From the NCBI GenBank assembly GCA_963795855.1, contig CAWCIZ010000001.1, positions 224,001-288,000 of the forward strand: 64,000 nucleotides of DNA, read 5' to 3'. Of this stretch, positions 1 through 64,000 are shown piece by piece; position 1 is the first letter of the stretch; each line of letters begins with the position of its first letter. Position numbers and translations under genes: made by a program. Under the pieces are notes generated by a model. The model searched no databases and was not told the DNA's origin. It saw only the letters and a program-made list of their open reading frames with translations. This DNA is from Vulcanimicrobiota bacterium (lineage in GTDB: Bacteria; Vulcanimicrobiota; Vulcanimicrobiia; Vulcanimicrobiales; Vulcanimicrobiaceae).

Positions 1-560
1 ACGTCGATACCATCGGCCCGCGCTGGATTATCACGGGCGGTTTGGCGCTCGGCGCGATCGGCGCTTTTTTGGTTGGACGCGTTACACCGGCCGATCAGCA
101 GGCGCAATGGACCGTGCTCCTTCCGTCTTTCGTGCTCATCGGCTTGGGCTTGGGCAGCGCGAACGCGCCAATCAACACGGTTGCGGTCGGAACCGCCGAC
201 CCCGGAAAAGCCGGCGTTGCATCGGGTATCGTCAACGTCTGCCGGCAAATCGGAACCGCATTCGGCATCGCATTCCTCGGCGTATTTTTGACCACGCAGT
301 ATGACGGCGCGCTCGCGAAGCAGCATCTTTCACCGGCCGTTACGCGTGCCGTTCAAAAAGCGGGTCCGCAGGCCGGAAGCGGAGGGTTGCAGCAGGCGCC
401 GCCGCGCATCAAACGTCTGCCGATTTTCCCGCAGATTTCGCATGAAACCCGCGCTGCATGGATTGAAAGCTTCGCGCTGACGATGCGCGTCGCGGCGCTG
501 TTCATCGCCGCGGGCGCGATAGTCGCCGCGGTGACCATTCGAAAACGCGATCTGCGTTAG
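1..560 (+). CDS. MFS transporter (DHA2/EmrB-like), C-terminal part, 5' truncated by the window edge
   Basis: Hydrophobic helices; GVASGIVNVCRQIGTAFGIA motif typical of the C-terminal half of DHA2 transporters. Confidence 0.85.
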   Translation, partial: VDTIGPRWIITGGLALGAIGAFLVGRVTPADQQAQWTVLLPSFVLIGLGLGSANAPINTVAVGTADPGKAGVASGIVNVCRQIGTAFGIAFLGVFLTTQYDGALAKQHLSPAVTRAVQKAGPQAGSGGLQQAPPRIKRLPIFPQISHETRAAWIESFALTMRVAALFIAAGAIVAAVTIRKRDLR

Positions 561-1405
561 GTTCCTTCGGGAAATTTGCCGTCGCGCACGTCGCCGGCGT
601 ATGCGCGGAGCGCTTCGGTCGCGACGTTGCCGATCTGCGCGTATTGCTTGACGAAACTCGGGGGGTTTGGATACATGCCGAGCACGTCGTAGAGCACGAG
701 CACTTGCGAATCGCAGTGCGGTCCCGATCCGATGCCTATCGTGGGGATCGAAAGCGCTTGCGTAATTTCGCGCGCTACGGCGTGATCGATCACCTCGAGC
801 ACGATCGCATAGGCGCCCGCGGCTTCAACGGCTCTCGCATCGGCGAGCAGCCGTTCGCGGTTGCTGCGAATTTTGTATCCTGGTCCCAGGCCCGCGGTTT
901 GCGGCATGATGCCGATGTGTCCGACGACGGGAATGCCGGCGCCGTAGATTGCGCGGATGCGATGCGCGACTTCCGTGCCGCCTTCCATTTTGACCGAACA
1001 CGCGCCGCCTTCTTTCACCAAACGAATGGCGCTGCGGATCGCGTCTTCATCGCTTACTTGATAAGAACCGAACGGCATGTCGACCATCACGTGCGCGTGC
1101 GCGGTGCCGCGGCATACCGCCTGCGCGTGATGAATCATGTCGTCGAGCGTGACCGGCGTGGTTTCATCGTGCCCCAGCACGACGTTCCCGAGGCTGTCGC
1201 CGACCAGGATCACGTCGATGCCCGCCAGTTCCGCGAATTCGGCGAACGGCGCGTCGTACGCGGTCACGATTGGAAAAAGCGTCTTGCCTTTGCGGCGTTT
1301 GATCGCTCCGGCGGTCACGCGCCGAAGCGTGCGCTTTTCCGGGACGTACGGGCGCGAGTCGTGGCCGTCCGAGGCATGCCGCCCGCGAGGTGAAACCGTG
1401 CTCAC
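557..1405 (-). CDS. panB: 3-methyl-2-oxobutanoate hydroxymethyltransferase
   Basis: VTAYD, ILVGDSLG, DMPFGSY, VKMEGG and PTIGIGSG motifs. Confidence 0.97.
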   Translation of the reverse strand: MSTVSPRGRHASDGHDSRPYVPEKRTLRRVTAGAIKRRKGKTLFPIVTAYDAPFAEFAELAGIDVILVGDSLGNVVLGHDETTPVTLDDMIHHAQAVCRGTAHAHVMVDMPFGSYQVSDEDAIRSAIRLVKEGGACSVKMEGGTEVAHRIRAIYGAGIPVVGHIGIMPQTAGLGPGYKIRSNRERLLADARAVEAAGAYAIVLEVIDHAVAREITQALSIPTIGIGSGPHCDSQVLVLYDVLGMYPNPPSFVKQYAQIGNVATEALRAYAGDVRDGKFPEGT

Positions 1406-1548
1406 ACGCTGAGCCTTCTGCGCTGCCCGGTAAAGGCCCCCGGGCAGTGACGCTAAGCATTTCCTTACGGCGGGGGAGGCACCGGCTTAACCATCGCGGG
1501 CGTATACTTGCCTCACCACCACCCGCTTAGAGCAAGAAGGGTATTCGT

Positions 1549-2100
1549 ATGTTGCTTCTCCGCGCGGCCGCTCTCGCAGTGGCTGCATCGTTATTATCAT
1601 CGGCCGGCGTTTTCGCACAGGTCGAAAGCACGCCGATTCCGATGAGCCCGAAACCGGACTTTTCGAAGCTGTCCTACATGTCCGGCAACGTGCGCTGCAG
1701 CGTCAAGAGTTCGAGGCGTCCCAGCGCATATATAACCACTTCCACGTCGAACGTCAGCAGCGACGGGTATTGGATGACCGTGCGAAGCACGACGCACAAG
1801 GCGTCTTGGATTCCCCGGGAACTCACGAGCGTGGACCGCGTGACGTACGATCCGTCCACGTCGCGTTGGGTCGACATCAACACCGACGACGAAGGCGGCT
1901 ACAACGTGAGCACGTCGCCGGGTTGGCGCGGCAACACCATCACCTGGACCGACGCCGTGATTACGAAAGCCAATGCGACTGCATCGACGAGTCCTACCGT
2001 CGTCACGAAGGTGAACGATTCCAGAAGCACCGCGAAGTCGTCGTTCAGAGAACCGTCGGGACGCATGGTCACGGTCTCGACTGTCTGTACGAAATCTTAG
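1549..2100 (+). CDS. Hypothetical secreted beta-rich protein
   Basis: Signal peptide ending VFA-Q, purine-rich upstream RBS, followed by a terminator. Confidence 0.75.
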   Translation: MLLLRAAALAVAASLLSSAGVFAQVESTPIPMSPKPDFSKLSYMSGNVRCSVKSSRRPSAYITTSTSNVSSDGYWMTVRSTTHKASWIPRELTSVDRVTYDPSTSRWVDINTDDEGGYNVSTSPGWRGNTITWTDAVITKANATASTSPTVVTKVNDSRSTAKSSFREPSGRMVTVSTVCTKS

Positions 2101-2105
2101 ACCAT

Positions 2106-2135
2106 AAAAGGCCCCGCATTCGCGGGGCCTTTTTT
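2106..2135. terminator. Bidirectional intrinsic terminator
   Basis: AAAAGGCCCCGC-attc-GCGGGGCCTTTTTT between convergent genes. Confidence 0.9.
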
Positions 2136-2148
2136 CCGGACGAGCCCG

Positions 2149-3681
2149 CTAGACGCCCGCCGTTTTCTTCGCCGTTCCGTTCGCGTGGATCACCGGCGAA
2201 CCCGCGAGCTGTTCGACGAGTGAGAGGAACGCGCGCACCGGCGTGCCGGTCGGGCCTTTGGCTTGCCATGACGATTCACCCTCGAGATAGGCGGTGCCGG
2301 CGATGTCGAGGTGAATCCACGGAGTTTCGTCCACGAACGCTTTGAGAAACGCCGAGGCGGTCAGCGTTCCGGCCGGCCTTCCGCCGGTGTTCTTCAAGTC
2401 GGCGATGTCGCTCTTCATTTGGTTCGTGTAGTCTTCGTAGAGCGGCATGTGCCAATAGCGCTCGCCGGTCGGTTTGGCCGCGCCCAGGAATTGCTGGACG
2501 AAGTCGTCGTTGTTGCTGACGGCAGCGCTGGCCGCATGGCCGAGCGCGATGACGCACGCGCCGGTCAGCGTTGCAGCGTCCACGATTCTGCTCGCGCCGA
2601 CTTTGTTCGCGTAGCAGAGTGCGTCCGCGAGAATCAACCGCCCTTCGGCGTCGGTGTTGATCACTTCGATCGTCTTGCCGTTCATCGCGGTGAAGATGTC
2701 GCCGGGTTTCGTCGCCCTGCCGCCGGGCATGTTTTCCGTCGCGGGAACGATGCCGACGACGTTGAGTTTGGGTTTCAACTTTCCGATTGCGGTCATTGCC
2801 GCAATGACGCCCGCGCCGCCCGACATGTCGTACTTCATCTCTTCCATGCGCTCGGCCGGCTTGATCGAGATGCCGCCGCTGTCGAACGTGATGCCTTTGC
2901 CGACGAGCGCGAGCAGCTCTTTGTTTCCAGGATCGCCGGTATACTTGAGGACGATGAATTTTGGCGGCTGCGAGCTGCCTTGAGCCACCGAAAGAAACGA
3001 TCCCATGCCTTCCTTGCGACAGCGGTCTTCATCGAAAACGTCGACTTCCAAGCCGCTCTCTTTTGCGGCTTTCGTCGCCTCGTCGGCAAGACGCGTCGGC
3101 GTCATGTCGTTGGCCGGCGTGATGGCCAAGCGGCGCGCGAAGTTCACCGCGTCGCCCAGAATTTGTCCGCGGTCCGCGCCTTTGCGAAGCGCCGCTTCGT
3201 CGAAACCTTGCGCTAAGATCGTAACCTTTTCGGCCCCGCTGCGCTTGTCGGGATCTTTCTGGTACAGCGTGGTATCGAACGCGCCCGCCGTCGCGCCTTC
3301 AATCAAGAACGAAGCGCAAGCGGTTTCGTCGCCTTTTGCTTGCTGGGGAAGCGCGAACGCAACGTCGCGCACGTTCTTGCGCCCGAGGTGCCGCACGGCG
3401 GTACCGGCGTAACGCGCGAGCATCCACGGCTCGAATTTGGAAGCTTCGCCCAATCCGATCAGCAGAACGCGGTTGTACGGCTTGCCGTGCGCGTGGACCA
3501 AACTCGATTCGCAGAGTTTGCCTTTGATCTCGCCCGAGGAAAGTACCTCGGCAACGGCGCCGTTCAATTCGCCGTCGATGCTCTTTGCGACGCCCTCCAG
3601 CGCAGCGCCCGAGAACACAGGGACTACCAGCGCTCCGATGCTGCCCGGCGCATCGGTAACGATACGAACTTGCATGGTCAA
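2149..3681 (-). CDS. pepA: Leucyl aminopeptidase (M17)
   Basis: VGKGITFDSGG, MKYDMSG, NTDAEGRL and WIHLDIAG motifs. Confidence 0.96.
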   Translation of the reverse strand: MTMQVRIVTDAPGSIGALVVPVFSGAALEGVAKSIDGELNGAVAEVLSSGEIKGKLCESSLVHAHGKPYNRVLLIGLGEASKFEPWMLARYAGTAVRHLGRKNVRDVAFALPQQAKGDETACASFLIEGATAGAFDTTLYQKDPDKRSGAEKVTILAQGFDEAALRKGADRGQILGDAVNFARRLAITPANDMTPTRLADEATKAAKESGLEVDVFDEDRCRKEGMGSFLSVAQGSSQPPKFIVLKYTGDPGNKELLALVGKGITFDSGGISIKPAERMEEMKYDMSGGAGVIAAMTAIGKLKPKLNVVGIVPATENMPGGRATKPGDIFTAMNGKTIEVINTDAEGRLILADALCYANKVGASRIVDAATLTGACVIALGHAASAAVSNNDDFVQQFLGAAKPTGERYWHMPLYEDYTNQMKSDIADLKNTGGRPAGTLTASAFLKAFVDETPWIHLDIAGTAYLEGESSWQAKGPTGTPVRAFLSLVEQLAGSPVIHANGTAKKTAGV

Positions 3682-3776
3682 CCTTTCGATAGGGTGAAAC
3701 GTAAGGGCCGTGATGGCAGACCGACTGTTTTATCGCCTCGTGCTACCCGGCCCTCCGGGCCGAGCGGGAGGCCGCG

Positions 3777-4796
3777 TTGTCTAAGGACGCGTATGCGGCC
3801 GCCGGGGTCGACATCGCTGCCGGAAACGAGGCAGTGGCGCGCTACAAGGACGTCACCCAAGCATGGCGGCATCCGCTGCAGCTCGATGCGATAGGCGGCT
3901 TCGGCGGCCTTTTTCGCGTCCCCGGCGATGAAGGACGGGCGCTCGTCGCTTCTGCGGACGGCGTCGGCACGAAAATCCTGATTGCCGCTCGGATGCGGCG
4001 GTACGGCACGGTGGGCGCCGACCTGGTCAATCATTGCGTGAACGACATTTTGGTGGTCAATGCATCGCCGTTGTTCTTCCTCGACTATCTCGCGGTCGGA
4101 AAGCTCGATCCGGCCATGGCGGCGGAGGTAGTGCGCGGCTGCTTTGAGGCGTGCCGCGAAAACGCGTGCGCGCTGCTGGGCGGGGAAACGGCCGAGATGC
4201 CCGGGCTGTATACGCCCGGCGATTTCGATCTGGCCGGCACGATCGTCGGCATCGTCGAGACGGCGGACGTGCCGGATCCGCGCAGCGTTCGAGCGGGAGA
4301 TGCCGTCGTCGGCTTGCCGTCGATCGGACTGCACACGAACGGCTACACGTTGGCGCGCAAACTGATTCCGGAAGACGAGTACGACGCACCGTTTGCAGAA
4401 ACGACGTACGGCGATGCGTTGCTGGCGATCCATCCGTCGTACTACGCGGAGGTGCGTGCAATACAGAAAGTCGCGAGCGTAAAAGTGATGGCGCACATCA
4501 CCGGCGGCGGTCTGCTCGAGAACGTGCCGCGTACGCTTCCGACCAACGTCAAAGCCGTGTTCGAGCAATCGCGCTGGCAGGTTCCACCGATCGTTCTCGA
4601 ATTGTGCGCCCGCGGCAACCTGCAGCACGAGGAGAAGTACCGGACGTTCAACATGGGGATCGGCTACACGCTGGTCGTGCCGCTCGCCGACGCCGCGAAA
4701 GCGGTGCAAGCCGTGCCCGGCGCCAAAATCATCGGCTGGATCGAAGCGCGCGTCGAAGGAGAAGCGCAAGTCGTCGTTCATCCGGCGCGCAGTTGA
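3777..4796 (+). CDS. purM: Phosphoribosylformylglycinamidine cyclo-ligase (TTG start)
   Basis: YAAAGVDI, DGVGTK, GGETAEMPG, AHITGGG and TFNMGIG motifs. Confidence 0.97.
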   Translation: MSKDAYAAAGVDIAAGNEAVARYKDVTQAWRHPLQLDAIGGFGGLFRVPGDEGRALVASADGVGTKILIAARMRRYGTVGADLVNHCVNDILVVNASPLFFLDYLAVGKLDPAMAAEVVRGCFEACRENACALLGGETAEMPGLYTPGDFDLAGTIVGIVETADVPDPRSVRAGDAVVGLPSIGLHTNGYTLARKLIPEDEYDAPFAETTYGDALLAIHPSYYAEVRAIQKVASVKVMAHITGGGLLENVPRTLPTNVKAVFEQSRWQVPPIVLELCARGNLQHEEKYRTFNMGIGYTLVVPLADAAKAVQAVPGAKIIGWIEARVEGEAQVVVHPARS

Positions 4797-5929
4797 TGGA
4801 CGATCTGGTCAATCTGCTCGTCGATCTGCAGAGTGCGCAGTTCGACGAGGATGCGCTTGCGCGCGCGCTCCGCGGCATCGAGAGCGCGGGCTTTTCCGTG
4901 CAGCGCGCCGCGCCGGGGAACGAAGCGTACCTCGCGTGGATCGACCTGGAATTCGGCGGGACCTGGAGTTCCGAAGCGTTCGCGGGGAAAAGCGTCATCG
5001 CTGCTTCCGGCAATGGCTTCGCGGGGTTCGCTGCGTACGATCCGCGCGGTTTGCGTTTCTCGTGGCTGCGCGGTTTGGGCGCGCAGCCGGGCGTCGGCGT
5101 CTTCGGACCGTTCGGCGTCGCACCGGAGATGCGCGGTTCGCCCATCGGTCCGCATCTGCTCGTCGCGGCGCTCGCCTCGCTCCGTGAAGCGGGCTATACG
5201 CAGGCGCTCATTCCGGCCGTGGGTCACGAGAAGCTCGTCGAGTATTACGGCAAACATGCGGGCGCGCGCATCGCCGAACGATTCAAAAAAACGCAGTGGC
5301 GCGCGCGCAAACACCGCACGGTCGTGCTGGCTTCCGGAAGCGGCACGAATTTCCAATCCGTGATCGACGGCGTTGCCGCAGGAACCCTACCGTTGGATCC
5401 GGCGCTCCTCGTCACCAATAAAAGCAGCGCGTATGCGCTCGAACGCGCACGCGCGGCGGGCGTCCCGGCGGTCGCACTGCCGTGGGACCGTAACGCGCAA
5501 TCGCGCTCGCTTTACGATGCGTCGCTCTACGAACTCGTGCAGCGGCAAGAGCCGGAATTGCTGCTGCTGCTGGGTTGGATGCACGTGCTGCCCGATCGCT
5601 TCGTCGCAGCGTTTCCACAGACGATCAACATTCATCCGGCGTACCTGCCGCTGGATCAGCGAAGCGACGAGGTCGGATTTCCGGACGGCTCCGTCACGCC
5701 GGCATTCCGGGGCGCGTACGCAGTTCGCGATGCAATCGCGTGGGGAAGCCGCTGGGCCGGCGCGTCGTCGCATTTGGTGACGCTCGAAGCCGATCGCGGT
5801 CCGGTGCTGGTACGCAAACCGCTCGTGCTTTTGCCGGGCGAATCGCAAGAAGCGGTCATGCAGCGTCTGCACCCGCTCGAACATCGCGTGCTCGCCGGCG
5901 GAATCATGCGCTGGGTGTACGAGCGCTGA
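4796..5929 (+). CDS. purN: GNAT-like N-terminal domain fused to GAR transformylase
   Basis: ATG overlaps the purM stop; C-terminal half has VLASGSGTNFQ, NIHPA and DRGP; N-terminal half has a GNAT motif-A-like FGVAPEMRGSPIG. Confidence 0.85.
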   Translation: MDDLVNLLVDLQSAQFDEDALARALRGIESAGFSVQRAAPGNEAYLAWIDLEFGGTWSSEAFAGKSVIAASGNGFAGFAAYDPRGLRFSWLRGLGAQPGVGVFGPFGVAPEMRGSPIGPHLLVAALASLREAGYTQALIPAVGHEKLVEYYGKHAGARIAERFKKTQWRARKHRTVVLASGSGTNFQSVIDGVAAGTLPLDPALLVTNKSSAYALERARAAGVPAVALPWDRNAQSRSLYDASLYELVQRQEPELLLLLGWMHVLPDRFVAAFPQTINIHPAYLPLDQRSDEVGFPDGSVTPAFRGAYAVRDAIAWGSRWAGASSHLVTLEADRGPVLVRKPLVLLPGESQEAVMQRLHPLEHRVLAGGIMRWVYER

Positions 5930-5933
5930 GGTT

Positions 5934-6764
5934 TTAGATCGTCCCGCGGTAAAAGCGCGCTTTGAGGTCCGCGAAACGCGGCGAGAGCGCGACGAAATTC
6001 GAATATTCGAAATACTCTTCGTACAAGCCGTAATTCAGCGAGTACAAGCCGTCGCGCTTGAGAACGAACACTTCATAGCCGCAGCGCTGCAAAAAACTCA
6101 TCGCGGCGTACAGCGTGTCGCCGGCGAGCTGCCAACTGCGGTTGTATTCGAATTGCACCGCGCCGACGCGTCCGGCCTCGAGATGACGGCGCGCACCGAT
6201 CAGCACGCGCATGTCGTAGCCTTCCGCGTCGATCTTGAGCAAGTCGACGCGCTCCCAGCCCGCTGCGGCGATCTCGTCGTCCAAGCGCACGACGTCGACG
6301 GTGCGTTTGAATCCCGCGCCCGCGCCGAACCCGGAAACGATCGAACTCCCTTTGCCGGCTTCATATTCTTCGAAAAACTCGAGCTGCGCGGTTTGGTCGC
6401 CGGCCGCGCAGTTCTTCAGCGTGACGTTGGCGTTGCCGCCGAAGCGCTGCGAGAGGCGCGCGAATGCGCTGGAAGACGGTTCGTACGCGAGGGCGGAAAA
6501 CGGCTCGCCGGCCCGCAGTAGCGCAATCGAGGCCAGCCAGTCGCCGACGTTCGCGCCGACGTCCACGACGTACGCGCACTCCGCGGCCAGCGCTTGACGC
6601 AGCCACACCTCGCCCGTTTCGTTTACGTCCGGGCTTTCTGCCAGGCGGTATTTGATGATGCAGCGGCACTGGTTGCGGACGAGCACGGCAAGACGCACGA
6701 GGGCCGGAGAATGCGCGACCGCTCGCTGCGCTCGATCTGCCCAGCGAAGGAAGTACCGCTTCAT
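5934..6764 (-). CDS. FkbM family methyltransferase
   Basis: VDVGANVG, YEP and LLKIDAEGYD motifs. Confidence 0.92.
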   Translation of the reverse strand: MKRYFLRWADRAQRAVAHSPALVRLAVLVRNQCRCIIKYRLAESPDVNETGEVWLRQALAAECAYVVDVGANVGDWLASIALLRAGEPFSALAYEPSSSAFARLSQRFGGNANVTLKNCAAGDQTAQLEFFEEYEAGKGSSIVSGFGAGAGFKRTVDVVRLDDEIAAAGWERVDLLKIDAEGYDMRVLIGARRHLEAGRVGAVQFEYNRSWQLAGDTLYAAMSFLQRCGYEVFVLKRDGLYSLNYGLYEEYFEYSNFVALSPRFADLKARFYRGTI

Positions 6765-6865
6765 GTCCTAGCCGTCTCGACTAGGTCCGCGCAATTCCTG
6801 CCGGTGGGAAAGCTTCGATGGGAAGCGAAGAAGCGCAGACCTTCTCGTCGATGGGGTGTCCACGG

Positions 6866-9499
6866 TTGAAACGTTTGGCTTTATTGATAAGCGCCCTTGG
6901 GGTTTTTCTATTCCCCGCGGCGGCGCATGCCGCGCAGCCTGCGGCGCCTCAGGCGGCGCACGGTCCGGCATCATCCGAGGGCAGCTCGCTCGTGCCGTAT
7001 TCGAAATTCACGGAAGGTGCGACCGCGCAGCGCGGATTGTTCACGATCTGGCGTAAAGACGGCAACGTCGCGATCGAACTGCGTCCCGATCAATTCAACA
7101 CCGACTACGTCGAACTCGGCGTTCCGGTGAACGGCATCGGCAGCGGCGGCATCTTCTCCGGCATCACCGATCTGCAGAACTGCCGCATCATGCGGTTCGT
7201 GAAGCAAGACGATCGCGTTGCACTGCTTTTCCCCACGACGCGCTTTCTGGCCGCGCCGAATTCGCCCGAAGCCAATGCGGTCGCCGCAGGCACCGCAAAC
7301 ACCGTAGCGGGCGTAGCGAAGGTACTCTCGGTCGATGACGCGACGGGAGACGTCGTCTTCGACGCGTCTCCGCTGCTGCAAGACATCACGGACGTAGCCG
7401 ACGTTCTCACGCAGCTCAACGGCGGGCGCCAACTGAATCCGATGGGCAGCTACCGGTTGGATTCGATGCAGACGTACTTCGGAACGACGAAATCATTTCC
7501 GGACAACGTCGTGCTCGTGGCAAACCAAACGTTCAGCACGATGAATCCGCAGTACATCGACGCCGTGCCGGACGGACGCAACATCCAAATCCAGCTGCAG
7601 TACAACATCGCGGCGCTTCCGCAAAACGACGGCTATATGCCGCGCTACTACGACGATCGCGTCGGCTATTTCGTCAACTCGCATCAAGACTTCAGCACCG
7701 ACGACACCTTCGACAAAGACGCCAACTACATCGTGCGCTGGAACGTTCAGGCTTCGGATCCGTCCAAGCGCGTCTCGCCGGCCAAAACGCCGATCGTGTA
7801 CTATTTGAGCGACACCATTCCGGTGCGTTACCGTCCCGCGATTCGCAAGGCGCTGCTGACCTGGAACAAGGCGTTTCTGCCGCTCGGCATCTCCGACGCG
7901 GTCGAAGTCAAAGATCAGCCCAACGATCCGAATTTCGATCCCGACGACATCCGGTACAACGTGATCCGCTGGCTTACCGAAGAGCAAGGCGGATTCGCCG
8001 AAGCGCAGCTGCTCTATAACCCGTATACGGGCGAGATGATCAAGAGCGGCGTCGTCATCGACAGCGATCTCATGCGCTACGGCAAGTTCGACTATCCGGT
8101 GCTCGTGCAGCCGCAGCACGGCACGCAAGCGCTGCGAGCCCGCATGGCAAGCGAATACACCCAAGGCGAGCGCGCGCAGTTCTCGTACGGCATGGCGGCG
8201 CTTTCGATCATGTCGGGGCAAAACGGCTACTACGTTCCGGACAAGTTCGCCAACGAGTTCCTGGAATCGATCGTTTTGCACGAGTCCGGGCACGATTTCG
8301 GGCTGCGTCACAACTACATCGGGTCGGAAGCGTACACGGCGGCGCAGCTGCGCAGCCCAGCGTTTACGCAGCGTTACGGCGTCGCGACCTCCGTCATGGA
8401 GTATTCGCCGATGAACCTTTGGCCGAAGGGCCAAGGGCAGGGCGAGTACTTCCAAACGGTGCTCGGCCCGTACGACTACTACGTCATTCATTGGGGATAC
8501 GCGCGCATTCCGGGCGCTAAGTCGCCCGACATGGAGCGTTCCACGCTCAGCCATTGGGCCGCGCAGTGGAACAATCCGCACGACGCGTGGTCGTCCGATG
8601 AAGATACGGACTGGTACAGCGGTGCGGCCGTCGATCCGCGCAATCAGCAATGGGATCTGACGAACGACAACATCGCCTGGTGCCGGACGCAGATGAAGAT
8701 GGATCACGACCTCATCGGCAAGGTGGACAGCCGTTTCCCGCGCGCCGAAGGTTCGTTCGACGACCTGCGCATGGCGTTTGGCTCGCTCGTCGGCCAGTAC
8801 GGCCGGTGCGCGCAAATCGTCGGCCGCTACATCGGCGGCGAGTACGTCTCGCGCTCCAAGCGCGGCGACGGGCGCACGGCGATGCCGCTTTCGCCCATTC
8901 CGAAGAGCGAACAGCTGCGTGCGTTCAAGGTGCTGGAATCGAACCTGTTTTCGGCGCAGGCGTGGAACTTCTCGCCGCAACTGCTGCGTCAGGCCGTCAC
9001 GCAATACCGCTACGACGATTGGAACGGAAATCTGCCGCTGCGGCACGACATCGCCGTCGAACAGATTGCCGCGCGATATCAATACATGTCGCTCGTCCGC
9101 ATGTTCGCACCCGTAACGCTGCAGCGTCTCGACGACATGCAATACAAGTACGGAGAGGGCAAGACGATGGATCTTGCGGATCTGTTCACGTGGATGCAGT
9201 CGGCGGTGTACGACGACGTTTCGCACCCGAAGCACGGAAACATTCCGCTGGTTCGGCGGAACCTGCAGCGCAACTACGCCGCGCTGCTCTCCGAACTGGC
9301 CGCGCAGCCGCAACCCGGAACGCCGCAAGATGCGCAAGCGCTCGCGCGGTACGAGCTCGCGGCGCTGCACGGACAAATTCAGAGTTCGCTCCGTTCGAAC
9401 ACGCTGGATTTGATCACGAAAGCGCATTTGGCATCGCTCGACGACGACGTCCAGCGCACGCTTCATTCCCAGGCGGTGATTCCGGCCGGGCGGATGTAA
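6866..9499 (+). CDS. Secreted zinc-dependent metalloprotease (DUF5117/DUF4953 type)
   Basis: Signal peptide from TTG 6866; DDRVGYF, HESGHDFGLRHN, SVMEY and GPYDYY motifs. Confidence 0.9.
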   Translation: MKRLALLISALGVFLFPAAAHAAQPAAPQAAHGPASSEGSSLVPYSKFTEGATAQRGLFTIWRKDGNVAIELRPDQFNTDYVELGVPVNGIGSGGIFSGITDLQNCRIMRFVKQDDRVALLFPTTRFLAAPNSPEANAVAAGTANTVAGVAKVLSVDDATGDVVFDASPLLQDITDVADVLTQLNGGRQLNPMGSYRLDSMQTYFGTTKSFPDNVVLVANQTFSTMNPQYIDAVPDGRNIQIQLQYNIAALPQNDGYMPRYYDDRVGYFVNSHQDFSTDDTFDKDANYIVRWNVQASDPSKRVSPAKTPIVYYLSDTIPVRYRPAIRKALLTWNKAFLPLGISDAVEVKDQPNDPNFDPDDIRYNVIRWLTEEQGGFAEAQLLYNPYTGEMIKSGVVIDSDLMRYGKFDYPVLVQPQHGTQALRARMASEYTQGERAQFSYGMAALSIMSGQNGYYVPDKFANEFLESIVLHESGHDFGLRHNYIGSEAYTAAQLRSPAFTQRYGVATSVMEYSPMNLWPKGQGQGEYFQTVLGPYDYYVIHWGYARIPGAKSPDMERSTLSHWAAQWNNPHDAWSSDEDTDWYSGAAVDPRNQQWDLTNDNIAWCRTQMKMDHDLIGKVDSRFPRAEGSFDDLRMAFGSLVGQYGRCAQIVGRYIGGEYVSRSKRGDGRTAMPLSPIPKSEQLRAFKVLESNLFSAQAWNFSPQLLRQAVTQYRYDDWNGNLPLRHDIAVEQIAARYQYMSLVRMFAPVTLQRLDDMQYKYGEGKTMDLADLFTWMQSAVYDDVSHPKHGNIPLVRRNLQRNYAALLSELAAQPQPGTPQDAQALARYELAALHGQIQSSLRSNTLDLITKAHLASLDDDVQRTLHSQAVIPAGRM

Positions 9500-9504
9500 C
9501 GCTC

Positions 9505-9531
9505 AGGGAACCTCTGATTCAGAGGTTCCCT
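9505..9531. terminator. Perfect inverted repeat between convergent genes (probable terminator)
   Basis: AGGGAACCTCTGA-t-TCAGAGGTTCCCT overlapping the metX stop; no U tract. Confidence 0.6.
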
Positions 9532-10481
9532 AGAATAGACGAGAAGACGTCCGGTTCCGCAAGGAACGCGTCGTGGCCGTGATCGGATTCGATCTCCGCA
9601 TAGCGGCTGTCGTATCCGAGCGACGCAAATCGCTCGGCCGCGGCGCGAACGTCTTTGGGTAGAAAGAGCCAATCCGAACTAATGCCGACGAAGAGGAGCG
9701 ATGGCTTCGCGCCGGTCGGCCGGGCCGATCGCACGTCGAACGAGTCCATCGCTTCGGTGAGCGCGGCGTAGCAGCGCGCGTCCATCCGCGCTTCGAAGAG
9801 ATCGGCTTGATAGTCGAGGTAACCCTCGACGTCGAAGCGGAAACGCCCCTTGCGGTCCGGCCGGCGATCGTGCCGGCGTTTGAACAACGCGTCGCTCTTG
9901 TACGAGAGCATCGCGATCTTGCGCGCGATGCGCAATCCCCCGGCGGAATCCAGCGCGATCGCTTCGCGTTGAATCGAGTTGAGGGCAATGCCCATCGCCG
10001 ACTGATGGTCGTGCGAGCCGACCATGACGGCCCGTTCGACACGTTCGCCGTAATCGAGCGCCCACTGCAGCGCCTGCATACCGCCGAGCGACGCGCCGAT
10101 CGCGAGCGAAAGACGATCGACGCCGAGCCGGTCCAGCGCGCGTGCTTGCGCCGCGACGATGTCGCGCACCGTGACGTGCGGAAAATCCGGTACCGTGGCG
10201 GGACCGCTCGATCCGTAACAACTGCCCAGCGCGTTGATGCCGATGACGTACCAACGTTCGGGGTCGAGCAATTTGCCCGGACCGACCAAGCCGCCCCACC
10301 ATTCGGTGACGCGGCTGCTGCCGGTAAGCGCGTGCGCGACCAAAACCGCGGGCGAACGCGGATCGCCGTACGTGGCGATCCGCTGTTCGACCGTGTCGAG
10401 CCGGCTGCCGTTCGCGAAGGTGAACGGGCCGACGTCGACCGTGAGCTCCCGACATCGCTCCAAATCGTGCGTCACGCTCAC
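9519..10481 (-). CDS. metX: Homoserine O-acetyltransferase
   Basis: HALTG, GASLGGM and HGHDAFL motifs; GTG start overlaps the metY TGA. Confidence 0.92.
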
Positions 10482-11774
10482 GACGCCGCGAGCGCCTGTT
10501 CGACGTCCGCAATGATGTCGCGCACGTCTTCGATGCCGACGGAGAAGCGGATCGTCGACCCGTCGACGCCGTTGGCGAGTTGCTCCTCGGCGCTGAGCTG
10601 CTGATGCGTCGTGGTCGCCGGATGAATCACGAGCGATTTCGCGTCGCCGACGTTGGCAAGGATCGAAAACAGTTTGAGCGAGTCGATGAAGCGCTTCGCC
10701 GACTCTTCTCCGCCCTTGAGCCGGAAGGTCAGAATCGCGCCGCCTTTGCCGTCGAAGTAGCGCTTCGCCAGCTCGTAAGCCGCATGCGAGGGCAGTCCCG
10801 GATATGCAACCGATTCGACTTCCGGACGGCGCTCCAGATACTCCGCTACGGCCTGCGCGTTCTCGTTGTGGCGCTGCACGCGCAAGCCCAGCGTTTCGAG
10901 TCCTTGCAGCAGCAGCCAGGAATTGAACGGAGAGAGTGCGGCGCCGACGTCGCGAAGCAGCTGCACCCGCGCTTTGATGATGTACGCGAGGTTGCCGAAC
11001 GACGGCGGAATAGCGAATGCCGTGATACGACGGATCGGGCTGCGTGAAATCGGCGAATCGATCCGACGCCGTCCAATCGAACGTGCCGCCGTCGACGATG
11101 ACGCCGCCGATCGCGGTTCCGTGGCCGCCGATGAATTTCGTCGCCGAATGAACGACGACGTCGGCGCCGTATTCGATTGGACGCACGAGGTACGGCGTCG
11201 CGAGCGTGTTGTCGACGATCAGCGGAAGCCCGTGTTCGTGCGCGACGCGCGCCACGGCCTCGATGTCCAGCACGTCGATCTTCGGGTTGCCGATCGTTTC
11301 GGCGAAGATCGCCTTGGTGTTCGGCCGGATCGCGCGCCGAACGCTCTCGACGTCGCCGATATCGACGAGCGCGACGTCTACGCCGAACCGCGGAAGCGTA
11401 TGCGTAAAGGCGTTGTAGGTGCCGCCGTACAGCGAGTTCGAGGCGACGATGGAGTCGCCGGCCTTCGCGACGTTGAGCAGCGCGTAGACGTTCGCGGCTT
11501 GTCCGCTCGCAACGCCGAGCGCCGCGACGCCGCCTTCGAGCTGCGCGACGCGCTGTTCGAACACGTCCGTCGTCGGATTGTTGATGCGCGTGTAGATATT
11601 GCCGAACTCTTCGAGCGCGAAAAGGCGTGCGGCGTGATCGACGTTATCGAATTTGTACGACGTCGTCTGATAGATTGGAACCGCACGCGATTTGGTCGCG
11701 GGATCGCCCGCGTGGCCGCCGTGGACGGCGACCGTGTCAAACCGCGGAGAGCGTTCGGGGGCTGTAACCGACAT
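10478..11774 (-). CDS. metY: O-acetylhomoserine aminocarboxypropyltransferase (frameshift near 11005)
   Basis: [27 protein letters not shown] and NVGDAKSL across two frames. Confidence 0.93.
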
Positions 11775-12813
11775 GAGTATCTCCTTGCGTGAATACGGGA
11801 TAGCCGGCGAATGCCGGAAAACGATCGAACACCGAATCGACGTCCGTGACGCGCTGCGCATACGGCGTTGCGGGACGCGTGCCGTGGCGTTCGGCAATGG
11901 TGCGGAGCGCGCCGACGACGTCGCCGAGAACCGCGGACGCCGCGGCAGGTCCGCCTGCGCCCGCGCCGCTGAAGAGCAGCGGGCCGGCGGCGGCGCCGGT
12001 AACGCGAACGATATTGTCGACGCCCGTCACGCGCGCGAATGGATGCGCGAAAGGAACGAGCACCGGACCTACGTCCGCAAAGACGGAATCACCGCTGCGC
12101 CGCGCGTAGGCGAGCAATTTGAGTTCGTAGCCGTGTTGGCGCGCGCGCCGCACCGACGCGCTCGTGACTCCGGCGATTCCGCGATGCGGCACATGCGGCG
12201 TGATGACCGGCAGGCCGAACGCGTGCTGAATCAGAATCGCCAGTTTATGCGCGGCGTCGATTCCCTCGACGTCGTTGCGCGGATCCGCTTCGGCATAACC
12301 GGCGGACTGCGCTTGCGCGAGCGCGTCGTTGAAAGAATTTCCCTCGCGCATCTTACCGAGGATGAAGTTGCACGTTCCGTTGAGCACGCCGCCGATTTCG
12401 ACGATCTCGTCGCCCGCAAGCGCGTGATCGAGCGTGCTGATGATCGGAACCGCGCTGGCGACCGAGGCTTCGTAGCGCAACGTTACGCCGCGCGCCGCGG
12501 CGAGCGCGCGCAGCCGCGGCCCTTGCGTCGCGATGACGTCTTTATTCGCGGTGACGACGTGTTTGCGATGGTCGAGCGCGCGCTCGATGCATTCCAGCGC
12601 GATGCCGCTGCCGCCGATCGCTTCGATGACGACGTCGACGCGCGCGTCGTCGACGAGCGCGATCGGATCGCGGGAACGATTCGCGACGCCGATGACGTCG
12701 TACGAGACGCCGCTGCGGCGCTCGATCTGCGCCTTGCGCTGCGCGAGCAGTTCGGCGACGCCGCCGCCGACGGTCCCGCAACCCAAGAGCGCGATGCCCA
12801 CGGTTGATTCCAT
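11737..12813 (-). CDS. hom: Homoserine dehydrogenase
   Basis: [32 protein letters not shown] and GAGAGG motifs; AGGAGG RBS. Confidence 0.93.
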
Positions 12814-12851
12814 CCTCTTGCCTCCTGTTGAGATGGGAAAGCGAGGAAATC

Positions 12852-12881
12852 AAAAACCCCCCGCTTTGCGCGAGGGGCTTT
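12852..12881 (-). terminator. Intrinsic terminator in the leader of the hom-metY-metX operon
   Basis: Minus strand AAAGCCCCTCGC-gcaaa-GCGGGGGGTTTTT, about 40 nt upstream of the hom start. Confidence 0.85.
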
Positions 12882-12909
12882 GCAAACTCGATTATTCAGC
12901 CGAGATCGG

Positions 12910-12984
12910 TTATGCAAATGCCGTCCGCGCCGCTTGCTCGCGGCAGCAGCACATACAGAACATAGGCGAATACGAAATCGGCAT
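12910..12984 (-). CDS. Met/Cys-rich leader peptide MPISYSPMFCMCCCREQAARTAFA (24 aa)
   Basis: Hand-translated; ATG TTC TGT ATG TGC TGC TGC cluster; lies between a promoter and a terminator ahead of the met genes. Confidence 0.8.
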   Translation of the reverse strand: MPISYSPMFCMCCCREQAARTAFA

Positions 12985-12991
12985 TGCGGTC

Positions 12992-13020
12992 ACGATAGCA
13001 TGCATGCGCTGATGCGTCAA
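12992..13020 (-). promoter_or_regulatory. Sigma70-type promoter, probably giving a leaderless transcript
   Basis: TTGACG-17 bp-TATCGT with extended TGn; 7 nt separate the -10 from the leader-peptide ATG. Confidence 0.7.
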
Positions 13021-13685
13021 GCCGAAAGGCCGATGCGAATCGCGTGGGCGAGCCAAAAGGCGGTGAGCAGTCCGGCGATGAGCAGAAGAATGGTAAACAA
13101 GACCGGCGCTGCGCCGAGAACGAACGCGACGTTCATGCGCAAGGCCATAAAAGCGCGCAAAAAAAATTCACCCACGAGCAGCGCGCCCCAGCCCGAACGT
13201 CATGGCGCGTATCGTGCGCCGGAAATACTGCGACGCCAGAGCACGTCCCACCGTTCGTGCGGAAGCGCCTCGTTCGCAGTCAAGAACTCGCGGATGACGT
13301 AAAACGCCAGCGGGCGGTGCAGCAGCGCCGACAGGATGAGCACGAGGCCGAGTAGTCCGCTCACAAAAGATTCGCGCACCAGCAACAAGCGTTGGCTGCC
13401 GCCGAACACCGCCGGCAGCACGCCGACGAGCAGCCCGACGAGCACGATGAGTCCGACGACGTCGAAAGTGCGGCGGCGCACGAAATTGAACACGTTCGAG
13501 ATCAGCGGCACCAGCGAAGCGCCCAGAATCGGCCAAATGCTCGTTGTGCCGAAATGCGGCAGTAGAAGGTAGTACACGGCCATCGTGCCGGCGATGTCGA
13601 ACGCCAGCGTCGGCAGAAGCGCGCGAATGCTTGCCCACAGGAAATTGCGCAGCGCAGCGGCTGACACCGGATGATGCTCGGCCAT
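13017..13685 (-). CDS. Membrane protein, VC0807-like family (frameshifted near 13180-13230)
   Basis: Multiple TM helices; RLLLVRESFVSG and RPLAFY motifs. Confidence 0.65.
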
Positions 13686-13724
13686 CGCGAAATGATCTAC
13701 CCGGCGAAATCGGCGGCAACGCGT

Positions 13725-14510
13725 TCAGGCGATAATCGTGGCGTTGCCTGCCGGGCGCTCGCAATCGCACCGGGTTTCGCGCTGCAAATAAAGGCGCGCT
13801 GAGCGCCGCCGGTGACGGCATCGATCGCGGCCAGCATCTTCGGCTTCATTCCGCTCGCGCACGCGTCCGACGTCGCGAAATGCAGCGCGTCCGTGAGCGT
13901 GAGCGTTCCGATGCCGGTGCTTGGATCTGCGGATCGCGCAGCATGCGATCGACGTTGGTGAGCGCGATGTACGCGTTGGCTCTCACGGCAGCCGCGATTG
14001 CGCCTGCGACCGTGTCGGCATTCACGTTATACGCGTGATCCGCGCGCTGATCGACGGCGATCGGCGACACGACAGGAAGATAACCCGCCCGTAGAAGCGC
14101 CAGCAGCGGCGCGGGGTCGACCGAAACGATCTCGCCGACGAATCCGAGATCGTAGCCCGAAGGCGAGAGCGCGCGCCGGACACGGACGAGTCCGCCGTCT
14201 TGCCCGCTGATGCCGACGGCTGGAATTCCGTGCTGCAGACAGGTGCGAACCAGGCGTTTGTTGGCCGTCGCGCAGAGGACCGCTTCTGCGACCTGCAGCG
14301 CGTCCCGGTCCGTCACGCGCAGGCCGTCGACGCGGCGCGCGGTCAAGCCCGCGGCGGCTCAGAGCCTCATCGATCTCCGGTCCGCCGCCGTGCACGAGGA
14401 TGACGGCGTGCCCGGCGGCGCGGAGATCGGCGAGTTCGGTCAGCAAGGCGTCGTCGGTCGCGTGGCCCATGGCGTTCCCGCCATACTTTACGACGATGGT
14501 GGCCGTGAAC
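13725..14510 (-). CDS. argB: Acetylglutamate kinase (frameshifted; start uncertain)
   Basis: VVKYGGNAM, VHGGGP, GLRVTD, YNVNAD and GMKPKM across frames. Confidence 0.9.
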
Positions 14511-14514
14511 GGCT

Positions 14515-14547
14515 TGCAAAATTATGCAGCATATGCATAAATATACA
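14515..14547. promoter_or_regulatory. Tandem ARG boxes (ArgR operator) between divergent argB and argF
   Basis: TGCAAAATTATGCA (14515-14528) and TGCATAAATATACA (14534-14547) resemble the TGMATA-w-ATKCA palindrome. Confidence 0.75.
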
Positions 14548-14550
14548 GCA

Positions 14551-15548
14551 ATGTACCTGTAGCGCCAGCCGCATCCGAAAAAATCGGCGCCGGCTCCTTA
14601 GCCGGACGGCATCTGCTCGCCGTCGACGACCTTGCGCCGTGCGAGGTCGCCGCGCTGTTACGCTTTGGCGGAGTATCTGAAACGCCGTCGAGCCGAGCGA
14701 GCACGCGCAGATATTCGCAAGGCAAAACGCTGGCGATGTTCTTCGAAAAACCGAGCCTGCGCACGCGCGTTTCCTTCGAAGTCGCGATGACGCAGCTCGG
14801 CGGTCAACGTCTGTTCGCCAAGGGCGACGAATTTTCGATCGGAACGCGTGAAACGCCGGAAGATGCCGCGCGCGTGCTCTCGCGCTATGCGGATGCGATC
14901 GTCATACGCACGCACGCTCACGAACCGCTGCAGCGCTTCGCCGCGGCCTCGAGCGTACCCGTAATAAACGGCCTTTCCGCGCTAGCGCATCCGTGCCAAG
15001 CGCTTGCGGATTTGCTGACGCTCAAAGAGCGCTTCGGTCAGCTTGGCCGGACTGCGCGTCGCATATTTTGGGCGACGCGAAAAACAACGTCGCCGCGTCG
15101 CTCGCGCAAGCCGCGGTCATGTCCGGCGTGCACGTGCAGTTCGGCTCTCCTCCGTCGCATCGTCCGCAGCGAAACGTTTCTCGCGCAGCTCAAGAAACTC
15201 GGAAGGCGAGCGGCGGAAGCTGCGCGCGCGTTTTCGAATGCCGTGCGTGCGGTGCGCGGCGTCGATGCAATCTACACGGACGTCTGGACGTCGATGGGTG
15301 AAGAAGCGGCAAGCGAACGCAATCGCGCGGTGCTCGCGCCGTACCGCGTCAGCGAAGCGTTGTTGCGCCACGCCGCGCCGCACGCGGTGTTCATGCACTG
15401 CCTGCCCGCGCATCGCGGCGAAGAAGTGACCGCGGGCGTGATCGACGGATGCGCAAAGCGTCGTCTTCGATCAGGCCGAAAACCGCATGCACGCACAAAA
15501 AGCGATGCTGGCCGCACTCTGACGGACTTGAAAGGATTTCCAGTATGA
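14551..15548 (+). CDS. argF: Ornithine carbamoyltransferase (frameshifted)
   Basis: FEKPSLRT, HPCQALAD, YTDVWTSMG, MHCLPAHRG and FDQAENR motifs. Confidence 0.93.
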
Positions 15549-15555
15549 TCGCTTT

Positions 15556-15743
15556 GCAATTCAAAGATACCGCCTACGCAGCCAAGTGCAGGCGCCGCTA
15601 CGTCGCGACCGCTCGGCCGGAGCGCCGTATGCGCTCTTTGCAAGCAAAGAATTGCTGCGTCGTAACGCAGCAATTCGATACCGCCTACGCAGCCAAATGG
15701 GGGCCCCGCTACGCGGGGGGCGCGGCGGCTCGGCCGGAGCGCC
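15556..15743. repeat. Two imperfect ~70-bp direct repeats with hairpins in the spacer (REP/BIME-like)
   Basis: GATACCGCCTACGCAGCCAA at 15566 and 15677; GCTCGGCCGGAGCGCC at 15611 and 15728; hairpin GAATTGCTGCGT-cgta-ACGCAGCAATTC at 15649-15676. Confidence 0.8.
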
Positions 15744-15750
15744 TTTTCAA

Positions 15751-16213
15751 ATGAAAGAGCGACGACAGCGAGCCATTCTCACCCTCGTTTCGACGCGACC
15801 CGTGCGATCGCAGGACGAACTTGCGGAGTTGCTGGAGGCGCAAGGGTTCGAAACCACGCAGGCGACGATCTCGCGCGATATCAAGGAGCTGGGATTGGTG
15901 AAGGTGCCGATGAAAGACGGCAGCGCGCATCAGTTCAAGTACGTGCTGCCCACCGCGGAAACGCGTCGTTCCAGCCGCCTGCACCGTCTGGTTTCCGAAC
16001 TGGTCGGATCCATCAAGAGCAGCGACAATCTGATCGTGCTGCGCACGCCGCCCGGCAGCGCGATGATGGTCGCTGCCGCAATCGACGAGGCGCAGTGGCC
16101 GGAGATCATCGGCACCATCGGCGGCGACGATACGATTCTCGTCATCGTCGAACGATCCCAAGAGCACGCCAATCATCGTGCAACGCTTTACCGATTTGAA
16201 AGAGAGTTCGTGA
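15751..16213 (+). CDS. argR: Arginine repressor (frameshift near the 3' end)
   Basis: SQDEL, TQATISRDIKELG and IIGTIGGDDT motifs. Confidence 0.93.
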
Positions 16214-17419
16214 ACAGCAAGACCATCGTTCTAGCCTACTCCGGCGGCTTCGACACCTCCGTACTGCTCAAACGCTTTATTTTGGAAGGGCACGACGTTA
16301 TCGCGCTGACCGCCGACTTGGGCGAAAGCGATGCGATTGCGGGCAGCGGCGCGGCGCAAGCGCTGCAAGGCGTGAAGGCAAAAAGCGATCGCGCTCGGCG
16401 CGCGAGACGCGGTGCTCGTCGACGCGAAGCAGCGTTTCATCGAAGACTTTGCTTATCGCGCGCTGCACGCGAACGCTCTGTATCAAGGCGTGTATCCGCT
16501 TTCGGCAGCGCTCTCGCGCCCGCTGATCGCGCATCTGCTCGTCGAAACCGCGCATGCGTACGGTGCCGGTGCGGTTGCGCACGGGTGCACCGGAAAAGGC
16601 AACGACCAAGTGCGCATCGAGCTCGGCGTGCGCGCGCTCGACCCGCAGCTCGAGTGCCGTGCGCCGCTGCGCGAGAAACCGCTCTCGCGCCCGGACGCAA
16701 TCGCGTTCGCAAAGCGAGACGGCGTGCCGGTTGCGCACACCGCCGAGAAGCCGTACTCCATCGACGCGAATCTCTGGGGTCGGTCGATCGAAGCCGGCGT
16801 GCTTGAAGATCCCTGGAACGCGCCGCCGGAAGATGCGTACGCGTGGACGGCGTCGCCGCGAAGATCGTCCCGTCGACAGCCGGACGAAGTCACGATCGAG
16901 TTCTGCGGCGGTCTGCCCGCATGGAACGGCGCGACGGGCTGGCAGTTGATCGCGCAGTTGAACGCGATCGCCGGAAAACACGGCGTGGGCCGCATCGATC
17001 TGGTGGAAGATCGCGTCGTCGGTTTGAAGTCGCGCGAAGTCTACGAATGTCCCGGGCATCCGTTTTGCTCGTGACGGCGCGAAAGGCGCTGGAACGCGTC
17101 GTGCTCACGCGTGACGAGTTGCGCTTCAAATCGCAGCTGCGATCAGAAGTATGCGGAATTGGTGTACGACGGCCTGTGGATGTCGCCGCTGCGCGACGCT
17201 CTGGATGCATTCAATGCCAGCAGCGCGCAGCGCATGAGCGGCAAGGTTCGCGTGCGCTTGCATCAGGGCGCCGCAACCGTCACCGGCGTGCAATCGCCGT
17301 TCGGGCTGTATTCCGAGGCGCTCGCCACATACGGCAAAGACGATGCATTCGATCATCAGGCGGCGGAGGGATTCATCAAATTGCACGGTTTGCCGCTCGA
17401 GATGGTCGCGCGCACGTGA
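16210..17419 (+). CDS. argG: Argininosuccinate synthase (frameshifted)
   Basis: LAYSGGFDTS, HGCTGKGNDQVR, YSIDANLWG and KSREVYE motifs. Confidence 0.95.
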
Positions 17420-18773
17420 CGAATTCGCTGCAGTGGGGCGGCCGCTTCAGCGCGCCGCCGGATCCGGTGCTGCTGCGGTTCGGATCCTCGCTGGAAGAAG
17501 ACCTCGTGCTCGCACCGTTCGACGTGCAGTGTTCCAAAGCGCACGTTGCGGCTCTGGAAGCGGGCGGCGTTCATCGCATCATCGCGCGCGAGCGAGTTGC
17601 GCGCTGCGCTCTGGAAGCGGTCGCATCCGAAATCGCGCAAGGGACTTCGAGCGGATCGCGCGTGCGAGCGGTGCGGAAGATATTCACGGCGCGATCGACG
17701 CGCGCGTGCGCGAACTCGCGCCGGAAGCCGGCGAACTGCTGCACGCGGGCCGCAGCCGCAACGATCAAGTCGCAACGACGCTGCTGCTGTATTGCGCGGA
17801 TCGCGCCGCGAGGGCGCAACGCAGTAACGGCCGGAATCGCATCGGCGCTGTGCGCATCCGCGGAAGACGAACTGCAAGCGGGCACGTCTGCTCGCAGCGA
17901 CGACGCATTGGCAGCCGGCACAACCCGTGCTGCTCGCCTTCTGGCTGTGCGCCGCCGCGGAACCATTTCTGCGAGATGCGCAGCGCTTTGCCGGCGTGCG
18001 GGCGCAATCGCTCGCGCGCATGTCCGCTGGGCTCCGCCGCGCTGGCCGGATCCTCGCTCCCGTTCGATCGGCGAGATCGCTGCAAACGCGCTCGGCTTCG
18101 CTGCGCCGTCGCGCAATGCTTTGGACGCGGTCGGCAACCGCGACGCGGCACTGGATCTCGCGCACGCGTGCGTTCGCGCGCTCGTTACGGCTTCGCGGCT
18201 TTGTGAAGAGATCGTGATCTGGAACACGCCGAACTTCGGGTACGTAACGCTGGGAGACGAAGCGGGCACCGGTTCGAGTTTGATGCCGCAAAAACGCAAC
18301 CCCGATCCGTTCGAATTGGTGCGTGCAACTTCGGCCGCGATGATCGGCCGATTTGCGGGTGCGCTCGCGACCGTGAACGGAATGGCGCTCTCGTATCACC
18401 GCGACCTGCAAGTCACCAAAAGCGCTGCAATCGAAATCGTCGAGGCGTGCTTGGCTTCGCTGGAAGCGTTCGCGCGCGCGCTCGAGCACTTGCAGTTCAA
18501 TCGCGGCCGGATGACCGCGCTCGCCGGCGAGGCGTTCACGGTGGCGACCGACGTTGCGGATCGACTGATCTGCAAACGGCGCGACCGCACGCGAAGCGCA
18601 TGCCGAAGTCGGGGCTGCCATACTGAAAAGCGAGCGCGAAAACACGCTGCTGGAGTGGCCTGACGCTCACGCGTCGGTCGAAGGAAAGGAGACTGCGGGT
18701 TCGACGCGTCCCGACTGCGGTGCGCGAGTCGCTGAGTGCCCTGCAGGCGGACGTCGAGGCGCTGCTTCGCTGA
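17416..18773 (+). CDS. argH: Argininosuccinate lyase (frameshifted)
   Basis: WGGRF, HAGRSRNDQ, GSSLMPQKRNPD and YHRDLQ motifs. Confidence 0.93.
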
Positions 18774-18786
18774 TGCCGGCGCCGGC

Positions 18787-19623
18787 TTACTGTTTGACGA
18801 ACAGCGCGTCCTTACACGTCAAACAGTTGCGCCCGAAGAAATCCGCGTAGTACGTGTCCACCAGCACCGTATCGCCGGTCGCGTCGACGAAAGCTTGAAT
18901 ATCCGTGCTTTTACGCTTGCTGTCTTCCACGATGACGTAGTCGCCGGGTTGCAGCAAAGGAGCAAGGTGGCGCAGCACGCCTTCCACGTTGACGTGCGCA
19001 TCTTCGATCACGAACCATGGGTGCGGTAAAGCTTCCAGCATGCTTGCGGGCAGATCGCAGTCGATCGTTTCACAGTCGCCTCGAACGAAGGTGATTCGCG
19101 CATCGTCGACTTGCGGCCGTTCCTTGTCGAAGGAGACGATCGACGGCGAAGGTTGAAAAGCCGACAGCACGTCGCAGAGCCATAAGGCGCTACCGCCCGC
19201 GCCGGCGCCGATTTCGATGACCGTGCGCGGCTTACGCTCCCACAGCATCATCGGATAGACGGCGATCTCGAAAACGCTCTTGAACAACGGAATGCCTCGC
19301 CAATTGGTGCAGTGCCGCACGCCTTGAAGCGAAGCAGATTGCAATCCGGCGATCTCCCAAGGGCGTCGAACGTAGTTTTGCGATTCGGCAGCGCGCTGCG
19401 CGTAGCGCACGTATCGCGGATGCTCCCGCGCAAGCTCGTAATATGCAGCCACGAGGGCGCTCTCGCACCACTCGGCGCCGGAGTCGTTGCTCCGAAGTGC
19501 CTCCAGCAGGCTGAGAACCATCTTATCAAAGCCCGCGTTCGTGCCGTGCTGCGCGCGCAGCGCCTTGTCCGTCACGATGCGCTCGAGATCGACGAGCATT
19601 TGAGGCGGCAGCGTGCCCATCAA
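18787..19623 (-). CDS. CmcI (cephalosporin hydroxylase) family SAM-dependent methyltransferase with N-terminal extension
   Basis: WRGIPLFK, KPRTVIEIGAGAGGSALW, VIEDAH and YVIVED motifs. Confidence 0.85.
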   Translation of the reverse strand: MMGTLPPQMLVDLERIVTDKALRAQHGTNAGFDKMVLSLLEALRSNDSGAEWCESALVAAYYELAREHPRYVRYAQRAAESQNYVRRPWEIAGLQSASLQGVRHCTNWRGIPLFKSVFEIAVYPMMLWERKPRTVIEIGAGAGGSALWLCDVLSAFQPSPSIVSFDKERPQVDDARITFVRGDCETIDCDLPASMLEALPHPWFVIEDAHVNVEGVLRHLAPLLQPGDYVIVEDSKRKSTDIQAFVDATGDTVLVDTYYADFFGRNCLTCKDALFVKQ

Positions 19624-21044
19624 GACGTCCCGTTCAAGCGGCTATCGCAAGGGGCTGGCGCTCCGCATGGTTCTTTCGCTCGCCCTTTCACTTTATGATT
19701 CGGAATCGATACGATATGAGGTGCTGCGGGGGCTGGCTTCACCCTTTCACTGATGTTCTCGTATCGCAGCTTATTGAGCGGAATCGCGTAGACCGTTGTG
19801 CTTCCTGCTACGAATACCGTGTCTCCGACGACGACAGGCGGCGAGGTCGTAAATGGCTCCGCGAAGTCTAGACTCCTAATCATCTTACCTGTTCGCGCAT
19901 TTAACGAGTATAGGATTCCCGACGTGTCTCCCGCGATCAGCATCCCCCCTGCAATCACCGGGCTCATCTTTATCGGCGCAAGGGAGGTGAATGACCACCG
20001 AATTTTACCGGTGCGGGCGTCAAACGCCATAAGACGATCGTGCGTGCAAATCGGCTGATAGTAGGTCCCGTCCGCATACGTGCCTGCAATCGATCCCTCA
20101 TCCGATCCAACCGATGAATACATGCCTCGGTTTGGCGTGTGGTAAATCCATCTGAGCCTACCGCTATGGGCATCCAAGGCCGTGACGTCGGCAACGGTAT
20201 AATGCGTAATGGGTGACGTACCTGGCGCAAACCGGCTGCTACTGCAGAATACGGCTCCGTCGCCGTATGTTGGTGAACAATCCCAGTTCCCGTATGGCGC
20301 TCTCCAAATGATTCGTCCGGTTCGGGAATCCAATGCGTCCGTCTGGCACGCTTTGTCGGGCAACCTGTCGACACAGGTTGAGACGAAGATGGTGCTTCCG
20401 AGGAAATTCGCTGATGCCATTGCCGCGGGGCCTCCGAGCGTGCGCACCCAGCGCAGGCGGCCGGATTTCGCATCAATCCCGTAAGCGTGGCTGTCCCCAT
20501 TAGCAAATATGAGCGTATCGTTAACGAGCGCGGCGGACGGCATGTCCTCGCCGACCGTTTTGAACGACCAGACCTGCTTTCCGGTTTGCGCGTCGAACGC
20601 GGTCACTTTGTCGCCCTGCGCTCGGCCTAGCACGTCATAAGTTGTGAATGGCAATTGGACAGTGCCGGGGTCCGTGAGCGTACCATGCATACCGGAACCG
20701 ACGTAAACAAGCCCGTGGCCGACGACGGGCGTCGTCATGACGATATTGTCGGTATGGGCACGCCAGATAGGTCTTCCCGTCCTGACGTCCAGCGCTATCA
20801 CGTCTTTACCGAACGAGTCGACGTATAGCACGTCGTTCAAAATCGCTAAGCTGCCGTTGATCTTGCCTTCGGCCGTAAATTTCCAATGCGTGCGAAAGCC
20901 ATGCCGCGGAAACACCGCGTTGTGGCTGGGCGCATATTGGTACATCGGCCAAGACGCCGAAGAAAGCACATTAGCGTGACCGGTGTGGCAAGCCGCGAGA
21001 AACACGCACACTGGTAGCAATTTGTGAACCATACGAACTCTCAT
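19620..21044 (-). CDS. PQQ-like beta-propeller repeat lipoprotein
   Basis: FLAAC lipobox, WPMY motif and repeated ALDxxTGxxxW blades. Confidence 0.85.
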   Translation of the reverse strand: MRVRMVHKLLPVCVFLAACHTGHANVLSSASWPMYQYAPSHNAVFPRHGFRTHWKFTAEGKINGSLAILNDVLYVDSFGKDVIALDVRTGRPIWRAHTDNIVMTTPVVGHGLVYVGSGMHGTLTDPGTVQLPFTTYDVLGRAQGDKVTAFDAQTGKQVWSFKTVGEDMPSAALVNDTLIFANGDSHAYGIDAKSGRLRWVRTLGGPAAMASANFLGSTIFVSTCVDRLPDKACQTDALDSRTGRIIWRAPYGNWDCSPTYGDGAVFCSSSRFAPGTSPITHYTVADVTALDAHSGRLRWIYHTPNRGMYSSVGSDEGSIAGTYADGTYYQPICTHDRLMAFDARTGKIRWSFTSLAPIKMSPVIAGGMLIAGDTSGILYSLNARTGKMIRSLDFAEPFTTSPPVVVGDTVFVAGSTTVYAIPLNKLRYENISERVKPAPAAPHIVSIPNHKVKGRAKEPCGAPAPCDSRLNGTS

Positions 21045-22593
21045 TTTTTCGCCACTACCCATTGCATGAGTACCTCGCGGTCACGGCGTCCGCCGGTTAT
21101 CGTGAATGGAACCTTGCTGACGCAACATCCAAGTGCGCGCTCATACCGGCCCTTATCTACGGGGAAGCCAAGTAAATACACGCTTCCAAAATGGCGTAAA
21201 ATCGCTGGTGACGGTGGAGAAGACACCAAGTCCATATGCGCGCGAGGATTCAGATAAAAGAGCTACGTCGAGCGCATCGGCCCACGTTACCGGCATCACG
21301 AGCACCGGGTCATCCGCGGCGTTCACGCGAGCTGCGACGGGCTTGACCCAGCCGTTGAAGTCGTTGTCCCACCAGACGCCGGACCGTGCGTCGACGAACG
21401 AGGAGGCCGCACACAGGAGCATCAACGCGATTGCCGCGCATGCCCATGCATTGCGTGTCGCCGATCGCCTGCATCGGATACGAGAAGCCAAGAATCCTGC
21501 AACGCACACGACTAACGTCACCCACAACGGCATGCCATAACGTGTCACGCTGGAGCGGTGTGCATGAAACATGGCGTCAGTCCCAACCAAGGAAACAATC
21601 GGAACGAGCACGAGCGCCGCGGTGATGATACGCGTTCGTGGTGTGGCGCGCAAAAAATTCCAAACCAATGCGCTCAGCCCAATCGCTGCCACCGGAATAA
21701 GCACCAACCACGCACGGCGATGAACGTACTCGAGGTCAAAGAACGCAGAGCCGGCATTGAACGCCCAGGACGTTGCGAGCACCGAAAGCGACAACGAGCC
21801 CGCGCTCCACCGATTCAGAAAAAGAATTTCGCGCAGGTGTTCCGTCATTATCAAGAGCCACGGCACAAAGCCAATGGATGCAATAGCCAGACTAAGAAAA
21901 AATCTGCGCAGGCGTCTTCCGCGTAGCAGCGCAACGGCGTAGATGCTGTGAGCGAACAGCGTAACTGCAAATAGAGTATCCGTATAAAGGCCGAGCATCG
22001 CCATCGTGCAGTACGCCGCCCACCATCCCGTCGAGCTGGATCGACTGGCTCGTAAAAGGAGCGCCGTGCAAAGTGCGAAGATCAGCGACCACAGAGTGTA
22101 TTCGCGAGCCTGCTGCGAATGTATCAAGAGGACTGGTGACAGTGATGAGAGAGCAAAGCCTGCAGCCGCGGCAAGCCGGTTCCCATATCAGCTCCCAACA
22201 CAGGCCAGCTACCGCGAACGGCACGAGCAGGCCGAACAGTAAAGCAGGGGCGCGCAACTGCGCAATCGACATCCCGGCGACGCGAGTCCACAGCGCTGTC
22301 ATGACATAAAACAGTGGCGGATGCTGCGCGTCCTCGTTGGCTAACGAACGCACCGTATCGACCGCAGATCCGTGTTCGCCTCTACCGGTGAAACGCAGTA
22401 TCTCCGATACGCTTCGCGGTTTGCCAACTGCGTTGGCGGCGACGAACGCGCGAGCGGTGTGGCCGGACACCCGCAGAGCAGTCACGGCTTCATCGCTCCA
22501 GAACAGTCGCGTCGGTTCGCCGGTAAAGCGCAATGCCAGTCCTAATAAACCCGCAAGCACGAGCAGCGCGATGAGCTCGAAGGCGCGAGGCAT
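21041..22593 (-). CDS. GT39/PMT-like membrane glycosyltransferase (frameshifts near 22180 and 21235)
   Basis: FWSDEA, DAQHPPLFY and SQQAREY motifs; many TM helices; GGAGG RBS. Confidence 0.8.
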
Positions 22594-23068
22594 CGCACCC
22601 GTTTTCCTCCGCGGGACCACAGTGCGGAACTCCCAGAGTGCCGGCGTGCGCTGGGCAACGCGGAATATATTCATTCTTCTGTAGTATAGGTTGCGCAGTA
22701 GTGACACTAACCGTCCCACCGCTCTCACAGAGCGATGGTGCTTATGGAGCCGTGGAAACCGGTCGCCATGGCTTACGATTCTGTGCTCATTCCGTAGGGC
22801 CGCCCGCCTGTCCGCGTGCGGGACGAATTACCCACCTTACGATCGGCAAATCGTGATCGACAAAGCCGCGCTATAGCGATCCGTTTGTTGGCGGCCGGCG
22901 ACGCTGCCGCTTTTCCATCCGAACTCGATCATGGCGCGGCTGGGGCGCAGGGCAACATCAGGAACAGTCGCTCCGGGGCGCGCATTGGACCCATGAAGCC
23001 CTAGTCATGATGCACCACGCCGCCTGCATCCGTGCGGGCGTTTCGCCCAGGAAGCCGCGGCTGATACG

Positions 23069-24337
23069 GTGAGTGCAAGGATCTATTTGCACATGTGGGA
23101 CACCAGCCGGCGCGAGGTGATGGATTGGCTTTTGCAGCCGTTCTCCATTGAAGCCTTCGCGTCCGAGTATTACGAGCGGCGTCCGCTCTATGTCGAGCGC
23201 AGCGATGCCGGTTATTACGACGGCCACGCGAGCCTTACGGACGTGGAAGCGTTGCTCTTCGGCGTCGAGCTCGAAAAGGGCGATTTACGCATAACGAAGG
23301 ACGGGGCGGACGTTCGGCCCGAGGAGTGGCTGCACGTCCTCGAGTCCTATAACAACGTCACAAAAAAAATTACCACGCGCGAGATCGTCGACCCGCACAA
23401 AGCCGTACAGTTGTTCGCAAGCGGCTGTACGCTGTTTTTCGAGCGCGCGGGGCGCCATTGTCCGGCGGTTGCCGCGATGCAATATCGGCTCGAATCCTTC
23501 TTCGGCCATGCGATCGATGCGGGAATATTTCTGACACCCGCCGGGGCGCAGGGCTTAGCCGTGCACTACGATTCGATCGATGCCATCGTCTTGCACTGTG
23601 AAGGCCGCAAACGCTGGCGCGTGTACGAGCCCTGCATCGAACTTCCGCTCGACGAGGCTCCGCGCAATCAGAAGGACAAGCCCGGAGCGCTATTGCTCGA
23701 CGTCGAGATGCGGCCCGGCGATATGCTGTACATGCCGCGCGGGACGTTTCACGAGCCGCGCGCAAACGACGCCAGCTATTCCTTGCACGTAACGTACGGT
23801 CTGCGGCCTGTGAAATGGCATCACGTTTTGCGCGAAGCCCTGCAGGATGCCGCTCGCGCGAATCCCCTGCTGCGTGCGAGCGCGTGCGCGCCCACGAGCG
23901 AAGAGTCGATTGCCGCAATCGTCGGGCAGACGTTTGCTCTCGCCAACCTGCGGCGTATCGAGCAGCGCCTGGACGACCGCAATCGTGAAACGATCCGCAA
24001 CCCGGGGAACGGCGTGCTGCAGCAGGCGGTTTCGCTTGACGATTTGACGCCGTCGTCGACGGTGCGCCTCCGCCCCGGCGCGATCTATTCCATAAAATCG
24101 AACGGCAGCGGGTGCGTCCTCACCTGCTCCGGCGTGCGCATACCGTTGCCGGAGCAGGCGCAGACCGCTGTTTCATTCCTGGAGCGCTGCGGCAGCGCTG
24201 CAATCGAAGACCTTCCGCTGGAGCCGTCCCGAGCCGTCGGGATCGTGCGTAAACTCATTGCAGCGGCCGTCCTCGAACAGCCGGGGTTACGCGCGCGCAG
24301 CGTTGAGAACGCGGTCTTCGCCGGAGCGGGTGAATAA
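23069..24337 (+). CDS. JmjC/Cupin_4 (ROX-like) 2OG-Fe(II) oxygenase, paralogue 1
   Basis: GLAVHYD, GRKRWRVY and GDMLYMPRGTFH motifs; C-terminal winged-helix-like domain. Confidence 0.9.
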   Translation: MSARIYLHMWDTSRREVMDWLLQPFSIEAFASEYYERRPLYVERSDAGYYDGHASLTDVEALLFGVELEKGDLRITKDGADVRPEEWLHVLESYNNVTKKITTREIVDPHKAVQLFASGCTLFFERAGRHCPAVAAMQYRLESFFGHAIDAGIFLTPAGAQGLAVHYDSIDAIVLHCEGRKRWRVYEPCIELPLDEAPRNQKDKPGALLLDVEMRPGDMLYMPRGTFHEPRANDASYSLHVTYGLRPVKWHHVLREALQDAARANPLLRASACAPTSEESIAAIVGQTFALANLRRIEQRLDDRNRETIRNPGNGVLQQAVSLDDLTPSSTVRLRPGAIYSIKSNGSGCVLTCSGVRIPLPEQAQTAVSFLERCGSAAIEDLPLEPSRAVGIVRKLIAAAVLEQPGLRARSVENAVFAGAGE

Positions 24338-25529
24338 CGGGCGAAGCCACTCGAAGGCGTGCAATTTGAACCAATCGTCTTCCAGCGCGCGCATCTCGCG
24401 CGAATCACCGCACGCACACCGGGCTGCCGCTTCGCCGAACGTCAAACCCTCAAGGGCGCATCGCAGTAAAAGACCGGGTGACTTCGAGGCGAAGTCGAGC
24501 GAACGCAGTCTGCACGAACCGGTCGAAGAGTTCCGCAAGTTTATCGCGCGGATCGATGCCTGGATACCGGTTTGCAAGGAATCGTTCGACGACGGCGATG
24601 TCGGGAGCGTGCGTCAACAGTGCGATCAGCAAGCGGATCTGCGGATCCGGGATCGACGCCATCGACTGCTTCGCGAAATGCATCTTCGCGCGCGATTTGA
24701 GCGCGCCGGCGAGAGTGTACGCCAAGCCGGCATGTCGCTTGGCGAGGATGGCGACCAATCGCGCACGAGAGACCGGGCTCACGCGATCCAGCGCGGGCAT
24801 CATGATGACGCTGCACGCGTCCCAAAACTCCGCCGTTTCGACGACTTGCGCGGCGGCCTCTTCGAAGAGCGCCGGATCGACTTTTGCGACGCTGCTCAGC
24901 AGCGCGAGTTTGGTTCGAAGCGGTTCGGGCTCGTAGGAAAAATCGTACGCAAGCCCCGGCCCGAGAAAGCTGTAGCGCTCGGTTTGAACCTCTTTCCTCG
25001 ACCGCACCAGCACGCTGATGGACGGCGATTCCAAGTGGAGAAGCGCATGGATGAAGCCGTTGCCGGCTGCGATCGCACGGATGCAGCCTTCCGAGAGATA
25101 CTCGGCGCTCTTAAAGCGGAGATCGCCCAAAGCCAGACGTTCGGTGATTTGCTCCGAGCGGTCAAACGAATATTGACAGTGGAAACTCGACCCTCTGAGC
25201 ACGCCCCACGCGCCCGCGAACGTATGCGAGTGTATCGACGTCGGCGCGTTGATCCAAAACAGCAGTTGCACGATCACGCTCTCGCCGATGAAGACGCAGA
25301 CGGGCGGGTCCGCGACCTTCGAAAGGGGAGGTCCGTTTTGCTGCGCCATTTCCCACGTGAGGATGTCCTCCAGGAGCACGGATCGCCAGCCGTCGTCGCG
25401 CTCGAGCGCCGCCGCTGCCAATTCGGGAAGTGCAGCAGGATCGCACTGCGTTGCTTGCCAGCGCCGGTCGACCGATTCCCCAATGCGGCGAAGACAATCG
25501 ATCTTTGCCGCAGCGGCCGTTGCGCTCAC
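24287..25529 (-). CDS. Uncharacterised cupin-fold protein with an HxH...H triad (cysteine-dioxygenase-like); probable frameshift near 24500
   Basis: TSIHSHTFAGAW ... FIHALLH ... SISVLVR; starts 8 nt after the JmjC-2 stop; ends at 24450 as read, or 24287 if the frameshift is corrected. Confidence 0.7.
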
Positions 25530-25536
25530 ACGAAGT

Positions 25537-26771
25537 CTATGCTACGGCGGTTTGCGCCGCCGGCTCGGTAGCGCTGGAGAGTTGAATCGCAAAACCGTCT
25601 TGGATGAGTTTGCGCACGACCTTCAACGCTTTTTCGTCGTGCTTGAGCAGATCGCCCGCGCGCACGCTGGTGCGGCTCTGCAATTCGTTGATGATTGCGG
25701 CCGCGTACGGCGCCAGCGTGAGCGTCTTGTTGGAGAACGTCAGTTTGGTGGCGTGCTCCGTCTGCTCGATGCTGCAGAGCATATCCGGCCGCACCGCCAC
25801 GATCGAATCCTCGGAGAGATCCTTTAGCCTTGCGATCTGCCCCAACTGTCCGCTGAGGTCGTTGCGGTAGCGCTCGTTGACGTAGCGGTTCGTCATCGAT
25901 TCCAGCGTCTCGCACAACGTTTGCGGGGAAAGCATTGCAGCGACGGCCTCGGCTATTTGCGCTGCGGTTTCCGGTGAGGCGTTTTTGCGGAGGACGGCAT
26001 CGGCGTGCGCCGATTCCTTGAGTGCCTCGTGCAGCACTTCAATCCAGCGCCTTTGGTGGATTCCCAGGGTAACGTGCAAGGAAAGGTCCTCGTTGGCGCT
26101 GGCCTCGTGCAAGAACCCGCGAGGGATGTACAGCATGTCTCCGGGCTGCATAGCGATGTCGAGCAGCGTTTCTTTTGAGGCGTGTATCTTTTTGTCGTGC
26201 GGCTGCGTCTCGAGCGGCAGTTCGACCGGGCTGTCGTAGACGCGCCAGTGCTTCGAACCGGTAATTTGGATGATCGCCGTGTCGTGCGTATCGTAGTGAA
26301 CGGCAAAGCCCTGGCTGCCGGGCGGCGTCATGTAGATATTGGGCTGGACGTCGCAGCGCCAGAAACGCTCCAGTTTCCGGCACAGCGTTGCGAGGGGGGG
26401 TGCGAACCGGTCCACACGGTCGAAAACGATCGTGCAGCCGTCGGCAAAGAGCGAAGAAACGAGATCGGGCTCGATGATTTCGCCGGGCGAAAGCTCTGAT
26501 CGCGCCGTATCCGGGTCTTTTTTGTGACGTACGTTTCCGGGCGCGCTTCAGTTCCGTCCTTTACCGGCCGCAAGTCTTTGGTGGTGATGACCGAGCCGAA
26601 CAGCACCCGCTCGTACTCGGCCAAACTGAAGTACTCATCGTAAAACCCCGGCACGTTACGCGATACGTGCAAGGGGCGCCGCTCGAAGTAGTCATTTTGA
26701 AACTGCTCGATCGACAGCGATCCTAACAGCCACGCTAATGTCGCGCGATCTTTCGCTTCGGTGCTGGGCAT
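25537..26771 (-). CDS. JmjC/Cupin_4 (ROX-like) 2OG-Fe(II) oxygenase, paralogue 2 (frameshift near 26490)
   Basis: GGAGG RBS; YFERRPLHV, GFAVHYDTHD, GSKHWRVY and GDMLYIPRGFLH motifs. Confidence 0.9.
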
Positions 26772-26908
26772 ACGGGTCGTCCTCCAAAGGTGCACAGAGC
26801 CCGTCTGGGTGGGCTGCAGGGCTTTACCGTGAAGCTACCTCACGTCGTACCACTCGGCAACGTCTAGTTGCATCATGGCAGCCTGCGTCGATGGGCCCCC
26901 GGCAAAAT

Positions 26909-26940
26909 AATTAGGCTCCCCGCTTGCGAGGAGCCCAATT
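26909..26940 (-). terminator. Strong stem-loop downstream of the precursor peptide gene
   Basis: Minus strand AATTGGGCTCCTCGC-aa-GCGGGGAGCCTAATT followed by ATTTT. Confidence 0.75.
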
Positions 26941-26960
26941 CGGGGAGTGAGGCGCCGGAT

Positions 26961-27122
26961 TTAGTGGCTGTCGCCGCTTCCGAACGCACCGTCATTGGTG
27001 ATGTCGCACACGCCGTTCGGATCGGTCGGGCCGTCCGGGCACGAGGACGAGAAGCCGCTGCCATCGCCGTACAGCGCCGGTACGAAATACGAGGTCAGCA
27101 GTTGAGGGGTCTTGTATTCCAT
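26961..27122 (-). CDS. Putative RiPP precursor peptide, 53 aa: MEYKTPQLLTSYFVPALYGDGSGFSSSCPDGPTDPNGVCDITNDGAFGSGDSH
   Basis: Hand-translated; AAAGGAGG RBS 7 nt before the ATG; GC3-rich codons; YxxPxL leader motif; upstream of and co-oriented with the oxygenase genes. Confidence 0.8.
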   Translation of the reverse strand: MEYKTPQLLTSYFVPALYGDGSGFSSSCPDGPTDPNGVCDITNDGAFGSGDSH

Positions 27123-27514
27123 GGGTTAGCCTCCTTTAAAAGTAGCGCCGCTGTCGCTATACAGTGGGCGGTACATACAAAGGTAGCAGCAGCGCTGCAA
27201 GGGCGGAATTTCCGTTGGCATCATTTCTTGCTAAGGAGTGCTGCTCAGGCTTATACGCCATGGTTTTGAACTTCTCACGCCGGTAGTCTGGTCGGCACCG
27301 GGCCGAATGGCGCTCGACACTCTTCGGACGGTTGCTTTTTCTGTCAGCGGGCGAACGGGCTTAATCCGAAGCGCACGAAAACGGAAAAATTTTTGAAGCA
27401 TTACGCTTTGCGCACGCAGGCCCGCGACAAAAGCAGGTGAATTGGTTAGGGCGATCGTGCTTACACGCCGGTCGGGCATCCCTTTTTTGCTTTTTCACCC
27501 AGAGAAAGTCTTGC

Positions 27515-28933
27515 ATGCACACCTCTTCCAAGATTGCCGCGCTTGCGATCGCTGCGTCCGTTCTGGCAGCGTGTTCCGGCGGCGGTGGTTCGCTCACTCC
27601 GCAATCCAATCTCTCTACGGCGCCGGCGGCGCCCGCGTCGGGCGCATCGCGCTTCATCGCAAGCACCGCCGCGGCAACCAACACTCAGGATTTCACCTAC
27701 GACGCGAATCCGCCGACCAAACCGTTCGGCAACGGCGCGCCGGTAACCGCAAATGCTCTACCGCCGCCTTCCGTCTGCGAGCAAGTATACGGGCTTGCAT
27801 GCTATACGCCGTCGGAAATCAAAACCGCGTACGACGTTCCGTCGCAGTTCAATGGGAGCGGCCAAACGATCGTGATCGTGGACGCCTTCGGCAGCCCGAC
27901 GATTCAGAGTGATTTGCACGTTTTTGACACGGTTATGGGTTTACCCGATCCCGCCTTCGACATCCAGTATCCGGGCGGCCAGCCCTCTGCTTTTGACGGC
28001 AGCAATAATCGATCCGGCTGGGCCGGAGAGACCTCGCTCGACGTGGAGTGGGCGCACGCTATTGCACCGGCCGCGACCATCCATCTCGTTATTGCAAAAA
28101 CCAACTCGAGCACCGACATCAGTACCGCGGAAGCGTACGCTATGCAAACGTATCCGGGGAGCGTCATCTCAATGAGCTTCGGCGCCGGCGAGCCGGCGAT
28201 TCCGGGCGGGGCGAACAACTCGCACTTGCAGCACGACGACAAATTCTTCCAGCAGGCGCAGCATCAGAACACCACGCTGATCGCGAGCGCGGGAGACACC
28301 GGAGCGACGAACGGCACGGGCACGCTGACCGCGGAGTTTCCGGCATCGGATCCCTCCGTGTTGTCGGTCGGCGGCACCGACCTGTTCATGAGCGACGCCG
28401 GCGTCTATCAGCAAGAGACGGTGTGGAACGATACCGTTTCGTCGTTGTGTCCGTTCGGCTGTTATTACGGCGCCTTTGGCGTGACGGGCGGCGCGCCCAG
28501 CCGCCTCTTCCGCGCGCCAAGTTATCAGCAGAGCCTCTTTCATCCCGACACGCGCGAGACGGCCGACGTCAGTTACAACGCCGGCGTCTACACCGCGGTC
28601 CTGGTCGCAGAGGGTTTCAACTCGCCGGGTCAGGTCGGATTCTATTTCGTGGGCGGAACGAGCGCCGGCGCACCGCAATGGGCCGGCATCATCGCGCTTG
28701 CGAATCAGGCCGCGGGACATTCGCTTGGATTCGTGAACAAATCCCTGTACCATATTGCGAAAAACGGGCCGTACGCTTCCGCGTTTCACGACGTCACCGT
28801 CGGCAACAACGCGCTGTTCAGCCTTCCGGGAGAAAACGCGGGACCCGGTTACGACATGCCGACCGGTCTCGGATCGCCGAACGTGGCGAACCTGATTACC
28901 GCGTTGACCGCGGACGGAAACTCCGGGAACTAA
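27515..28933 (+). CDS. S53 (sedolisin-like) peptidase, lipoprotein
   Basis: LAAC lipobox; ETSLDVEW, SAGDTG, GGTSAGAP and GYDMPTGLGSP motifs. Confidence 0.92.
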   Translation: MHTSSKIAALAIAASVLAACSGGGGSLTPQSNLSTAPAAPASGASRFIASTAAATNTQDFTYDANPPTKPFGNGAPVTANALPPPSVCEQVYGLACYTPSEIKTAYDVPSQFNGSGQTIVIVDAFGSPTIQSDLHVFDTVMGLPDPAFDIQYPGGQPSAFDGSNNRSGWAGETSLDVEWAHAIAPAATIHLVIAKTNSSTDISTAEAYAMQTYPGSVISMSFGAGEPAIPGGANNSHLQHDDKFFQQAQHQNTTLIASAGDTGATNGTGTLTAEFPASDPSVLSVGGTDLFMSDAGVYQQETVWNDTVSSLCPFGCYYGAFGVTGGAPSRLFRAPSYQQSLFHPDTRETADVSYNAGVYTAVLVAEGFNSPGQVGFYFVGGTSAGAPQWAGIIALANQAAGHSLGFVNKSLYHIAKNGPYASAFHDVTVGNNALFSLPGENAGPGYDMPTGLGSPNVANLITALTADGNSGN

Positions 28934-28956
28934 CCACCGAAAATTCGTTCGAGAAG

Positions 28957-28987
28957 AAGGGCCCGCTGCTGCAGCGGGCTTTTTTTT
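28957..28987 (+). terminator. Intrinsic terminator
   Basis: GGCCCGCTG-ctg-CAGCGGGCT followed by a T7 run. Confidence 0.9.
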
Positions 28988-28991
28988 GCGG

Positions 28992-30630
28992 TTATCGCGG
29001 CGCGAGCGTCCAGTGCGCGACGTTCCACCACACGCCGTCCTGCGAGACGCTTTGCCCGCGCAGCCGGCTGGTGAACGTGTCGACTTCGTTGCGGTTGTAG
29101 ATCAACACGATCGGCAGATCCGCGGAAAGCAGCCGTTCCAGTTTCGCATAGATCGCCTTACGCTGCGCCGGATCGAACGTGCTGCGGCCTGCGCGCAGCA
29201 GCGCGTCGATCTGCGGATCGCAGATGCGCGACTTGTTGTAGCCGTGCGGCGGCACGTTGCCGCACGCGAATTGATCGGTCGTGTCGGGATCGTCTCCGTT
29301 CACGAACGAATACAGCGCGAGGTTGAACTTGCCGCCGTAAACCGGTCCGCCTTCGCTGGCCGGCGCGACGAACTGCGTGATGTTGAATTGCTTGAGCGAC
29401 ACGCGGCGCCGGCCGCGCGTTCGTATTGCGTCACGGAGTTGCCGATAATCGCATCGCCGGGAGTCGCGGCCTGGACGATCATCTGCAGATCGAGCGGGTT
29501 GCCGTCCTTGTGGCGCACGCCGTCCGCGCCGGCGCGCCAGCCCGCGGCATCGAGCAGTTTGCGCGCATCGTGCGCGATCGTACGGAACGTCCGGATATGC
29601 GTGCGGATCGAACGCCCAGAAGAAGAGTCCGCGGCCGGCCTGCGCGCTCGACACTGCGCCGCGATAGGCTTTGGCGACGAGGCTTTTGATGTCGATCGCT
29701 TCCGCGAGCGCGCGACGCACGCGCGGATCCGCCGTCGCGGCATTCTGCGTGTTGAAAATGATCGCGCCGACGCCGGCGACCGGGCTCGCGGTCGTGCGGT
29801 AGCCGGACAACGCCAGCGAGCTGCGGATACTGCGAGTAATCCTGTGTCGTTGAAGTAGCCCTGCACTTCAGCGTCTGAAGCAGGTTCAGCGCCGTCTGCG
29901 CGTCCGGAACGAAGCGGATGGTCAGGCGATCGATCTTCGGTTTGCCGCCGAAGTAGTACGGATTCGCGTGCATGACGACGCGATCGCCGTGCAGCCAGCG
30001 CGTCACGACGTACGGGCCGGAGCCGATCGGCTGCTGATCGAACGCGATGTGATTGAAGTCTGGATACTTCGCGAGCAGATGTTGCGGGAAGAATCGGAAA
30101 GCCTTGCGGCGCGAGCACGAGCGTCAGCAGCGGCGCAAAGGGCTCCTTCAAATGCAGCACCAGCGTGTAGTCGTTGGGCGCCTCGGCTTTCGCGATGCGA
30201 TCGTAGCCGTATCGCGACTGCACGTTGTTCGCCGGATTGTTGATGGCGTCGATGGACCACACGCAATCGCGCGCGGTCAGCGGCGCACCGTCCGCAAAGC
30301 GCACGCCTTTGCGCAGATGGTACGTCATCGTCAGGCCGTCGCGGCTGATGCCGCCGTTCGCGATCGACGGCGCCTGCGTCGCAACGTCGCCGATCGAGGT
30401 TTCCGCGATCGTCGTACTTCACGAGATAACGAAAAGAGCAGAAATCCCCACTCCGTCGAGGACTGTCCGTTTTCCAGCGCGGGATTGAGCGATCGCGGCT
30501 CACGCTGCTGCGCGATTTGCAACGACGTTTGCGTGTGCCGGCGCGCCGATTAGTTTGGGTGCGCGCTGTCAAAAGCGCACAGCGCCGAGCAGCACGCCTG
30601 CGGCAACTCGGGTGCGCGATGCTTCAGCAT
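28992..30630 (-). CDS. Peptide ABC transporter substrate-binding protein (family 5; several frameshifts)
   Basis: YHLRKGVRFADGAPLTARD, GSGPY, DPRVRRAL and ARKLLDAAGW motifs. Confidence 0.88.
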
Positions 30631-31640
30631 GGCACCAGTCGAACGGCAGGTTGGGATCGGCGCTCAACGTGAGCGCATCGGCGCGCACGGCATCACCTTG
30701 GTGCGCGGCGGCCGCGGCAATCATCGCCGCGTTGTCGGTGCAATATTTCGGCGGCGGAACAAACGCGGGCACGCCGTTGCGCGCACTCCATTCGGCGAGC
30801 GCGGCTTGCAGCGCGGAGTTTGCGGCGACGCCGCCGGAAAGCACGACGCAGGTGTACGCGCTGCGTTCGAACGCCGCGTTCGAGACGCTGCATCAGCACG
30901 TCAATCACCGCCGCTTGAAACGATGCGGCGACGTCCGCCTTCTCGGCTTGCGCGCCTTCGGGATTCCAAGTAATAGCGAACCGCCGTTTTCAGGCCGGAA
31001 AACGACATGTCGAGCGAGCCCGGATCCGGGACGATGTCGCGGAAACGCAATCGCCTTTGCGTTGCCGCCTTTGGCGAGTTTGTCGAGTGCGGGCCCGCCG
31101 GGAAAGCCCAAACCGAGTAGACGCGCCGTCTTGTCGTACGCTTCGCCCGCTGCGTCGTCTTTCGTCCGCCCGATGACGCGCATCTGCGTCGCGCTTTCGA
31201 CTTCGACGAGTTGCGAATGTCCGCCGGAGACCAGCAGCGCCAAAAACGGATACTGCGGCGTCTGCTCGCGATCCAGAAACGCCGCAAAAATGTGGCCGTG
31301 CAAATGATTGACGCCGTACAGCGGTTTGTCGATCGCGAACGCGAGCGCTTTCGCCGCCGCGACGCCTACGACCAAACTGCCGATAAGGCCCGGGCCGCGC
31401 GTTACGGCGATGCCGTCGATTCGTCATCGAGTCGTCGTGCCGGCGCGGTCGACCGCGTCCTCCACCGCGGCGGAGAGCAGCGCGACGTGCCGGCGGCTCG
31501 CGATCTCCGGCACGATGCCGCCGTACTTCGCGTGAAACGCGTCTTGGTTCGTCGAGACGCTCGCACGAACGCGCACGGCCGTCCTCAACCACGGCGGTCG
31601 CCGTGTCGTCGCACGAGGTTTCGATCCCGAGCAAAAGCAT
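30569..31640 (-). CDS. tsaD: tRNA N6-threonylcarbamoyltransferase (frameshifted; 3' end uncertain)
   Basis: [40 protein letters not shown] and CTDNAAMIA motifs. Confidence 0.95.
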
Positions 31641-31658
31641 GACGTGTACCTGGCTACG

Positions 31659-32129
31659 TTACGTACTTTCCGGGCCCATCCTCCGTCCAGACGCGCTCGT
31701 GGCCCAGCGCGCGCTGCTCTTCCGCGCCTAGATCGCCAAAAAGCAGCAGCAAGCAGTATCGCTGCAAGGCCCGTGAAGATGCATCGAAGCTCCGACCACG
31801 AGCTCATGGCCGATGCAGCGTCCAGCAGTAAGCGCCAGCGCAAGCAGCACGCGGCCACGGAGACTGTCCTCCTTCGATGAACAGACTGCCGAACGTCTTC
31901 GCCCGGCGACGATTCCGTCTTCGCTGCCGCGTCTTCGTCCGATCGTCGCCGGCGAGATGCGCGCTGCGCTCGAAGATCATTGCATAGCCCGCCGCGAACC
32001 CGAGCGCGCACGCCATGAAGCCGAGCAAACATCGTTCCGGCGTATTCGTGCGAGGCAAACCAGTAGATGATCGCAGATCGCCGCCGCGAAAACAGCCGAG
32101 GACAAGAACAGCCCGACGAACGTTTTCAC
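31659..32129 (-). CDS. Probable cytochrome c oxidase subunit 4 (CtaF-like), heavily frameshifted
   Basis: GTG overlaps the subunit I stop; hydrophobic helices and an SPWP motif; position in the operon. Confidence 0.55.
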
Positions 32130-33737
32130 GGCTTCACATCGTTGTTTGGCAAACTCCGGATGCGTCATGTCCCAGACCGGGCGCTCCGAACGAATCGGCG
32201 GAAGCGCATGAAAATTGAATTCCGGCGGCGGGCACGACGTCGCCCATTCCAGCGAAAACGCTCCGCCCCACGGATCGTCTGCGCAGCGGCTCCGCGCACT
32301 TTCGATTCGATTTTCGAAATCACGACGTTCAGCAGGAACGCGATCACGGAGAGCGCCATGATCCCCGCGCCGACCGACGAGAGCGGCGTTGAGCCACGGC
32401 AGATCGCCCATCGCGGGATAGGTGAAGACGCGGCGCGGCATGCCTTCGATGCCCATGAAGAACCACGGAATGAACGTCACGTTGAAGCCGATGAAGATCA
32501 GCCAGAAGTTCGACTTTGCCGAGCGTCTCGTTCAGTTTGACGCCGAACATCTTCGGCAACCAAAAATACATCGCGGCGAACACGGCGAACAGCGCGCCGC
32601 CGCCGAGCGTGTAGTGGAAGTGCGAGACGAGAAAATACGAATCTTCGACGTGATAGTCGATCGGCGGCGACGCGACCATCACGCCGGTGATTCCGCCGAT
32701 GAGGAAATTGGAAAGAAATCCGATCGCGAAGAGCATCGGCGTCGTGAGACGCAGGTGCCCTTTCCACATCGTTCCGATCCAGTTCCAGTACTTCACGCCG
32801 GTCGGGATCGCGATGAGAAACGACATGCCGGAAAAGAAGCCGTTCGCGACGACCCCGGTCGTGAACATGTGGTGCGCCCACACGCCCATCGAAAGACCCG
32901 CGATCGCGAACGCCGAGAGCACCATGCCGACGTAACCGTAGAGCGGCTTCGGCGAGAAGACCGGCAACGATTTCGGAAATGACGCCAAAGTACGGCAAAA
33001 TCATCACGTAGACTTCCGGATGGCCGAAAAACCAGAAGAAATGCTGGTAGAGGACGACGTTGCCGCCGTACTGCGGATCGAAGAAATGCGCGCCGTAGTG
33101 CCGCTCGAGCAGCAGCTCGGCCATCGACGACGCTCAGCGACGGGAACGCCATGAGGATCAGCAGCGCGGTCGCAAGTATCTCCCACGTGAAGATGGGCAT
33201 GCGCCACATCGTCATGCCGGGCGCGCGATAGAGAAAGATCGTCGCCGTGAAGTTGATCGCGACCATGATCGTCGCGATGGCGTTGAGCATGATGCCGATG
33301 CACCACAGGTCCTGCCCGCCGCCGCTGCCGACGATCATGGTCGATAGCGGCGCGTACGCCGTCCAACCCGCCATCGCGCCGCCGCCTTGCGCGAAGACGC
33401 CGGCGAAAATGGTGAAGCCGCTGATCATGAACAGATACACGCCGAACGCGTTCAGGCGCGGATACGCCATGTCGGGCGCGCCGATTTGCAGCGGCACCAA
33501 ATAGTTGCCGAGACCGAAGGCGAACGGCGCGATGACCAAAAAGATCATCGCCGTTCCGTGGAGCGTGAAAATCTGGTTGTAGGCGTGCGCGCTGAAACGA
33601 TGTTTTGATCGGGCTGCGCGAGTTGCAGGCGGATGACCAGCGAGAGGATTCCCGCGATGATGAAAAACAGAAACGCTCGTCATCATGTACATGATGCCGA
33701 TCGACTTATGATTGGTCGACGTGAGCCAATGCGTCAT
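32126..33737 (-). CDS. ctaD: Cytochrome c oxidase subunit I (A1 type; frameshifted)
   Basis: [35 protein letters not shown] and SHFHY motifs. Confidence 0.95.
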
Positions 33738-33760
33738 AGGGATGCGCGCCCTCCGCGCGG

Positions 33761-34410
33761 CTAGCCAGCGATCGAAATCGCCGCCGGAACGACTTCGACG
33801 GTGAACGTCATCAGCGCGTGATCCAGGCCGCAATATTCCGCGCACACGCCGTGAAAGAGTCCCGTCTGCGTCGGCGTCACGTCGAAGTGATTGGTGATTC
33901 CGGGATTCGCGTCGCGTTTGAAGAGAAAACTCGGGATCCAGAACGAGTGCACGACGTCGTTCGAGTAGAGATTAATTTGCGTCATCTTCCCGAGCGGCAG
34001 CACCAACGTCGGCGGCTCGTGCACGTTGCCGTTCGACCGTCGATGTGGCCGGCGTAGCGGAACTGCCAGGACCAGCGATAGCCCGTCACGTCGACCGTCG
34101 CATACGGGTTCGGTTTGAGGAAATCCACGACGCCTTCGCGGACGTAGGTGATATAGAAAAGCCCGATCACGATGATGAACGGAATGACGACGCCCGTGAT
34201 CTCGATCGGCGGATTTTTCATGAACTGCGGCGGAAGCCCGGTGTCCGTTGGCCGAGCGCGCCAGCTCAACACCGAATAGACGATCAGCCCGTACACGAAA
34301 ACCGCGACGAACAACGCCGCGCCGCCAAAGATATACCAGACGCCTGCGAGGTCCTGCGCCTGTACCGACGCGGGATGCATGATGGGCATGTCGCGAGCTA
34401 CCTTACCCAC
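33761..34410 (-). CDS. ctaC: Cytochrome c oxidase subunit II (frameshifted)
   Basis: GYRWSWQFRY; CuA ligands in DVVHSFW ... CAEYCGLDHALM. Confidence 0.93.
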
Positions 34411-34453
34411 GCAGGTCCGATAAAAAACTAAGTCATCGGGTACAAAAATTCTC

Positions 34454-35024
34454 GTGACTCGACATCAGCCGCCGATGCCCATTCGCGCGCATCCGGTCGT
34501 GCTCGGAACGATTATCTTCATCGCATCGGAAACGATGTTTTTCTCGGCGCTCTTTGCCACGTACTACGACCTGAAGAGCACCAGCGCGGTCTGGCCGCCG
34601 CCCTACGTCCATCTCGACGAGTTGAGCCCCGCCTTCGGAACGTTTTTTCTCGCTCGCCAGCAGTCTGATGATGTTTCCGATGATGCGCGCGCTGCGGCGC
34701 CGGAACATGAAGGCGGCATACGGCTGGTTGTATGGTGGGATTATCGGCGGGATCGGCTACATCGGGTCGGCGCTGCACGGATACTCCCGCCAGGGCTTCA
34801 ATATGCACACCAGCGCGTACGCCTCGATCTATCTCACGATGACGGGCTTTCATTTACTGCACGTCGTCGCCGGCGTCATCATGCTGCTCGGGCTGTACTA
34901 CGGCCTCCAGTCGCCCGCGCTGCGCGTCGACAAGCACGGCGCCGCCGAGGCGATAACGTACTACTGGCATTTCGTGACGTTCATGTGGTTCGGAATTTAC
35001 ACGACGGTGTACTGGATTCGATGA
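34454..35024 (+). CDS. ctaE: Cytochrome c oxidase subunit III (frameshifted)
   Basis: FIASETMFF, TGFHLLHV and YYWHFV motifs. Confidence 0.92.
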
Positions 35025-35837
35025 AATTTCCGTTCGCGATCGGGCCATTGCCGCGTCACTGCGCTTTCGATTTCGGGCAGCGTCGCGTTCATGATCGCCT
35101 TCGCGAAACAAATGAGCACGCAAGTGGAAGGCGGCGCGCTCGCGTGCGCGTTCGCGGGCTTCATGCTCGCTGCGCTGGGCTGGTCGCGCTGGGTGATTCC
35201 GCACGAACAGGTCGTCGATCTGCGCGACACGTATCCGCAGCCGCTCGAGGAACGCGCGGGCATGGTCGACTGGTGGGAGCACGGCTCGGCGGAAGTGACG
35301 CGACGCAAGTGGCTCACGCGTATGCTCTACACGGCGCTCGGCGTTTTCGGCATCGCCGCGCTCTTCCCGGTAGGTTCGCTCGGTCCGGAACCGGACGACG
35401 CGCTCTTTCATACGCGCTGGAAACGCGGCGTGCGTCTGCAGCGCTCGGACGGCGCGCTCGTGCGCGGCGGCGATCTGAACGATGAAGCGGTGGTTACGGT
35501 TTTTCCGGAAGGAAGCATCGGTGATTCGCAGTCTATGACGGTGCTCATCAAGCTTCCGGACGGTTTGGTGCAGAACGCGCCGCAAGGGTACATCGCGTAT
35601 TCGAAGATGTGCACGCACGCCGGCTGCCCGGTGGCGCTGTACCGTTCGGCGGATCATCGCCTGGTCTGCCCCTGCCATCAGTCGGCGTTCGACGTGACGA
35701 ACGACGCAAGCGTGGTGTCGGGCCCTGCGGATCATGCGCTGCCGCGCTTGCCGATCGAGATCGCGTCCGACGGCTACCTGCGCGCACTGGGAGATTTCCC
35801 GTCCCCGGTCGGGCCGGGGTTCTGGGAGCATTCGTGA
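35021..35837 (+). CDS. qcrA: Rieske iron-sulfur subunit, actinobacterial type
   Basis: CTHAGCP ... CPCHQSAF; N-terminal TM helices and internal TRRKW. Confidence 0.92.
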
Positions 35838-37198
35838 TCGCGCGGCTGATGCTGTGGGCCGACGACCGGTTCGGAACCGGCGCGTTTTTGCATCACGCGC
35901 TCAAGAAAGCGTTTCCGGACCATTGGTCGTTCATGCTCGGCGAGATCAACATGTACGCGTTTCTGATCTTGCTTGCGACCGGAACGTTTCTGGCCCTGTG
36001 GTTCGTCCCCGCGCACACTGAAGTCGCCTACGCCGGTCCGTACGAGCTGCTTCGCGGCGAACGAATGAGTCAGGCGTACGATTCCGTGCTGCACATCTGC
36101 TTCATGGTGAACGCCGGCTTACTGATACGGCAGATCCATCACTGGGCCGCCGATATTTTCATTGCGGGCATCGTCGTGCACATGGGACGCATTTTCTTCA
36201 CGGGCGCGTTCCGCAATCCGCGCGAACTGAACTGGGTCATCGGCGTGCTGCTGCTCTTCGCCGGTATGTTCGAAGGTTTTACCGGCTATTCGATGCCCGA
36301 CGATTTGCTCAGCGGCATGGGGCTCCGAATTGCGGTTTCCATCTTACAGTCGGTCCCATTGATCGGTACGTGGGCGACGTTCTTCCTCATCGGCGGCGTT
36401 TGGCCGACGCAAATTCTCATTCCACGCCTGTTCATCACGCACGTGTTCATCATGCCCGCCCTCATCACGCTCGGCATCACGGTGCATCTGATGATCCTCT
36501 GGCGGCAGAAGCATACGCAGTTTCCCGGGCCGCGACGCACCGAAGAAAACGTCGTCGGCGCACCGCTCTTTCCGCTCTACACGTTCAAGTCGCTCGCGCT
36601 GCAGTTCGGCGTGATCGCCGTATGCGTGATGCTCGGCGCGTTCGTGCAAATCAATCCGGTTTGGCTGTGGGGCCCGTATCAGACGTGGAAGGCGATTTCC
36701 CCCGCGCAGCCGGACTGGTACATCGGCTGGCTCGAGGGCGCGCTGCGCATCGGCCCGCGGTGGGCGATTCATTTTCCGGGTCACATGATTCCCTCGCCGT
36801 TCTGGCCGGGCTTTCTGCTGCCGCTGGTCATCATGTTCGGGCTGCTGACCTATCCGTGGGTGGAGCGGCTGCTGACCGGCGACGCGCGCGCGCATCATCT
36901 GCTGAACCGCCCGCGCGAGATGCCGGTGCGCACGGGGGCCGGCGTCGCGTTTTTCGTTTTCATGGTGGGATTGTTCTTGGCGGGCAGCGACGACGTGCAG
37001 GCCGCTTACACGCACTTGCCGCTGAACGATCTCGTCTGGTTTTACCGGTTCTTTTGCTTGCTCGGTCCCGCGTGCGCGTTTTGGATCACGTATATGATCG
37101 CGGCGGATCTGCGCAAGAAGGGCGGCACGCATCGCGCGGAACGCGTGCGCATCCGGCGTAAACCCGAGGGCGGTTACGACGAGGAGCCGGTGGCGTGA
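35834..37198 (+). CDS. qcrB: Cytochrome b subunit, actinobacterial type
   Basis: FPDHWSFMLGE, RQIHHWAA, FRNPRELNW and QPDWY motifs. Confidence 0.95.
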   Translation: MIARLMLWADDRFGTGAFLHHALKKAFPDHWSFMLGEINMYAFLILLATGTFLALWFVPAHTEVAYAGPYELLRGERMSQAYDSVLHICFMVNAGLLIRQIHHWAADIFIAGIVVHMGRIFFTGAFRNPRELNWVIGVLLLFAGMFEGFTGYSMPDDLLSGMGLRIAVSILQSVPLIGTWATFFLIGGVWPTQILIPRLFITHVFIMPALITLGITVHLMILWRQKHTQFPGPRRTEENVVGAPLFPLYTFKSLALQFGVIAVCVMLGAFVQINPVWLWGPYQTWKAISPAQPDWYIGWLEGALRIGPRWAIHFPGHMIPSPFWPGFLLPLVIMFGLLTYPWVERLLTGDARAHHLLNRPREMPVRTGAGVAFFVFMVGLFLAGSDDVQAAYTHLPLNDLVWFYRFFCLLGPACAFWITYMIAADLRKKGGTHRAERVRIRRKPEGGYDEEPVA

Positions 37199-38001
37199 TT
37201 GCGGCGCTTTTGGCAGCGGCGTGCATTGCGGCGTATCTCTACGCCGTCGGGCTGTATAACTCGCGTTTTCCCGATCGCGCGTATTCGGCATGGCGTATCG
37301 CGGCGTTCACATGCGGCGTCGCGCTGATGACTGCTATGCTTCTGCCGCCGATCGAACCGCTCGCCGATCGATTTTTCGCTTGGCACATGACGCAGCACGT
37401 CGTGCTGATGCTCATCGGTCCGCCGCTGCATTTTGCTCGGCGCACCGCTGCTGCTTCTGGTTGCGGTCCCGCCGCCGACGAATCGCGCGGCGCTTCACCG
37501 CGTTCGCGCAAGGCGGCGTGGGCACGCGCGTGTTCGCGCCGTTGACCGGATGGGTCGCGTTCGTCGGCGTGCTGTGGATGTCGCATTTCTCGCCGCTCTA
37601 CGAGGCGGCGCTTGGTCATCCGGCGGTACACGTCCTCGAGCATCGGCGCGTACGTCGTGGCGGCGCATGCTGTTTTGGGCATCGGTCGTGCAAGTCGGCT
37701 ACACGCCCCGTCCGGTGGCATATCCGGCGCGCATGCTGTATTTGTTTCTCGCGATTCCGCAGGGCGCGTTTTTAGGTTTAGCGCTCTACGCGGCGCGTTC
37801 GGTGCTGTATCCGCATTATCTGCACGGCCGAACGGAATTGCCGTCGCACTCGCCGATCAGCAAAACGGCGGCGCCGTGATGTGGATCGCCGGCGGCTTGC
37901 TGATCTTCATCGCGTTCATGTGCACCGCTGCCGCGTGGGCCGCTGCCGAATGGACCGCGCCTTCGGCGAGTTCGGGTGAACGCGCGCATGATTGCGACTG
38001 A
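37195..38001 (+). CDS. ctaG: Cytochrome c oxidase assembly protein (Caa3_CtaG family; frameshifted)
   Basis: HMTQHVVLM...PP, HVLEH and DQQNGGAVMW motifs. Confidence 0.85.
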
Positions 38002-38778
38002 TTGCGGCGATTCTGCTCATGCAGACGTCGAACGTTCCGTCGAGCGGAAACGTGCTGGCCACGCCGCAACCGCAGCAGTCGTTGGACCCGATGTACGTCG
38101 CTGCATCGCTAACGCCGCGCGATTTGCGCGAAGGAGAACGGCTGTTCAATACGCATTGCACGTCTTGTCACGGAATGCACTTGCAGGGAACCGCTCAAGG
38201 CCCTCCGCTGATGGGCATCGACATGCAAAACGTCGATTTCGAAGTTCGCACCGGCCGCATGCCCGCGCCAGTTCCGTTCGAACAAGAAACGCACAAGATT
38301 CCGTATTTCCCGCCGCAGCAAGTCCGCGACATCGTCTCGTACGTCATGTCGAAATCCGCCGGCAACAAAGTGCTGCCGACGGTGACGCTGCGAAGCGATG
38401 CGAGCAATTGCAGCAGCGGCCGTCGAGGTATACGAGGCCAATTGCGAGCAGTGTCACGACGGCGACGGGGCACGGCGATGGCGTGGGTTACGCCAACGTC
38501 GCGCCGTCGCTGATGGATGCGACGCCGCAAGATCTCGCGGATGCGGTGCGCTACGGCCCCGACGTCATGCCGAAGTTCGGCCCGAGCGTGATCGACCAGG
38601 CGCATCTGGACGACCTCGCGTCGTACGTCTGGTATCTCCAGCACGCGAAATACAATCCCGGCGGCATGCAGCTCGCCAATTGGGGGCCGGTGTCCGAAGG
38701 CTTCATGGCTTGGACCTTCGGGATGGGACTTCTCGTGCTGCTCGCGCCGCATCGGAAGCGGCGAATAGCGCCGTAATT
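37976..38778 (+). CDS. qcrC: Di-heme cytochrome c subunit (frameshifted)
   Basis: CTSCH and CEQCH heme motifs; TGRMP, GPVSEG and a C-terminal TM helix. Confidence 0.88.
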
Positions 38779-38852
38779 GACTCCGGTCAATCGTCTGCGC
38801 GGAGGGCGCCCGGGTAGATCATCTGTGTGACTAATTACACACAGAGGCAGAG

Positions 38853-40638
38853 ATGAGCATGACGGCAAGCAGCTTCTTGCTGCAACGGTTAATGGAATGG
38901 GGCGTTACGCGGATTTACGGCTATCCCGGAGACGGAATCAACGGCTTGCTCGCTGCGCTCGAGAAATTCTCCGACAAGCTCGAATTCATCCAGGTGCGGC
39001 ACGAGGAAATGGCGGCGTTCATGGCGTGCGCGCACGCGAAATTCACGGGCGAGGTCGGCGTGTGCATGGGGACCTCCGGGCCCGGAGCGATTCACCTGCT
39101 CAACGGCTTGTACGACGCCAAGATGGATCACGTGCCGGTCGTCGCGATCGTCGGTCAAGCGGCGACGATGGCGCTCGGCGGATCGTATCAGCAGGAAGTC
39201 GATCTGCAAACGCTATTCAAGGACGTCAGCGAATACAACGCGACGATAGCCAGCCCGACGGCGACGCGCCATATCGTCGACCGCGCGTTTCGCGTCGCGA
39301 TGGGGCTTGAACGGCGTCGCGACCGTGATTTTTCCGAAAGACTGCAGGAAGAAGACTACGCCGAACCGCCGCGCAAGCACAACACCCTGCACAGCGGCGT
39401 CGGCTACTCCGCGCCGATGGTGATCCCGCGCTTGCGCGATTTGCAGCGCGCCGCCGAAGTGCTCAACAATGCGACGAAGGTCGCGATGCTCGTCGGCGCC
39501 GGCGCGAAGAATGCGAGCGACGAAGTCATCGCGATCGCGGATAAATTGCAGGCGTGCTGCGCGAAGGCGCTGCTGGGCAAGGACGTGCTGCCGGACGATC
39601 TTCCATGGGTGACGGGGACGATCGGTTTGCTCGGCACGCGCCCGAGCAGCGACATCATGAACGAGTGCGACGCGCTGCTGATGGTCGGCACGAACTTTCC
39701 CTACTGCGGAATTTCTGCCGAAAGACGGTTCGGTGCCGGCCGTGCAGATCGACATCGATCCGCGTTACATCGGTTTGCGTTATCCGACGAACGTGAATCT
39801 CATCGGCGACGCCGCGGACACGCTTGCAGGCGCTGCTGCCGCATCTGCATCAGAAAGACGACTCCTCGTGGCGCGAGAGCATCCGCAAGAACAAAGAAGA
39901 GTGGTACGCCATCGAAGACGACCGCGCGCAGCAGAGCGCCGACCCGCTCAATCCGCAACTGCTCTTCTGCGCGCTCAACAAGGTGCTGCCGTCGAACGCG
40001 ATCGTCACCGGCGATGCGGGCACGCCGACGAACTGGATGGCGCGTCATCTCATGGTGCGCCGCGGCATGAAGATGTCGCTCTCCGGCAACCTGGCGACGA
40101 TGGGATCGCGCCGTTCCCTACGCGATCGCCGCGAAATTCGCGTTTCCCGGATCGCTGCGTCATCTCGCTTCCGGGCGACGGCGCGATGCAGATGAACGGC
40201 ATCAACGAGCTGATCACCGTTCACAAATACTGGAAGAACTGGAGCGATCCGCGGCTCATCTTCTTCGTGCTCAACAATCAGGATCTCAACCAAGTGACGT
40301 GGGAGGAGCGCATCCTCTCCGGCTCGCCGCGCAACATGCAGACGCAGCCGCTGCCCGATTTCCCGTACGCGCGGTTCGGTGAATCGCTGGGCTTCAAAGG
40401 CATTCGCGTGAAGTCGCCCGATGAAGTGGAAAGCGCGTGGGAAGAGGCGCTCAATGCCGATCGGCCGGTGGTCTTCGAAGCAATCGTCGACGGCAACGTC
40501 GCGACGCTTGCCGCCGCACATCTCGCGCGAGCAAGCGCATCCACTTCCTGAAGATCGATTCGAAAAGGCGATCCGGACGAAGGCGGCATGATCAAGCAGT
40601 CCATCAAGCAGATGATCGCGGGCGTGATTCCCAAGTAA
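38853..40638 (+). CDS. ThDP-requiring pyruvate oxidase/PoxB-like protein (frameshifted)
   Basis: GYPGDGING, RHEEMAAF, TSGPGAIH and GDGAMQM...NN motifs. Confidence 0.9.
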
Positions 40639-41771
40639 TGCACGGACAGCACGCGAACGACGCGCGTCGAATGCGAGCATCGAGTCGCTCGAAGCGAGCG
40701 CCTACAAAGTGCCGACGGAGGAGCCCGAAGAATCGGACGGCACGCTCGAAGTGGAGTTCGACGACGCATGGTGCTCGTCGAACTCCGCGGCGGCGGCCAA
40801 ACGGGCATCGGCTACACGTATGCAGACGCGTCGGCATGCGCGACGCTCGATCAACGGCATGCTCAAGGAGGTGCTGCTGCAGCAGGACGCACTCCAAACG
40901 CCCGCGCGCTACGCCGACATGATCGCGAAGATTCGCAACAACGGGCGTGAGGGCATCACGGCGATGGCGGTCTCGGCGGTCGACATAGCGCTTTGGGACT
41001 TCAAGGGAAAGCTGCTCGGCAAGCACCGTCAGTGCGCTTGTGGGGAGCGGCGCGAAAGCGGTCCGGTGTACGGCAGCGGCGGATTCACCTCGTATTCGGC
41101 GAGCGCACGTTTGACCGAGCAACTCGGGGGCTGGGTGCACGACATGCGCATTCCGCGCGTGAAGATGAAGGTCGGGCGCGACCCGCACGCGGATCCGAAG
41201 CGCGTTGCCTGCCGCGCGTAAAGCGATCGGCTTCGGCGGCGGAACTCTTCGTCGATGCAAACGGCGCGATACACGAAAAAGCAAGCGCTCGAAATGGCGC
41301 ACCGCTTCGCCGAACAGAGCGTCTGCTGGTATCGAGGAACCCGTCTACCACAACGATTTGGAAGGGAACCGCTTCGTGCGCGACGCATGCGCCGGCCGTC
41401 ATGGAGATAAGCAACGGCGAATACGGCTACGCGCCGTATCACGATTCGAGCAGATCATCGCCGCTGGCGCCGCGGACGTGCTGCAGGCCGACGTAACGCG
41501 CTGCGGCGGCTACAGCGGCTTTCTCGCCGTCGACGCGCTCTGCGAGGCGCACGATCTGCCGCTTTCGAGCCACTGCGCGCCGTACGTGACGGTGCCTGTA
41601 GCGGCTGCCGCGAAAATGCTGCGGCACATCGAATACTTTCACGATCACGTGCGCATCGAGAACGCTGTTCTTCGACGGAACGCCGGACCCGAAGGACGGA
41701 GCCTGCGTCCCGAGCTCGAGCGGCCCGGCATCGGTTTGGAATTCAAGACGAGCGGACGCGGAGAGATATGA
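40638..41771 (+). CDS. Mandelate racemase/muconate lactonizing enzyme family protein (frameshifted)
   Basis: PEESDGT, VDIALWD, VKMKVG, VDANG, EEP and GEYGY motifs. Confidence 0.88.
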
Positions 41772-44700
41772 GTTTGATAAACGAATCATCGGAACAGTCG
41801 ATCAACGAATACGTCCGGCGCGACGCCGACGCGCAAGCGGCCGAAACCGACGCAGCGGACCGATGCGACGAACGCAAAGGATCTGCAGCTCGATCATACA
41901 GCGGCCTCGAGCGCGACCTTCGCGAACTCGTGCGCGGCGAAGTGCACTTCGAGGACGGCTATCGCGCGATGTACTCGACCGATGCGGCCAACTACCGGCA
42001 GATACCCAATCGCGGTCGTGCTGCCGAAAGACGCGGACGACGCGCAAAAGGCGATGACGGTTTGCCACAAGTACGGCGCGCCCGTCACACCGCGCGGCGG
42101 TGGAACGAGTTTGACCGGCGCGAGTTGCAACGCGGCGGTCATCTTCGACTACAGCAAGTACATGAACCGCATCATCGAGACTCGATCCGCAAAACAAGAT
42201 CGCGGTCGTCGAGCCGGGCGTCGTGCTCGACGACGTTCGGCACGCGGCGGAAAAGTACCAGCTCACGGTCGGGCCCGCGCCTTCGACGCACAACCGCTGC
42301 AACATCGGCGGGATGTTCGGAAACAACTCGTGCGGCATGCCCGCGCAATTTTCCGGACGATTGGAAGAGAACGTCTTCGACGCCGAGGTGCTGCTGCACG
42401 ACGGCACGCGCATGCGCGTCGGTGCGACCAGCCCGCCGAACTCGAAGAGATCATCCGAGCAAGGCGGGCGCAAGGGCGAGATCTACGCGAAACTCAAAGC
42501 GATCCGCGACAAGTACGCAAGGGCTCGTTCGCGAGCGGTTCCCCGACATTCCGCGACGCGTTTCCGGTTACAATCTGCAACCAGCTCGGCGCGCCGAAAA
42601 CGGCTTCAACGTCGCGCGCGCGCTCATCGGCAGCGAAGGCACGATCGTGCACGTGCTCGAGGTCACCCTTCGCCTCGTGCCCAAGCCGAAATACGACGCG
42701 ATGGCGATCGTCGGATTCGACGACATCGCGCCGGCCGGCGATCACGTCGCGTTCTGCAACACGCACATGCCGCACGCGCTCGAAGGCATGGACGAGACGC
42801 TGTTTCAGAACATGCACGAGAAGGGCAAGAACCCGCACCAGCAAGAGGATCTGTTCCCGAACGGGCACGCCTGGCTCATCTGCACGTTCGGCGGCGAAAC
42901 AAAAGACGAAGCGGAGCGCAAAGCGCAAGCGCTCATCGACGACATTCGCACGCATAGCACCAAAGTCAAGGGCGCCGAAGCCACCGCGGATCCGCAGCAT
43001 TCGATCGAAGAGATCGTCAAAATTCGCGAAGCCGGCTTGGGCGTCAACTTCAAAGATTCCGAATCAGCCGGAATTCTATCCGGGATGGGAAGATTCGGCG
43101 GTCGCTCCGGAATATCTCGGCAACGTACCTGCGCGAATTCCAGCAAAAGATGAAGCAGTACGGACTACTTCGCGTCGATCTACGGGCATTTCGGTCAAGG
43201 CTGCGTGCATTGCCGGATCAACTTCGATCTCTTCACCACCGAAGGCATCGAGAAGTACCGCAAATTCGTGCACGAGATGGCATGGATCTGCGTAAAATAC
43301 AAGGGTTCGGTCTCGGGAGAACACGGCGACGGTCAGATACGCGCGGAACTGCTGCCGATCATGTTCGGCGACCAGTTGATGCATGCGTTCTGGGAGTTCA
43401 AGACCGCATTCGATCCCGAGAACAAGATGAATCCCGGAAAGGTCGTGCGGCCCTATCGCATCGACGAAAACCTGCGCTGGGGCGTGAACTACCAGCCGTG
43501 GGATCCGCAAATCAAATTCACGCTGAAAGAAGATCATCACAGCTTCGCTTATGCGGCGAACCGCTGCGTCGGCGCGGGCGTGTGCCGAAAGCACGACAAA
43601 GGGACGATGTGCCCCAGCTACATGGCATCCAAAGAGGAGCGCTATTCCACCCGCGGGCGCGCGCGTCTGCTGTTCGAAATGCTTCAGGGCAATCCGATGA
43701 AGCACGGCTGGAAGAGCGAAGCGGTCAAGGAATCACTGGACTATTGTCTGGCATGCAAAGGCTGCAAGCACGAGTGCCCGGTGAACGTCGACATGGCGAC
43801 GTACAAAGCCGAGTTTTTGTACCATTATTTTCAAGGCAAACTTCGCCCCATCCAGATGTGCCTGTTCGGCTACATGTTCAAGTGGGCGAAACTCGCCGCA
43901 CTCATGCCCGGCGTAGCCAACTTTTTTACGCAGGCGCCGCCGTTCAGCACGTTTTTCAAGCGGATCGCCAACGTCGCTCCCGAGCGGCACATTCCGATGT
44001 TCGCCGAGTATACGTTCCGCGACTGGTTCCGCAAGCGCACGCCGCGCAACGAAGGAAAAGAGCGCGTGCTGTTGTGGACCGATACGTGGAACAATCATTT
44101 CCACCCGCAGACTGCGCAGGCAGCGGTCGAAGTGCTCGAAGACGCGGGATATCACGTCCTCATTCCACCGCAGTCAAATTTGCTGCGGACGGCCGCTGTA
44201 CGACTACGGATTGCTGGATTCCGCGGAAAAGCAACTGCACGGCATCCTCGCGGATCTGCGTCCGCTGATTCGCGAAGGCGTTCCGCTGGTCGGCCTGGAG
44301 CCCTCGTGTCTTTCCGTGTTCAAAGACGAGATGCAGAATATGCTCGGCGACGACATGGACGCGAACCGGTTGGCGCAGCAGTCGTTCACGCTGGAAACGT
44401 TCTTGAACAAAAAGGCGGAGAAAGACGAGGGCTACAAGCCGCCTAAACTCGAGCGGCGCGCGATCGTTCACGAGCACTGCCACAAGAAGTCGGTGCTCGA
44501 TCCGACCTCGGAAAAACACGTGTTCGGCCAAATGCACATGGATTTCGATCAACTGGAGAGCGGATGCTGCGGTATGGCCGGCGCCTTCGGCTTCGAGAAG
44601 AGCCACTACGAGATGTCTATCGCATGCGGCGAGCGCGTTCTGCTGCCCAAGGTACGCGATGCGAACCCGCAGACGATCGTGGTCGCCGACGGCTTCAGTT

Positions 44701-44942
44701 GCCGCGAGCAGATCATGCAGACCACCAAGCGGCAGGCGCTTCATCCCGCCGAAGTGATGAAACTCGCGATGGACGACCGCGGATATTCGCGCGACGACGC
44801 GTATCCGGAACTTCGCTTCATGCCCGATCAGAATCGCAAGCGTGCGCGCGTCATCGCGCAGGGATACGCCGTGATTGGGGTGTTGGCCGCCGCGTCGGTT
44901 GCAGTTGCCGCAGTCGCGCTGCTCGGGAGGAAAGGAAGATGA
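41768..44942 (+). CDS. FAD-binding and Fe-S oxidoreductase (YdiJ/D-2-hydroxyacid dehydrogenase-like; frameshifted)
   Basis: RGGGTSL, GSEGT, SGEHGDG, CVGAGVC, CLACKGC and CCGMAG motifs. Confidence 0.9.
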
Positions 44943-45774
44943 AGAATCTGCTCGCGGCCTTCGGCGTGCGCACGGAAAAGGCCGAGGTCGCGCGTGAAAC
45001 GGGGCTGCGCCTGCAAGACAAGGTCGCGATCGTCACGGGCGGAGACACGGGCATCGGCAAGGCGATTTGTTTGGCGATGGCGCGCGAAGGAGCGAAAGTC
45101 GTCATCGACTATCACGGCGACGAAGCGCCGGCGCACGGCTCTCGTGCGCGAGATTCAGAGCTTCGGCGGAACGGCATGCGAGATCGGTCTGGACGTTTCC
45201 AAGCCGGAAGACGTGCAGCGGCTGGTCGCGGCCGCCGTCGAGCGATACGGCAAACTGGACATCATGGTCAACAACGCCGGCATTGAAGACGAGCGCCCTT
45301 TCCTGGAGATGACGCTCGAGAACTATCTCGAAGACGATCGCGGTGAATCTCACCGGCACCTGGATCGGCTGTCAAGCGGCCGCGCAGCAAATGGCGGCGC
45401 AAGGGCGCGGCGGACGCATCATCAACATCTCGTCCATTCACGAAGAAATCACGATGCCGACGAACGCCGCGTATTGCGCGAGCAAAGGCGGGATCCGCAT
45501 GCTGACGCGCACCATCGCCGTCGAATTGGCCGAGTACGGCATCACGGTAAATGACGTGTGTCCCGGCGCGATCGACACGCCGCTCGACAAACCCGTGAAG
45601 CGCGATCCGCAAAAGATGAACCAGCTGCTCTCCGAAATTCCCATGCGGCGCATGGGCAAACCTGATGAGGTCGCGCAGCTCTGCGTGTATCTCGCATCGG
45701 AGGACGCGGCTTACGTGACGGGCGCCTCGCTGTTCATCGACGGAGGCATGAGTAAGCAATCCGGATCGTTGTAG
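44939..45774 (+). CDS. Glucose 1-dehydrogenase-like SDR (frameshifted)
   Basis: TGGDTGIG, VNNAG, SSIHE and YCASK motifs. Confidence 0.9.
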
Positions 45775-45798
45775 CACGGCTCGCCGCGAGGCGCGCGG

Positions 45799-48250
45799 AT
45801 GATCGCTAAAGTCAGCGGTCCCGGGCACCGCATCTCGACGTACGAGATCTCCGATCAGCAAATGTCCGCCGGCAGCACGCTCGGCGGCCCGAAGGCGACG
45901 ATGTGGATCAAACCCACCGGCGCGATCGAGAAATTCTGGTCGATCGATGCCGGTGCGTTGATGTTCGAAACGCTCGTGCTGCACCACTGGGACGAACGCA
46001 CGGGCATTCCGCTCACGCCGCTGCCGGGGCAATACGTCATCCATCCCGATCATCAAGAACATCTTTTCGAACTTTCAAACGGTCTGACGATTCACGAGGA
46101 TATGTTCGTGCTCAGCAGCGCGCCGCGCGGAGACGGCCATCGCGAGGTAGACCCGCCTGCCGCGTATTGCTTAGTGGAAATCAGCGAACGACGCCGAAGA
46201 AGAACGTTCAAGTTGCGACCTATGCCTCGTTGCAACTGCGGGGCAGTTTCGGCGGCTCCGTCGGCGTCGAATACAGCGATCGCCATCACGCGTTCGTGGT
46301 TCGAACGAGCGAATCGGATCGGATCGTCCGCTACGCGGCGTGTTCGGTAAAACCAACCACGTACGAGGTCACGCTCGACACCGCGAAAGCCAACGCGCAG
46401 GATTTTCCCGGAAAGCTTTCGGGTCGCTGCATGGAAACGGCGGCGGCCGACGTCACCGGCATTTTTCACCTCTCGCACCGGCTGCGTCCCGGAGAGAGGA
46501 AGCGTTTCTCATTCGTGCTGACGTTTTCGCTCGAAGGCGAGGACGCTGCGCGCGCAACGCTCGAAGGCCTGCCGCATGCCGAGGATGCGCTCGCGCGAAC
46601 GCGCGCGCATTTCGACGACGTGCTCGGCCGGGCGGTCGTAATGACGCCGGATCCGGAAGTGAATCGTGGCGTGCTGTGGGCGAAAGCGAACATGCTGCGC
46701 GTGGAATCGCTTTCGCCGCAAGGATGGGCTTTCACCAACGATCCGACGCGCTCGAACAACAGCGTCGGGCGCGACACCGCGTGGTTCGCGTTCGGATCGG
46801 ATTACATCACGCGCGCATTTTTCGCGCGAATCGCTGCTGTGGTACGCCGATCACATCGAGCCCGACGGCATCGCCGTCGAGTACTTCGATATTCGAACCG
46901 GCGAGAGCAGCGACGACGGACTGAACATCAACGACGACACGCCGCTGATCATCCTTGCGTTCTGGCATCACTACAACACGACCGGCGACCGCGAGTTTCT
47001 GGAATACGTCTATCCGCAAGCGGTGCGCATGGCGAAATACATTTTGAGCCAGCGCAACGAGCAGGGGCTGGTGTGGTGCACGTCCGACGGAACCGACGTG
47101 CGCGGCATCGTCGGCTGGCGCAACGTGATCGCGAATTACCGCCTGTCGGGCGCAACGACCGAACTGAATTCCGAATGCTATGCCGCGCTGCGAACGATTT
47201 GCATGATGGCGGAAGAACTCGGACACACGGAGGACTCCGACGCGTACGGGCAAGCGGCGCGGCGATCTTCGCCAGGCGATCAACGAGCATCTTCTCGACA
47301 AAAACCGCGGCGTGTACTATCTGAACATCGACGTCGACGGCACCAAGCGCACCGACGTCACGTCGGACTTGGTGTTTCCCGTGATGTTCGGCGTTGCCGA
47401 TCACGAAACGTCGGCGACGATCGTCTCGCGTCTGTCCGTGCCGGAGTTCTGGAGTGAAGCGGGCATTCACACCGTGCCGCGCACGTCGATCATGTACGGT
47501 CCGACGCACGGTTTCGGGCTCCTGGGCGGCATTTGGGTCGGCGTGACGTTCTGGTTTGCGTTTGCGGCGGCGGCGTTCAACCCGGAGTTCATGGCGTACG
47601 CGCTCTCGGTGAGTTTCAAACACTACTCGATGGATCCGCGCCGCAACAACACGGTGCCCGGTCAGTTTTCCGAGTGGCTGCACGGCGAAACGCTCGTCAA
47701 CCAAGGAATGATGCTCTCGCCGTGGTTTCCGCCGCGCTACGTGTGGGCCGCCATCGAAGGCGCCGCGGGACTCGACATGTCCGGCAGCAAGCCGAATCTC
47801 GTGCCGCGCCCGGCGCGCGATTGGAAGTGGCTCGGCGTGCGCAACCTGCCGCTGCGCGGCAAAGACATCTCGTGGTTTGCCGTGCGGCTGGACGAGCTCC
47901 GCGTGTACGCGAACTTACCCGTTCCAATCGGTTGACGCGGCGCGGCGATATCGAGGACGACATTTCCGCTGCAATGCACGTGACGGGTGACGAAGCCGTG
48001 GTCATCGGGCTGCGGCGCGACGACCGCATCGTAATTCTCATCGGCAACACGCGCGATCGCACGGTAACGACGGCGCTCTCCTTGCGCGACGGCAGCTTCG
48101 ACCGTTTTCGGAAGCTGCGCGTGTATACCAGCCTGCGCTCGGAATGGATCGACGCCCCGGAATACAAGCCGGATCACCTGCGTCGTCGGCTATCCCATAC
48201 AAATCGACCGGCACGGCTTTTGTCTGCTGGAACTGTCAACGGAGGAATAA
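45799..48250 (+). CDS. (alpha/alpha)6 glycoside hydrolase (amylo-alpha-1,6-glucosidase-like; frameshifted)
   Basis: VGRDTAW, INDDTPL, LGGIWVGVT and GQFSEW motifs. Confidence 0.7.
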
Positions 48251-49108
48251 TGTCCCGCGGTTATCGGTTCGGGTTCAGTGAGTTCACGACGTGGCCTTGG
48301 TCGTTCAAGCAGGACGTCGAACATTATAAGGCGGAGGGCGCCGACTGCATCGAAGTGTGCGAGTTCAAGCTCGCGCACAACGACTACGGCGAGCAGCTGG
48401 AGTACATCGACAAGCAAGGCATGACGCGTCGCTTCGGTGCAGGCGAAAGTGCACTCGATATTCGTCGATTCCATGGCGACCACGCCCAAGGATCCGCAAG
48501 ATCGGGTCCACGCGATCAAGGAAGCGATTGCGCTGAGCGCTCCACACTTGCCAAAGAGTACGCCCTTCGTCGTAATCACCGGTGTTCCACCCGAAGGCAA
48601 TATGCGCAAAGCGGTCGATACGACGGTGGAATCGCTCAAAGAACTGGGCGAGTACGCGGCCAAACGCGACATGAAGATCGCTTTTGAACCGCTCAATCCC
48701 ATCAACGTAAACACCGACACGGCGGTGTGGGGTTTGGATCACGGCTTGGAACTCGTGGAAAAGGTGAACCATCCCGCAGTCGGCATCTGCATCGACACGT
48801 GGAACATTTGGGAAACGCCGAATCTCGAAGAAGTCATCCGGCAGTGCGGCGACCGCATCTTCCTCGTTCAACTCAGCGATTGGAAGATGCCGCGCTCGAC
48901 GGCCGATCGCTACACGCTCGGAGACGGGGAGATTCCGCTCGCGAATCTCATCCGCGCTATCCGGACCACGGCATACCAAGGACCGTGGGTCGTGGAGATT
49001 TTATCTTCGTTTCATCTCGAAGGCTCGCTTTGGAAAGCGGACATGTCCGAGGTGCTGCGCAAAAATCACGAAGCTTTCGACCGTCTCTGGCAGCAAACCG
49101 GCACGTAA
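48250..49108 (+). CDS. Sugar phosphate isomerase/epimerase (TIM barrel; frameshifted)
   Basis: IAFEPLN, CIDTWN, VQLSD, GDGEIP and VEI motifs. Confidence 0.88.
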
Positions 49109-49115
49109 CGCCCGC

Positions 49116-50315
49116 GTGAGGAGCGAGTTCGCCGCGTATTTCGTCGCGCGGCAAATGGGCTTGCTCGGCGTTCAGCGTCGAGGACGTTGCCGTTTCGCTG
49201 GCAGATCTTTCGCTGCGTCACAGCCCGCTCGATCTCGGCCTGGTGGGACTCGTGCTGTTTTTGCCGCAACTGCTGCTTGCGCTTCCGGCGGGAGTGCTGG
49301 CCGACCGCGCGGATCGCCGCGCAATCGTCATCGTGTCCTCGTTTACCGAGGCGCTCGGCCTGGGCGGATTCATCGCGCTCGTCGTCCTGCGCGTCCACTC
49401 CGTGCCCGTGTATCTGGGCGCCGTCGCATTTATCGGCATCGCGCATTCGATGGGGACGCCCGCGCAGCGGTCGCTGCTCGTCAACATCGTCGAAACGGCG
49501 CAGTTCGTTCGCGCTCAAGCGCTCACGTCGTCGATTGGGCAATTGGTGACGATTGCCGGACCTGCGCTCGGCGGCGCGCTCATCGCGATCTGAACGCCGA
49601 TCGCTTTCGCGGCGGCTGCCGCGGCCTACATCGTCGCAACGTGCGCCTTCATGTTTTTGAAACGCCATGCCGTCGAATACGAGGACGTGCCGGTGCGTGC
49701 ACGCCGCGCTGGAAGGCGTGCGGTTCATCTTTCGACCGCCGAATTATTTTGGCAGCGATCTCGCTGGATCTCTTCGCCGTGCTGTTCGGCGGCGCGACTG
49801 CGCTGCTGCCGGTCTTCGCTACGACGATTCTGCACGTCGGCCCGACGGGTTTCGGCATATTGCGCGCCGCGCCGGCCGCCGGTGCAGCAGTCGTAGCAGG
49901 CTACGTCGCACGGCATTCGCTCGAACGCGGCGCCGGGCGTCTGTTGCTGCTTTGCGTGTCGGGATTCGGCGCCGCCACGATCGTGTTCGGACTCTCGCGC
50001 AATTTCGTTCTTTCCGTCGCGGCTCTGGTGCTGACCGGCGCCTTCGATATGGTGAGCGTCGTGATACGCAGCGCTTTGGTTCAATTGCGAACGCCGAATG
50101 AAATGCGCGGCCGGGTAGGCGCCGTCGAGAACGTGTTCATCGGCGCTTCGAACGAACTGGGTGCGTTCGAATCGGGCGCGATCGCGTCGCTTATCGGGAC
50201 GCGGGAGTCTGTCGTGCTGGGCGGAGTCGCGACGCTCGCGGTGATTGCGCTCTGGTCGGTGCTGTTTCCGGAACTTCGGCAGTTCGAAGTGCTGGAACGC
50301 GATACCAGCCCGTAA
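49116..50315 (+). CDS. MFS transporter (MFS_3-like; frameshifted)
   Basis: GVLADRADRR, SLDLFAVLFGGATALLP and FIGASNELGAFESG motifs. Confidence 0.88.
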   Translation: MRSEFAAYFVARQMGLLGVQRRGRCRFAGRSFAASQPARSRPGGTRAVFAATAACASGGSAGRPRGSPRNRHRVLVYRGARPGRIHRARRPARPLRARVSGRRRIYRHRAFDGDARAAVAARQHRRNGAVRSRSSAHVVDWAIGDDCRTCARRRAHRDLNADRFRGGCRGLHRRNVRLHVFETPCRRIRGRAGACTPRWKACGSSFDRRIILAAISLDLFAVLFGGATALLPVFATTILHVGPTGFGILRAAPAAGAAVVAGYVARHSLERGAGRLLLLCVSGFGAATIVFGLSRNFVLSVAALVLTGAFDMVSVVIRSALVQLRTPNEMRGRVGAVENVFIGASNELGAFESGAIASLIGTRESVVLGGVATLAVIALWSVLFPELRQFEVLERDTSP

Positions 50316-50861
50316 TCATCGAGCGTACGTTGTTGCGCAGCCCGGTCGTCGCGACCATCACCATATGCCCTGCAAAGAAGAGGACGAGTTCGATCGCGAA
50401 CCCGACATGCCAAATCGAAGCGGTACGTTTGCCGAAAATCGCAGCCAGCGGCGTTTGAAGCGGCGAATGTTTCCAGAGCGCCAAGCCGGTCGCTGCGATG
50501 AGCGGGCCGATCAAAAGCAGCACGATCGTGTACGCCAGTTTCTGCAGCGGATTGTAGTCGGCGTAGGCCGGCGGATCTTTACGCAGCCGCAGATAGTAGC
50601 GCGGTCATCGGCACGATGCCGGCCGGATCTTTCGCGCCGAAAAGCAGTTTGCCGAATTCGCCGCTGAGGATTGCCGACGTCACGTACACGACGCCGCTCG
50701 CGAGCATGGCAAGGCCGAAGTATTGATGTATTTGCGCGGCCTTGAGCGGCATCCAGTGCTGATGAAAGTACATTTGCGCGCCGCTCACCGCGAGACCCGA
50801 GAAAGGAGATGAAGAAGGTGGCGTGAGTGATGCGCGTGACCGCCGAGTGCCGGTAGACCAT
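50191..50861 (-). CDS. Cytochrome b/b6 domain membrane protein (YdhU-like; frameshifted, 3' end uncertain)
   Basis: YRHSAVTRITH, YNPLQKLAY, GHMVMV and RSMITGW motifs. Confidence 0.8.
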
Positions 50862-51044
50862 AGCGCAGTCTACGCGCGCGATTCTGATAAGCTCCGAGAG
50901 TGCCGGCCTCTCATGAAACTCTCATAACGCCGCGCCTCCGACACTTATCAGCAATCGCGCGATCATACAACACAAATGATAGGCAAAGTGCAAAGTCCCG
51001 CCATTCCGTCGCTCCCTCGACTCAGCGGCCTGGCGGATATCTCA

Positions 51045-52539
51045 ATGCGCACAAATTGGCAGCGGCTTTCGTCTCGCTGCTGCTGATCGCGGCGATCGTC
51101 GCCGGCGTCGCTCGTTTCGACGCGCACGCAGGCGAGCGCGCATACGAAACACAACCGGTCGCGCGCCAAGACTTGACGCAGAGCGTCACGGCGTCGGGCA
51201 CCGTGAATCCGCAAAACACCGTCAACGTCGGCACGCAGGTGTCCGGCACGATTCCGGCCATCTACGTGGACTACAATAGTAAGGTCCGCAAGGGGCAGGT
51301 GCTCGCGCGTCTGGACACCAGCCAGCTGCAGGCGCAGTTGGCGCAGGCGAAGGCATCCGTCGCGCAGGCACAGGCGCAAGCGAATGCGCAAGTCGAGAAA
51401 GCGCGCAGGAGCGCAGGCGAACACCGGCGGACTCAAGCCGCCATCGACTCCGCGCAAGCAGGCGTTTCTAAGAGCCAGAGCGCGCTCGAACGTTGCCAAG
51501 GAAACGGTTGCGCGCGATAACGCGCTGACTCGCAAGGCTACATTTCGCAAAGCCAATTGGACGCGGACCAATCGGCGGCCGTGGCGGCGCAAAGCGCGCT
51601 TGCGCCGGCGCAAGCGGCGCTGGTTCAAAGCCGCGCGCAAACCGATTCCTCGACGAATTCGCAGGCCGGAGCCGCGCAAGACACCGCGTCAGGCGGCGCA
51701 GGCCGGCGTTGCGGCCGCTCAGGCGCAGGTCGAGCAGGATGAATTGAACATTCAGCGCGCCGTCATCACCTCACCGGTCGACGGCACCGTCATCGCTCGC
51801 GACGTTTCCGTGGGTCAAACCGTTGCGGCAAGTTTGCAGACGCCGACGCTGTTTTCGATAGCGCAAAACCTGCATAAGATGGAAGTCGACATCAACGTGG
51901 GCGAACCGGACATCGGCAACGTTCGTCCGGGCGACGCCGTCAGCTTCAGCGTGCTGGCCTATCCGAATCAGACGTTCACCGGCACAGTCTCGCAGGTGCG
52001 CGTCAATCCGACGACCGTCAATAACGTCGTGACGTACACCGTCATCACGCTGGTCAACAATCCGAACAACGCGCTGCTTCCGGGAATGACGGCAAACGCC
52101 ACGATCGAGGTGAAGACCGCGAAGAACGCGCTCGTCGTACCGACGCAAGCGCTCAGCTTCCGGCCCACCGGGACGTCTCAGCGCACCATCGCACGCACGC
52201 GTCGTCGGCCTCTGCTTCCAACGCGAGTTCGCCGCGGTTTGCGGCGCTGCATCTCCGTGGGGACAAACCGCGGCCGGCGCATCTGGAAGCGTAACGTCGG
52301 GCGGCACAGGCATGGTGTTCGTCCAGCAAAACGGCAAGCCGGCACCGGTGCGCGTACGCATCGACTTGGTCAGCGGCGCGCAAGCCGCAGTGACGCCGCT
52401 GCGTGGAAGCTTGAATCCCGGCGACACCGTCATCCTTTCGAGCGGAGGGGCGCAGACGGCGCACACCTCGACCGCATCGCACTCGGGCGGTCCGGGCGGT
52501 TCGAGCGGCATGGGCAGTCTCGGGCGGGCGTTACGTTAA
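51045..52539 (+). CDS. Efflux periplasmic adaptor subunit (MacA-like; frameshifted)
   Basis: VGTQVSG, VDYNSKVRKGQ, ITSPVDG and GQTVAASLQTPTLF motifs. Confidence 0.9.
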
Positions 52540-53253
52540 TGCAGCCGGTCGTTCGTGGAGAGAACTTGCGCAAAATCTACGATCTCGGCTCGCAGCAAGT
52601 CACGGGTATCGCCGGTGTGGACCTGACGATCGCACCCGGCGAATTCCTCGCCGTGATGGGACCGTCAGGTTCGGGAAAATCGACATTCATGCATATCATC
52701 GGACTGCTCGACGAGCCGACCGACGGACTTTATGAATTCGAAGGCAGCGACGTCTCGCGCCTGAGCGAGGACGAGCGCGCGGACATTCGCAGCCGGCGTC
52801 TCGGATTCGTCTTCCAATCGTACAATCTGCTTCCGCGTACGACGGCGGTGGAAAACGTGGAACTGCCGATGCTCTACGCGGGCGTTCCCGATTCGGAGCG
52901 CCGTCGAATAGCGCTCGAAAAGATGCAACTCGTCGGCGTCGCGCATCTCGCAAATCATGCGCCGAACCAAATGTCGGGCGGTCAGCAGCAGCGCGTGGCC
53001 ATCGCGCGTTCGCTGGTCAACAATCCCGCACTGATTTTGGCGGACGAGCCGACGGGCGCGCTGGACACGAAAACCTCGCAGGAAGTCATGCAACTCTTCA
53101 CCCGGCTGAACGAAGAACACGGAATCACGATTCTGCTCGTGACGCACGAATCGGACGTCGCGGCGTATGCCAAACGCGTCGTGACATTTAGAGACGGAAG
53201 GATCGTGTCGGACTCGATCCGCGCGCCGCGCGCGCGAGGCGGTGCCAGCATGA
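52539..53253 (+). CDS. ABC ATP-binding protein (MacB/LolD-like); as read, in frame with the downstream permease
   Basis: GPSGSGKST, MSGGQQQR, LADEPTG and VTHE motifs. Confidence 0.92.
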
Positions 53254-54462
53254 AGACCACGATGAAAGTTGCGCTCGATGCGCTGCTGCGCAACCGCGTT
53301 CGTTCGCTGCTGACCATGCTCGGCGTCATCATCGGTGTCGCGGCGGTCATCGTCACGGTCGCGATCGGCAACGGCGCGCGCGTGTCCGTGCAGAACCAAA
53401 TCAACTCACTCGGCAGCAACATGGTCGTCGTGTTGCCCGGCAGCGTTACGCAGGGCGGTGCGCGCAGCGGATTCGGCGGCGCGTCGACGCTCACGCCGGA
53501 CGACGGCATGGCGATCGCGAAACTGCCCGGCGTGGCAGCCGTCTCGCCGAGCGTCACCGTTCGCTCGCAGGTCGTCTCCGGCGGCAACAACTGGCAAACC
53601 CAGATTACCGGCGTCGCGCCGACCTACACGTTCATTCGCAGTTGGCCGATGGCGAGTGGAACGTTTTTCTCGCAGAACGACGTGCTCTGCGCCAACAAAG
53701 TCGCCGTTCTCGGTCAGACGGTCGTGCAGAATCTGTTTCCGGACGGCTCGTCGCCGCTGGGAAAGGCCGTGATCATTCAAGGCGTTCCGTTCACCGTCGT
53801 GGGCACGCTCTCGCCGCTCGGTCAGAGCGGCATGGGGCAAGATCAGGATGATACGATTCTGATCCCGTATACTGCCGCTATGCAGCGATTGACGGGTCAG
53901 ACGACGGTGAACTCGCTCATGGTGTCCGCGAGCGATGCGCAGCACGTGCAGACCGGTGCAAACGGAAGTCACGACGCTGCTCGAACAGCGGCATCGGATT
54001 ACGCCGCCGCAGCAAGATGACTTCTCGGTGCGAAATCTGCAGGACATCGCCGCGGCGGCATCCTCGACCAGCGCAGTCATGGAGTTTCTGCTCGCCGGCG
54101 TTGCGGCAGTATCGCTGCTCGTCGGCGGCATCGGCATCATGAACATCATGCTGGTCTCCGTTACGGAACGCACGCGCGAAATCGGTCTGCGCATGGCGCT
54201 CGGCGCGCGGGCGGCGGTGATTTTGCGGCAATTCCTCACGGAGTCGATGGTGCTTTCGAGCGCGGGCGGCCTCATCGGCGTGCTCGTCGGCTTGATCGGC
54301 ACGCAAATCGTCGCGCTTCTCGCAAAGTGGCCGGTTACGGTTCCCGGCGCGTGGATGGCGTTCGCGGTGTGCTTCTCCGCGATGGTCGGCGTGTTCTTCG
54401 GATATTATCCCGCGCGCAAGGCTTCGGCTCTGCGGCCGATCGAGGCGCTGCGATTCGAATGA
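53250..54462 (+). CDS. MacB-like ABC permease (frameshifted)
   Basis: RSLLTMLGVIIG and GGIGIMNIMLVSVTERTREIG motifs. Confidence 0.92.
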
Positions 54463-55130
54463 GCCGCGTCCTGGTCGTCGACGACGAACGGCGTATCCGC
54501 GAACTGCTGGAGCTGAGTCTGTCGCATCACGGCTACGACGTTCGTTGCGCCGCCGACGGTCAGGAGGCACTCGCGCGGCGAAAGAGTTCGAGCCGGATAT
54601 CGTCGTGCTCGACGTCATGATGCCGAAAATCGACGGCATCGCGCTTCTGCCGATGCTTCGGCGCGTCACCGATGCGCCGGTCATCATGCTCAGCGCGAAA
54701 GGAGAAGTCGAGGACAAAGTCCAGGGACTCACGCACGGCGCGGACGACTACATGAGCAAGCCATTCGAACTCGATGAACTGGTCGCGCACATCGAAGCAA
54801 AACTGCGCCGCCCGCGGCTGGAGCACCGCGAAGTTCTCGGCTTCGAGGATCTCAGCGTCGATTTGGAGACGCATGTCGTCGAACGCGCGGGGCGCCCCAT
54901 CGACCTCTCTCCGCTCGAATACACCCTGCTGATAACGCTGCTGCGCAGGCCGCGGCGCGTCTTCACCCGCGACGATCTGCTCGAGCTCGGTTTGGGGCGA
55001 CGAGAAAGACGTCACGCCGGCCGCGGTCGAGCGGTACATTTCGTACCTGCGCGCCAAGGTCGACGACGGATTCGAACAGCGCCTCATCCATACTGTGCGC
55101 GGCGTCGGCTACACGCTGCGTTCCGAGTAG
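54459..55130 (+). CDS. OmpR-family response regulator (frameshifted)
   Basis: [22 protein letters not shown] and HTVRGVGY motifs. Confidence 0.92.
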
Positions 55131-55133
55131 CGC

Positions 55134-56495
55134 GTGTTCGATTCGTTTCGCGCGCGCATCACACGCGGATACGTCCTTCTCGCGTTCGCGATCATCATCG
55201 CGATAGTCGGTGCATCGTCCGCGCTCGCGTTTCTGCTGTTTTCGCGCGGCATGACCGACGAAATCGCCAACACCTCGCAGCGCGCTTCGGCCACGGCCTC
55301 GCAAGTGCTGAGCGCGGGCACGCCTTTGCAGCAGGCCGCGCCGCAGATTCTCGCCGCGATGGGCCGCTCGCGTTTTGAGGTGCGCATCTTCGACGCGCAG
55401 GGTCACCGGATCGCGCAGAACGAGCGGGAAGAAAGCGGAAGCGCCGGCCACGCGTTCGCGAGCGCTTTCGCGCGGTCGATCGGTTTGCCGCGAGCGCGCG
55501 TTCCGGTTGCCGGCGGGACGATCGTGATCGCTCCGGACGTCGACCGCTTCGGCGCGCTGCTGCTGTGGTATTGGTCGATCATGCTGCCCATCGGCGCTCT
55601 CGCAATTCTGCTCGCGTGGCTTGCCGGGCGGCGCATCACGGCTCGCGCCGTGGGGCCGCTGGCCGACGTTACCAAATCGCTGCACGTCATTGCGGCGGGC
55701 GATTTTTCTCCGCAGCCGCTGCTCGCCGGCAGCAGCGAGATGCGCGAACTCACCGGTGCTTATAACGAAGTCGCATACAGTCTTGCAAACGCGACGGCGG
55801 AACGCGCTCGAACCGAAGCGCAGATGCGCCAGTTCATCGCGGATGCGGGCCACGAACTGCGCACGCCGCTGACGGTCGTGATGGGCTACTTGGACGCGCT
55901 TCGGCGCGGCATCGTTCACGATCCGGAAGGAACGCGCCGCACGTACGAGACGATGCTGGACGAGAGCCGCAAGATGCGCGCTCTGATAGAAAAACTCATT
56001 TTGCTCGCGCGTCTGGAGCGCGCACCCGCTTCAATGCTCGAACCGCTCGATATCGCCGCCGTGACGGCCGGCGCCGCCGAATCGCTGCGGCCGCTTGCGA
56101 ACGGTCGCATTCAGTTGCAGACCATGCGGCACGCAATCGTCACCGCGAGCGAAGCCGAATTGCACGAGGCGATCAAGAACGCAATCGACAACGCGCTGAA
56201 ATACGCGCCCGAATCAAACGTGGACGTGAGCGTGGAACTGGAAGACGAATCAGCGTGCGTCTACGTCCGCGATACCGGCCCCGGGATGGAGCCGCAAGAC
56301 GTCGCGCACGCCTTCGATCGCTTCTATCGCGGCAGCACGCGCGGGGACACCGAAGGTTCGGGCCTCGGACTAGCGATCGCCAAGTTGGCGGTCGAGCGCG
56401 CCGGCGGAACGGCGAGCCTCGAAAGCGCGCTCGGTCGCGGCACTACCGTGCGGATCTGCTTGCCTCGCTCGGAGAAACCGCTGAGCGCGCCGTAG
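55134..56495 (+). CDS. HAMP sensor histidine kinase
   Basis: DAGHELRTPL, NALKY, DTGPG, FDRFYR and GSGLGL motifs. Confidence 0.95.
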   Translation: MFDSFRARITRGYVLLAFAIIIAIVGASSALAFLLFSRGMTDEIANTSQRASATASQVLSAGTPLQQAAPQILAAMGRSRFEVRIFDAQGHRIAQNEREESGSAGHAFASAFARSIGLPRARVPVAGGTIVIAPDVDRFGALLLWYWSIMLPIGALAILLAWLAGRRITARAVGPLADVTKSLHVIAAGDFSPQPLLAGSSEMRELTGAYNEVAYSLANATAERARTEAQMRQFIADAGHELRTPLTVVMGYLDALRRGIVHDPEGTRRTYETMLDESRKMRALIEKLILLARLERAPASMLEPLDIAAVTAGAAESLRPLANGRIQLQTMRHAIVTASEAELHEAIKNAIDNALKYAPESNVDVSVELEDESACVYVRDTGPGMEPQDVAHAFDRFYRGSTRGDTEGSGLGLAIAKLAVERAGGTASLESALGRGTTVRICLPRSEKPLSAP

Positions 56496-56508
56496 TGTCG
56501 TACGTACT

Positions 56509-56829
56509 ATGAAGCCGATTTCCGCAGCCGTCCTTGCCGCCGCACTGTGCGCCTGCCCGCTTTCCGCCCTGGCCGACACGAGTTCCGCAGTCAACCGCCT
56601 CATCGTGAATCAAGCCTTGCAGCAGCAAATGCAGAATCAGTTGAACACGCAGCAGATGCAATTGCGCGCTCAGCAAGATCTTTCGCGCGCCTCGCTGCAG
56701 AACGAAATGCAGCAGCAGAATGCGCAGCTGCAATACTTGCTGCTTCAGCAGCAGCTCGAAGTGCTCAAGATCGAACAGCGCTCGCTGCGCCACTCATCCG
56801 TTTCTCATCATCCGCACCGCAGTTCTTAG
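56509..56829 (+). CDS. Secreted Gln-rich small protein
   Basis: Signal peptide ending ALA-D; Q-rich helical body. Confidence 0.7.
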   Translation: MKPISAAVLAAALCACPLSALADTSSAVNRLIVNQALQQQMQNQLNTQQMQLRAQQDLSRASLQNEMQQQNAQLQYLLLQQQLEVLKIEQRSLRHSSVSHHPHRSS

Positions 56830-56862
56830 CCTTTTCTCTGACTTCGGTCGTACGCTTGGAGC

Positions 56863-57324
56863 ATGAAGATATCCATATTGCGCTCCGGCGTCGCGGCACT
56901 CGCGCTCGGCGGTGTGCTGGCCTCGGCAACCGCGTTGCCCGCCAGTGCAAGCACCAACACCACGCGGAACATCATCTACGGCGCTGCCGCAGCTGCGGCC
57001 GCGTTCACGCTCTACAACGTGGAGCACAAGCATCAGCTTGCGACCACGGTGCAAGGGTATCTGCCCGACGGATCGACCGTCTACGCCGACGGCCGCGTCG
57101 TTTCGCCCAACGGATACTCGTGGTATCCGGGCAACAACGGCGAAACGGTCGCGTGCAGCAACCAATACTGCTCGATTAACGGCAACAACAACAACGGCTA
57201 CGGCTACAACAACAACGGTTACGGCTACAACAACAACGGCTACGGCTATAACAACAACGGCGGCTACTACAACGGGCCGTACGGCGCGACCGTTCGCCAT
57301 GCGCGGCGCGGTCACGGCGGCTAA
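56863..57324 (+). CDS. Secreted protein with NNNGYGY repeats
   Basis: GGAG RBS; signal peptide ending ASA-S; low-complexity tail. Confidence 0.75.
   Translation: MKISILRSGVAALALGGVLASATALPASASTNTTRNIIYGAAAAAAAFTLYNVEHKHQLATTVQGYLPDGSTVYADGRVVSPNGYSWYPGNNGETVACSNQYCSINGNNNNGYGYNNNGYGYNNNGYGYNNNGGYYNGPYGATVRHARRGHGG
57187..57275 (+). repeat. 21-bp coding tandem repeat (AACAACAACGGCTACGGCTAC), three copies plus a partial one
   Basis: Directly visible; synonymous variation between copies. Confidence 0.9.
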
Positions 57325-58850
57325 CGCGCAGCAGAGCGAGACAGCAGCGCCTCCACGGCGCGAAAGATGCGCGGCACGTACTGGTGTTTGTAGGATTCCG
57401 CAGGCTCGCGGCAATGCACGAGCAGCGCGGCATCCGCTTCAAACACCAGCACGTTGCCGTCCGGCATCAGCGCGCAATCGACTCCGGCGTAATCCAAGCC
57501 GAGCGCTCCCGCAACGTCCGTGAACGTCCGCTCCCAGTGCGCGAACACCGCGCGCGGCTCCCGCAAAAATCGTTCCTCCTCGGCACGCATCCAGTCCACG
57601 CTCGCCGTGGGCGTTTTGATGTAGTGCACCATCCACTCCGGTGAAATCGCCAGATGGTACGCGAACGGCACGCCGTCGACGAGCACCACCCGGTACTTGC
57701 GATAGTAGCCGTCCGCACTGCGGTAATCGACGAACGGTACGGCGTCGAAGCGGTCGTCGGGGTAGCGCGCCAGATACGCTGTCGCGCCGGCCGCATCGTC
57801 CAAGCGCTCGAGCCCGCGGCCGGCGTGCGTATCGATTGGCCGCGCCAAGAGCGGGAACTGCGTACAAGAAGCGAGTTCCTCACGCGCGATGCGCTGCGTG
57901 CGCGGAACGACGCAGCCGAAGACGCCTTTCAATGCATCCGCCAGATGCGGTCGAGCAGTTTTCCAAAGATGTGCCGGCTGGTTGAGAGCGGGCTTCTTTT
58001 GCTGCGTGATGAAGCGCTCGGCCCGCGCCAGCGCATCGTGCGCGCGTTCTGCTTCGCCAATCGCGTTGAAGACGACGTCGTACGGCGGCAGCGCAGCATC
58101 GATCGGATCCGCCGTCAGATAGAGCCGATCCAGTGCCGCCGCGCGCGGATCGATCATGAATTCGAGCGGCGTATTTTGCGCCCATGCGCCCGGAGCGTTC
58201 AAAACGAGAACGCGAACGCTCGCATTCGCCGAATCCGCGCCTGCCGGGTAGAATCGCTTTTGCGCTAGCGCCTGCGCGCGGTACGCTTCCGAAGCGCTCA
58301 TCTCGTCCAAATTGAAAAGCAATTCCGATAGCGCGAGCGCGGCATCGGGCTGCTGCGGATCGACGTCGAGCGATCGGCGGTACGCCGCAATCGCGAGCAG
58401 GACGTGATTGTCTCGCGCAAGGACGTTCGCGAGCGACGCCTGTGCGCTCGCATGGGCCGGATCCAGGCGCACGGCCTCTTCGAGAAGCGCGCGAAGGCGC
58501 TGCGTGGATTCGAATGCGGGCGCCGAGCCATAGCACTCCGCATACGCCGTGATGCGCGGTTCGAGCGCGAGCGCTTCCTCGAAGCGGCGCTGCGCAAGCA
58601 CCGGATCCGGACGCTGCGCGAGAGCCGTTTCACGTGCGGCGCGCGCATCCGCATTTTCGCGGTCGGTTCGCACCGCTGAGAACGCATACGCAATCGCTGC
58701 CGGCAGGTCTCCGCCGAGCAAACACAAGCGCGACATAAGAGCAAGAGCGCGCGCGTCGCGCGGCTCCCGCTCGAGATACTGAGCGCACGAGCGGAAGCTC
58801 GCGAGGTAATCCCGGCGAAGTTCCGCGTCCAGTGCGTCGTCGAGCGTTAC
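57321..58850 (-). CDS. TPR-repeat plus ATP-grasp-like domain protein (start 58736 or upstream at 58850)
   Basis: N-terminal TPR helices; RPIDTHAGRG, YRKYRV, LGLDYAGVD and VFEAD motifs. Confidence 0.8.
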   Translation of the reverse strand, partial: VTLDDALDAELRRDYLASFRSCAQYLEREPRDARALALMSRLCLLGGDLPAAIAYAFSAVRTDRENADARAARETALAQRPDPVLAQRRFEEALALEPRITAYAECYGSAPAFESTQRLRALLEEAVRLDPAHASAQASLANVLARDNHVLLAIAAYRRSLDVDPQQPDAALALSELLFNLDEMSASEAYRAQALAQKRFYPAGADSANASVRVLVLNAPGAWAQNTPLEFMIDPRAAALDRLYLTADPIDAALPPYDVVFNAIGEAERAHDALARAERFITQQKKPALNQPAHLWKTARPHLADALKGVFGCVVPRTQRIAREELASCTQFPLLARPIDTHAGRGLERLDDAAGATAYLARYPDDRFDAVPFVDYRSADGYYRKYRVVLVDGVPFAYHLAISPEWMVHYIKTPTASVDWMRAEEERFLREPRAVFAHWERTFTDVAGALGLDYAGVDCALMPDGNVLVFEADAALLVHCREPAESYKHQYVPRIFRAVEALLSRSAAR

Positions 58851-59521
58851 GGCGAGAAGCCCTCCACGGTGAACGCGACGATTTCGTGCTTCTCGCGGTG
58901 ATTGCTCCAGAAGCGCGCGCCGTCGTACGCCAAAGCGCGTCCCTGAAAATTCACGTGCGCGACGTCTTCGGTTTTCGTCGAGCCGTTTCGTGCGTCGATG
59001 CGCGTGAGGAAATAGCGGTCGCTCTCTTCGTCATCCGTACCGAGCACGTAAAAGACGCCGCCTACGATCGCTTGTCCGCAAACGCCGTGCGGCGTGGCGA
59101 TCACCGAGCCCACGTTGCCGTTGGCGTCCAGCGAGAGAATCTTTTTGTTGTACCATTGGCTGACGTAAAGCCGGTCGCCGTCGAATGCGAGTTGCGAACC
59201 AGTGTCGTCGGGGCATTCGATCGCGCCTTCGTTGCTCTTGAAACCGTGCCCCGGGATATACCGGCGAATGACGCGATGGTCGTCCTCGCCCTCGGAAAGC
59301 AACACGCGCAGCTCATCGCCCATGACGGTGGCGCCGTACGGTTTGCCCGGTGCCGCGCGCTCTTCGCGAACCGTCCAATGCGCGATGTCGATGCTGTACA
59401 GCCGGCACGTTTGGAGCGAACCGATCCAGAGCAACTCGCCGTCGGCGGCGAGCGCTTGCGGCCGCGGCGCCGGCGAAGGCATCCGCATCACTTCCGTTAT
59501 CGTCTTCAGCGTCGTATCCAT
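58847..59521 (-). CDS. Beta-propeller protein (glutaminyl cyclase/YVTN-like)
   Basis: Repeated blades: PQALAADGELLW, SQLAFDGDRLY, RALAYDGARFW. Confidence 0.65.
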   Translation of the reverse strand: MDTTLKTITEVMRMPSPAPRPQALAADGELLWIGSLQTCRLYSIDIAHWTVREERAAPGKPYGATVMGDELRVLLSEGEDDHRVIRRYIPGHGFKSNEGAIECPDDTGSQLAFDGDRLYVSQWYNKKILSLDANGNVGSVIATPHGVCGQAIVGGVFYVLGTDDEESDRYFLTRIDARNGSTKTEDVAHVNFQGRALAYDGARFWSNHREKHEIVAFTVEGFSP

Positions 59522-59649
59522 CCGTGCTACTTTGCCAGATGGCCGGGGTTCCCGCTACGGCAATGCCCTTGCATGGTTTCTCCGAGCAGGCGATGCCATT
59601 TTAGCGCCGCAACAGGACGAGCGGCTGGCGCGCGTGTATGCCCATTTAC

Positions 59650-62600
59650 ATGAATCGGATTGCCGTACTCGTATGTGTCATGGTTTTGGCGCTGCCGTTT
59701 TCGACGCGCGCCGTCAACGCCGCGCCGCCCCAATCCTCGTTCGATAAATTGCAGTGGCGAAGCGTCGGACCGTTCGTCGGCGGACGCGTCGTCGCCGTTT
59801 CGGGCTCGCCGAACAATCCGAACCTGTTTTACATGGGCAGCGTAGACGGCGGCGTTTGGAAGAGCACGGATTACGGCGTGCATTGGGCCAACATCAGCGA
59901 CGGGAAGATTCCGGGCGGCGCCGACAGCATCGGTGCCATCGCCGTCGCACCTTCCGATCCGAACGTCATCTACGTCGGAACCGGTGAAGGCGATCCGCGC
60001 GGGACGATGGTGACGGGCGAAGGTGTATACAGATCGACCGACGGCGGGAAGACGTGGCAGTACGCGGGATTGCGCGACACGCACACCGTGACCGCGATAG
60101 CGATCGATCCGCGTGACGCGAACGTCGCCTACGTTTCCTCGCTCGGACACGTGTTCAAAGACAATCCGGATCGCGGCGTTTTCAAGACGACGGACGGCGG
60201 CAAGACGTGGAGTAAAGTGCTCTACGTCGATGCGAAGACCGGCGGCAACGACGTCGTGATCGATGCGAAGAATCCCAGCACGCTCTACGCGACGATGTGG
60301 CAGATGTACCGCACGCCGTGGAAGCTCTCGAGCGGCGGACCGGGCAGCGGTTTGTATAAATCGACGGACGCGGGCGCGCACTGGACGAAGCTTTCCGGCA
60401 ATCCGGGATTTGCGAAAGGCACGCTGGGCAAGATGGGCGTCGCGGTTTCACCGGCGGATCCGAACGTCGTGTACGCAATCGCGCAAGCGCACGAAGGCGG
60501 CGTGTTCCGGTCGGCGGACGGAGGCGCGACGTGGACGCGCGTAAACAGCGAGATGAAACTGCGCCAGCGGGCTTTTTACTACTTGGCGATTTTCGCCGAT
60601 CCGCAAAACGCCGAACACGGTGTACGCGCCGAACGTCGATGCGCTGTGGATTTCGCACGACGGAGGAAAGACGTGGCACGCGTCCCGTCCGCCGCACGGC
60701 GACAATCACATCGTGTGGGTGAATCCGCACGATTCCAACATCCTGCTCGAAGGCAATGACGGCGGCGCGACGGTTTCGACCGACGGCGGAAAAACGTGGA
60801 GCCCGGAACACAATCAGCCGACGGGGCAGTTCTATCACATTTCGATATCGACGGGCAATTTCCGTTCCACATTTACGGCGCGCAGCAGGACGAAGGGTCG
60901 ATCGAAGGCCCGAGTGCGACGAATCAGGGTGGCGATCCCGCCGGCGACTTGGCGAACCGTTGCGTATGGCGAGAGCACGTTCGTCGCGCCGCAACCCGGG
61001 AAACCCGAACATCACGTACGGCAGCGGCTATTTCAGCATCTTCCTCCGCTATGACATGCGCACCGGCGACATATCGAAGCGTGAGCCCGTGGCCGAATTA
61101 TCTGGAAGGCGCCACCAGCGCAGCAGCACAAGTACCGCTTCGCGTGGACGCACCCGATGCTGTTCTCCCCATCGAATCCGCACGAATTGCTCGCCGGCGC
61201 GCAATACGTGCTGAGCAGCACCGATCGCGGCCGCACGTGGCGCGAATTCTCAGCCCCGATCTGACGCGCAACGATCCCGCGACCGAAGGGCCCACCGGCG
61301 GCCCGATCGAGTTGGATCAAACCAGCGCCGAAGTCTATCCGTACGTCTCGGCTCTTGCGGCGTCTCGCCGCTCAATCGCAATCTGCTGTGGGCCGGATCG
61401 TCCGACGGGTTGGTGCATGTGACCACCGATCACGGCGCGCATTGGCGACGATTACGCCGCCGGGTCTGCCGCAGTACGCGGAGATCAGTTCGATCGAACC
61501 CTCGCACACGGCGCAAGGCACGGCATATCTCACCGCGCAGCGGTACATGTGGGACGACTTCCATCCGTATCGTCTACCGCACGACGATTACGGCGCGCAC
61601 TGGACGGCAATCACCAGCGGGATTCCCGGCGACGAATACGTATTCGTCATTCGGCAAGATCCGCATCAACCGAACCTGCTGTTCGCGGGAACGCGCACGA
61701 CGGTGTCACGTCGAGTTTCAACGGCGGCGCGCCGTGGCAGCCGCTCTCGCTGAATTTGCCGGGCGTTCAAGTGCGCGACATCGCAGATCGATTCGCGCTC
61801 AAGGGCAAGTAGCGATTGCAACGCACGGCCGCGCGTTTTGGGTGCTCGACGATTTGACGGTGCTCGAACAACTCGCGCGCGGAAGCAGCGACGTTCTCTT
61901 CGCGCCGCAAACCGCGTGGCTCACGCATATGTACGGCGGCGGCGCCTTTCCTCGCGCGGACAGCGGGCAAAATCCGCCGTTCGGCGCGACCGTGTTTTTC
62001 AACGTGCCGTCCAATTACAACGGAGGCACCCCCGCGTCGCTGACGTTCAGCGGACGCGAGCGGGCGAACCATCCGCACGTTCCCACTGCACTTAAAGCAA
62101 GGGCGGATCCCGCTGACGCCCGAAGCGCGCGAAAATATGTCGCCCGCGCAAATAAAAGCGGCGACGGAAGAGCAAGCGACGGGAATTGCGGCCGGCATGA
62201 ACCGCTTCCAGTGGGATCTGCGGTATCCCGATGCGACGGACGTTAGCGGATTCTACGTGCCCAGTGCGGCGGGCGGAGAAGACGATTTCCCGATCGGGCC
62301 GCAAGTCGTTCCGGGAAACTATCGCGTGACGTTGCGTTACGGTTCCCGCTCGTGGACGCAGCCGTTTACGGTGGCGCTCGACCCAAACTTACATAGAACT
62401 CCGGCAGCGCTCGCTGCGCGTTTTTCGCTGCAGATGCAGATACGCGATACGCTCGACTCGATGGACCGAGCCATAAATGCCGCGCTGGACGCGCAGCGCC
62501 GGCATGGCCGACGGCGCGCGAAAAACGGCGCTCGATGGCGAGATCGACAAGCTGGTGAACTTGCAGACGCACTCCAGCGAAGGCCCGCTCTCGACCGGCA

Positions 62601-62779
62601 CGCGCACCCGCGATCACCTGGCCTATCTGCAGTCCGACCTCGACTTCGGTTATAACAGTCCGACGGCGGCGCAGTACGCGGTGTTCGCACAGCCTGCACC
62701 GCGAGGCGGTGACCGGGATAGCGCGTCTCCGGGCCCTGACGCACTCATAGCCGAAACTTTTGGGCTGCCGCACCGATAG
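59650..62779 (+). CDS. Secreted BNR/VPS10-type beta-propeller (glycosyl hydrolase-like; many frameshifts)
   Basis: WRSVGPFVGGRV and repeated SxDGGKTW Asp-boxes. Confidence 0.85.
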
Positions 62780-62788
62780 TATGGGCAT

Positions 62789-63082
62789 ATGGCTCTTCCA
62801 GGCATGCTCTACAGCGCGGCGCGCAATTTCAAGCGCGCCTGGCCTCTCGTGCGCGACGAGCGCGTTCCCGTCGGCCTCAAAGCCGTTACGGGCATCCTTG
62901 CGCTCTTCATCATCTCGCCGCTCGACGTGTTCGGCGACATTCCGGTGCTCGGCATGCTCGACGACGCCGTGCTGCTGACGCTGCTGTGCATGCTGTTCGT
63001 GTGGCTGGCCACGCGAAGCATCGAGAAGAACGTCACGCCGCTCCCGCAGCGGCAAATCGGCGGACCGCCCGCGGTGCGCTAG
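62789..63082 (+). CDS. YkvA/DUF1232 family membrane protein
   Basis: ISPLDVFGDIPVLGMLDD motif. Confidence 0.85.
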   Translation: MALPGMLYSAARNFKRAWPLVRDERVPVGLKAVTGILALFIISPLDVFGDIPVLGMLDDAVLLTLLCMLFVWLATRSIEKNVTPLPQRQIGGPPAVR

Positions 63083-63553
63083 CGCCGTAGTTATGCCAAA
63101 GCTCAGAATCCGAAGCGTACGGCCGCCATGCTAAGCACGGCGGCCGTCATCAATTATTCTGCCGAAATTCGCTTGCTGCTGCGGGAGAATGGGACGGTAC
63201 GCAGGTCGTGCGACGCCTGCGCCTCATCGCCGAAAATCCGGGATAATGTACGCAAAGATCGCGTAAGCGAAAGATTGTCCATCGGGCAAAATACCTGCCC
63301 GAAAACGGTGCTTTCGGCTCAGAAACTGGGACGTTTGCACGAGCGTCAAAACCGAAACTTTGTCATTTTCGTGCGTAAAATCGTACCTGAATCAATTCGA
63401 CCATCGATCCGAAAACGTTCGTTTGGCTTTGCAGCATGCAAGCGAGCGTAGTGCAGAGTGCCCCGTACATGGCCTGCCGCTATGCACCCAGGAACGACTC
63501 TTCATGTACCGGTAGACGCCGCGCAAAAGCACACCCTAGGGGAGGACGGTCTT

Positions 63554-64000
63554 TTGCTTTTCAAACGTGTCCCATCGCTGCTTGCAGCGATTGGGCTAGT
63601 CGCTATTTTGCAAGGCTGCGGTGGGGGCAGCAGCAATGCAATTCCGGACACCGGAGCTAACGCTCCGGCCACTATACCCACGGATAGTTCTTCCGGCACT
63701 TTGCCGAGCAGCGCTTCCGCGGATCTTTCGCCGATGTCTTTGACGCTCGGCGCGACAACATATCCGACGAATACATTCATGCCCACGTCGACGACCGGCC
63801 GTATCAGCTCGTTTCAGATCTTCGACGAAACGGGCAACGGGATCATCAGCGCCGCAGCGGCGGCGGCCGACGGTTACCGGTATACCGCGGTATGGGGCGT
63901 ACGCCCGGGCATGGGAGCGACCTGGCGGGTAAGCAATGCGAGCCTGCGCAGTTCCTACTACTTCTTGGCGGACTCCGACATGAGCACCAGCGCCTGGGGC
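63554..64000 (+). CDS. Hypothetical lipoprotein, 3' truncated
   Basis: GGAGG RBS, TTG start, LQGC-GGG lipobox; frame open to the window end. Confidence 0.7.
   Translation, partial: MLFKRVPSLLAAIGLVAILQGCGGGSSNAIPDTGANAPATIPTDSSSGTLPSSASADLSPMSLTLGATTYPTNTFMPTSTTGRISSFQIFDETGNGIISAAAAAADGYRYTAVWGVRPGMGATWRVSNASLRSSYYFLADSDMSTSAWG

Follow-up and report, generated by a model that had tools for sequence, protein, structure and literature searches.

A short peptide gene tied to JmjC oxygenases in Vulcanimicrobiota, probable precursor of an uncharacterised cyclase-free RiPP family

Results and Discussion

The locus

The window studied here is a 64,000-nucleotide stretch of a Vulcanimicrobiota genome (G000; contig CAWCIZ010000001.1, positions 224,001 to 288,000), and coordinates refer to it unless another contig is named. 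A short ORF of 53 aa (26961..27122, minus strand) is followed on the same strand by JmjC-2, a NO66/MINA53-like Fe/2OG oxygenase (25537..26771), and by a 3-His cupin with a thiol-dioxygenase fold and a helical C-terminal region (24287..25529), with 7 nt between the two. A second JmjC gene, JmjC-1 (23093..24337, plus strand), converges on them, its end overlapped by the 3' end of the cupin gene. The 53-aa ORF is a genuine gene, with a GC3 of 0.80 and a perfect ribosome-binding site (AAGGAGG, 27130..27136, minus strand) 7 nt 5' of its ATG, and here, as in the orientation of the genes, the original prediction holds. The hairpin that it placed after the ORF lies at about 26909..26940 (minus strand), within a 196-nt spacer before JmjC-2 (folding z = -2.63), and may be a terminator or a stabiliser. 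At 10 of 11 loci a strong hairpin stands 3' of the peptide, a strength that no more than 2 of 40 shuffled sequences reached. This one was not among the terminators that a scan listed, and a sigma-70 promoter scan of the locus gave no match. Further along the minus strand, a GT39/PMT-like membrane glycosyltransferase in two frames (21153..22728) is a possible extra member, its orthologue in G218 lying directly 3' of a cupin gene. A PQQ-repeat beta-propeller (19620..21062, minus strand) has a 49% identical homologue adjoining the JmjC cluster of G218, and its membership is doubtful because there are five copies in G000.

JmjC-2 is split by a frameshift near 26526-26529 and the cupin gene by another near 24510-24514, the C-terminal part of the cupin continuing to 24287; neither break figured in the earlier account. 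Since housekeeping genes are also split (argG, argH, tsaD and coxI in the window and, across the genome, 8 of 66 conserved genes, with 9 breaks in 21,830 aa), the frameshifts point to assembly error. At this background two breaks in about 820 aa of JmjC-2 plus cupin would be somewhat unusual. Two broken neighbours could also mean that the system in the window is a duplicate in decay, with its working counterparts elsewhere, e.g., at C2:563705-566647, where there are an intact paralogous pair of peptide (C2:565274-565104) and JmjC (C2:564949-563705) and an intact cupin (C2:566647-565478). JmjC-1 does have a long branch in the JmjC tree and departs from near-invariant residues (N144G, H162I, Q168H). 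However, the split housekeeping genes speak against decay, and the peptide, its ribosome-binding site, the hairpin and all the metal ligands are intact, and we regard this explanation as quite unlikely.

The peptide family

Six peptides of the family are encoded in G000, with a leader of fixed length, Y-x2-P-x-[LIV]-x8-L-x5-G. In the window peptide the leader comprises 23 aa (27122-27054, minus strand; Y3-x2-P6-x-L8-x8-L17-x5-G23), and the putative core, its boundary with the leader placed by conservation, comprises 30 aa, starts with F-S-S and holds two Cys and five Asp. In the YxxPxL motif predicted earlier the final L varies between L, I and V. The leader pattern, itself derived from the family peptides that it then matched, finds six matches in the genome, all of them family members, and two in total across 10 shuffled genomes. 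Third codon positions carry most of the differences in four peptide pairs (14, 13, 12 and 16 vs. 3-10). A short ORF, a conserved leader, a variable core and coding constraint are thus all found, as expected of a RiPP precursor. Known family models gave zero matches to the family peptides, and the ESM Atlas returned for the peptide only leads below 0.9. Weak peptide-profile matches in G048 and G079 were rejected, one lying within a 355-aa frame and the other being without the leader pattern.

Of the JmjC-adjacent peptides that the leader pattern caught, all 10 have F-x-S after the leader Gly, and Asp makes up 40 of 248 core residues, vs. 0 of 14 peptides and 13 of 227 residues in genomes without the JmjC group. 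Cores from those genomes can also be Asn-rich (22 of the 227).

The JmjC oxygenases

Both JmjC proteins keep the HxD...H ligands and the 2OG-binding Lys, as had been claimed (H158/D160/H220 and K173 in JmjC-1; H40/D42/H103 and K55 in the 292-aa ORF of JmjC-2). These residues are invariant in 53 of 53 rows, and PF08007 scores over its cut-off. Judged from sequence, the proteins are nearer to NO66 (profile E 2.5e-50) and MINA53 (3e-43) than to YcfD (3.5e-10); the Foldseek TM to NO66 is 0.68-0.70.

The peptide-linked group consists of sixteen JmjC genes in 8 of 401 genomes, with up to four copies per cluster and per genome. Twelve of them stand on the same strand as a family peptide and 201-386 nt 3' of it, and the remaining four, JmjC-1 among them, share a cluster with one. 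A search for similar small ORFs near homologous oxygenases had been set in advance as the test on which the idea could fall; it found a family peptide in the cluster for 16 of 16 group genes, from related and hence not independent carrier genomes, vs. 0 of 37 more distant JmjC genes, and this linkage supports the notion of a precursor of RiPP type that has an oxygenase group of its own. The profile by which the linkage was first detected was made only from the six peptides of G000. In the tree, the 15 group rows that were long enough form one branch (support 100/98). The simplest loci, in G025 and G026, consist of peptide and JmjC alone, and in G402 a single run reads PqqD-peptide-JmjC-kinase. 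Unrelated Asp/Asn-rich ORFs adjoin other JmjC branches.

One might suppose that these enzymes hydroxylate ribosomal or other proteins as YcfD and NO66 do, the small ORF being regulatory or unrelated. NO66 and MINA53 are indeed the best sequence and fold matches, the three-domain layout (JmjC, dimerisation helices, C-terminal winged helix) is the same as in NO66, MINA53 and YcfD, and in JGI annotations several homologues bear the name 'ribosomal protein L16 Arg81 hydroxylase'. However, a ribosomal-protein substrate is disfavoured by the distribution of the group, which is patchy, multicopy, about 23% identical to those proteins and always accompanied by the peptide, and elsewhere the leader precedes kinases and PqqD, unlike a JmjC-specific attenuator. 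We consider this explanation very improbable.

The C-terminal winged helix of this ROX layout might itself read the leader. By the RRE definition that we used for fused domains (PMC12710340), residues 323-390 of the predicted JmjC-1 model follow the RRE order (pLDDT above 90), and the same source mentions JmjC-RRE fusions whose bacterial homologues occur in RiPP-like settings. A profile comparison of the JmjC proteins with the single PqqD sequence of G000 gave a probability of 0.3%, i.e., nothing, and PqqD models found no match in the JmjC proteins. Because NO66, MINA53 and YcfD all have this winged helix and the PqqD comparison was empty, its topology is no proof of leader binding.

The cupin

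The three His of the cupin, as predicted, are invariant (125 of 125 rows), and the top seven structural matches of its model are thiol dioxygenases (Z 15.3-11.1, rmsd 2.9-3.9, 142-175 aligned), vs. Z of at most 9.2 for other cupins. It resembles CDO, MDO, MSDO, plant cysteine oxidase and ADO in its 3-His cupin fold and invariant His, and differs from them by its low identity (11-17%), about 200 extra helical residues and a fourth conserved His. A conserved Arg stands at what we take to be the position of the CDO Tyr. There is no Pfam or NCBIfam model for this protein, a sequence search for a solved relative found none, the ESM Atlas returned unnamed clusters only, and four genomes outside the phylum had no match. 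A first search had found only 5 proteins and 0 of 40 relatives; a profile search then showed that the cupin is not rare, belonging to a large, unannotated family of 2,046 clusters at 50% identity. One of the homologues carries a fused LanC-like domain. Two others have sub-threshold PqqD matches past residue 200; the idea that the cupin contains an RRE was dropped, as the model of the intact homologue P0002 is all-helical there. The cupin is tied to the peptide more loosely than had been proposed: it is co-oriented in the window, and the peptide-JmjC pair is present in 4 of the 5 genomes (out of 401) that carry the family, but of 10 loci inspected only 3 have the cupin next to a family peptide.

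The leader beyond the oxygenases

The same leader is found in 12 genomes without a JmjC match, mostly beside HprK-like kinase genes and frequently in the company of PqqD, an S24/26 peptidase, a nucleotidyltransferase and an ABC exporter. A cassette of this kind (PqqD-kinase-S24/26-NTase-ABC) is present in G000, G218, G369, G025 and G026; in the first three it and a peptide-JmjC module are within about 13-30 kb of each other. In G000 it is on contig C2, where two paralogous peptides stand directly 5' of the only PqqD of the genome (C2:121449-121192) and the S24/26 peptidase gene is at C2:120318-119935; the earlier view was limited to the window, and C2 is outside it. Linkage to modifying enzymes and to an RRE is thus found for the family, the stand-alone PqqD of the window copy being on another contig, and the window locus has neither protease nor exporter for the peptide.

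These findings bear on the proposal of an oxygenase-defined class, which would be self-sufficient if the JmjC winged helix, with its RRE order, were a fused RRE and housekeeping proteases freed the core. The two-gene loci, the JmjC-RRE fusions reported in RiPP-like contexts, the clusters with as many as four JmjC paralogues and G164 (93% complete), which has the peptide-JmjC pair and no PqqD match, are in its favour. Yet the leader also occurs without oxygenases and the cassette is found in five carriers, so that the proposal appears unlikely and the peptide class is probably not defined by its oxygenases.

The best models for the C2 cassette proteins are TIGR04352, TIGR04353 and TIGR04249 of the HPr-rel-A/SynChlorMet systems, which share the HprK-related kinases and a PqqD-family chaperone. 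Membership fails, as no component reaches its NCBIfam cut-off (67 vs. 200, 25 vs. 35, 30 vs. 125), and G000 differs in having no SPASM radical SAM over cut-off.

Known RiPP classes

The original prediction reported no lasso cyclase, transglutaminase-like peptidase, radical SAM, YcaO or LanM gene in the window. In the whole G000 genome (86% complete) no lasso B2 peptidase, YcaO or SPASM domain scored over cut-off. The only full-length Asn-synthase match, in a 639-aa frame of AsnB type, lies beyond the window; a LanM search of the genome found no match, and its control matched nowhere either. As a rule, lasso precursors have Thr at -2 and Asp or Glu at 7-9 of the core. A lasso precursor cyclised in trans would be suggested by the YxxP-type leader and by the Asp at position 8 of the window peptide (numbering starts at the conserved Gly). 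Paeninodin/pseudomycoidin-type lasso clusters also share an HPr-kinase homologue, nucleotidyltransferase, sulfotransferase and ABC transporter (PMC8498205), and a PqqD is likewise part of the resemblance. However, the B2 peptidase is also missing in 4 of 5 other carrier genomes tested (G369 has one match, on another contig), an S24/26 peptidase being found instead, and no full-length Asn-synthase was found in G025 (98% complete), G026 (96% complete), G164 or G402. With the same numbering, Thr is at -2 in 0 of 10 JmjC-adjacent peptides and Asp/Glu at 7-9 in 3 of 10, so the acceptor position is not conserved. We therefore rejected lasso membership, and cyclisation in trans is the least probable of the readings considered.

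A role like the one proposed here is known for JmjC Fe/2OG enzymes that act on precursor peptides, CzlI (curacozole) hydroxylating Phe and BipG/PbsQ (biphenomycin) hydroxylating Orn (PMC11575548, PMC12707348, PMC12257519). The same sources place czlI next to its precursor gene, with CzlI requiring core-flanking sequences (PMC11575548), and name as class-defining enzyme a cyclodehydratase or an MNIO/radical SAM, none of which is in this locus. The up to four JmjC paralogues and the YxxP-type leader also set our system apart, in a comparison made on published descriptions.

A proposed mechanism

Taken together, we think it probable that the peptide is the precursor in an uncharacterised RiPP family that has an RRE-type leader and no cyclase, and that its locus is an oxygenase-tailoring module; within the RRE/kinase family, the window locus would likely be the oxygenase-tailored branch, with F-x-S and an Asp-rich core. 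An undescribed modified peptide is probably made from the product of this short gene, and enzymes encoded at other places in the genome probably contribute to its completion. The hairpin would likely let the precursor mRNA exceed the enzyme mRNA. We are somewhat more confident that JmjC-2 and JmjC-1 would hydroxylate core residues using Fe(II), 2-oxoglutarate and O2, Asp/Asn beta-hydroxylation being the likeliest outcome, with an even chance, and the invariant Phe+1 the next, at much longer odds. The leader might be read, with about equal likelihood, by the winged helix of the JmjC proteins or by the PqqD that stands alone on C2, and the cupin could, more tentatively, oxidise a core Cys or another residue. 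It is an evenly balanced guess that the C2 S24/26 peptidase would cut after [AVG]-x-G, the ABC exporter secrete the peptide and the kinases possibly phosphorylate Ser+3. The resulting peptide would be acidic and hydroxylated, perhaps with a disulfide loop, and would be linked to the exopolysaccharide locus.

In searches of open-access literature no account of this peptide family turned up. At its boldest, and here we are doubtful, the locus would supply the oxygenases of a new class of linear RiPPs in Vulcanimicrobiota, in which a NO66-like winged helix reads the YxxP leader, the Asp-rich core is poly-hydroxylated and a cupin of thiol-dioxygenase fold oxidises Cys. If this were true, peptide recognition would be the role of the ROX winged helix, the function of which is reportedly unclear, and many of the bacterial proteins called 'ribosomal oxygenases' would serve to mature peptides; the Asp/Asn-rich ORFs at other JmjC branches hint at this. 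The family offers a direct test of whether a ROX winged helix binds a leader peptide, and provides defined short candidate substrates for two orphan groups, the bacterial NO66-like branch and the cupin family. With it, a cyclase-free peptide system of kinase, PqqD and S24/26 peptidase also comes into outline, in a soil phylum most of which is uncultured.

The locus and the integrity of its genes

The 53-aa ORF (27122-26961, minus strand) with its ribosome-binding site, the hairpin and the genes for the three oxygenases, JmjC-1 (23093..24337, plus strand), JmjC-2 (25537..26771, minus) and the cupin (24287..25529, minus), were all found where the original prediction had placed them, and both JmjC proteins, which score above the PF08007 cut-off, do keep the metal ligands and the Lys. 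It had not recorded two frameshifts, one in JmjC-2 near 26526-26529 and one in the cupin gene near 24510-24514. These breaks more probably reflect errors in the assembly, since argG, argH, tsaD and coxI within the window are likewise split, and across the genome 8 of 66 conserved genes are broken in this way too. Frameshifts are dense in the housekeeping genes of 14000-34000, as is usual for an unpolished long-read assembly.

Several neighbouring genes deserve mention. A divergent gene for a secreted subtilisin/sedolisin-like protease (27437-28933; weak model matches only) adjoins the precursor, with several paralogues in this genome (G000) and none at the other loci tested. The block left of JmjC-1 ends, on its far side, with a single-copy CmcI-type methyltransferase (18787-19623), for which no homologue was found at 21 other loci compared. 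The GT39-like gene adjoining JmjC-1 (21153-22728) is also single-copy in G000; its orthologue in G218 (L133:15347-16900) directly follows a cupin gene, and the PMT_2 gene near the cupin on contig C2 is a different one.

A family of precursor peptides

G000 (3.06 Mb, 86% complete) encodes six members of the peptide family: three lie before a JmjC gene, a tandem pair immediately precedes the sole PqqD match, and one is without a family enzyme beside it. Leader length does not vary (Y-x2-P-x-[LIV]-x8-L-x5-G), and the last residues are [AVG]-x-G, or x-A in a few peptides. A strong hairpin lies 3' of the peptide at 10 of 11 loci, and in four peptide pairs the codon differences fall mainly at third positions. 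The window peptide matched no Pfam or NCBIfam model and four paralogues matched no NCBIfam model; one member is labelled Ca. Baltobacteraceae, Vulcanimicrobiaceae according to NCBI, the family to which the window probably belongs as well. The precursor family is real and apparently undescribed, and paper supplements may list it. Orphan peptides with none of the system's modifying genes adjoining (G000:C3:683652-683826; L139 and L140 in G164; L155 and L156 in G039 and G021) suggest processing in trans.

A lasso peptide was rejected: G000 and 4 of 5 other carriers lack a B2 peptidase, four carriers lack an Asn synthase of the cyclase type, Thr is not found at -2, and the acceptor position is not conserved. 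The accessory genes do resemble those of paeninodin-type clusters (PMC8498205) and the HPr-rel-A and SynChlorMet models, with scores below cut-off. Cupin-4 enzymes are mentioned with NHLP precursors in PMC9426513, but the leader given there is unlike the YxxP-type leader of this family.

An oxygenase branch linked to the peptides

The intact JmjC paralogue of G000 (C2:564949-563705) had matches in 68 of 401 genomes of the phylum, close ones in 8. As predicted, similar small ORFs accompany homologous oxygenases: a profile made solely from the six G000 peptides found a family peptide at every close JmjC locus, on the same strand 201-386 nt upstream of 12 of 16 genes (11 of 15, in 7 genomes, without G260, one gene from unpublished data), and within the same cluster for the other four, JmjC-1 among them. 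None was found beside 37 distant JmjC genes (28 of the 67 other matches to the paralogue plus 9 of 25 loci from another search; best score 6.7 bits), with a flank of only about 1.5 kb for 14 of them. A genome-wide search of the 60 genomes with distant matches only gave one borderline match, which was set aside. In a 51-row tree, omitting the fragmented G000 copy at C2:108953 and one distant fragment, the 15 rows from peptide loci group together on one branch (support 100/98). The gene linkage is strong, and this oxygenase branch is dedicated to the peptide family. Sulfotransferase-like genes occur in two of the clusters (G000:C2:567385-569288, L030; L067:10215-11174).

The JmjC-1 model (pLDDT 94) has the three-part layout of the ribosomal oxygenases (ROX); the elements of its C-terminal domain are ordered as in an RRE, and JmjC-1 is nearer NO66 and MINA53 than YcfD. 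The winged helix is common to all ROX enzymes, its function being reported as unclear in PMC6182338; JmjC-RRE fusions, with bacterial homologues in RiPP-like contexts, are noted in PMC12710340. No similarity was detected between the JmjC winged helix and the PqqD of G000. JmjC-1 differs at three near-invariant positions, consistent with a different target or with decay.

The cupin is less tightly associated. Its family (2,046 clusters; no Pfam or NCBIfam model) occurs in 5 of 401 genomes, with four candidates scored per genome; 4 of the 5 genomes carry peptide-JmjC pairs. It adjoins a family peptide at just 3 of 10 loci (8 genes from the survey, 2 metagenome contigs). An intact homologue is predicted to have a thiol dioxygenase-like fold and an all-helical C-terminal half. 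Fusion proteins of the family (P0078, P0079, P0131, P0197, P0199, P0205, P0216; also P0082) carry a LanC-like domain, an LCM methyltransferase, TPR (P0082) or a C-terminal region without annotation; the last is common to four proteins, contains a His-x-Asp-Arg motif and is possibly a 2OG oxygenase. At L065:2346-3669 a cupin homologue precedes a pair of ORFs for membrane proteins, one of them matching DUF5819 weakly, and the pair may resemble SdpA/SdpB-type genes.

Likely targets

The leader pattern caught 10 of the 11 published JmjC-adjacent peptides, and in all 10 F-x-S follows the leader, versus none of 14 from genomes without the JmjC group; F-x-S is present in the eleventh and in the two G260 peptides as well. 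This could come from kinship, with no link to the enzyme. Asp makes up 40 of 248 core residues in JmjC-adjacent peptides versus 13 of 227 in genomes without the group, and Asn does not differ. Our guess is Asp/Asn beta-hydroxylation first and Phe+1 second, the latter by analogy with CzlI, a precedent for Phe hydroxylation (PMC11575548); BipG and PbsQ hydroxylate ornithine, according to PMC12707348 and PMC12257519.

In other NO66-like branches, unrelated Asp-/Asn-rich short ORFs lie upstream or divergent at 6 of 14 loci inspected, and none at those inspected in the sister branch. Such short ORFs of low complexity include Gly-Ala-Asp-Gly-Gly, Asp-Thr-Asp-Asp and Asn-Leu-Ala repeats and Gln/Asn-rich types (L083 and L085, of G093 and G141; L001, L084, L082 and L006), and suggest further peptide-JmjC systems.

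A wider kinase/PqqD system

The tandem peptides of G000 belong to a cassette (C2:119935-126384, L029) with an S24/26 peptidase, two HprK-like kinases, PqqD, an ABC exporter and a nucleotidyltransferase, without a cyclase, embedded in an exopolysaccharide locus. It recurs in G218, G369, G025 and G026; in related cassettes elsewhere the peptidase and nucleotidyltransferase sometimes appear fused. Since a peptide-JmjC module occupies the opposite end of this locus in G000, G218 and G369, the window copy, we infer, looks like a relocated duplicate.

The proposal of an oxygenase-defined class is not supported, as 14 peptides with the same leader occur in 12 genomes without any JmjC match, adjoined by kinase-like or cassette genes in 10 and by none in 2. 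PqqD was found in all five such genomes tested, and no cyclase domain in 30 scanned neighbouring proteins (of 118 called). Tailoring is therefore the likelier role of the oxygenases, rather than defining the class, and the window system is best read as a variant, tailored by oxygenases, of an RRE/kinase peptide system that has no cyclase, the chemistry of which we infer.
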